This document shows, piece by piece, positions 1 to 36,649 of a stretch of 36,649 nucleotides of DNA. The translations under genes and the position numbers were made by a program. The first letter of the stretch is position 1. Each line of letters starts with the position of its first letter. The stretch is from Jimgerdemannia flammicorona (taxonomy: Eukaryota): the NCBI GenBank assembly GCA_003990765.1, contig RBNJ01000210.1, forward strand, positions 1-36,649. The letters run 5' to 3'. The notes below the pieces were generated by a model. It searched no databases, was not told the DNA's origin, and saw nothing but the letters and a program-made list of their open reading frames with translations.

Positions 1-3000
1 CCCCCATCTCCTCTTGATGAAAGACCACTTTGTCTAACACTATCTCTACCTGCCCACTACTCTTTTTACAGATCCCTTCTACCAGACAGTGACGCCGCCT
101 TCCCTGGGGACCCCAACCAACCCACCACCCAGTCAGCAGATCTCCCAACAATCTCTCTCACCTTAACAACTTCTCTTACATACCTATCTATCACTCTTCC
201 TCAAAAACAAAGAGCCAATGTCCAGCCAACCCTACCCATACTGCTAAAACCCACCCTACAGTGAGCCATCCATTGCCAACACCTCCCACTAGTTGAGATT
301 GCAAATCCTCCCAGCAACCTCTCTCTCCATCTGGCCTCCTCTCTACACCTAGCTGATCCCATGGCTATCCAAAAGTCCCCCAAAACCTCACATTCCCCCA
401 GCCAATGTTCTGGCATTTGCACAAATCCCCCAACTTGCCCTATATTATAATACTCCTCACAATATAGTTGGCCACCATCCACCAGATGCCTAGCATGGAA
501 ATTCAACATGATATTTCTCTGCAGTATCTGCCACCATACCACCTAGAACTTGGGAGGAAGCCACCTTCATACCTCAGTACTCCAGGACCAGATTTCTGCC
601 CAGTCCCACTCCTCACCAATTCTCACTGCCTGCCAACTACTTGGCCAAAGATCCTGGCCAAGACTCTGCTGGCACTCCACTCCATCACTAATATCAAACT
701 CAGCAAGTGAAACTCCCCCCAGAAGGAGTTGGTCCCATCACCACATAGCTGGGCCCCACATCACCTCCCCCTCATTGCCTCACCAGTGCAGGCCTATCCA
801 GTGTGCTCCATCCACCACCCCCCACCAGAAGCCCTTATACCATAGCCATCAGCTTCCATTCAGATCCACCAGAGAGAGCAAATCCCCAGAAGACCCCCAA
901 GGGGAGAATCTCATCTTCCACACCTTCTGCATCAGTGGCACCCAACCCCCACCCTGTAGTTCAACAGCTCTTCTCAACCACCAAGCTTGCAGGCAGTGCA
1001 GCTGCTTAGGGAAATCCACCAGGCCTAGTCCTTCCCTAACTACTGGCATTGCAAGAGTATCCCAACTGATCTGGGGCCTTCTCCCTACCCAAATCCAATC
1101 TCTAGCCAGTTTCATCAGCCTCTTTACCACCCAAGCTGAAAAGTCTAAGTGATAGGCCACATACCATAGCTTGGGAAATCAGTAGACATTCAGAATCAAT
1201 ACCTGCCCTGCCAGGGAGATGTGGTGACCCCCCCAATCTCTAAGGGCCTTCCTCCAAATGGCCACCTTCCTCTCCCACCACACTTATGGCAAGACAGATC
1301 CATATACAGAAAGAAAGATATCCAGATATCACACCACTCTTCTATAGGGACAATTGTTCCAATAATGTCCCCTCTCATAAGCCCATTATCTAACACCATT
1401 GTCTCATACTTATACCAGTTAAGTTTTGCCCCAGAGTATGCCTCATACTATTCCACTGTTTTCTTAAGTGCCTCTATGTCTGCCACTGATCCAAGGCCAA
1501 CCACCATATCATCTGTAAAGGCCCCCACCTTCCACACCACACTATATATAGAGAGCCCTGCCACCTTCTGACATATTCTGTCTATCAAAGGTTCCAATGA
1601 AAGGGCATAAAGAATAGGAGACAGTGGGTCTCCCTGAGGAACTCCTCTTCCCAAGGGAAATGCCAAATCTCAGTGACCATTACACATCAGTACTGCCCTA
1701 CTACCCTCTATTAAATTCAACATAGAAGCCCAAAACCATGGGGGCACTCCAATTCTATCCAGCACCTTGCCCAGCCACACCTGCTGAACATTGTCATAGG
1801 CCTTCTCTTGATCCAAAAAGACCAGTCTATCATCCAGTCCACAAGCCCAGGCCCCTTCAATGATGCCATGTATTCAGGCAATCCCATCTCTGATAAGCCT
1901 GCCTCCTACAAAGCCCTGCTGCTCCTCACCCAGCATCTGCTGGGCAACCTTCTGTAGCCTCACAACAATCACCTTAGTCACCATCTTCCTGTCCATATCT
2001 AGAAGCATGATTGGCCTCCAGTTCTTCTAGTCCTCTTACCTCCCCTTATCTTTATACAATAAGGCCACCAGCCCTAAGTTCTGCTCTCCAACCCACTTGC
2101 CTTCCAGAAGAACATGGTTACAGAGGGCAGCCATCTCTCCTAACACTCCAGGGATCTTTGCCATCATCTTCCAGAAGTCCCAAGGTAACCCATCCTCCCC
2201 TGGTGCTGTTCCAAGCTTAGTTGCTGCATGGACTCTCTAGATCTCCTCCTCTTGAACTGGTAAGATTAAGTCACCCAGTCCCTCTACCTGTAGCAGCTCC
2301 CACTCCTCCAGTATATCTCTAATCACCTCTTCATCAGTACCCCCTTCCTCCTCACTCCACAGACCCCACTATCTCTCCTTCAAAACCCCCAAGATCTGTT
2401 GTATGCTATACACCATAACCCCCTCAGCATCAATGACCCCCTCTCACCAATATCTCACCCTCCTAGCTTTGAGGAGTCTAGATAAGTACCTAGTAGGCTG
2501 CTCTTCCTCCTCAAGCCCCTGCCACTGCAGCCTGGCAGCCATTTCTTTTATTTGAATCTCCTTCTCCTCTTTCAATACCTGTTGCAGCTCCACTATCTCC
2601 AATTTTGTCCACTCTAATCTCCAATCCTCCACCTCTTCAGAAGAAACCAAATTAGTCCATTCTATCTGCAATCTCAATAGCCTATTAGAAGCACACCATA
2701 TGTGCTTCCTTCTCTGTCTCCCAGCCTCCCTACCAGCCTCTCTCCAATAGACCCTCACAGTCTCCTTCAACCTCATCCAACAGACACCTACAGCCAAACT
2801 CTCATGCCTCTATATAGGAATCTTCACCTGGACATCCTCCACCCATAAGTCTCACACCTTCTCAGCTAGCATAGAGGAGTTAAGCCACCAATGTCCAGAT
2901 CTATCTCCACTCCCCCAAACTGTCCCTGCCCTAATAGCCCCCAGTGATCAGACCACGGGCACTACTCCACCTCTAAAGTCTTTCAAACATCAACACTCCA

Positions 3001-3623
3001 GCATTCGGCCATCAGAAGCCAGTCAATCCTTATACCCAAGCCATTCACCCAATATATATAGACCCTTGTATTGCCCCACCATATTCTGCCCATATCTCCT
3101 AAGAAGCTAAGATTCTCCACTACCTCCCATATATCCAGACTACTACTTCTCCCACCTACATTTCTGTCTCCATCAGTTCTATCTAATTGCAGATCCCTAA
3201 CTATATTAAAGTCACCTCCCAGAACATTGACTCCTTCCTCCAAGAGAATACCCCCCTCCAGCAGATCCCAAATACATGCAATCCTCTCACCCCTAACTGC
3301 AGGGCAGTAGCAGGAGCCAACCCTTACTGGCTCCCATCCTGGCTGATGCCAACCTCTCCAGACCAAGTGGTCACCCCAGTTCTTGACTCTGCCCAAGTCT
3401 CCTCTACCCTTCTTTACCAGAATCACCACTTTGCCAAACCAAGCAGTATCCCCTCTCCATTCTCTAGTCTACTTCACCCAATTGTTCTCATCCTCACACC
3501 TACATCCTGCAGTAAAAAGAGATCAGTCTCCAATTATTTAAGCTAAGTAAAAATGTTCCTATACCACCTAGATCCCCTTAACCCATTCACATTCAGAGAG
3601 AAAATGTTAGTTGTACTATTCAT
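1..3623 (-). pseudogene. LINE copy 1 ORF2 (APE endonuclease, reverse transcriptase, C-terminal Cys/His knuckle), disrupted
   Basis: ATG at 3623 (MNSTTNIFSLNVNG). Fragments 2983-3429 (GDFN), 1448-1666 (QGDPLSP/FTDD), 849-1160 (GLGLVDF) and 201-542 (EHWLGEC). Multiple stops and indels. Confidence 0.93.
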
Positions 3624-3654
3624 AAGAAATAATATTAATATTTGATCACAATCT

Positions 3655-5694
3655 CTATAAATCTGCATTCAACTCCTCCTGTGCCAAGTCCAAATCATAC
3701 TTTGTAGTCAGAGTCTTCTCTTTAGCTGCCTGTGCCTCCAACCCTACCAGAAGTTCAGCTAATGCTCCATCCTCTTTTTCCTCAAAGTCCTCATGATACT
3801 CCAGGCATACCTTCTGCCAGAGTTGTAACCCATGCTGCTCAGCCCAACAGTAGGCAGCTTGCTCACCAGCAATGACTGCCAGCTTAGCCTCTCTTACCTT
3901 ATCAACCTCATATCCCTCCTTTTTCAGGAAAATTGCAAGAATCTCTGCCTTCAGTGCCTCCACCACCCCATCACCATACAGAATCTGTACCCAATGCTTC
4001 TTTGGCATCACATGTAGGTTCACTTCTCCCAACTCCTCAGCTGTGAAGTTATCCATCATCTTGCTCATCTACAGTAGGTTCCCCACCTCTTTCCCTCCTA
4101 GTATCCCTGGCCTCCCTGTATCAAGCATCATGGTGTCTGCCCCTATACTGACAGTTTTATCCCATCTCTCCTCCAGGACATTCACCAGCTCATCTTTGCC
4201 AATTATAACCACCTGACTATCTTTTGTCACATCCAGAACCCCAAAGTGAACCCTCTGAGCACCCTTCATCAATATATCCTCCTCTATCTAATCCCTTGCA
4301 GCTGGACCCTGTCTGATCAGAGGGGGAGTGTCCTCCATAACTGGGTCCCATACTTCAAATGTGCCATCAGCAAATGGGTTCATGTGTGGCACCTTCACAG
4401 CCCCTCCCATTCTCTCCTTCTCATTGCTTCCACTCTTGTCAGCCCAGGCACTCACCTCTATACCCTCAGACTTCCCAGTACCCCAAGTCTTCATCTTCAT
4501 TCCTCCTTCTATGCTCGCTAGTAGCTCCCACTGCCTCTTGTACTCTTGAGCTCTCTCCCACTGTCTCTTATCAGTATGAATATGCTTCTCATCAACAATC
4601 TCCAGGTGCATTGACTCCTCATATAGCTTCCAGGCCTTCACTCACCACTCGATTATATCACTCAACTCCTCCAGCACTTCTAACAAGTCCTCCTCCTCCT
4701 CTTCACTCCCCTTCACCCTTGACACCTTGCAGACAAATGTCCCCCACATCAATACCAAGGGTCAGTCACTCATCTTCCCTGTGGCCTTCCTTCCTGCCAG
4801 TCTAATCCTGATATTGACATCACCTGTCCTAAAGGTAGTCCCCTCCCACATCTGGAAGCTGATATCCACCATATCACCATACTCTGCCATCACCTCCTCC
4901 ACCCTCCTCCTAGTCTCAGTCTTTGTCACCATAGGCACCCCCTTCACTAGTAACTGCACTACTCTGGGGTCTTACCTAAGATAGTGCACCATAGAGACTA
5001 CCACTTCCCTGACCACCACTCCAGTCTTCAGAGCCTCATCTAGTGGGCCTGCCTCCTCAAAGCCCACCTCAACCTCCTCCAGCCCCTTCAGGAACTTCAC
5101 CAAGGCTGCTCTAGTCACCTGCTACAAGATAAGCCCCAGGACTATCCTCGCTGTCACTGCTAAGCCCCAGAAGTACAAGATAGCTACAAACTCCAAAATT
5201 GACTTCTTGAGTAATAGTGCCACCACTAGCCCTGTCACACCATCAGCCAGGTCCTCCTTCTGCTTTGGGCCCATCTGCCTAGCTCCACCATTAACAGTCA
5301 CATCTAGATTTTTTTCCAGATTTCTAGTTATGCCACCATCAGCAGTCCTGCCACTACTCCCAGCAGCCACCCTACCAGCCCTACCACCCACTAGCTGAGG
5401 TCCAGCCCCTCCAGCTCCTCCAGCTTCCCCAACCTTCTGCTTCCTCTTCTCTCTAGCCTGCCCACCCTGAGGTCCTACTGACCAACCACCATTTCTCAGT
5501 ATATCTGCAAAGCTCCTCCCTGCCTGCCCTCCAGCTCTACTACCAGCACCACTTCTACTGCCTGAGCCATCTTGCCCACTCAGACCACTGAAAGACCCCA
5601 TCCCAAGCCCATCTCTTTATCTGACATATTACCAGTTGAAGGCCCCAGGTCCATCTGACCTAGTATACACATCTGCTTACTTGCCAGTTGACAT
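3655..5694 (-). pseudogene. LINE copy 1 ORF1 (nucleic-acid-binding protein, RRM-like), disrupted
   Basis: Fragments 5122-5601 (SFADIL), 4762-4959 (LLVKGVP..YGDMVDI..RTGDVNIRI), 4288-4641, 4069-4272 and 3655-4068 match ORF1 of the plus-strand copy. Confidence 0.85.
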
Positions 5695-5781
5695 TGCCTT
5701 AATACCTTTCTCCAATAAATGACTTGAAAGTATGTTGTAAAAGTGTGTGTAATGTGAATTGTAGCAGAGAAAGGTGTACTG

Positions 5782-5881
5782 AGAACATTTTGTTGCTTTT
5801 AATAAAGTAACTGGGGGCTTAAGCCAAACTACACCAATCCCCAACCTTGTAATTTGCCTCTATTGAGCCAGGCACATTACA
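5782..5881 (+). repeat. Remnant (3' 100 bp, U5) of the 5' LTR of Gypsy copy A
   Basis: agaacattttgttgctttt...gagccaggcacattaca is near-identical to the end of the 13416-14425 LTR and ends in CA. Confidence 0.92.
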
Positions 5882-5883
5882 TT

Positions 5884-5901
5884 TGGAGGCTCAACTAGAA
5901 A
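5884..5901 (+). promoter_or_regulatory. Primer-binding site, probably tRNA-Pro (copy A)
   Basis: TGGAGGCTCAAC.. begins 2 nt after the LTR. The consensus with copy B, TGGGGGCTCAAC, resembles the complement of eukaryotic tRNA-Pro 3' ends (e.g. the TGGGGGCTC start of the MLV Pro PBS). Confidence 0.7.
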
Positions 5902-6433
5902 GATTTCAAAATTGACATAACTTTTCAACTTACAAAAACCCACAGTCAAACTGGATATATTTGATATAACACCAATCTCTGTCACTACAGGAGAACCAGT
6001 TATCACTAGCATTTAGACAGGAAGAGAAGTAATTACCTCAAGACTTGCCAACTACCCAGCATCAGAAGGATTCCAACCAGAAACCAGTACAGCCTGAAAC
6101 CCTCAACCAGACCAATCTGACAATATAGGCAGCCCTGTTGGAGATTTTGAAGAACTTGCACAAGAACTAAAAGATCTTATTATATAAGCCTGAAATCTTA
6201 CAGACAGATACCCCATACTAGTCTCATCAATCTCACCCATTGAACTCTTACCACCAGCTCTTGCAGAATTAGAAATAGCTCCTACAAGAATACCTAGGCT
6301 CATTCCACTTCATCCAAGGTCCAGAATACTATCCTCAAGATACCCAAGCACCCCCATCTCCAGTGACAGCTCAGAAAGAAAATCAGAATCAGAATCTGGA
6401 CCAGAACCAGAATCAGAAGAAAGTGACAATGAA

Positions 6434-9400
6434 ATGGTCACCTTATTGCCAATTTTTGCAGAATATCCAAAGGAAGACTCCAGAGAATTCCTTGATGAAA
6501 TTGAAGAAATTGCAGTCCTAAAGAACCTCTCAGATGAAAGAAAAATCACCATCTACAAGGCTCAACTCAGAGAACCAGCCAGAGGAATTTTCCACCAAAC
6601 AGCAAATGACCCCTATTTAGAACTGGTAAGATAAATACAAGCAGCAGCATCCTATGAGCTAGAATATATAGCCATGGTCTACTGGCTTATCAAAAAATAT
6701 GCAGGAAATGAAACCCACTACAAGGCTCAAGAATTCATCATAGAGATGAAGATGAATTTTAGAGAATCACTCAGAGCCTTCTTCATAAGAATCCAGAAAA
6801 TAATGCATGCAGCTGGGTTCAATGCTACCAACTAGGATATCATAGGTCCAATGACCTTCATAAATGAGATTCCTCTGAACATTGCTCAGCATGTCTGCAC
6901 TCTGGGCATCAGAAGGTCTGAAGAGCAAGTAGATGAAGCCTAAGGATTCTTTGATGTCAGATAAGGAACTATCTGGAGTAACTATGACAAGAAAGAAGAT
7001 AAAGAAGACATCCTGGTCAAAGCCCTATAAGGACTCCTCCAAGGATAAGAAAGGTCTGAGGAAAGAAGACCAGCTAAAGAAGGAAAGAAGGACAGGAGTG
7101 AAATTCAAGACCTCAGCTCCAAGTTGGACCAATTGGTTAGACAGATTGAAAAACTCATCATATGCAAAAATTGGAGTTATCATGACAACAGAGGACACCC
7201 ACCACAGAGGAGCCAAGGTTATCCACCTAGAGATAACAGGAGCTACCAGAAAGAGAAAAGAAGGTATTCTGTCTGAGATAGAGTCCAAGTCTAATACTTC
7301 TACTGTAGATAATTTATATACTATGCCACCAAATGTGATAACAAAAGAAGTGACTGAAGGGACTCAGAACCACCAAACTGAAGGAATGACACTCAGTACA
7401 AGAAGACTGAAGTCCATTCTGTTGAAGATTTCGAGAAAGCAAGTAACAGTAAAGACTACAGTGACTTAGACTTGTACTCTACTAAGGTTACTATCTGAAA
7501 AACAGTCTACCCAGCAGAGAAGAGGAAAAGACCTATAGGATGGCCATCCAGGAATATTAGCAGAAGAATTATCTAGGAAGAAGATGAAGAGCATGAAGAG
7601 GAGCAAGTAGAAACACCTCTCCAGACTCCTTCACCTTTTGTCCCTGAGACAAATGAGCTGCTACCAGAGGATGAAGAAATAAAACAAGAAGAATGGAAAC
7701 CTACTGCCCCAAAGCCCAAGAAGAAGTACACCCCAAAGACTATGCCTAGAGATATCTACAATGAAGTCTGGCAGAAGATTCAAGAAGCCAAGATGGAGGT
7801 CCCCATTCTGCAGTTCCTACAACTGATACTAGCTAGAGTCCAAAACAAATTGCTGAGAACCACTAGGTCTAGCACTGGCTGTGTTCCAATCCCACAGCAA
7901 GAGTCTACTCCCACACCTATCCAGGCTGCAGAGAGACATATCAGCATCTATTTACATAGAGACATTGGAGAACAAAAAACGAAAATCCTTATAGATACAA
8001 GAGCAACTGTCTGTATCATTGCCAAGCAATTCCTGGACACCCTCCAATGGCCCATTGATGGACCATCCAACCTCAGTATCATAGTAACAGATGGAGCCTG
8101 AACTCAACCCCTTGGAGAAGTATGAAACATCACTATCTCCCTGGGACACATTCAGTTCTCCATCCTGAAAGCTATTGTTACTGAAGCTATCACCTATGAT
8201 ATGATTCTCAGTACTAACTAGATGAAGGAAATGAATGCAGTTGTTGATATCAGACAACAAGTACTCAAGTTTGACTACTGAGGTAAGAAGTACAGAGTTA
8301 AGGTGACCAGCTATGAGCAATTGAAGAAGAAGAAGATCACTATTCAGAAAGAATATGCCAGCAGTAAAGAGTCTACTACAGAAGAGGAAGAAGAATCTGA
8401 AGACGGAAATGATCCCAGACTCAATCCCAGGATCAACCTAGTGGATGACAGACCAGAAGACAATGTCTGGGCTAAGAACACTGTCCCCATTACCATTGGA
8501 GCTATTGCAGGAGAAATCAAAGGATGTCCTATCTGTCTTAAGAGACACAAGTGCCCTGAGCACTCCTCCAAGATCATTGGGACAAGGAATTTGCCTGGCA
8601 CAGCCTGCCCAGAGTACAGAAAGAAGAAGAAGAAATGCAGATATATTTCAGAAATACCTGCAATGGAAGCCACAGAAGTATAAGCAATTTGGGGTCAAGA
8701 ATCATCCAAGGAAGAAGAAGTTTCTGACCAAGAAGTTTCTGAACAAGAAGCACCCAAAGAAGAAGAGGTCTCTGAACTCATTCCCTGAGATGACCCTCAC
8801 TAGACACTATCTGAAGACAATGACCCTTGGAATATAGAAGAAGGACTCAGTATAATCTCTATTATTTCCAAGAAAGAAACTCACCAAGAAAGGACTTTTA
8901 GGCTAGGAGGATGTCCACACCAAATGGTCTTCTACTCCCCCTGAGACTACTGCTACCAGCGCCACTTGCTAGACCAACAGGAGAGATAGAGACCCCAGAG
9001 ACCAGAACCTTCAAATATAGTTGTACAGTCAACTACCTTCCAAGAAGTTACCACTAAGTTGCAAAGCTGATTCAGGGGACAAGGTCTCTTCACTCAGATA
9101 GAAGTATATCCCTTGTCTACTCTTCCTCCAACTTATGATCAAGATGGATACAGATTCCCAAGATAACAAGAAATCAATAACCAAGAACATCATTTTTGAG
9201 CAATGGGATATTGTAATCATAGAAGACACCCAGACTGCCAAGACTGCAGACATCAGAAGATTCACCTCAGTTATGATATTGCAATCCACACTTTGAAGAG
9301 AGGAGATAATAGAAGCCAGATCTGAAAAAGTCAGACCAAGAAGCCAGGAAGAAGAACCCTTAAGATTTATGATTTGGAAGAAGACATCCTAGCTCTCATC

Positions 9401-10417
9401 AGACATATAACCCACCAAGGATAGATAGAAGATGTCACCAACTTCATAGAAGCCCTAGACCCAACAGGAAGAAGAGGAATCAACTACCTCTGAGATCCCT
9501 CCACTGGAGCCAGATGGCCACACCTCAACCTCAGAGCTTAGAGGCTCTCTGCTAGTAGAGCCTCAGCCCAAGAACAGCCCAAACTCAGTAAGGATGTTGT
9601 CCAGTATGCCCTGCTATATCCAAAGGCCAACTCCCTGACCAAAGCCTACTCAGAAGATGTAGGATATAATCTTCACAGTCTGGAGGATGAATTCATCAAG
9701 CCTGAAAAAACATTCATAGTCAGAACTAGACTAGCCATATAGTCATCTCAAGGAACTTACATACAATTGACCTCAAGGTCTAGACTTGCCAGACAAGGAA
9801 TAACTGTAGAAGGAGGAACTATTGACCTAGAATATATAGATGAAATCAAGGTCATCCTACACAATAGCAGTGCAGAATAGCACCAAATTATTAGAAGACA
9901 GAAGATTGCCCAAGCAGTCTTCATGAAGGTCAAGACCCCACAATTACAAGAAGTCTCTGAACTGACTGAAGGAACAAGACAAGCCAAAGGATTTGGAAGC
10001 TCAGATAAGAAGAAAGTATATCTCCTTCAAGTCAACCACCTCAAGAGGAATGTTCCCCAGCAAGTATATCACCAACTAGTCAGACTGCACAAGAATCTCA
10101 TCCTGGAGCCTAGAGAACAAACCATCTTCGAAATCTTTGCACCACCTGACTCCAGAAATCTCTTCTTTGAACCCAATGAAGATATCCCACACCTGGACAT
10201 AGAAGGATATACCTTCTCAAATTAGATAAACCCAGTGCACTCCTGAGCAATCAACCAAAGTTGGGAAACCATCATCCTGCCAAAAGGAGCCATCATAGAA
10301 TACCTGGTGCCTTTTCTCAACCAAACTCATAGAGAAGTTTATGAACTAAATCTATCAGGAAATGGCAAAAGGTCCTAGAAGAAAGGAAAGGCCCCTCTGC
10401 GACCCAGGAGACAGTGA
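6434..10417 (+). pseudogene. gag: Copy A ORF1 polyprotein: Gag (capsid, CCHC), aspartic protease, Cys/His region, dUTPase, dUTPase-like segment; many stops
   Basis: ORF fragments at 6434, 7742, 8303 and 9923 share one frame. Motifs: LPIFAEYPKEDSREF, ILIDTR (DTG in copy B), GYNL/SRSR/GTIDLEY/KIAQ/GFGSS. Confidence 0.85.
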
Positions 10418-11818
10418 AGCCTTCTACCAATATTGGAGAAGAATTGATACCCCAACAATAGCAACAACTAGCAGAACTCCCCAACAAATATCAAGATATC
10501 TTCACTACCAATTATAGCAATCTGCCATAAAACCCATCATATCACTACAGCATAAATACAGAAAATACAACACCCATCTGACAGAAACCCTATAAAATAC
10601 CCTATCACTTAAAAACATTTGAAAAGGAGTACATTCAAGAACTCTTAGAAAATGGAGTCATCCAACCCTCTACCAGTTTCTGGGCTAGCCCTATACTTAT
10701 TGTACCAAAGAAAGGAGGATGGAGACTCTGTGTAGATTACAGGAAACTCAATTCAGTCACTGAAAAGAATGCCTATCCTTTGCTCAGAATCAATGATCTT
10801 TTGGATCAGTTATAAGATACCAGATACTTCAGCAGTATAGACCTCTTTGCAGGATTCCATGAGATCCCCATGGACCTCAAAGATATTCAAAAGACAGCCT
10901 TTCTTGCTCTAGAAAAACTGTTTGAATATCTCTGAATGCCCTTTGGACTTTGCAATATTCTATCCACCTTTCAGAGAATGATGAATTCAGTCTATGCCTC
11001 CTTAATTCACCACTGCCTGATTGTGTACATAGATGATTCTAATATCTATTCAGCCAACTTTGCAGAACATCTGCACTACCTGGAGGAATTCTTCAAGCTC
11101 ACCCATAAGAACCACCTGAGACTCAATGCCAAGAAATACTACTTCAGGAAACAGAAACTTGAATTCCTTGAATTTATAGTTTTGAAAAAGAGAATCCATA
11201 CAGACCAAAGAAAACCAAAAAGATCAACAATTGGTCAGTATCCAAGACCTCAAAGGAAACATTATCATTTCTGATACTGGTATCCTACTACAGAAGATTT
11301 ATCAAGGATTTTGCCTAAATTACTGCTCCAATCCAAGTCCTTCTCAAGAAAGAAGTATTATTCAAATAGACAGAATCATAAGAGAAAGTCTTCAAAAAAC
11401 TCAAGAACTGTATGATTACAGCACTAATCCTTGTCTACAGAAGCTATTCATCTTGTATACAGATGCTTTCAAAGATGGTATAGGAGCAGTTCTAGCCCAG
11501 GAAGGATCTGACTAACAATACTATATAATAGCTTATATAAGCTGAGCTACCAATCAACAGCAGATGAACTATAGCAGCACCAAATTAGAATGCCTTGCAG
11601 TCATATAGATGGTCACTCTGTTCAAGCATTATCTCATTAGAAAAAGGTTCACCCTGATCACAGATCATATAGCCCTCAAATAGCTATTCAACTGCAAGAA
11701 ATCTACCAGAATTCTGGCCTGCTGGATCCTTCTCCTTCAGGATTACAAAATCACCATTATTTACAAAGCAGAGAAAACTCACAACAATATTTATATACTT
11801 TCTCACCAGCCCCAATGA
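10363..11818 (+). pseudogene. pol: Copy A reverse transcriptase-RNase H, disrupted
   Basis: [51 protein letters not shown]. Confidence 0.92.
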
Positions 11819-12879
11819 ATCAGAAAAAGGGTGTCCCAAGGAACTATACTCTAAAGGAAACTTCTCAGACCATCAAGATACAAGAAGATCTCATCCAAAA
11901 AGAACATCAGAAAGCCCACCAAGGACAAGCAAACATAGAAGAAAAGTTGTGACAACATATCAGCATTGGCTCAATCTCAGAATATAAGTTTGGGACATAC
12001 TTAAGAAATGTAACACTTGCCAGAAGTACCAAGAAAGGAAGAACTACCAAGCACCACTGCAACCAATCATACCACCAGACAATATCTTTCAGAGATGGAG
12101 AGTAGATATAATTAGACCCTTATCAGTTACACTAAGAAGAAATAAGTATATTCTAGTATTTGTGGAACATCTGACCAAATGATCCAAGGCTTTCCCAATG
12201 GAAATCACAGATACCTTAACCATTGTAGGCCTTCTCCATAGACTCACCCTCAGATATAAACCTCTAGAAGAACTCATCTCTGACTGAGGTATAGAATTCA
12301 TCAATAATATAATCACAAGTTATGTCTGAATTCACAAGATCCACCTCAAATAGACCACATCATACTACCTCCAGACCAATGGCATAATAGAAAGAATGAA
12401 TCAGACCATCAAGAAAGAACTTGCCCAAGTCAATCCTACCAACTGGGACCTCAGCTTACCTGAGATTCTATGGGAGATTCAGAATACCCATGCTGCCTCT
12501 ACCAAACAAAAGCCATTTGAAATGATTTTTGCTAAGAAAACCAGAACTACTGATTAGAGACCTCCTCAAGAAAGCAGAATAGCTATGTAATCAAGCCCAA
12601 GCCCAGATTATCAAGGTCCAAGAAAGACAAAAGAAGTACTATAACCAGAAACAGAAGGATCAGAAGATTAAGATTGGAGATCAAGTACTAATTTGGAGAA
12701 GTATAATTGAAATGAATTTTGCTACCAAATTGGAGCCCAAATGGAAAAGACCTTATCTTGTACATAACATCTGAGAAACCAGTATCTATTTAAGAAGCAT
12801 GGATAGATGGACCCTCAGAACACCAGTACACATCAACTGTCCCAAGATATACCTCTCCCATCATAAACCAGACAATTGA
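11815..12879 (+). pseudogene. Copy A integrase, in a separate frame starting at an ATG that overlaps the RH stop; disrupted
   Basis: H-QKA-H..C-NT-C zinc finger, VDII, ISD, QTNGIIERMNQ, KLEPKWK(R)PY. Confidence 0.88.
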
Positions 12880-13375
12880 CCAGTATCTTCAGACTCTTGT
12901 TCTGAGTTTATTTTAATCACTCCTGATTTCTCTTCCACAATTCTAACAAGCCAATAGAAACCCCCTTTAGCAAATCCAAACCCATCAAGAGAACCTCACT
13001 TTGGCCAAATGTTTACTATAAGTCCACTAGCTGCAGGCCTACTATGCAATTGGAGAACAGTTGCAGAACCTCCTAGCAGTAAACCTGACCTACATCAGAA
13101 ACTCCACTGGCCTCACCCAGAAAAATACCACTGCTATAGATAGATTATATATAATTTATAAATAAAATATCCCAGCATTGACACAAGTACAATTCTTACT
13201 GAATAATATTCAGAATATGAACCTTGCCACCTACTGGAGTATCATTAACCATGTTGAAATCCTGTTTCCAGAGGAGGAAGAAGAACCTGTTGAGTGGAGT
13301 AACTCTGATTCAAATGAAGATACCAGTTCAGGTATTGATGCTGAAGATGCCTATGTACATTAGAATGATGACTAA
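12863..13375 (+). pseudogene. Copy A extra 3' ORF (170 codons), unknown function, disrupted
   Basis: Same length and relative frame as 27973-28485. Start codon reads ATA (ATG in copy B). Shares YYAIGEQLQ, DRLY and VEILFP.EEEEP..WSN. Confidence 0.75.
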
Positions 13376-13403
13376 AGGAGTGTCTAAGGACAGACCATCC
13401 TTT

Positions 13404-13415
13404 AGTGGGGGCTGA
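13404..13415 (+). promoter_or_regulatory. Polypurine tract (copy A)
   Basis: AGTGGGGGCTGA immediately before the 3' LTR, identical in copy B. Confidence 0.75.
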
Positions 13416-14425
13416 TATGATGAGCAATAGAATTGCACTGCTAAAATCATAAATTAGCTACATACTATATCTAGAGCACTAAGTAACCAAGACTGCTTTA
13501 CTGTACCAACTTATATAATTAGCCAGAGATACCAGAAACAGTATGTTTACCTATACCCTCTAGGTACACCATACCCTCAAGATACACTGTACCCTCAAGG
13601 TACACTATATTCTCAAGGAATACTTGCCATAGTTAGCAATCTATAGTTAGCAATATAGTAACCAGATAGCAACCACAACTGTATAAAATACTCCAGAGAC
13701 AAGAGTGAATAAGCCTCAGTTCTGAAAGACAAAGCAAAAGACAAGTCTGTCTACTATATTTCAAGAGATATACCTACCAAAAGCCACTTGATCCAGAAAG
13801 GATTGCAATACTTAGGAGAAATATCTGCTCTATAGCTACTGCTAGGAGATTGTGAGCTTTGCCCCTTTCCCACTCCAGTCCACTTTCCAATACAAAGATT
13901 GATTAGTATACTTACCAGACTAAGCCTGAAGAACTCAAGTTTCTACTATCTAAGAGAAAGCCACCTTACTCAAACCAGTTTCTAATACAACTTTGCAGTA
14001 ATTCATCATGCAAATAAAACCAGTCTTTAATGTAACTTTGCCAAGAGACTCTTTCTCAGTTGAAGCTGCCATTTTCGAGTATATTCCCAGAGAACTCTAC
14101 CAATTCAGGAAGAATTCATGATACCTGAGTTATTGAATTATCTACCTTCTATAATATCCAAGTTATCCAAGTTATCCAAGTTATCTGCTGTCAAGTTGTT
14201 TGTCTATTATTCTCAGTTGACCCAAGAAGAAAACCCATTCACAAATTGCTGCTATACCCAGAGAACCCATCTCAATAAGGAAATTGCTTGCAGATATCCA
14301 GTTTGACTATTATATCACTAAACACCAAGAACATTTTGTTGCTTTTAACAAAGTAACTGGGGGGCTTAAGCCAAATATCAACCCCCAACCTTGTAATTTG
14401 CCTCCATTGAGCCAGGCATATTATA
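13416..14425 (+). repeat. 3' LTR of Gypsy copy A (~1010 bp)
   Basis: Starts after the PPT (TATGATG, probably a mutated TG start) and ends ..ggcatattata (cattaca in the 5' remnant). TATAAA at 13682. Shares sequence blocks with the copy B LTRs. Confidence 0.88.
13552..13623. repeat. Four 18-bp tandem units (consensus TGTACCCTCAAGGTACAC) in U3 of copy A
   Basis: tataccctctaggtacac / cataccctcaagatacac / tgtaccctcaaggtacac / tatattctcaaggaatac. Confidence 0.85.
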
Positions 14426-14429
14426 ATAT

Positions 14430-17330
14430 TTATTCAATAATTATACCTAATATGTTTCATTAAGTGAAAAAAGATATCTTAGAACACTTGGTCAATTTAA
14501 CTCTTAATCTTATCAAGAGTTTATTTAATATATATATGGTAAACCTGCTTATACTAGAGCTAGATCTCTATATTCAGCTTGTTTCTTGATATCTTGGCCT
14601 CAAAAAATTCTCTATTAGAATTTCAAATCTTAATTAAATATCTATAGACAAATATTAACAACTGATATATATGAGTATTATATATATTATAGTAAGTTTG
14701 TAAACTATTTGTAAACTCTTTAACTAAAAAAAAAAATTCTTTTATAAGATATTCCTGCTATATATGAGAGTGATTTTCAAATTACTTAGTATTGTCAAAT
14801 GTCCCACAATATTTATTGAGTGGTACTTCTATGTCTCATTACTAGTCCAGACTAAAAAAATACTTCTAGATCAAAATGTACTATTATTTCAATTCAATAA
14901 ACTAAAAGAGCAGTTTGCAAAGATCTCACTAAGTTTACTGAACTTTAAAAAACTCTACTCTCTACAGTATAGTTCTGAGTCAACTTAAACATTTAGTATA
15001 CCAGATAATACTAATATAAAAATAACTGAACATCAATATTATGTAGAAGTTAAGATACTATATTGATAAATGAATAAATATAATCCTCTTTTCTAAGTTA
15101 TCAAGTTTGTAGAGTACCAAATAGTACTTGAGGACAAGCTTTATCATATTATAATCAGTAAGTTTGTGGACACCTCAAGCTCACCAATAACTGAGAAATA
15201 CTCAAACAATATCATCTCCTGTCTTAGTATAATGTTGTCAGATTTCAGAGTAAGAATTGTATAAAAGGTATAGAACTAAGTATCTAAGTACTAGTATTCC
15301 TAAAGATGTACTTTATATCAATGAAGTTTCAAAATTATTTAGGCTATATGATCTTGAACTTATTATTTAGATATTTTTCTATAATCTCCAGTTTATATCT
15401 AGAAATAGATATTATCATTGAGTAAATAGGAAGAATCTTTCCAAACTTTCAAATTTAATAGTAAGTTATTTATACTAAGCCAGCTCATGAACTTTTTTGT
15501 GATATTTCTAATATCTCTCCTTAATCTCTATAGATTAATATCTTTATCACTTTATTAATTAGAGTTTATAATCTATTTACAGATATAAAATTAGATTCAG
15601 CTATATTTTATCAACTTATCTACTACAAGTGACAGTTCTACAAGAGTCTATGATATAACTGGATAGTGTTGTATTATTTTACAGATAAGTAGTTTGAGAT
15701 AAAATAAGATATAGATAATATCTTTTTGTCTAAGTTTGCCTTCTCTTCAAAATTTAGCAAAATCATCAAGTCTATTAACTTAAATACTTGAAGTGATACA
15801 ATATAGTAGATATTGAGAATTCTAGTACTAAAAATATAATCTTTTATAATTATGAGATAGAAATAGCTATCATTATATAGACTGAGTAGTTTAATATTAT
15901 ATTTGTAGATAAAATTATTCATGTAACTCTTGTTTAAGAAATATGATTCAGTAAGAAAGAACTTAGTGAGTAGATTGAATATATAATCTTTTAATTTATA
16001 TTTAGTAAATAAGTATACAGATCACATATCATAAAAGAAACTTTTTTAAATATATATTTTATTTATAAACACATAGTTAGACTAAATAACTAAGTATATA
16101 GATTGAAAATTTATATAATCAAACAAACTTGGCATACTTATAATTGTGATCAGTTTTTATTTGAGAAGTGTACAGTAACATTAGGAGTATGCATTCAATA
16201 GTAAATTAAATGTAATATAAGAGTTTATGCATTATTATTGAAACTAAATCTTTATTGACATAAGTTGAGATTTATATAGTTTTATATATAGTATTTATAG
16301 TATTTATTATTTATAGTATTCATAGTATAGTAGTATTTATAGTATAGTTTATAAATTCATTATAGATATATTTCATATAGTAAATATATCTCATCTTTTC
16401 ATATTTAAGTTAAATCTCATTTACTTACTCTTTATAGATAATAGATCTGGTTTAGCATTAGGTGAAAAGTTATATTATAAATCCAACATACTTCTTTGAC
16501 TATATTGTTTCTCTTTTGGTCTTCTTCTCTTCCAGTAAGATAAGATAGTACTTTTTTTGATCAGATGGATGATTATTATATTGTAATTTTTTACTGAATA
16601 GATGATTTTCCACAATAGTATCCTTAGAGATAGTATTGATAACACATTTATATAATTCAGAGTATGTTCTGGTTGAGTTCATTGACTTTGAGTTTTGTCC
16701 AGAAACTGCATCTTGAGCTCATCTAAGGACAGTACCAATTTGTTGAAGTATTTTATTGACTTTATTAGTCTATTTAGCTTTCTTTAGAAGTTATTATCAC
16801 TTTTAGTACTTGGCATTTTTTTGGTGCTAATAGTGGCTTTTTATTTCATCAAGATTCATTCTCTATCATTAGAGGACTCTTTATCACTAACTAGAGGTAG
16901 TGATGGTATTGTTTCTGTTTTGCTTATACAAAATAATTCTTCATTAGCTATAATTTATATTTCTTTCTATCTTATCTATACAGTAATAAATATCTAAATT
17001 TTATTGATAGTATTAAGAACATCATTTGAGAAATTGAAACAGTTGAGTCATAGATACATCCTCTATTTGTTTATCATTTTTCTTATTTAGATATAGTCAT
17101 ACTTATTAGTTCTAAACTAAGCCTCAAATTTCTGTATATTTCATAAACTAAATTGCTAAAAATACAGATAGAAAATTATAATATATAAACCATAATTTTA
17201 TAATATAAACTTGAATAACTATGGATATAAACTAGTAGATGCCAACAGATTTATTTTCTTGAGAATATAGTCATATGAACTAAATAGTAAGTATACAGAT
17301 AAAAATATATAGTATAATGATTAATCTAAA
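14430..17330. other. Very AT-rich, CpG-free decayed tract, possibly a relic of minus-strand coding sequence; (TATTTATAG)-like low complexity at ~16270-16380
   Basis: Base composition, plus some minus-strand stretches that translate into protein-like text if TGA is read as ancestral CGA. Confidence 0.4.
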
Positions 17331-17334
17331 TTAG

Positions 17335-19273
17335 GAAAATGAATCAGGGGAATTAGGTATCTGGATTCAGTAGCAAGAACTAAAAAAAGAGAAATAGCTG
17401 ATAAAGTTTTTATCAAGGCTTCTCCAAATAAAACAGATGAGATAGTAGTAGGATAGAGTATTGGATGAGAATGGAGAGCTAGTGGTAGAGACTCAGGATA
17501 TCTTAGATCAGTTGAGGAGTTACTGGGGGCTATTGTGGAGTAAGGAGGATATATGTAGACCATTGAGTGTATCTGGAGAACTAGCATCCAGATCTGGTAG
17601 AGAGTCTGAGTGAGCTTAGAGTACCAGTCCAAGAAGAGGAGATTTTTCAGGTCTTGGTTATAACTAGTCTCAGGATGGCCCCTGGAGATGATCTGCTCTG
17701 GAATTCTGGAAGAGAATAGCAGAAGAAGGAATAGTTCTAGAGGAGATATTATAGATATATAATAAAGTTATTAGCTTTGGAGCTTAGATTACAGAACTGT
17801 ATCTGAGACTGATGGCTTTATTATATAAGAATAAGGAGAGAAGAGAGGAGTGGAAGAACAGGAGATCAATCATACTTCTGGATATAGATTATAAGCTAGT
17901 TACAAAGATCTTGGTGACCAGATTGCAGGAGATGGGTCAGTGGATACTGGGGGAGAAATAAAGGAAATTTTTTGGGGTTGATTGATCAGAGATAGGACAG
18001 CATGGGTCTATAGTATCATTGAGGGGATAAGAGCTACTAGGGTAGATAGTTGTCTAGTATTTCTGGACCAGGAGAAGGCATATAATAAGATATAGTAAGT
18101 ATGGTTAGACAGAATACTAAAGTACATTGGGTTCTCTCTGGGCTTTCAACAGTTCTTGGTTTGTCTGCTGGAGAGGAGTTGAGTGGTTATATATTCTAAT
18201 TAATAGCCACAGAGGGGTTTCATTCTCCTTGGAGAGAGAGGTGCTATAGAGTAATCCACTATTACCTATTCTTTATACCCTCTCTTTGAAGCTATTTTTG
18301 GATAGAATTCAGTATAAGAAGAGGGGATTGGACATTTTTGATATAAATTGGAAGACAGAAGTCTTTGTGAATAATACAGTAGTCAGATTGGGCTCTGTAG
18401 AGAATATGGTAGAGCTAAAAGAGATAGTGAAATAGTATAAAGAGTACTCTGTGGCTAAGCTTAACTGATATAAATATGTGACTATAGTACTAAGAGGAGG
18501 AATAGTGAGAGGAGATCTGATAGAAATAGTTGTCTAAGCAGGAGAGGCAGTTCACTATTTGGAAATCTACTTCTTAGTATATAGCTCTCTGTTGTTTAGA
18601 GAGTAGTGAGAGTAGTAGCTGATAGAGTAGGAGAATGCACTCCTGGGCTGAGATGGTCAGCATATCTCTCTGACAGAGAAGGTAGTGATGTTGAATGTAT
18701 ATTGGTTATCTAAGCTATAGTATCTGAGTTATTATCTGGATTTTTCAGTATAGATAGTAAAGAGACTTCTGAAGATAGCTAGATCTTAGATTTGAGCTAG
18801 ATAATGAAGTCAGATTGGATGTAAAGTATTGATGTTACCAGTGGACCAGAGGGGCCTTAGTATTGTGGACTTTATTAAGTACTTCTACTTAAGAGTATAG
18901 TGGCTGAAGAGAGCTAGTGAGCTGAGGGATTGTAGTTGAGTCTCTCTTATACAGAGGGTGTGGGAGACATAGGTCTCCTTCAGGAGAGTAACTGGTAACT
19001 TGCTCTCTCTGGTGGTACTTGAAGAGAGCCATGGATATATTAAAGAAGCTTTTGATAGGGGTAGTTGATAGAGCCCATCATATTGGTATCTGCTGATAGG
19101 GTGATGAGAGTGAAGTAGACTAAACTCCAGATGTGGAGGTGGGACTATCTTCTGGTAGAGAGTGCTCTGGTGGATGATTTCAGCCTTGAATAGTATAGAG
19201 TATCTATAAGAACAAAGGAGAGTTCTATGGCCAAAGGTGGGAATTAGTAGAGAGTGAGACTGGGCTAATATAT
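17335..19273 (+). mobile_element. Old 5'-truncated LINE relic (ORF2 RT region), left part
   Basis: Colinear with ~33910-35732, e.g. tttctggaccaggagaaggc (FLDQEKA) at ~18060, gctaagcttaactgatataaatatg, gaatgtatattggttatctaagcta. Much more diverged than LINE copies 1 and 2. Confidence 0.88.
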
Positions 19274-19433
19274 TATAACAGACCCAAAACATACTATTTG
19301 AATTATAACTTAGCCAGATGATGCGAACAATTAGTATACTTACTCAGCATGATGTGACTTCTAGTGTATCATAGTTACTCATATCTGCTACACTTATAAT
19401 TAGCCAAGATACCAGATCAGGATTGTTTACCTG

Positions 19434-19525
19434 TGTCCTGAAGACACACTCATGTCCTGCGGACACACTCATGTCCTGTGGACACACTCATGTCCTGTAG
19501 ATATACTCATGTCCTGTGGACACAC
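19434..19525. repeat. 19-bp tandem repeat (TGTCCTGCGGACACACTCA), ~5 units, in U3
   Basis: Five tgtcctg starts at a 19-bp period, against four in the 3' LTR (28685-28757). Confidence 0.92.
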
Positions 19526-19609
19526 CTGTACTCAGAGGATACACCCAAACATTACCGAAAATAGCAAATCTATAGTTAGCCACATAGTAACCAGATAGCA
19601 ACCAACTTG

Positions 19610-19615
19610 TATAAA
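19610..19615 (+). promoter_or_regulatory. Putative LTR TATA box
   Basis: TATAAA at the homologous position in all three full LTRs (13682, 19610, 28842), downstream of the palindromic arrays. AATAAA follows at 19636. Confidence 0.55.
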
Positions 19616-20922
19616 TTACTCCAGAGACGAGAGTGAATAAAACCTCAGTCCGAAATTGAAGCAAAAGACATGTCTGCCTACCACACTTCGAGAGGAACTC
19701 TACAGCTACTGCTAGGAGATTGTGAGCTTATTTCCCCACTCTGGTCCACTTTCCAATACAAAGAATAAGTCTGAATTGAAGTGCAAACCAAAGAAGCCTC
19801 TAAAGATTGAGCATTGGTCCCCTTATTCCACTCCAGTCCACTTTCCAATACAAAGCTGAAGATTTGCTGCCAAGTTCAAGGAAGAACTTCACCACCTTTG
19901 AGAATTCTTGTTATTGGTTCGCTTGCCAGATAAGCCTGAAGATTTTCGCCTTTTCTGCTTTTTACACCACTTAAGAGAAAGCTGCCTTGCTCAAGTCAGT
20001 TTCTGATGTAACTTCACAGTGGAGCCAGTCTATGATGCAACCCCATGCAAATGAAGCCAGTCTTTGACATAACTTTGCTAAGAGACCCTTTCCAAGCCAC
20101 CCTCCCATTTCCCAGTTAGAAATCACCAATTCAGGAAGAATCCACATCACCTGCTGTTTTTGAGTTATCCACTATATTCCCAGTTGAAACCGATTCAGGA
20201 AGAGTCCGCACCATCCGAGTTAATTCCCAGTTAAGCTGCCATTTTCAAGAAGTCCGCCGATTCAGGAAGAATCTGCGTCATCTGCCATTCCCAAGTTATC
20301 TGCATTCCCAGTGAGCCCGAGAAGAATCTGCCACCAGCATTATTCCCAGTTACTCGAATTATCCGTGCCATCCGAGCTATTATTCCCAGAAGAAGAATCT
20401 ATGCCATATATTCCCAGTGAGCCAAATTGAGTTATCCGCTGGATTATTAGAATATCCTGCATAAGGAACCCACCACGCTACACAGAGATTGTCGTGCTAC
20501 ACAAGATCATCATACAGAAACCACATAAGGAGAACTGCTAAATTGCCAGATCATCACACAGAAATCACATAAGGAGAACTGCTAAATTGCCAGACCATCA
20601 CCCACAAGGAGATCATTGCGCTACACAGAAATCACCCATTACTCAAGAAGGAAACTGCTCATGCTACACACAAATTCTGCCATTCCCAGTTGACCCAGGA
20701 AGGAAACCCATTCACACAAATCACTGCTATATCCAGAGAACCGTCCCAATAAGGAAATCACTCGCAGATATCCAGCTTTGACTATTATACTGCTAAACAC
20801 CAAGGACCTCAGGAATCTTGGAACATTTTGTTGCTTTTTGACAAAGTAACTGGGGGCTCAAGCCAAACTACATCAACTCCCAAACCTTGTAATTTGCCTC
20901 CATTGAGCCGGCACATAACATT

Positions 20923-20940
20923 TGGGGCTCAACTGAGAAG
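20923..20940 (+). promoter_or_regulatory. Primer-binding site, probably tRNA-Pro (copy B)
   Basis: TGGGGCTCAACTGAGA begins 2 nt after the LTR end. Confidence 0.7.
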
Positions 20941-21147
20941 ATTTCAAAATCGACATGACTTTTCAGCTCATAAGAACCCACAGTCAAACTGGATATATTT
21001 GATACAACACCAACCTCTGCCACTATAGAAGAACCAGTCATCACTAGCATTTGGACAGAAAGAGAAGTAATTATCTCAAGACTTGCCAACTACCCAGCAT
21101 CAGAAGGATCCCAACCAGAAGCAGGAGGCAGTACAGCCCGAAATCCC

Positions 21148-21192
21148 CAACCAGATCAACCAGATCAACCAGATCAACCAGATCAACCAGAC
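21148..21192 (+). repeat. 9-bp tandem repeat (CAACCAGAT)x5, in frame with gag (QPD repeats)
   Basis: Read directly from the sequence; copy A has about 2 units at ~6104-6121. Confidence 0.9.
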
Positions 21193-21504
21193 AATGCAGG
21201 CAGCCCTACCAGAAATTTTGGAGAACTTGCACAAGAACTAGAAGACTTTATTACCCAGACCCAACACTTTACAGCCAGCCACCCCACACTAGTCCCACCA
21301 ATCTCACCAATAGAACCCCTACCACAACCTCTTGCAGAACCAGAAGTAGCTCCTACAAGGATACCTAGGCCTATTCTACCCCACCCAAGGACCAAAACAT
21401 CATCCTCAAGATACCCAAGCACCCCTGTCTCTAGTGACAGTTCAGAAAGTAAATCAGAATTAGAATCTGAACCTGAACGAGAATCAGAAGAAAGTGATGA
21501 CAAA

Positions 21505-22560
21505 ATGGCCACCTCATTGCCAACCTTTGTAGGATATCCGGAGGAGGACCCCAGAGAATTCCTTGATGGAATTGAAGGAATTGCAGCCTTGAGAAACCTC
21601 TCAGATGAAAGTAAAATCACCATCTACAAAGCCCAGCTTAGAGAACCAGCCAGAGGAATTTTTCACCAAACAGCAAACAACCCAGATTCAGAACTGGCAA
21701 GACAGATACAAGCAGCATTCTCTAATGAGTTAGAGTATGAGGCCATGGTCCATTGGCTCATTGAAAAGTATGCAGGAAATGAACCCTGCCATAAGGCTCA
21801 GGAATCCATTATGGGAATGAAGATGAATCTTGGAGAATCACCAAGAGCCTTCTTCACAAGAATTCAGAAGAGAATGCATTCTGCTGGATTCAATGCCACC
21901 AACCAAGACATCATAGGTCCAATGACCTTCATGAATGGAATTCCTCCAAATATTGCCCAGCATGTCCACACCCTAGGTATCAGAAGGTCTGAAGAGCAAG
22001 TAGATGTAGCCCAAGGATTCTTTGATGTCAGGCAAGGAACTACCTGGAGTGATCATGATAAGAAGGAAGAAAAGGAAGATATCCTGGTCAAAGCCCTGCA
22101 AGGACTCCTTCAAGGACAAGAAAGATCTGAAGAAAGAAGGCCAGCCAAGGAAGGAAAGAAGGACAGAAGTGAAATTCAAGACCTCAGCTCCAAGTTAGAC
22201 TGATTGGTTGGACAGATTGAAAAACTCACCATACATGAAAATCAGAGCTACCAAGACAACAGAGGATACCCACCACAGAGGAGCCAAGGTTATCTACCAA
22301 GAGATAACAGGAATTACCAGTAAGAAGAAAGAAGGTACCCTGTCTGAGACAGAGCCCAAGTCCAATGCTTCCACTGTAGATAATTCAGACACTATGCCAC
22401 TGAATGTGACAACAAAAGAAGTGACCGAAGGGACTCAGAACCACCAAACTGAAGGAATGACACCCAGTACAAGAAGACTGAAGTCCATCCTGTTGAAGAT
22501 TTCGAGGAAGCAAGCAACAGTGAAGACTACAGTGATCTAGACTTGTACCCTACCAAGGTT
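21505..22560 (+). pseudogene. gag: Copy B Gag: retrotransposon capsid and CX2CX4HX4C nucleocapsid knuckle
   Basis: LPTFVGYPEEDPREFL..GESPRAFFTRI..FMNGIP. In-frame CFHCR*FRHYATEC at 22366-22407. Confidence 0.9.
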
Positions 22561-23009
22561 ACCACCTGAAAGACAGTCTACCCAGCAGAAAAAAGAAAGT
22601 GACCTGTGGGAAGACCATCCAGGAACATCAGCAGAAGAATTATTCAAGAAGAAGATGAAGAACATGAGGAGGAACAAGTCGAAACACCTCCCCGAACCCC
22701 CTCACCTTTTGTGCCTGAGACAAATGAACTGCCACCAGAAGATGAAGAAATGGAACAAGAAGAACGGGAACCTGCTGCTTCAAAGCCTAAGAAGAAGTAC
22801 ACTCCAAAGACCATGCCTAGAGATATTTATAATGAAGCCTGGCAGAAGATTCAAGAAGCCAAGATGGAAGTCCCTCTCCTGCAGTTCTTGCAACTGATAC
22901 CAGCTGGAGTCCGAAACAAATTGCTGAGAACCACCAGGTCTAACACTGGCCAAGTTCCAATCCCACAGCAAGAACCAGCCTCCATCCCTGTCCAAGCAGC
23001 TGAAAGACA

Positions 23010-23390
23010 TGTCAGCACCTACTTACATGGAGACATTGGAGGACAAAAAGCAAAAATCCTTATAGATACAGGAGCAGCTGTCTGTGTCATTGCCAAACGA
23101 TTCTTGGACACCCTCCAATAGCCCATTGATGGACCATCCAACCTCAGCATCATAGTAGCAGATGGAGCCCGAACTCAACCCCTTGGAGAAGTATGAAATT
23201 CACTATTTCCCTTGGACATATTCAGTTCTCCATCCCTAAAGCTGTTGTCACTGAAGCTGTCACTTATGACATGATTCTTAGCACCAACTGGATGAAGGAA
23301 ATGAATGCAGTTGTTGATATTGGCCAACAAGTACTCAAGTTTGACTACCGAGGCAAGAAGTATAGGGTTAAGGTGACCAGCTATGAGCAA
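23010..23390 (+). pseudogene. Copy B aspartic protease
   Basis: KILIDTGAAVCVI (DTG at 23065-23073), IVADG, YDMILSTNW. One stop and a copy-specific 1-bp deletion near 23200. Confidence 0.92.
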
Positions 23391-24689
23391 TTAAAGAAAA
23401 AAAAGAAGGTCACTATTCAAGAAGAATATGCCAGCAGTGAGGAGTCTACTACAGAAGAGGAAGAAGAATCTGAAGATGGAAATGATACCAGACTCAATCC
23501 ACGAATTAATCTGGTGGATGACAGACCAGAAGACAATGTGTGGGCCAAGAACACTATCCCTATCACCATTGGAGCCATTGCAGGAGAAGCCAAAGGATAC
23601 CCTACATGCCTCAAGAGACACAAGTGTCCCGAGCACTCCTCCAAGATCATGGGAAAAAGGAAATTGCCTGGTGCAGTCTGCCCAGAATGCAGAAGAAAGA
23701 AGAAGAAATGCAGATATGTTCCAGAAACACCTGTGACCAAAGCTGCAGAAGTACAAGTAATTTGGGGTCAAGAATCATCTGAGGAAGAAAAAACTTCTGA
23801 CCAAGAAGTTTCTGAACAAGAAGTACCTGATGAAGAAGAAGTCCCCGAACTCATCCCCTGGGATGACCCTCGCTGGACACCACCTGAAGACAATGATCCC
23901 TGGAATACAGAGGAAGGACCCAGTACCATCACCACTATCTCCAAGAAAGAAACCCACCAAGAGAAAGCTTTCCGGCTAGGAAGATGTCCACATCAAATGG
24001 TCTTCCACTCTCCCCGAGACTACTGCTATCAGTGTTATCTGTTGGACCAACAAGAAAGACAGAGACCCCAGAGACCAGAACCCCCAACTACTCTTGCACA
24101 GTCCACCACCTTTCATGAGGTCACCACAAGGTTATAAAGTCGATTTAGGGGACAAGGCTTCTTCACCCGAACAGAAGTATACCCCTTGTCTACCCTTCCC
24201 CCAACCTATGATCCAGATGGGTACCGATTCCCAAGACAATAAGAGATAAATAGCCAGGAACATCATTTCCAAGCAATGGGATATTGTAACCATAGGAGAC
24301 ACCCTGATTTCTGAGATTGCAGACATCAGAAGATCCACCTCAGTCATGATGTTGCAGTGCACACCTTGAAGAAGAGAGATAACCGAAGCCAGATTCGAAA
24401 AAGTCAGATTCGAAAAAGCCAGACCAAGAAGCCTGGAAAAAGAATTCTCAAGATCTATGATTTGGGAGAAGACATCCTAGCCCTCATCAGACATGTAACC
24501 CATCAAGGATGGGTAGAAGATGCCACCAACTTCATGGAAGCCCTTGACCCTACAGGAAGGAGGGGAATCAATTATCTCCGAGACCCCTCTACTGGAGCCA
24601 GATGGCCACACCTCAACCTTAGAGCTTGGAGGCTTTCCGCTAGTAGAGCTTTAGCCTTAGGAAAGCCTGAACTCAGCAAGGACATTGCC

Positions 24690-25095
24690 CAGTATACCCT
24701 GCTGCACCCCAAGGCCAAACCCCCGACCAAAGCCCACCCAGAGGATGTAGGATATGATCTTCACAGCCTAGAGGACAAATCCATCAAGCCTGGAAAAACC
24801 TTCATGGTCAGAACTGGATTAGCCATACAGCCACCTCAAGGAGCTTATATTCAACTGACCTCAAGGTCCGGACTTGCCAGACAAGGAATAACTGTAGAAG
24901 GAGGAACCATTGACCCTGGATATATAGGCGAAATCAAGGTTATCCTACACAACAGCAGTGCAGAATAGCACTGAATCATTAGAGGACAGAAGACTGCCCA
25001 AGCAGTCTTCATGAAGGTCAAGACCCCACAGTTACAGGAAGTCTCCGAACTAACTGAAGGAACAAGACAAGCCAAGGGATTTGGAAGTTCAGATA
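24690..25095 (+). pseudogene. dut: Copy B trimeric-type dUTPase domain
   Basis: All five motifs are present: VGYDL, SRSG, GTIDPGYIGEI, K(T/I)AQ and RQAKGFGSS. Two internal stops. Confidence 0.95.
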
Positions 25096-25450
25096 GGAAA
25101 GAGGTACATCTCCTTCAAGTCAACCACCTTAAGAGGAATGTTCCCCAGCAAGTATACTGGCAACCAGTCAGACTATACAAGAATCTCATCCTGGAGCCTA
25201 GAGAACAAACCACCTTCGAAATATTTGCACCACCTGACCCCAGGAACCATTTCTTTGAACCCAAGGAAGATATCCCATACCTGGACATAGAGGGACACAC
25301 ATTCCCTGACAAGATGAACCCAGTACACTCCTGAGCAACCAACCAAAGTTGGGAGACCATCATCCTGCCAAAAGGAACCATCATAGGACATCTGGTGCCT
25401 TTTCTCAACTGAACTCATAGAGAGGTTTATGAATTAAACCTATCAGGAAA

Positions 25451-26917
25451 CAGCAAAAGGTCCCAGAAGAAAGGAAAGGCCCCTCTGCGACCCAGGAGAC
25501 AGTGAAGCCTTCCACCAACATTGGAGAAGAATTGATACCTCAACAACAGCAACAACTAGTAGAACTTCTCAACAAATATCAAGATATCTTCACCACTGAT
25601 TATGGCAACCTGCCATACAACCCATCATATCACCACAGCATAAATACAGGAAGTGCAACACCCATCCGGCAGAAACCCTATAGAATACCCCATTACTTGA
25701 AAATATTCAAAAAGGAGCATATCTAAGAACTCTTAGACAATGGAGTCATCCGACCCTCTATGAGCCCCTGGGCCAGCCCTATACTTATTGTACCAAAGAA
25801 AGGAGGATGGAGACTCTGCATGGATTACAGAAAACTCAACTCAGTCACTGAAAAGGATACTTATCCTTTGCCCAGAATCGATGACCTTTTGGACCAGTTA
25901 CAAGATGCCAGATACTTCAGCAGTATGGACCTCTTCACGGGATTCCATGAGATCCCCATGGACCCCAAGGACATTCAAAAGACAGCCTTCCTTGCTCTAG
26001 AAAAACTGTTTGAATATCTCTAAATGCCCTTTGGACTCTGCAATGCACCCCCAACCTTCCAGAGGATGATGAATTCAGTCTATGCCCCCTTGATCCACCA
26101 CTGTCTGATTGTATATATGGATGATTCCAACATCTATTCAGAAAATTTCGAAGAACACCTGCACCATCTAGAGGAATTCTTCAAGCTCACCCACAAGAAT
26201 CACTTGAGACTGAATGCAAAGAAATGCTACTTTGGAAAACAGCAACTCAAATTCCTTGGATTCATGGTCTCAAAAGAAGGAACTCATGCAGACCCAAAGA
26301 AAACTGAGAAGATCAACAATTGGCCAGTACCCAAGACTCCAAAGGAAACACTATCATTCTTGATGCTAGTATCCTACTACAGAAGGTTTATCAAAGACTT
26401 TGCCCAAATTGCTGCCCCAATCCAAATCCTTCTCAAGAAAGGAGTGTCATTCAAATGGACAGAATTACAGGAAAAAGCTTTCAGAGAACTTAAGAACTGC
26501 ATGACTATAGCACCAATCCTTGTGTGCCCCAATCTACAGAAGCCATTCATCTTGTATACAGATGCTTCTAAAGATGGCCTAGGAGCAGTTCTAGCCCAAG
26601 AAGGACCTGACCAACAGCACCATGTGATAGCTTATGCAAGAAGGGCCACCAACTAGCAGCAGATAAACTATGGTAGCACCAAACTGGAATGCCTTGCAGT
26701 CATATGAGTGGTCACCCTGTTCAAGCATTACCTCATCAGAAAAAGGTTCACCCTGATCACAGATCATGCAGCCCTCAAATGGCTATTCAACTACAAGGAA
26801 CCTACTGGAATTCTAGCCCACTGGATCCTCATCCTTCAGGATTACAAAATCACCATTATACACAAAGCAGGGAAAGCTCACAACAATGTTGATGTACTTT
26901 CCTGCCAGTCCCAATGA
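25451..26917 (+). pseudogene. pol: Copy B reverse transcriptase-RNase H
   Basis: [75 protein letters not shown]. Single frame with stops. Confidence 0.96.
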
Positions 26918-27989
26918 ACCAGAAGAAGGGTGTCCTGAGGAACTACACCCTAAAGGAAGCTCCTCAGACCACTAAGAAACAAGAGCATCTCATCTGACAA
27001 GAACATCAGAAAGCCCACCAAGGATAGACATGCATAGAAGACAAGATTTGAAAACAATATCAACATTGGCCCCACCTCAGAGCTCAAGTACAGGACATCA
27101 TTCAGAAATGTGATACCTGCCAGAAGTATCAAGGAAAGAAGAACTATCAAGCCCCTCTGCAACCGATTCCCCCACCCACTCACATCTTTCAAAAATCGGG
27201 AGTAGATGTAATTGGACCTCTACCAGTTACACCAAGAAGAAACAAATACATCCTTGTATTTGTGGAACATCTGACCAAGTGGCCCAAGGCTTTCCCAATG
27301 GAAATTGCAGATGCCTTAACCATTGTAGGCCTCCTCCATGGACTCACACTCAGATATGGACCTCCAGAAGAACTTATCTCTGACCAAGGCACAGAATTTG
27401 TCAACAACATAATCACAAGTTATGCCAGAATTCACAAGATCCACCTCAAAAGGACCACATCATACCACCCTCAGACTAATGACATGACAGAAAGAATGAA
27501 TCAGACCATCAAGAAAGGACTTGCCCAAGTCAATCCTACTAATTGAGACCTCTGCTTACCTGAAGTCCTATGGGAAATTCGGAATACCCCTGCCATGTCC
27601 ACCAAACAAAACCATTCGAAATGATGTTTGCTAAGAGAACCAGAACTGCTGACCATGAGAATCTCGGAGACCTCCTCAAGAAGGCAGAACAGTTACGAAA
27701 TCAAGCCCAAGGACAGATTATCAAAGCCCAGGAAAGACAAAAGAAGTACTATAACCAAAAACAGATGGATCAGGAGATCAAGATTGGAGATCAAGTCCTA
27801 GTTTGGAGAAGTATGATTGAGACAAACTTTGCTACCAAACTAGAACCAAAATGAGAAGGACCTTATCTTATACACAACATCAGAGGAACCAGCATCTATT
27901 TAAGAAGCATGGATGGACGAACCCTGAGAACACCAGTACACATCAATTGCCTCAAGATATACTTCTCACACCATGAACCAGAGAATTGA
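26914..27989 (+). pseudogene. Copy B integrase (HHCC, DDE core, GPY/F C-terminus; no chromodomain), separate ORF
   Basis: ATG at 26914 is in frame with HQKAH..W..CDTC, GVDVIGPLP, SDQGTEF and YHPQTN..ERMNQ. KLEPK(W)EGPY follows a copy-specific 1-bp deletion near 27610. Confidence 0.92.
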
Positions 27990-28485
27990 CAACCACCTCC
28001 AAACTCTTGTCCTCAGTTCCCTCCAAGCACTACCAGTTCCCCTATCTCAGTTCCAGGAACCCAATGGAACCTATCTTCAGAGAATCCGAGTTCATCAAGA
28101 GAACCTCACTTTGGCCAAGAGGCTACTCCAGGTCCACCAGCTATAGGTATATTATGCAATTGGAGAACAATTGCAGGATCTTCCTCTCCCAGACCTAGCC
28201 TATGTCTGAAACACCACTGGTCTGAACAGAAGGAATACTACTGCTGCAGACAGACTATACACAATATACAAACAAAATCCTTCTGCCTTAATCCAGGCCC
28301 AGTTTTCCCTGAATGACCTCCAAAGGATGACACTGCCCACCTACCTCAGCATCATTCACCAAGTGGAGATCCTATTCCCTAAGGAAGAAGAAGAACCCCT
28401 GAAATGGAGTAACCATAGCTCAGATGATGATGATGGAACAGGTATAGATGCAGAAGCTGCTTATGTCTATTGGGATGATGACTGA
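27973..28485 (+). pseudogene. Copy B extra 3' ORF (170 aa, acidic C-terminus), unknown function; two stops
   Basis: CACCATG start. Translation: MNQRIDNHLQTLVL..ENLTLAKRLLQVHQL*VYYAIGEQLQ..AADRLYTIYKQNP..SLNDLQRMTLPTYLSIIHQVEILFP..YWDDD. Conserved in copy A. Confidence 0.8.
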
Positions 28486-28512
28486 AGAATAGTCTGGAAC
28501 AGACTACCCTTC

Positions 28513-28524
28513 AGTGGGGGCTGA
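28513..28524 (+). promoter_or_regulatory. Polypurine tract (copy B)
   Basis: AGTGGGGGCTGA abuts the TGT of the 3' LTR. Confidence 0.78.
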
Positions 28525-30152
28525 TGTAACAGACCCAAAATGTACAACTTAAATTATAACTTAGCCAGATAATGCAAACAATTAGTATACTTACTCAGCA
28601 TGATGTAACTTCCAGTATATCATAGTTACTCATGCCTGCCACACTTATAATTAGCCAAGATACCAGATCAGGATTGTTTACCTGTGTCCTGAAGACACAC
28701 TTATGTCCTGCGGACACACTCATGTCCTGCAGACACACTCATGTCCTGTAGACACACCTGTACCCAGAGGATATATCCAAACATTACTGAAGATAGCAAA
28801 TCTATAGTTAGCCATATAGTAACCAGATAGCAACCAACTTGTATAAATTACCCCAGAGACGAGAGTGAATAAAACCTTAGTCTGAAATTGAAGCAAAAGA
28901 CAAGTCTGCCTACCACACTTTGAGAGAAACTCTACAGCTACTGCTAGGAGATTGTGAGCTTATTTCCCCACTCTGGTCCACTTTCCGATACAAAGAACGA
29001 GTCTGAATTGAAGTGCAAACTAAAGAAGCCTCTAAAGATTGAGCATTGGTCCCCTTATTCTACTCCAGTCCACTTTCTGATACAAAGCTGAAGATTTGCC
29101 GCCAAGTTCAAGGAAGAACTTTGTCACCTTTGAGAATTCTTGTTATTGGTTCACTTGTCAGATAAGCCTGAAGATTTCTGCCTTTTCCTCTTTTTACACT
29201 ACCTAAGAGAAAGCTGCCTTGCTCAAGCCAGTTTCTGACACAACTTCGCAGTGGAGTCAGTCTATGACACAACCCCACACAAATTAAGCCAGTCTTTGAT
29301 GTAACTTTACCAAGAGACCCTTTCTAAGCCGCCCTCCCGTTTCTCAGTTAGAACCCACTGATTCAGAAAGAATCCACATCACCTACCGTTTTTGAGTTAT
29401 CTACCATATTCCTAGTTGAAACTGATTCAGGAAGAGTCTATGCCATCTGAGTTAATTCCCAGTTAAGCTGCCATTTTCAAGAAGTCCACTGATTCAGGAA
29501 GAATCCACATCATCTGCCATTCCCAAGTTATCTGCATTCCCAGTGAGCCCAAGAAGAATCCTCCACCAGCATTATTCCTAGTTACTTGAATTATCCATGC
29601 TATCCGAGCTATTATTCCCAGACGAAGAATCCACACCATATATTCCCAGTGAGCCAAATCGAGTTATCAGCCAGATTATCAGAATGTCCTGCATAAGGAA
29701 CCCACCATGCTACACAGAGATCGTCATGCTACACGAGATCATCATGCAGAAACCGCATAAGGAGAACCACTAAATTGCCAGATCATCATGCAGAAATCGC
29801 ATAAGGAGAACTGCTAAATTGCCAGGCCATCATGCATAAGGAGATCATCATGCTATACAGAAATCACCCATTACTCAAGAAGGAAACTGCTTGTGCTACA
29901 TACAAATTCTGTCATTCCCAGTTAACCCAGGAAGGAAACTCATTTACACAAATCACTGCTATACCCAGAGAACCATCCCAATAAGGAAATTGCTTGCAGA
30001 TATCCAGCTTTGACTATTATACCACTAAACACCAAGGACCTCAGGAATCTTGGAACATTTTGTTGCTTTTTGACAAAGTAACTGGGGGCTCAAGCCAAAC
30101 TACATCAACCCCCAAACCTTGTAATTTGCCTCCATTGAGTCGGCATGTTACA
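28525..30152 (+). repeat. 3' LTR of copy B (1628 bp)
   Basis: TGTAACA...TGTTACA perfect 7-bp inverted termini; direct repeat of 19274-20920. Confidence 0.97.
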
Positions 30153-30156
30153 ATAT

Positions 30157-30680
30157 GATTATAGAGCAAAATAGTGATATAGTCACTTCCATCCAAGTTC
30201 TGGGAAGTGTGGTGGATGCTTCTAAAGCAGAATGTGATATTGAACTTTCAGTCAGAGTATCTGATAAAAGAGGGTGCCTTTGATTGTAAGAAGTACCATA
30301 ATGTTAAGTAGAAGAATAGGATAATACAGACTCCAGAATATTAGCCAGAAGAGTATAAGATCTTAACAGACATCTAGAAGACAATTGAAGGCTGGCTGGG
30401 GGTATAACCATCTGAGTAAGGGGTGGAGAGATGGTGGGTTGCCCTCTGAATATGGCTGGTAAGGGTAGAAAATAAGTGGTTGATGATCAGATAGACTCTG
30501 GCTATTTGAGTGAAACTTGCTAGATATTGGCTATATGTTTTTAAAGATAGCTAAAAGTTGGCACTTGTGATGAGGGATTATGAGATGAGAGTAGTTAGTA
30601 TTGGAGATTCTAAATGGGTGGTGATAAGAGTAGGATCTCAGAGGAGATCTGTATTATGAGTTTATAGAGAGAGATTTGGT
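30157..30680 (+). mobile_element. Old LINE relic, right part (ORF2 C-terminal region)
   Basis: Continues the alignment to ~35733-36260 exactly where the left part stops, once one ATAT copy is removed. Confidence 0.82.
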
Positions 30681-30764
30681 CAGCACCTCTCTCTGCTACA
30701 ATTCACATTACACACACTTTACAACACACTTTCAAATCGTTTATTGGAGAAAGATATTAAGGAG

Positions 30765-32799
30765 ATGTCAACCAGTAAGCGAGCTGATGCATATCCTAAG
30801 TCGGGTGGACCTGGGGCCTTCGACTGGCAGCATGTCAGGAGAGGGTATAGACTGGGGATGGGGTCTTTTGGTGGATCGAGTGGACTGGGCAGCTCAGGGG
30901 GTAGAGGAGGCACTGGTGGGGGGGCTGGAGGGTAGCAGGGAGGGAGCTTTGCAGATGCACTTAAGGCTGGGGGTTGGCTGAGGGGTGCCCACAGTGGACA
31001 GGCAGGAGGAAAGGGGAAGCAGAAGGTTGGCGATGCTGGGGGAGCTGGGCCTTCACTGGTGGGAGGTGGAGGGAGTGGAGTAGTGGCTGGGGGTAGTGGT
31101 GGGACTGCTGATGGTAGTGTGACGGTGAATCAGAAAAAAAAAAGAGATGTGACAGCTGATGGCCAGGGGGGGCAGGGGCTCCCGATGCGGAAGGGGGACC
31201 TGGCTGATGGTGTAATGGGACTGGTGGTGGCCCCATTGCTCAAGAAGTCAATCTCGGAGTTTGCGGCTACCTTGTGCTTCTGGGGCTTGGCAGTGATGGT
31301 GAGGATGGTTCTGGAGCTTATCTCAAGGCAGGTGGTGGGTGCGGCCTCGGTGAAGTTCTTGAAGGGCATGGAGGGGGTTGAGGTGAGCTTTGAGGAGGCA
31401 GGCCTACTGGATGAGGCCATGAAGACAGGAGTGGTGGTTGGGGAGGTGGTGGTCCCCATGGTAAGGTGCTTGAGGTGGGACCCCAGGGTGGTGCAGCTTC
31501 TAGTGAGGGGGGTGCCCACAGTGACTAAGGAGGAGACTAGGAGGAGGGTGGAGGAGGTGATGGTAGAGTATGGAGACGTGGTGGACATTGGATTTCAGTT
31601 GTGGGAGGGGACAACTATCAGGACAGGCAACATCGATGTCAGGATTTGGTTGGCAGGGAAGGAGGCCACAGAGAAGATGAGTGACTGTCCCTCGGTGCTG
31701 ATGTGGGGGGCCATCATCTGCAAGGTGTCAAGGGTGAAGGGGAGTGAAGAGGAGGAGGAGGACTTGTTGGAGGTGCTAGAGGAGTTGGGTGGTGCTGTGG
31801 AGAGGAGGGCGAAGGCCTGGAAACTGTATGAGGAATCGACATATCTGGAGGTTGTGGGCGGGAGGCGTATCCATATGGATAAGAAGCAGTGGGAGTGGGT
31901 CCAGGGATGCAAGAGGCAGAAGGAGCTGTTGGTGAGTATGACAGGTAGAGGGAAGAAGAAGTCGGGTGAAGCTGAGGAGTCTGGAGGTGCTGAGGCCAGT
32001 GTCTGAGCTGATAAAGGAGGAGAGGAGGTAGAAGCGAAGGAGGCAGAGGCTGGGAAGGGGCTGGACAAGGACCCATTTGCTGATGGTACCTTTGAAGTGT
32101 GGGAGCCAGAGTTGGATGCCACCCTCCCCCCCACTTATCAGGAGGGGCCCAGTGGGGAAGAGAGGGACGACAGAGGATACACAGATGCAGGGGGCCCAGC
32201 AGGTGCACTTTAGGGTCCCTGATGTGGCTCAAGAGGGTCAGGTGGTGGCAGTTGGTGAGGATGAGCTGGTGGATGTCCCTGAGGGGAAGTGGGATGAGGC
32301 TGCTAGTGTAGGAGCTGACACCATGATGTTGGATGCAGGGCGACTGGGGACTCCAGGAGGGAAGGAGGTGGGGAACTTGTTGTGGGTACACAAGGTGATG
32401 GATAACCTCGCAGCAGAAGCATTGGAGGAGGTAGACCTGTGGGTGATACCTGAGGAGCATTGGGTAAGGATCCTGCATGGAGATGGAATGGTGGAGGTAC
32501 TGAAGGTGGAGATTCTGGTGATTTTGCTAGAGGAGGAGGGATATGAGGTTGATGAGGTGAGGAAGGCAGAGCTGGGGGTGGTTGCCAGTGAGTGGGCAGA
32601 CTACTGTTGGGCAGAGCATCGGGGTCTGCAGCTCTGGCAGGAGGCCTGTCTGGAGTATCGCAAGGATTTTGAGGAGCATGAGGATGGGGCAATGGTAGAA
32701 CTTCTGAGAGAGTTGGAGGCACAGGAAGCTGGGGAGAGGGAACTGGCTGCTGAACTTAACTTGGACTTGGTGCAGGAGAGGCAGGATGCCGACTTATAG
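30765..32799 (+). pseudogene. LINE copy 2 ORF1 (~680 aa; Gly-rich N-terminus, SFADAL motif, RRM-like core, acidic helical C-terminus)
   Basis: Two stops (30933, 32004) and a +1 shift in the C-run near 32130. LLVRGVP..EYGDVVDI..IRTGNIDVRI. Confidence 0.87.
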
Positions 32800-32831
32800 A
32801 GGATGGACTCTGATATATATCATTATTCTTT

Positions 32832-35800
32832 ATGAACAGTACAACCAATATTTTTTCTTTGAATGTGAATGGGCTAAGGGGATCTGGGCGGCATCGGAAT
32901 ATTTTTACTTGGCTCAAGGGATTGGAGGCTGATCTCTTTTTATTGCAGGATATTCAATGTGAGGATGAGGATGATCAGGCAGAGTGGACTAGGGAGTGGG
33001 GGGGGGCTGCTGCTTGGTTTGGAAAGGTAGTGATTCTGGTGAGGAAGGGCAGAGGAGACTTGGGGGGAGTCAGGAGCTGGGGCGATTGCTTGGTCTGGGG
33101 AGATTGGCATCGGCCAGGGTGGGAATCGGTGAAAGTGGGCTCTTGCTACTACCCTGCAGCTAGGGGTAAGAGGATTGCATGGATTAGGGGATTGCTGGAG
33201 GAGGGTATTCTCTTGGAGGAAGGGGTCGATGTTCTCAGTGGGGACTTTAATATGGTTTAGGATCAGCATCTGGACAGAACTGATGGAGGGAGGAGTGCCA
33301 GGGGTAGAAGTGGAGGTCTGGATGCATGGGAGGAGGTGGAGATGTTGAGCTCCTTGGGGGATATGGGTAGAATGAGGTGGGGTGACACCAGGGTTTACAC
33401 ACATTGGGTGAATGGCCTGGGCACAAGGATTGACTGGATTCTGATGGTGGAGTGCTGGGGTTTGGATGTTTGGAAGGCATTGGAAGTAGAGTGGTGCCCA
33501 TGGTCTGATCACTGGAGACTGTTGGGGCAGAGGCAGTTTGGGGGGAGTGGAGATGGACCCAGACATTGGTGCCTTAACTCCTCCCTGCTGGCTGAGAAGG
33601 GGCTGTGGGAACTGTGGGTGGAGGACATTCAGGCAAAAGTTTTTACCTAGAAGCATGAGGGTTTGCCTGTGGCTGTCCGCTGGATGAGGTTGAAAGAGGC
33701 TGCAAGGGTTTATTGGGGAGAGGCTGGTAGAGAGGCTGGGAGGCAGAGAAGGAGGTACACAAGGTGTGCTTCCAGCAGGCTGAGGAGACTACAAATAGAT
33801 TGGGCAGATTTTCTCACTGTTGAGGGGGTGGAGGACTGGAGGATAGAGAGGGCAAAATTGGAGATAGTGGAACTACGACAGATGCTGAGGGAAGAGGAGG
33901 AGACCCATATGCAGGGCATGGCTGCTAGGCTGCAGTGGCAGGGGCTTGAGGAGGGTGAGCAGCCTACTAGGTACTTATCGAGACTTCTCAAAGCTAGGAG
34001 AGTGCATCATCGGTGGGATGGGGTCCTGGATGCTGATGGGGACATGGTTCATGGCACGCAACAAATCCTGGGGGTCTTGAAGGAGAGATGGCAGGGTTTG
34101 TGAAGTGAGGGAGAAGGGGGTGCAGATGAGGCAGAGATTGTGAATACACTAGATGAGTGGGGGCCACCACAGGTTGCTGGACTGAGGGACTTGATCTTAC
34201 CAGTGCAGGGGGAGGAGATCCAGAGTGTCCTGGCAGCAACTAAGCTTGGGACAGCACCAGGGGAGGATGGATTGTCTTGGGACTTCTGGAAGAAGATGGT
34301 AAATATCCCTGGAGTGTTGGGCAAGATGACTGATCTTTGTGACCATGTCCTTCAGAGTGGTGAGTGGGTTGGAGAGCAGGATCTGAGGCTGGTGGCCTTA
34401 CTATACAAAGACAAGGGAAGGAGGGAAGACTGGAAGAACTGGAGGCTGATCATGCTTCTGGATATGGACAGGAAGATGGTGACTAGAGTGATTGTCACAA
34501 GGCTGCAGAAGGTTGCCCAACAGGTGCTGGGGGAAGGGCAGTGGGGCTTTGTTGGGGGCAGACTAATAAGAGATGGGACTGCATGGGTTCATGGTGTCAT
34601 TGAAGGGGCCCGGGCCTATGGACTGAATGGAAGGTTGGTCTTTCTGGACCAGGAGAAGGCCTATGACCATGTATGGCGGGTGTGGCTGGGAAAAGTGTTG
34701 GACTGAATTGGTGTTCCCCCAACATTTAGGGCCTCTATGTTGAGTCTGCTGGAAAGTAGTCAGGCAGCTCTGACGTATAATGGTCACCATGGGAGGGCAT
34801 TTTCCTTGGGAAGAGGAGTACCTCAGGGGGACCCTCTATCCCTGATTCTCTATGCCCTGTCACTGGAGACATTGATGGATAGGATTCACTAGAAGGTAGC
34901 AGGACTCTCTATATATGGTATAGTGTGGAAGGTGGGGGCCTTTGCTGATGATATGGTGGTTAGACTTGGGTCTGTGGCAGATGTAGAGACACTTCAGAAG
35001 ACTGTGGAATGGTATGAGGCTCACTTGGGGGCGAAACTCAACTGGTATAAGTGTGAGACAATGGTGCTAGGGAATGGGCTAGTGAGTGGGGATGTCATTG
35101 GAACAATTGTCCCTACTGATGAGATGGTGCAGTATCTGGGCATCTTCCTCTCTGTATATAGTTCTGTCTTGCCATGAGTGTGGTGGGAGAGCAGGGTGAA
35201 TAGTTGGGGGGAGGTCCTTCGAGGATGGGGAGGCTGCCATATCTCTCTAGCAGAGTGGGTGTTGATCCTGAATGTATATTGGTTCTCAAAGCTATGGTAT
35301 GAGGCATATCACCTCGACTTCCCAGCATGGGTGGTGGAGAAGCTGATGAAGGTGGCTAGGGATTGGATTTGGGTGGGGAGGAGGACCCAGGTCAGTTGGG
35401 ATACTCTTGCGAGACCGGTAGTCAGGAGAGGTCTTGGTCTGGTGGATTTCTCTAAGAGACTGTACTGCTTGAGAGCCTGGTGGTTGAAGAGAGCTGTGGA
35501 ATTGCAGGGTGGAGGTTGGATGCCTCTGCTGCAGAAGGTATGGGAGATGTGAACATCCCCCCGAGGGTCCTCTGGAGATCTGCTCTCTTTGGTGGGGCTG
35601 AATGGAGTTCAGAGGCTGCGGTTCAAGGGCTTATGGTAGGGAGTAGAGTGTCAGTGGGGGCTTGGCCAGGACCTTTGGCCAAGTAGCTGACAGGCAGTTG
35701 GAATTGGAGAGGAGTAGGACTGGGCAGGTATCTGGTCTTGGAGTGCTGAGGTACAGAGGTGGCTTCCTCCAAAGTTCTGGGTGGTATGGTGGTAAATGTT

Positions 35801-36353
35801 GTGGAGAAATGTCATGCTGAATTTCTGCTCGGGGCATTTAGTAGAGGGTGGACAATTTGACTGCAAGGAGTGTTACGATGTTGGGCAGGCTGGGGGTCAT
35901 GTATAGATGCTGAAACATTGGCTGGGAGAGTGTGAGGTCTTGGGAGATTTTTGGGCTGAGATAGGAGATAGACTGGGTGTGGGGTGTTGGCAGGTGGGGG
36001 AGGGGGGTCGCTGGGAGGACTTAAGATCTCAGCTTGTAGGTGGGGTGGGGGATAGTTGGCTCACTGTAGGATGGGTATTAGCAGTATGGGTGGGACTGGC
36101 AGGCCATTGACTTTTTGTATTTGAGGAGGGGCAGTGGTTGGGGCTGCATGAGAAGGTGTTAAGGTGGGAGGAGCTGGTGGGGGATCTGCTGACCAGATGG
36201 TGGGTGGGTTGGGGTCCTCAGGGAGGATGATATCGTAGTTTGGTGATGAGGATCTGTGAACAGAGTGGTGGGAGGGTGGGGATAGTGTTCGACAAAGTGG
36301 TCTTTCACAGAGAAGAGGTAGAGGAGGTGGGCCCCCCTAGGGGGATTGGATAG
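32832..36353 (+). pseudogene. LINE copy 2 ORF2 (~1170 aa; APE endonuclease, RT, CX2C..HX4C), single frame with scattered stops
   Basis: SLNVNGL, LLQD, GDFN, RIDW, SDH; APGEDG, DQEKAYD, QGDPLS, FADD, YLGI; CKEC..HWLGEC. All ORF fragments share one frame. Confidence 0.95.
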
Positions 36354-36421
36354 GGGGTGGGATCATTGTAATTATATGGGATAGATGGGTATTAATAAAG
36401 AAAGGGAGTCTAAGTAACTAT

Positions 36422-36432
36422 AAAAAATAAAA

Positions 36433-36489
<57 letters not shown>
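36422..36489 (+). repeat. Poly(A) tail of LINE copy 2 (55 uninterrupted A, 36435-36489)
   Basis: Read directly from the sequence; starts ~22 nt after AATAAA. Confidence 0.95.
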
Positions 36490-36492
<3 letters not shown>

Positions 36493-36649
36493 GAAGACCC
36501 CACTAATACAATATCTATACTAGTCTTGATGATTATCACTAGTCTAGCACTTTACTGGTTTACTATAATCACTCTTTCTCTTATTTATAATGACCATCTC
36601 CTCTCTCATTTTAACTCTACTTAAAAAACAGTCACCTATACCAGAACTT

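Follow-up and report, generated by a model that had tools for sequence, protein, structure and literature searches.

The overlap between the first open reading frame (ORF1) and the reverse transcriptase (RT) frame in copy B of a decayed LTR element probably preserves a fossil signal for programmed −1 ribosomal frameshifting in a Ty3/gypsy-type family. This reading, already proposed in a first-pass annotation of the window (i.e., the whole 36.6-kb stretch of DNA analysed), is supported by a near-intact relative recovered from metagenome contigs (L081), by its slippery heptamer in the phase of ORF1, by a common stop position and by the ends of family proteins.

The window was found to be strongly CpG-depleted eukaryotic DNA, with a CpG observed/expected ratio of 0.09 overall and 0.00–0.17 by region. 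Self-comparison revealed that a single LTR element is present in two copies, A and B, in direct orientation (Table 1). The LTR pair of copy B was 90.2% alike over 1638 nt, and the alignment of A with B, covering 8.1 kb, showed 83.6% identity with 1062 transitions versus 243 transversions. Because the A/B divergence (16.4%) is higher than the LTR-LTR divergence of copy B (9.8%), A and B are separate insertions. Reading copy B in three frames, with stops read as X, gave the Pfam domain order gag (zinc knuckle)-PR-X-dUTPase-Y, followed in a second frame by RT-RNaseH and in a third by IN; the Pfam matches were, in order, gag-asp_proteas, RVT_1, RT_RNaseH, RT_RNaseH_2, Integrase_H2C2 and rve. With LTRs around gag, PR, RT, RNase H and IN, and with RT and RNase H of gypsy type, the element is a Ty3/gypsy-type LTR retrotransposon (Metaviridae). 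Its gag gave no match to a PNMA domain of Pfam. Both window copies are dead, with many stops, indels and degenerate heptamers; besides the stops listed in Table 1, copy B carries 4 within codons 1–239 of IN, and copy A carries 38 in ORF1.

Table 1. Position of the features discussed, in window coordinates; the last three lines are in coordinates of the metagenome locus L081.
Feature	Position	Strand	Description
Copy B, LTR element	19276..30145	+	5' LTR 19276–20913, internal 20914–28526, 3' LTR 28527–30145; from self-comparison
Copy A, same family	5783..14429	+	5' LTR nearly all lost; 83.6% identical to B
ORF1 remnant, copy B (gag-PR-X-dUTPase-Y)	20974..25505	+	mod3 = 1 to ~23199, then mod3 = 0; 9 + 7 stops
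dUTPase domain	24714..25091	+	Pfam PF00692, E 1.1e-25
Y domain	25095..25430	+	predicted second, sequence-degenerate dUTPase-fold domain, from structure match of the L081 homologue
Overlap of 0 frame (ORF1) with −1 frame (RT ORF)	25433..25502	+	−1 frame opens after TGA 25430–25432
RT-RNaseH ORF remnant, copy B	25433..26917	+	mod3 = 2; 4 stops; Pfam RVT_1, RT_RNaseH
Slippery-site remnant A GGA AAC, copy B	25445..25451	+	homologous place in L081: G GGA AAC
Spacer	25452..25458	+	7 nt, between heptamer and stem 1
Stem 1	25459..25492	+	GGTCCCAGA 25459–25467 / TCTGCGACC 25484–25492; 8 pairs around central C.C mismatch
Candidate stem 2	25473..25513	+	25473–25480 / 25507–25513, one bulged A; candidate H-type pseudoknot with stem 1
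ORF1 stop	25503..25505	+	TGA; in L081, this codon is TAA
Copy A signal (remnant)	10357..10425	+	A GGA AAT 10357–10363; stem 1 10371–10379/10396–10404; candidate stem 2 10385–10392/10419–10425; stop 10415–10417
Second junction	26893..26967	+	again −1; ATGA stop-start overlap 26914–26917; hairpin just upstream; pseudoknot candidate 26927–26967
L081 ORFs, frame 3	3–851 and 852–1382		dUTPase-Y; one stop between them, within dUTPase (849–851)
L081 ORF, frame 2	1310–2794		RT-RNaseH, 494 codons, no stop
L081 ORF, frame 1	2770–3855		IN, 361 codons, no stop

The frame change within the protease of copy B was traced to a 1-nt gap near 23200 that is private to this copy; in copy A, everything from gag to Y lies in one frame (mod3 = 2), as determined by tblastn with the related protein P0002. 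In copy B, the Pfam match of the protease starts at 23029, upstream of the dUTPase. The first-pass annotation had placed the site after protease and dUTPase and just before RT; the Pfam order agrees with this, yet ~135 codons (25095–25502, the 'Y' stretch) separate the dUTPase from the junction. The Y domain was without Pfam match. An AF2 model of its L081 homologue reached a pLDDT of 68.6, and the top PDB matches of this model in Foldseek were dUTPases (1f7o, E 2.6e-4, TM ~0.5), which points to Y being a second dUTPase-fold domain that is degenerate in sequence.

In both copies, RT was confirmed to lie in the −1 frame of ORF1 (copy B, mod3 = 2 versus 0 upstream; copy A, mod3 = 1). The text first read in the overlap was likewise recovered, with TCA GGA AAC AGC in the 0 frame (mod3 = 0) of copy B, upstream of the stop TGA 25503–25505, and TCA GGA AAT GGC (10355–10366) in copy A, upstream of TGA 10415–10417. 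As they stand, the heptamers of the window are non-canonical, the first base being A in both and copy A ending in AAT. Stop-codon readthrough was ruled out for this junction as well as for the one between RNase H and IN, the downstream domains being in another frame.

Scanning metagenome contigs with the Y-domain alignment yielded L081 as a single locus of 4101 nt with a CpG observed/expected ratio of 0.36. Its DNA is 79% identical to copy B, with no indel between 24405 and 27611, and its ORF1 and ORF2 overlap at 1310–1382. In A, B and L081 alike, the downstream ORF is in the −1 frame, overlaps ORF1 and has no start codon of its own; the first AUG of ORF2 in L081 is codon 165, inside the RT domain. 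Young copies with A at 25445, or with RT in frame with the upstream ORF, had been named at the outset as outcomes speaking against a frameshift; neither was found in L081, the youngest copy obtained.

The end of ORF1 was further assessed in proteins. A search of the dUTPase-Y translation against 1.84 billion representative proteins returned only three clusters that cover Y, namely P0001 (226 aa, 79% identical), which ends at the stop position of the window, P0002 (1179 aa, 38% identical), which has zinc knuckle, protease, dUTPase and Y in a single ORF according to Pfam and ends 22 residues past that position, and P0003 (312 aa), which ends 21 residues past it. P0271 (404 aa, 19 member sequences) and P0272 (226 aa), obtained by word-index searches with a Y alignment, both end at the stop position of the window, and P0273 is a fragment that breaks off within Y and is uninformative on the end of ORF1. 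A protein running from Y into RT was seen in none of the five that reach the end of Y.

Contig pieces at 80% likeness or more on 25200–27000 were collected from four public runs, all consisting of DNA contigs, giving 888 pieces. The indels among those listed for these pieces were at 25242, 25250, 25846 and 25941, with none at either junction, and listed pieces cross 25366–25593 and 25201–25719 without gaps; the pieces are consistent with the frame layout being common to the whole family. Among the 40 of 457 base differences listed for these pieces, none falls between 25279 and 25535, which is no evidence on the base at 25445. The runs in which the family occurs carry the label of soil metagenomes, with shares of 0.05–0.24. 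In viral contigs, the Y-domain alignment, a 19-nt pattern and the IN protein gave no matches, and the full alignment gave only phage dUTPases (80 loci). A locus found with the 19-nt pattern in genome contigs (L082) was rejected as a chance match, since the bacterial contig that carries it is GC-rich and otherwise dissimilar.

These data bear on the simplest explanation without recoding, according to which the frame change is an indel that A and B inherited from a dead or non-autonomous master. On the window alone, it is in keeping with such a defect that the alignment of A with B is free of indels from 24405 to 26293 and that a second frame change, before IN, is also shared and comes without a slippery site. 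L081, however, has both frame changes although its ORFs of 494 and 361 codons contain no stop, the end of ORF1 is in the same place in P0271 and in relatives at 33–38% identity (P0002, P0003), and A and B, as judged from their divergence, are separate insertions. A shared defect is, therefore, regarded as highly improbable. Because L081 keeps the two −1 frame changes and has open ORFs, both belong to elements that are functional, or were until recently, and are not products of decay; its −1 layout at the RT junction, together with G GGA AAC, makes the frame relation a feature of the family.

At the place homologous to 25443–25454, L081 reads CAG GGA AAC GGC in the phase of ORF1, which is the canonical heptamer G GGA AAC (at 1322). 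In-phase heptamers of the type X XXY YYZ (Y = A/T) occur just twice in the 1317 codons of the L081 ORFs, one of them being this site, and the chance of one such heptamer landing in the 24-codon overlap is ~0.02–0.04. For mammalian ribosomes, G_GGA_AAC is described as ranking among the heptamers most prone to shifting (PMC5009743).

From the decayed copies, the annotation had deduced an ancestral G GGA AAC by undoing CpG decay. The heptamer itself is present in L081, and the CpG deduced at 25451/25452 fits, with CA in B, TG in A and CG in L081; the codon deduced, TCG, did not recur, as the G of the L081 heptamer, in this sole DNA relative, is within CAG at the place of TCA in the window copies. 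The peptide at the heptamer is S-G-N in the window and P0001, Q-G-N in L081 and P0271 and L-G-N in P0272, so that, among the closer family proteins, G-N is constant and the preceding residue is variable; distant relatives have L-G-K (P0002) and I-K-K (P0003) at this position. A varying residue before a kept G-N is the pattern that would be expected if the nucleotides, and not the protein, were under constraint. In the S-G-N subfamily of the window, A at 25445 is possibly a decayed CpG. An A as first base would still allow pairing at two of three P-site positions once the ribosome has slipped, and partial activity may have persisted. Natural shift sites with a non-matching first base are on record (PMC5009743).

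A −1 shift could also occur within the overlap at another site or in another way, e.g., on A TTA AAC at 25433–25439, which is also present in L081, or by single-tRNA slippage without a pseudoknot. When the first base is freed, copy B has three in-phase near-heptamers, ATTAAAC (25433), AGGAAAC (25445) and AGGAAAG (25472), all with counterparts in L081, and some viruses are reported to use non-canonical X_XX sites (PMC5009743). GGGAAAC is, however, the only canonical heptamer there in L081, and the structure candidate described below is at the usual 7 nt from it, while ATTAAAC is 19 nt from stem 1 and has decayed in copy A. Another site or way of slipping is considered very unlikely, and G GGA AAC is retained as the probable site.

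Downstream of the heptamer, the 7-nt spacer and the stem at 25459–25467/25484–25492 reported at first pass were both present. The central mismatch of the stem was found in all three sequences (C.C, C.C and A.C). Stem 1 was part of the MFE and centroid structures of L081 and absent from those of B and A, and nested folding gave z values near 0 (+0.51 for B, −0.08 for A and −0.20 for L081). The pseudoknot prediction that had been called for was performed with our own crude routine for H-type pseudoknots, using stacking energies alone, with no loop penalties, and allowing stem 1 to start 5–9 nt after the site. The best pseudoknot was the same in A, B and L081, combining stem 1 with stem 2 (25476–25480, extendable to 25473–25480, with 25507–25511(13)), and had loops of about 5–8, 3 and 14 nt. 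Dinucleotide shuffles, made with a verified routine, scored at least as high as the native pseudoknot in 5 of 300 cases for B, 14 of 300 for A and 2 of 300 for L081; mononucleotide shuffles did so in 0 of 500. Among the native start positions of L081, 36 of 4026 (0.9%) scored at or above the pseudoknot of the site. Stem 1 is probably better read as part of an H-type pseudoknot closed by pairing of 25473–25480 with 25507–25513. Comparison of A, B and L081, three nearly identical sequences, gave no covariation in the stems; of the five changes in the pair table, two were within stems, each a C-to-T change opposite G, and three were in loops or at the mismatch. Rfam returned no match at the site and one sub-threshold snoRNA match on the other strand.

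The 3' flank of the heptamer is exceptionally conserved, its first 60–80 nt being more conserved than any other part of the three-way alignment. The segment that the annotation had noted as identical in A and B, including a surviving CpG, is a 48-nt run (25465–25512); it is the longest in the 8.1-kb A/B alignment, though not an outlier, the next runs having 44, 37 and 37 nt. When identity was scored among A, B and L081 over 4.1 kb, the six best 60-nt windows all began at 25449–25474, scoring 54–55 of 60 as compared to a mean of 40.3 (sd 8.9) and outranking the RT core. Within 25452–25513, L081 differed from B at 4 of 62 positions, with a divergence of 21% expected (binomial 0.0016), and A differed from B at 3 of 62 (binomial 0.0057). 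Double coding alone could account for the conservation after the heptamer.

It is also conceivable that RT-RNaseH is made unfused, by reinitiation after the ORF1 stop, by internal entry or from a spliced or subgenomic RNA, and the ATGA stop-start overlap at the RNase H-IN junction does imply that the family may reinitiate somewhere. In the RT frame, however, there is no AUG before codon 165, and conservation of the −1 frame extends to the region before the ORF1 stop. RT usually reaches the particles of retroelements through fusion to Gag, a route that an unfused RT would lack. This makes separate synthesis of RT very unlikely; since ORF2 is without an AUG before codon 165, RT needs fusion to ORF1.

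For active members of the family, slippage at this site, the pseudoknot and the efficiency of the shift are inferred as follows. The family is laid out as ORF1 (gag-PR-X-dUTPase-Y), ORF2 (RT-RNaseH) and ORF3 (IN). Most ribosomes would terminate ORF1 17 codons past the heptamer, and a minority would slip one base back on G GGA AAC, paused by the structure that begins 7 nt downstream; this structure would consist of stem 1, probably closed into an H-type pseudoknot by candidate stem 2. The slipped ribosomes would go on into RT-RNaseH. Because only this fraction would reach RT, protease and dUTPase would be made at the level of Gag and RT at a lower level.

The second −1 change, before IN, is more unusual than the shift into RT. 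It is common to A and B, with no indel between them there, and the ATGA overlap is kept in A, B and L081. No slippery heptamer was found at this RNase H-IN junction. A 10-bp hairpin precedes the ATGA, and 9 nt downstream of it is the pseudoknot candidate with the highest score anywhere in the 4.1 kb of L081. Tentatively, and with somewhat more doubt than confidence, we propose that pol might be expressed via two successive, mechanistically different recoding events, the first being the −1 shift with G GGA AAC and pseudoknot after the dUTPase and pseudo-dUTPase, and the second giving access to IN at the ATGA, either through termination-reinitiation or through a slip or short hop at the stop codon that is driven by structure. 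To our knowledge, neither reinitiation nor a slip or hop at the stop codon is known for the integrase of any LTR retroelement. Precedents for stop-start overlaps are reported for AUGA/UAAUG viruses and SART1 (PMC10275272). Should the integrase junction prove to be a genuine recoding site without slippery sequence, it would be the more interesting object of the two.

A search with the RT-RNaseH of L081 for longer relatives showed how far the layout extends. Among the 120 matches listed, four (P0196, P0236, P0253 and P0268) contained a dUTPase domain. According to their sequences and Pfam, these proteins, with 44–47% RT identity, share gag-PR-X-dUTPase-RT-RNaseH with the window family but have it in one ORF; they are without Y and without IN, ending 13–23 residues after RNase H. 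Because they are in one frame and lack Y, the dUTPase|RT shift is confined to the Y-bearing subclade, and, as judged from these sequences, IN in a separate ORF appears to be more widespread than this shift.

As a whole, the site represents ordinary retroelement biology in an unusual place, namely a remnant signal in two decayed copies. The shift would explain how the family sets the ratio of structural plus protease/dUTPase products to RT, and it would add a Ty3/gypsy case of a PR|RT shift layout that is otherwise linked with retroviruses. For annotation, it follows that RT and IN of this family are not pseudogenes by virtue of being out of frame alone.

Among known systems, GGGAAAC is reported as the heptamer of PEG10, PNMA3, PNMA5 and Rtl3, with a structure a few nucleotides downstream (PMC11299033, PMC2800197). 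These genes resemble L081 in heptamer and in Ty3/gypsy-type origin, and their downstream structure would have its counterpart in the candidate pseudoknot, and the heptamer held in common with domesticated PEG10, PNMA and Rtl3 genes bears on the age of the signal in Metaviridae. A dUTPase is reported in a metavirus that serves as proxy for the PNMA ancestor (PMC11011659). The position of the shift is different. In all four genes, as far as these are described in the sources above, it comes after the capsid/nucleocapsid part, and in PEG10 and Rtl3 it is at gag|PR, whereas the site of the window family has gag, PR, dUTPase and Y ahead of it and RT immediately behind. The window family thus does not have the PEG10 layout with a shift between a gag ORF and a protease ORF, its protease being upstream in the same ORF as gag, as seen in P0002 and copy A. 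For PNMA3 and PNMA5, the same sources describe no functional domain found after the shift, whereas RT follows it here.

Alpha-, beta- and deltaretroviruses have gag-pro|pol or pro|pol frameshifts, with the protease upstream and RT immediately downstream. In position, the shift of the window family resembles these, with PR upstream and RT next. Betaretroviruses are reported to encode a dUTPase in pro, likewise upstream of the shift (GyDB, PMC2238898). Unlike retroviruses, the window family has a Ty3/gypsy-type RT, the order PR-RT-RH-IN and Pfam matches to RT_RNaseH and RT_RNaseH_2; furthermore, its order is PR-dUTPase and not dUTPase-PR, it has no separate gag|pro shift, and IN is in a further frame.

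In fungal Ty3/gypsy elements (PosPlaTy3-5 and others), a dUTPase is reported between PR and RT (PMC2864245). The account given in that source differs from the window family in that the domain is described within Pol, with no mention there of a frameshift or of a second dUTPase-fold domain. A literature search, with Repbase, subscription journals and much of the older literature outside its range, turned up no gypsy-type element described as shifting frame between dUTPase and RT. By analogy, the shift would work like the signals of PEG10, PNMA and Rtl3, with which it has the heptamer in common, and would be positioned as in some retroviruses.

A second −1 frame change, between RNase H and integrase (IN), was found to be retained in the near-intact relative L081, a metagenome contig of 4101 nt. 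The two reading frames overlap at this junction by only 22 nt, and inspection of these 22 nt revealed no slippery heptamer. Within the conserved CCCAATGAA (copy B 26914-26917), the stop codon TGA of RT-RNaseH overlies an ATG in the IN frame. A hairpin of ~10 bp lies 5' of this stop-start overlap, ending 8 nt upstream of it. A scan for H-type pseudoknots, scored by stacking energies only and without loop penalties, gave the highest score among all 4026 L081 positions to a candidate starting 9 nt past the RT-RNaseH stop; its stem 1 (copy B 26927-33/26945-51) is conserved in all three sequences (copies A and B and L081), with conservation of stem 2 being only partial across the same set. Termination-reinitiation is one candidate mechanism for the junction; the others are a P-site slip on the stop codon and a short hop.

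Positions of the features analysed in the window and in related sequences
Feature	Window	L081	P0002 residues
RNase H-IN junction with the second −1 frame change	26867-26967 (copy B); 11768-11868 (copy A)	2744-2840	
Y domain (~135 residues), 3' of dUTPase	25095-25430; core ~25161-25400	969-1379	
1-nt gaps private to copy B	~23200 and ~27612		
Two Cys/His-rich motifs, protease-dUTPase interval	23900-24330 (copy B, frame mod3=0)		~645-790
Non-LTR retrotransposon, two copies	817-5776 (− strand); 30684-35644 (+ strand)		

Of the two 1-nt gaps private to copy B, the first, seen relative to copy A, shifts the frame within the protease, and the second, seen relative to both copy A and L081, shifts it within IN. 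In L081, the sole stop of the dUTPase-Y frame is located within dUTPase (849-851), a residue at which the sister protein P0271 is open. CpG is extremely depleted across the whole window, with TG, CA and AG over-represented, and the AT-rich spacer at 14430-19275 (GC 30%) is likewise depleted (CpG o/e 0.00). On the outer sides of the LTR-element pair lie two mutually inverted copies of a non-LTR retrotransposon, 77% alike; in this element an endonuclease domain (Exo_endo_phos) matched at E 1.3e-9 and a reverse transcriptase domain (RVT_1) at E 1.2e-23.

Two Cys/His-rich motifs, the first of the form C-x-H...C-x2-C and the second starting with G-Y-C followed by C-x2-C...H, are common to the window, L081/P0271 and the database protein P0002, and may be zinc-binding modules.

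The Y domain gave no Pfam match. Its AF2 model (pLDDT 68.6, with residues 1-18 and 106-129 below 50) retrieved dUTPases as top PDB matches, namely those of FIV (1f7o; E 2.6e-4, TM ~0.5), EIAV, human and EBV. Y looks like a second dUTPase-fold domain in tandem with dUTPase, with no catalytic motifs recognisable in its sequence.

Follow-up and report, generated by a model that had tools for sequence, protein, structure and literature searches.

Comparison of sequences indicates that the break between the RNase H (RH) and integrase (IN) frames is an ancestral and selected feature of a Ty3/Gypsy clade, in which the ..D.LSR motif of RNase H is followed by only a few more codons of pol and IN very probably forms a separate cistron with its own AUG. 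Termination-coupled reinitiation would be the most likely mechanism of IN translation, a reading that we believe about as much as we doubt it, and the statement taken as a whole (an ancestral split clade, IN as a separate cistron, IN made by reinitiation) seems to us to be evenly poised as well. Slightly more tentative is the fuller version, in which a whole old Gypsy clade of arbuscular-mycorrhizal fungi makes IN by termination-coupled reinitiation after an RT-RH ORF that is itself probably reached by -1 frameshifting. In the proposed mechanism, ribosomes translating the genomic RNA would come to the end of the long RT-RH ORF and reinitiate at the adjacent AUG. This would yield a free IN protein, in smaller amounts than RT, and, as it would not belong to Gag-Pol, this free IN would need some other way into the particle or the preintegration complex.

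Window elements and their RNase H-integrase junction

The window, that is, the whole stretch of 36,649 nucleotides of Jimgerdemannia flammicorona DNA that was analysed, contains two copies of the element, A and B, both of which are old, dead insertions of a split-integrase element. Copy B, with all of its features on the forward strand, is flanked by a 5' LTR (19274..20913) and a 3' LTR (28527..30145), which were delimited by blastn against each other (19276-20913 versus 28527-30145) and are 90.4% identical over 1638 nt. Between them we identified a gag-side ORF of 409 codons without a Pfam family (20974..22203), a protease region with weak Pfam matches below the cut-off (22603..23121; gag-asp_proteas, E 0.0016, and Asp_protease_2, E 0.0054), a dUTPase domain between protease and RT (24315..24965; PF00692, E 3.2e-17), the RT-RNase H frame (25430..26917), and a decayed IN cistron (26914..27977) that comprises the HHCC finger, the DDE core and the C-terminal part, its end being estimated from the alignment with a metagenome relative, locus L005. 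The order of Pfam domains is RVT_1, RT_RNaseH_2, RT_RNaseH (26708-26914), Integrase_H2C2 and rve, the last two within 27052-27543. The nearest protein relatives of the window element are gypsy pol proteins, and copy B has the flanking LTRs and the order PR-RT-RNase H-IN, with an HHCC and DDE integrase, of Ty3/Gypsy elements. IN usually forms the C-terminal portion of the Ty3/Gypsy Pol polyprotein, although the formal definition does not demand this, and the trait is lacking in the window, in L005, in locus L004 and in the rest of the clade. The internal region of copy A (5883..12856, forward strand) is 81-90% identical to copy B and more decayed, and remnants of its 3' LTR lie at 13634-14055.

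The RT-RH frame of copy B carries four internal stops, has 84% amino acid identity to the 494-codon ORF of L005, and ends ...HKAGKAHNNVDVLSCQSQ, followed by its terminal TGA at 26915-26917. As the first-pass annotation had noticed, this stop is overlapped by an ATG (26914-26916), together forming ATGA at 26914..26917 on the forward strand, as also in L005 and L004. The ATG opens the -1 frame, which reads MNQKKGVLRNYTLKEAPQTTKKQEHLI, stop, QEHQKAHQG, stop, TCIEDKI, stop, KQYQHWPHLRAQVQDIIQKCDTCQKYQ... and then continues into the IN core. The HHCC finger, which that annotation placed some 30 codons past the ATG and ahead of the DDE core, has its first His at codon 31 and its CxxC at codons 67-70, and both Integrase_H2C2 and rve were matched. 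The usual long linker between RH and IN is indeed missing, with about 30 residues before the finger here versus 65-75 in 80 of 110 standalone IN relatives. Copy A was correctly said to share the junction and the frame change: it has ATGA at 11815..11818 on the forward strand, in the context cccaATGA (11812-11818), with the same -1 relation. The reported lack of a slippery heptamer before the stop also held, since the zone in which both frames are open at the copy B junction is 22 nt long and contains no in-phase X_XXY_YYZ.

The junction and the domains are thus present as described, but the frame opened by the ATG is closed by stops in both copies, which had been omitted earlier. In copy B the stops stand at codons 28, 38 and 46, all between the ATG and the CxxC, and five stops in total occur within the first 293 codons, after which the frame breaks. 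In copy A, codon 46 is a stop and a 1-nt deletion interrupts the finger. The copy B stops are private to it: at two IN and two RT-RH stop sites, nearly all contigs of four public runs read another letter. Neither the 40 best-supported base differences between these contigs and copy B (281 lesser differences are unlisted) nor the 10 listed indels include one within 26910-26970.

Relatives, selection and spread of the split

Aligned with copy B over 3834 nt, the most intact relative found, L005, shows 81.0% identity. It has an open RT-RH ORF of 494 codons and an open IN ORF of 361 codons from stop to stop (354 from the ATG), which lie in different frames and are joined by cccaATGAacc. For L005 versus copy B, at a dS of about 0.75, dN/dS was 0.11 in RT-RH (490 codons), 0.13 in IN from the Met to the CxxC (68 codons) and 0.09 in the IN core (164 codons), and control readings of the same stretches one base out of frame gave 0.86 and 1.81. 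In a second lineage (L002 versus L003), dN/dS of IN from the ATG was 0.10, with a control of 0.88; the compared IN stretches of L002 and L003 carry one stop each, that of L003 inside the IN frame. Judged by these ratios, both cistrons are under purifying selection. No shared inactivating indel, the outcome that would have undone the earlier reading, was found in L005, where RH and IN stand in different frames, both open and both under purifying selection, and copy A, copy B, L005 and L004 all read ATGA rather than ACGA at the junction. Defects do occur among the relatives: the family of L010, L034 and L073 is decayed, and the dUTPase domain of L005 is interrupted by one in-frame TGA. This TGA is common to L005 and copy B, and programmed readthrough at it was considered and rejected; copy A has a sense codon at the site, so that parallel decay in L005 and copy B is the simpler reading.

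The first-pass annotation had proposed that the ATGA itself is conserved. It is kept in copies A and B, in L005 and, at the homologous site, in L004, whose IN has only about 42-45% amino acid identity, whereas other clade members have other close spacings between stop and AUG. Across the 10 junctions for which DNA is at hand, the distance from stop to ATG ranges from -8 to +33 nt, with overlaps of 4, 10 and 11 nt and gaps from stop codon to ATG of 2, 8 and 30 nt; the forms other than ATGA are TGAtcATG, overlaps of 10-11 nt and a same-frame gap of 33 nt. The frame relation is -1 in seven junctions, +1 in one (L002) and 0 in two (L011 and L010), and L011 has a second in-frame stop within the 33-nt gap from the RH stop to the ATG. 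At the DNA level, ATGA occurs in only three independent lineages, namely the window family, L004 and L002 (the last as sequence only). What is conserved in these alignments is a stop beside an AUG, not the ATGA tetranucleotide, which is not universal in the clade. Some closeness of stop and AUG would arise in any case, since a read out of frame runs into a stop before long. A bare ATGA is likewise uninformative, and it is the retention of the same ATGA at the homologous site in L005 and L004 that carries the pattern beyond chance.

The start of IN was also compared among proteins. An HHCC finger is carried by 110 of the 120 best standalone IN relatives, and 95 of these 110 start at a Met located 50-86 residues before the first His (MN in 42, MD in 31 and ME in 20). 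The Met column is invariant in all 10 aligned sequences, and the N-terminal extension that it opens follows the motif M[NDE]xxxY..L..YL. The protein P0169 was tried as a case of ALSR in frame with IN and rejected; its N-terminus closely matches what the RH end encodes when read out of frame, as in the L002 IN frame, from an upstream ATG.

On the pol side, nine of the 120 best long RT-RH relatives end 2-3 residues past ..LSR and four more end 13-30 residues past it, and none of these 13 early-ending proteins has an rve domain. In a FastTree tree of 111 RT-RH rows, all 21 rows ending at RH, plus two with an extension other than IN, form one group of 23 rows (support 87) that is nested in a group of 24 (support 98). 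In an IQ-TREE tree of 47 rows, the branch that divides 24 fused rows from 22 split rows and the fused element P0098 has an SH-aLRT support of 99. The split rows cluster, with deep internal branches, and P0098 falls inside or beside their clade. All clade members with a named organism are Glomeromycotina, and the split subclades share less than 50% RT-RH identity. RH and IN stand in one open frame in 38 of the 61 junctions examined, and also in most long protein relatives. Outside the clade, 12 loci (L001, L036, L039, L051, L054, L058, L060, L061, L062, L064, L071 and L074) break inside RH or the linker, lack the homologous-site Met and, with the exception of L001, are read as decayed copies of the fused type. 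L001 was the one distant locus (31% identity) retrieved by a scan of viral contigs with the IN alignment, and it is uninformative for the junction. Taken with the L005 ORFs, the conserved Met and the selection on both frames, the trees argue strongly for the earlier proposal that IN is a separate protein.

Candidate modes of integrase translation

The mixture of -1, +1 and 0 frame relations means that no fixed recoding event explains all junctions, while an AUG can. Reinitiation past an ORF of at least 500 codons is normally very inefficient without a promoting element, one known form of which, TURBS motif 1, has the core UGGGA, is complementary to helix 26 of 18S rRNA and is found no more than about 100 nt before the stop. 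Nested folds, covariation and the TURBS core supported no such element upstream of the clade junctions. The core, taken in its generic form, was absent from the 120 nt upstream in all 10 junctions. Nested-fold z-scores ranged from -2.13 to +1.70 in the 120 nt that precede the stop (eight loci) and were unremarkable in the 120 nt after it (-1.3 to +0.7, four loci). Nested folding predicted a hairpin 9 nt upstream of the ATG in L005 and copy B (26867..26905, forward strand, in copy B), and for L004 one that is GC-rich. The arms of the former are conserved codons, those for AGK and LS(R), and covariation gave it no support, with 337 of 500 shuffles doing as well on three sequences.

An unlikely but serious alternative to reinitiation is that IN has its own mRNA, either a spliced subgenomic RNA or the product of an internal promoter in the RNase H region, with the AUG reached by scanning, for which the env of errantiviruses and the Pol of foamy viruses offer precedents. 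A conserved AUG and a free-standing IN ORF fit this reading equally well, and so does the failure to find a reinitiation element by folding, covariation or the TURBS core. In copies A and B, moreover, a pyrimidine tract is followed by CAG 7 nt before the ATG. This CAG is confined to the two window copies, however, and is absent from L005; neither L005 nor L002 has any AG within the 40 nt before the ATG, and no conserved 3' splice acceptor was found within 40 nt upstream. A separate mRNA also needs no stop beside the AUG, yet every one of the 10 junctions has one (-8 to +33 nt), in subclades that are less than 50% identical in RT-RH. The contigs of the four runs showed no joint at the junction, which says little, as they are DNA or of unknown kind. 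The tight spacing between stop and AUG would equally be left without a reason if ribosomes were recruited to the IN AUG, independently of cap and termination, by an IRES-like element within the RNase H coding sequence. We consider such entry quite improbable: the AUG is conserved, and a hairpin is predicted a short way before it in L005, in copy B and, in GC-rich form, in L004, but no conserved structure emerged, most z-scores do not rise above noise and no covariation was seen.

Programmed -1 frameshifting, or other recoding such as hopping, before the stop would instead yield an RT-RH-IN fusion and make the AUG incidental. The family appears to use -1 frameshifting elsewhere, since the dUTPase-to-RT junction of L005 has an in-phase G_GGA_AAC and no AUG, and this site served as a positive control for the heptamer search. 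At the RH-IN junction, the -1 relation of seven of the 10 cases and an in-phase C_CCA_AAC in the overlap zone of L003 would fit. The other five of six overlap zones (L005, copy B, L004, L007 and L002) have no in-phase slippery heptamer, however, and in L005 and copy B the zone measures only 22 nt; L002 is +1, L011 and L010 are in the same frame, L011 with its second in-frame stop before the ATG, and a frameshift would not require the invariant Met at the homologous site. We rate recoding as improbable, a shade more so than IRES-like entry. Least credible of all is that a dead lineage inherited one inactivating indel, with fused active relatives and split database proteins as artefacts of gene calling. 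Both window copies are dead, their LTRs are only 90% alike, several split loci carry other defects, and the fused P0098 is close by on the tree. Against this stand dN/dS values of about 0.1 in both frames over a dS of about 0.75, repeated in the second lineage, the ORFs of L005 that are open on both sides of the junction, the common Met of 95 of 110 standalone INs and the nine pol proteins ending just past LSR, and the clustering of split rows with deep internal branches.

Known systems and consequences of a probably separate integrase

Restart at AUGA or UAAUG is established in fungal viruses, including victoriviruses, the hypovirus CHV1 and the Mucor victoriviruses (PMC6631646, PMC8625083 and PMC10275272). 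In the victorivirus HvV190S, the CP stop and the RdRp start overlap as AUGA, and restart requires, and needs no more than, a 38-nt cassette in which an H-type pseudoknot directly precedes the AUGA (PMC6631646); relatives use UAAUG or other spacings (PMC6631646 and PMC8625083). The clade resembles these viruses in the AUGA, in a downstream ORF in the -1 frame as a separate product, in the fungal host and in the variable spacing. It differs in that HvV190S has a pseudoknot, whereas here nested folding predicts a hairpin, for a single family and unsupported by covariation, and in that a dsRNA virus is compared with an LTR retroelement whose proteins are RT-RH and IN. Of the victorivirus parallel drawn in the first-pass annotation, the AUGA overlap and the -1 relation stand, and it reaches no further than these two.

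Caliciviruses and the influenza B M1/BM2 pair use TURBS to reinitiate past a long ORF whose stop overlaps or nearly touches an out-of-frame start (PMC10275272). The clade shares the long upstream ORF and the overlapping or close out-of-frame stop and start, but lacks UGGGA in all 10 junctions. In the non-LTR retrotransposon SART1 and in CHV1, a UAAUG leads to the downstream ORF by coupled termination-reinitiation (PMC10275272 and PMC2699510), so that a retroelement and a fungal virus both have overlapping stop-start restart, as proposed here. SART1, however, is a non-LTR element that couples a gag-like ORF1 to ORF2 and needs RNA structure beyond the stop, whereas the downstream folds of the clade are unremarkable.

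Canonical Ty3/Gypsy elements (Metaviridae) encode PR-RT-RH-IN as one polyprotein cleaved by PR. The clade shares their LTRs, gene order and domains, but its pol ends with RH, and IN starts at an AUG of its own. In foamy virus Pol and in Ogre elements, which have an intron inside pol, a product of the pol region comes from a separate spliced RNA with demonstrated splice sites. The likeness is that a usually fused enzyme is expressed alone; the difference is that no conserved acceptor lies near the clade AUG. The Caulimoviridae are relatives of Ty3/Gypsy with a polycistronic pregenomic RNA, whose consecutive ORFs are translated by reinitiation or leaky scanning, and ORFs linked by ATGA occur in badnaviruses and tungroviruses. 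To our knowledge, caulimoviruses have no integrase, and we know of no way for leaky scanning to pass several kilobases of coding sequence. Reinitiation in CaMV depends on TAV (PMC10275272). The clade differs from this case, in which a viral transactivator protein is needed.

In retroviruses and LTR retrotransposons, IN is taken to reach the particle within Gag-Pol, from which the protease frees it. A free-standing IN cistron under purifying selection is an exception to this rule. In the open full-text literature that was searched, we found no LTR retrotransposon with integrase in its own ORF. A tabulation of fungal Gypsy family structures (PMC2864245, Additional file 1) may include such cases. 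If the proposed reading is true, this would be the first LTR retroelement with its integrase outside the Pol polyprotein, and it would add a case from a cellular genome of stop/restart after a long ORF in fungi, where AUGA or UAAUG restart has so far come from mycoviruses. Expression would then step down from Gag-PR-dUTPase to RT-RH to IN, and IN would be recruited in trans to the particle or the cDNA, perhaps via its conserved N-terminal extension. The questions raised are how IN is packaged or finds the cDNA, at what dose it is made, and whether the M[NDE]xxxY..L..YL N-terminus is a docking piece. The diverged natural junctions offer a ready-made mutational series. Annotation pipelines that expect a fused pol would call these elements broken or miss the integrase.

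The RH/IN junction in the window

The 36.6-kb window consists of nested retroelements. Its ends (1-5741 and 30718-36324) are inverted copies of a different retroelement, 73-85% complementary in 10 arms, with an RVT_1 match at 34104-34703 and strong strand skew (GC skew close to -0.4 at the left end and +0.4 at the right end), and they enclose two decayed Ty3/Gypsy insertions, copies A and B. Copy B is flanked by LTRs at 19276-20913 and 28527-30145 (90.4% identity over 1638 nt), each carrying a 44-nt unit in tandem near its 3' part (20504-20607 and 29736-29839). The gag-side ORF comes first after the 5' LTR, followed by an aspartyl protease region with weak matches, a dUTPase domain (24315-24965), reverse transcriptase and RNase H (RT-RH, 25430-26914), and an integrase (IN) comprising an HHCC finger and an rve core. 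The domain content and order match those of Ty3/Gypsy elements, but the integrase differs from that of the usual pol in forming a separate cistron. The internal part of copy A (5883-12856) is 81-90% identical to copy B and more decayed. Between the 3' LTR remnants of copy A (13634-14055) and copy B, the AT-rich stretch at 14000-18000 (27-28% GC) is possibly host background, or else sequence in advanced decay.

The RT-RH frame of copy B runs to ...NNVDVLSCQSQ and stops at TGA 26915-26917. Integrase is encoded in the -1 frame, beginning with the ATG at 26914; copy A has the identical cccaATGA (11812-11818) and the same frame relation. These details of the first-pass annotation, which proposed that an ATGA stop/start overlap separates IN from Pol, are confirmed. 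The junction is real, though both copies are dead, a point absent from that annotation. The RT-RH frame of copy B has four internal stops, and its IN frame, when read through, has five in the first 293 codons, including three in the stretch from the ATG to CxxC; copy A has an additional 1-nt deletion in the finger. Taken alone, two dead copies are insufficient to rule out a shared inactivating indel.

Split junctions in related loci and selection on both frames

A metagenome scan with an IN alignment listed 80 loci, including a close relative, L005, which shares 81.0% identity with copy B (3834 nt) and 77.0% with copy A (3563 nt). Its RT-RH and IN ORFs, open for 494 and 361 codons (IN 354 from the ATG), are joined as ...VDVLSRMTQ* / MNQRKGVPRN... 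on cccaATGAacc. In the window family, some 35-40 residues have been lost from the IN N-terminal extension (window 26914-27010; L005 2791-2890): 30 residues precede the first His, where 80 of 110 relatives have 65-75. Despite this shortening the family retains the Met and the stop-start junction. L005 is not wholly intact, as one in-frame TGA lies within the dUTPase domain. This TGA is common to L005 and copy B, with motifs resuming after it; since copy A reads a sense codon there, parallel decay is more likely than readthrough.

The RH end and IN start could be placed in 61 junctions. RH and IN share one stop-free frame in 38, all of them from more distant relatives, while 11 junctions, including the window's two copies, are split, with pol stopping after RNase H. 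The remaining 12 are broken inside RH or the linker, without a Met at the homologous site, and are read as probable decayed fused copies. Among the split loci, L004 is far more distant (about 42-45% identity in IN) and yet has the junction gaagaATGAat. Other junctions in the -1 relation are TGAtcATG in L007 and ATGgatcTAG, a 10-nt overlap, in L003, while L002 has an 11-nt overlap, ATGaacacTGA, in the +1 relation. In L011 a TAG and an ATG lie in the same frame 30 nt apart, and the decayed, AT-rich loci L010 and L034 have gaps of 30 and 8 nt (frame relations 0 and -1).

Between L005 and copy B, dN/dS was 0.11 for RT-RH, and within IN the Met-to-CxxC part gave 0.13 and the core 0.09 (dS about 0.75); the same stretches shifted out of frame by one base gave 0.86 and 1.81. 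For L002 and L003, IN from the ATG gave 0.10 against a control of 0.88, with dS saturated. The low ratios in each frame indicate that each cistron has been maintained in its own frame across long divergence, an outcome that no shared dead-end indel could produce. Together with the relatives, these ratios support the earlier interpretation of the split as conserved and selected, with a stop-start junction.

Contigs from four public runs (three soil metagenomes and one coded organism) were aligned to 26300-27700 at a likeness of at least 80%. Nearly all other copies have another letter at two of the IN stops and two of the RT-RH stops of copy B. The interval 26910-26970 contains none of the 40 best-supported differences (beyond which there were 281 lesser ones) and no indel out of the 10 listed, which supports, without proving, ATGA as the majority reading across family copies. 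The differences from copy B in the aligned region are mostly transitions, with the window carrying T or A, consistent with C-to-T decay after silencing of the copy.

Protein relatives and phylogeny of the split

A search of longer proteins with the RT-RH frame gave a set of the 120 best matches, all at 49% identity or less. Nine of these pol relatives (P0058, P0064, P0074, P0077, P0079 from Rhizophagus clarus, P0091, P0111, P0112 and P0116) end 2-3 residues past the RNase H motif ..D.LSR, and four others (P0050, P0069, P0061 and P0107) end 13-30 residues past it; the integrase domain is absent from all 13. P0015, an arachnid protein marked partial that ends 32 residues past the motif, was left out of the count. 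In the same clade, P0062 and P0081 have no stop after RNase H and run on for 236-314 residues; this extension is Cys/His-rich (..HHVHTYC..C.RNLPYGT.VH..C) and without an integrase domain.

When the IN frame was used as query in an exhaustive phmmer search, many stand-alone integrases (about 400 residues) appeared amid fused polyproteins, and the first Met was an invariant column in the 10 sequences aligned with the window IN. A second search, with the L005 IN as query, gave the best 120 proteins of 194-620 residues, 110 of them with an HHCC finger. Of these 110, 95 begin with Met, 50-86 residues ahead of the first His (MN in 42, MD in 31, ME in 20). The only organisms named among the listed relatives are Rhizophagus clarus, R. 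irregularis and Entrophospora candida; the others include metagenomes.

A FastTree analysis was based on 111 RT-RH rows, comprising 42 loci and the 69 proteins whose identity to L005 reached 44% or more. The 21 rows stopping after RH grouped with P0062 and P0081 (23 rows, support 87), nested within a 24-row group (support 98) together with the fused protein P0098. In a quick IQ-TREE search of 47 rows, with a hand-picked sample of 25 fused rows and leaving out L073 (long branch, odd composition), a branch with SH-aLRT 99 parted 24 fused rows from 22 split rows plus P0098. These unrooted trees, in which P0098 is not firmly placed, are compatible with a single origin of the split but do not prove it. 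In P0098 a homologous N-terminal IN segment follows RH via a linker of about 25 residues, with a Met at the matching place; the split therefore falls on a natural domain boundary.

Expression of the integrase cistron

The comparison of junctions points to initiation at an AUG rather than recoding at RH/IN, because the Met is conserved, frame relations differ among the junctions (-1 in seven, +1 in one and 0 in two), L011 has a second in-frame stop between the RH stop and the ATG, and an in-phase slippery heptamer is missing from five of the six overlap zones examined. A different mechanism seems to operate further upstream. In L005 no AUG lies near the beginning of the RT-RH ORF, which shares 72 nt with the ORF before it (1310-1382, homologous to approximately window 25430-25500). 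This overlap contains an in-phase G_GGA_AAC at 1322-1328, with just one other such heptamer in the 494 codons, and is a candidate for ordinary -1 frameshifting. The homologous spot in copy B carries an indel.

At RH/IN, ribosomes would end RT-RH at its stop and then reinitiate at the adjoining AUG of IN. The upstream stop adjoins the AUG in every junction, as termination-coupled reinitiation requires, and we favour this mechanism at roughly an even chance. Nested folding and a scan for the UGGGA core found no reinitiation-promoting element: fold z-scores were unremarkable, UGGGA was absent upstream, and the hairpin predicted for L005 and copy B, 9 nt upstream, lies within conserved codons and has no covariation. 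A separate mRNA for IN, spliced or internally promoted, is a serious rival. An acceptor-like CAG was seen only in the two dead copies of the window, and in L005 the 40 nt ahead of the AUG contain no AG.

AUGA/UAAUG restart is documented for fungal viruses and the SART1 retrotransposon in passages of PMC10275272, PMC6631646 and PMC8625083. The RH/IN junction follows the sequence logic of the victorivirus AUGA restart and would be a candidate for the same mechanism. None of the open full texts surveyed describes an LTR retrotransposon whose integrase is separately initiated; PMC2864245 and PMC2582038 treat dUTPase and the arrangement of gag/pol ORFs. The RT-RH frame of L005 closes with four codons (2782-2794), AUG ACC CAA UGA, so that an in-frame AUG 9 nt before the IN AUG possibly opens a 3-codon mini-ORF ending on the same AUGA.

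Follow-up and report, generated by a model that had tools for sequence, protein, structure and literature searches.

Extra open reading frames (ORFs) after pol, and a dUTPase placed between the protease (PR) and the reverse transcriptase (RT), are already known in Gypsy-type retrotransposons (PMC2864245; PMC5408684; PMC10309623). The bdelloid rotifer elements Vesta, Juno, and TelKA, as presented in PMC5408684, are Gypsy-like, bear a dUTPase, and have an additional ORF after pol, which in some cases is not env-like. The products of these rotifer ORF3s are GDSL esterases/lipases, DEDDy exonucleases, or transmembrane or coiled-coil proteins. Among fungal Gypsy elements, PosPlaTy3-5 has its dUTPase between PR and RT, and fungal elements in the same study contain unexplained extra ORFs, labeled "add. 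ORF" (PMC2864245). The Cer1 element of C. elegans encodes CERV, a lineage-restricted accessory protein without homology outside its clade, which is needed for Cer1's own expression cycle. CERV is 517 aa long, is translated from a 5-exon mRNA that shares the gag exons, and has a G-domain-like fold with a Cys-rich loop (PMC10309623).

The element described here combines several of these features. Like the rotifer elements it has a dUTPase and an extra ORF after pol, here called ORF3, while its closest named RT relatives are fungal and its ORF3 product matches none of the families reported for the rotifer ORF3s. The position of the dUTPase is that of PosPlaTy3-5, and the unexplained extra ORF recalls those of the fungal elements, a likeness of description only. 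The fungal elements of PMC2864245 carry chromodomains, whereas the present element does not. ORF3 shares lineage restriction with CERV and differs from it in being 170 aa, located after pol, predicted to be all-helical, and cysteine-free in its intact relatives. Retroviral and errantiviral env genes and chromovirus chromodomains occupy the same position as ORF3, after the integrase (IN) and before the polypurine tract (PPT) and 3' LTR; env is at least three times longer. No description of the ORF3 protein was found in the main texts of the literature. What is new is a family of small soluble proteins, predicted to be helical, with a conserved acidic-aromatic C-terminal motif.

The window (the whole 36,649-nt stretch of DNA analyzed) contains two copies of one Ty3/Gypsy LTR retrotransposon family, and both are dead. 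All coordinates of the copies and of their genes, LTRs, and PPT refer to the + strand. Copy A spans 5782..14429; its 5' LTR is reduced to approximately the last 100 bp (5782-5879), and its 3' LTR runs from ~13416 to 14429. Copy B (19274-30152) is bounded by a 5' LTR at 19274..20920 and a 3' LTR at 28525..30152, which are 90.2% identical to each other, and the 3' LTR has the ends TGTAACA...TGTTACA. The 3' LTRs of the two copies differ in length (~1.0 kb in copy A vs 1.63 kb in copy B) and align with big gaps.

Pfam matches in the open pieces of copy B come in the order dUTPase, RVT_1 (E-values of 4e-11 and 1.1e-18), RT_RNaseH_2 (1.1e-20), and integrase core (3e-08). The protease and the zinc-binding region scored below their Pfam cut-offs, with a weak aspartic-protease match located before the dUTPase. 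The dUTPase domain of pol (24714..24962; PF00692, E 3.2e-17) lies between the protease and RT and has a dN/dS of 0.196 between the two copies, indicating purifying selection. The integrase (27052..27989) consists of a zinc-binding region, core, and C-terminal module and is broken by stops. Pol stops directly after that C-terminal module, at a TGA at 27987..27989 (the same stop is at 12877-12879 in copy A), and a chromodomain is absent at the integrase C-terminus. The PPT region, read by eye, is at 28513..28524 and adjoins the 3' LTR. Paired LTRs with inverted ends, a PPT beside the 3' LTR, and the gag-PR-RT-RNase H-IN order identify the element as a Ty3/Gypsy LTR retrotransposon. Its closest named RT-RNase H relatives come from Rhizophagus and Dentiscutata (49-51% identity), the best unnamed match is 66% identical, and the dUTPase is also found in two relatives. 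Rfam and tRNA scans of the whole window gave no match.

Two stretches upstream of the recognizable pol domains have features of their own. The gag frame of copy B (20974..22203, stop to stop; first ATG at 21505) has a dN/dS of 0.169, and a short P-D-Q repeat run in this frame, at 21140-21200 (+), lies 5' of that ATG. Between the protease and the dUTPase, approximately 335 aa of pol (23130-24137, +) have no Pfam match and a dN/dS of 0.144 between the copies; a Cys- and Lys-rich patch is located inside this stretch.

ORF3 of copy B occupies 27973..28485 and consists of 170 codons followed by TGA; codons 58 (TAG) and 79 (TGA) are internal stops. Its counterpart in copy A, at 12863..13375, begins with ATA rather than ATG and has seven internal stops, at codons 18, 28, 36, 53, 56, 101, and 167. 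As the initial annotation had stated, the ORF is exactly 513 nt in both copies, it is interrupted by internal stops, and the third-position codon pairs that were quoted in it are present in both copies. The same annotation gave WDDD as the end of the tail, which is literally the case in copy B; in copy A there is a stop at the W and the remainder reads N-D-D. The A/B alignment is free of gaps over the whole of ORF3, with the first gap 11 columns past the stop codon. ORF3 fills the interval from the pol stop to the PPT, its own stop being 39 nt before the LTR, and nothing but the PPT lies in those 39 nt. On the opposite strand of this region there is no ORF of at least 50 aa.

Relatives of ORF3 were searched for in proteins and in DNA. 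A word-indexed search of 5.8 billion proteins yielded 95 candidates, five of which scored; among 1.84 billion cluster representatives, a profile search detected only five relatives, all close. Two relatives are uninterrupted (171 and 172 aa) and match over the full length at 71% and 67% identity; overall, two of the nine database proteins of the family are full length. A metagenome scan gave 354 pattern matches, two of which were confirmed (loci L001 and L002), and in both loci ORF3 lies directly after the integrase. L002 is the most divergent relative, with 49% identity, 167 codons, and two stops, and it keeps the terminal motif. The length of ORF3 among relatives ranges from 167 to 172 codons. 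All four DNA copies are broken, with 2, 7, 2, and 3 stops, and in all four (A, B, L001, and L002) ORF3 is 3' of a Gypsy integrase, so that the accessory ORF in the env position proposed from the window holds in every DNA context and also has uninterrupted relatives.

A search among longer proteins found no relative in 1164 candidates, and no ORF3 relative was found in viral contigs or prokaryote genomes. ORF3 is lineage-restricted, with no detectable relative outside its own family. The sequencing runs that match parts of the window are soil metagenomes and one coded organism, and no RNA run was among those listed. In R. irregularis, transposons are known to carry CG methylation (PMC8647823). 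With moderate confidence, the probable host is a soil fungus close to the Glomeromycotina. The alignment used for the family (A4) holds 11 of the 13 available sequences; it omits P0005, which has an N-terminal extension from another frame, and P0009, which diverges past residue 67.

Purifying selection on ORF3, as the initial annotation had suspected, is apparent from the comparison of the two copies. They differ at 158 of 513 sites, distributed over codon positions 1/2/3 as 51/30/77. With the NG86 method, for which codons with a stop were dropped and 161 of 170 codons were used, dN/dS is 0.157, far from a neutral value near 1, and the synonymous excess has a binomial p of 7e-12. The effect is specific to the frame, since the other two frames of ORF3 give dN/dS values of 0.82 and 1.41. 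Transitions account for 101 of the 158 differences. The signal also stays when C>T changes are left aside: transversions alone are distributed as 17/9/31 over the three codon positions (p 0.0015), which argues that transition decay is not the source of the coding signal. Since most gag-pol segments give dN/dS values of 0.14-0.25 between A and B, ORF3 is about as constrained as gag-pol.

The same result was obtained with the other DNA copies. When A, B, L001, and L002 are compared in pairs, all six pairs show a synonymous excess (p from 4e-7 to 3e-12); five pairs have dN/dS values of 0.08-0.20, and in one pair the synonymous sites are saturated. Both window copies are dead, and some of the A/B divergence is therefore neutral; the selection signal dates from the period when both lineages were active. 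Contigs of four sequencing runs, at 80% likeness, show many diverged copies. The 12 contig rows listed, out of 15, contain no indel within ORF3, and 10 of the 18 contig variants listed inside ORF3 are at third codon positions (a manual count, not significant).

The divergence between the two copies is not even along their length. A/B identity falls from 0.81-0.89 to 0.63-0.75 at ~28000, exactly at the pol stop (20974-27990 compared with 28000-28600). Synonymous pS is 0.65 in ORF3 vs 0.23-0.43 in most gag-pol segments, and third-position identity is 54% in ORF3, compared with 83% for the integrase and 75% for gag. Such a jump in ORF3 and the LTR suggests that subfamilies have recombined or that the 3' module evolves separately.

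The ORF3 protein is laid out as ~135 residues that are predicted to be entirely helical, followed by an acidic tail of ~36 residues. Its pI is 4.5-5.2 overall and 4.5-4.7 in the intact relatives, P0002 and P0003, from which cysteine is absent. Residues 1-60 of the core are weakly basic in the intact relatives, with a net charge of +2 to +3. The tail has a net charge of -12 to -18 (-15 to -18 in the intact relatives) and conserved aromatic residues; it ends in W-D-D-D, and a second W follows a run of E. Two AF2 runs, with alignments of 7 and 11 rows, returned helices only, at poor pLDDT values of 46.4 and 44.5. The ESM Atlas's own model of P0002 has a pLDDT of 0.76 and a pTM of 0.68. Structure matches to this model in the ESM Atlas reached a TM of at most 0.37, to histidine-kinase helices, and feature matches of 0.90-0.93 (at most 159 of 256 shared features) were to unrelated families; both were treated as chance.

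Known domains were looked for in the protein without success. Neither Pfam nor a PDB sequence profile search, both at E<=10, gave any match for ORF3, so no DNA-binding or other recognizable domain was found in the helical core with these two resources, and hhalign of ORF3 against the element's own gag returned a probability of 0.3%. The highest 19-residue Kyte-Doolittle mean is 0.94-1.14, and a segment of transmembrane strength is absent, in agreement with the initial annotation, which had described the protein as lacking a transmembrane stretch and as not env-like. An env identity, which would call for a signal peptide, a membrane anchor or fusion segment, and several hundred residues, was rejected: the protein is 170 aa long, has no transmembrane segment or Pfam match, and is free of cysteine in P0002 and P0003. 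A chromodomain, a beta-sheet with one helix that is fused to the integrase, was likewise rejected, ORF3 being a separate ORF with its own ATG, predicted helices only, and no Pfam match. These observations support reading ORF3 as a real, selected, soluble, non-env, non-chromodomain accessory gene.

We consider it likely that ORF3 is the genuine third gene of a narrow Ty3/Gypsy lineage that has a dUTPase and no chromodomain, and that its product has a general adaptor role. This confidence covers the gene features described above together with the general adaptor reading; the detail of a transactivator is outside it. As an adaptor, the protein would use its helical core to bind a component of the element or a protein of the host, and its acidic-aromatic tail to recruit host machinery.

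The leading candidate for that machinery is the transcription co-activators. VP16 of herpesviruses and Tas of foamy viruses also have a structured core and a C-terminal acidic-aromatic region. By analogy with VP16, Tas, or Tax, the tail could recruit co-activators and thereby boost LTR transcription, which we put forward tentatively, as a possibility with less than even odds. The layout of ORF3 is similar to that of VP16 and Tas, with no sequence or fold similarity, and its terminal motif is more strongly conserved than activation domains usually are. An activation domain has to be tethered to DNA, through a DNA-binding domain or a DNA-bound partner, and the lack of any DNA-binding family match for ORF3 in Pfam or PDB sequences counts against this reading.

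The composition of the tail was compared with a published rule that describes acidic activation domains. The rule has VP16 H1 as its anchor and takes a 39-aa tile with a charge of at most -9, at least seven W+F+Y+L residues, and a diagonal term (equation 1 of PMC10550315). It considers composition alone, and its calibration used human transcription factors. The ORF3 tail falls within equation 1 in six of seven sequences; these count as five of six independent ones, P0007 being identical to the first 144 aa of L002. Copy A falls outside the rule owing to the stop at the W. As background, the rule accepts 9 of 13,162 tiles when all six frames of the window are scanned, and ORF3 itself supplies one of the nine. 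The terminal motif is identical at 13 of 19 comparable positions between P0002 and L002 (manual count). A motif kept this well suggests that the tail may make a specific peptide-pocket contact rather than act as a fuzzy activation domain.

If the tail does act on transcription, the 18-19-bp tandem repeats in U3 would be candidate response elements. Arrays are present in the 3' LTR of copy B (28685..28757 on the + strand, 19 bp x 3.8), in its 5' LTR (19434-19525, 19 bp x 4.8), and in copy A (13551-13618, 18 bp x 3.8), and the repeat units are only partly alike between the two subfamilies. A retrotransposon-encoded transactivator, with its core on a host DNA-bound factor at the U3 repeats and its tail on co-activators, is a more doubtful proposal. 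ORF3 and the LTR might then diversify jointly as one regulatory module, which would explain why both are ~2-3 times more diverged than gag-pol between A and B.

Acidic-aromatic tails are also known from Arp2/3 binders. They occur in histone chaperones too, and acidic-aromatic peptides bind histones. The tail of ORF3 could therefore have a partner in chromatin, with the core binding the integrase or pre-integration complex and the protein guiding integration in place of the missing chromodomain. The lack of a chromodomain in pol, the location of ORF3 where chromoviruses carry theirs, and the strong negative charge of a tail that also holds aromatic residues all speak for such a tether. However, Pfam and PDB sequences gave no match to a histone chaperone, and the insertion sites in the window consist only of nested repeats, and we regard a chromatin tether as unlikely.

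Another explanation is that ORF3 antagonizes host defence, either as a silencing suppressor or as an inhibitor of restriction by nucleic-acid modification (for example, a DNA mimic), and so complements the dUTPase. The protein is strongly acidic and the element carries a dUTPase. In addition, the CpG observed/expected ratio is 0.00-0.17 in every part of the window, from which it follows that the host mutates or methylates repeats heavily. This evidence is nevertheless circumstantial, and the protein has no similarity to known inhibitors in Pfam, PDB sequences, or the ESM Atlas. There is only a small chance, in our estimate, that defence is the target of ORF3.

The Arp2/3 binders offer one more partner for the tail. 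If it were an acidic/DDW-type Arp2/3-binding motif (an acidic stretch near the C-terminus in which acidic residues flank a tryptophan; PMC2156081 and PMC7274804), ORF3 could hijack the cytoskeleton and link particles or RNA to actin patches or transport. An acidic run does precede the terminal W-D-D-D, with W at position -4, and the second W comes after the run of E; the tryptophan of the EWE motif of N-WASP sits in a positively charged pocket (PMC7274804). On the other hand, the terminal W is preceded by Y or H rather than by an acidic residue, and the likeness is confined to a short motif. No WH2 or other Pfam match was found at E<=10, and the full WCA module is therefore absent. Cytoskeletal hijacking appears improbable.

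A further view would be that ORF3 has no function, being either a decayed env remnant or a frame that is open by chance. The stops in all DNA copies and the lack of homologues outside the family could be read in this way. Against it stand the frame-specific purifying selection in all six pairs, a length that is kept at 167-172 codons down to 49% identity, and the two uninterrupted relatives; for an env remnant in particular, there is neither a transmembrane segment nor a match to an env family. We consider a non-functional ORF3 very unlikely.

The start of ORF3 was defined from its position relative to the end of pol. A conserved ATG lies at or slightly 5' of the pol stop in all four DNA contexts, with copy A reading ATA there, and 9 of the 10 rows that reach the N-terminus align a Met at the start. 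In copy B the pol stop is 14 nt past the ATG and the two ORFs overlap by 17 nt, while L001 and L002 have an ATGA that combines the ORF3 start with the pol stop. Relative to pol, the window copies have ORF3 in the +1 frame, and L001 and L002 have it in the -1 frame. This switch from -1 to +1 arises because the window copies lack 4 nt just 5' of the ATG; the indel sites are 27961-27972 in the window, ~1204-1219 in L001, and ~1778-1793 in L002, and the last Pol residues are altered. Variants at 27961 and 27966 are also seen in the sequencing-run contigs. In-frame stops are present 5' of the ATG in the ORF3 frame of the window, L001, and L002. Programmed frameshifting into ORF3 as a C-terminal Pol extension, which would fit the overlap with the end of pol and a frame that is open for 8 to 20 codons 5' of the ATG, is highly improbable given the +1 and -1 frames on either side of the 4-nt indel and the conserved ATG with in-frame stops before it. 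Since the frame relative to pol differs between the subfamilies, ORF3 is a separately started gene rather than a frameshift extension of Pol, with the conserved ATG as its predicted start.

ORF3 could be expressed in either of two ways consistent with this arrangement: from a spliced subgenomic mRNA, or by termination-reinitiation where stop and start overlap. The proximity of stop and start (ATGA in L001 and L002, 14 nt in the window copies) is that of termination-reinitiation gene pairs. In the 110 nt upstream of the ORF3 start, no TURBS-like motif or ribosome-tethering element was recognized by eye. Near the ATG there was no clear splice acceptor by eye, only generic AG sites. In LTR retrotransposons generally, ORF3 products typically come from spliced messages, according to PMC5408684.

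Extra genes in LTR retrotransposons show a drift towards virus-like complexity, and there are very few non-env examples with a known role. ORF3 is a clear-cut example, with a short, soluble product that is clearly under selection, a well-defined start, a conserved C-terminal motif, and intact versions in nature. The lineage that carries it also bears a dUTPase, and its host mutates or methylates repeats heavily. If the transactivator reading were true, a regulatory gene of the complex-retrovirus type would be present in a probably fungal Ty3/Gypsy element.

The two copies are embedded in other repeats. The spacer between them (14430-19275) is 4.8 kb long and AT-rich, with a CpG observed/expected ratio of 0.00 and a GC content of 30% overall and 24% locally. 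The flanks, at 18-5776 and 30684-36307, are inverted copies (76-77% identical) of another repeat, and their strong GC skew is approximately -0.35 to -0.5 in the left flank and +0.3 to +0.5 in the right one. A third fragment of this flank repeat, at 17793-18794, matches 34373-35371 at 63.5%. By eye, the + strand frames of the right flank contain motifs that resemble the endonuclease and reverse transcriptase of a non-LTR (LINE-type) element.
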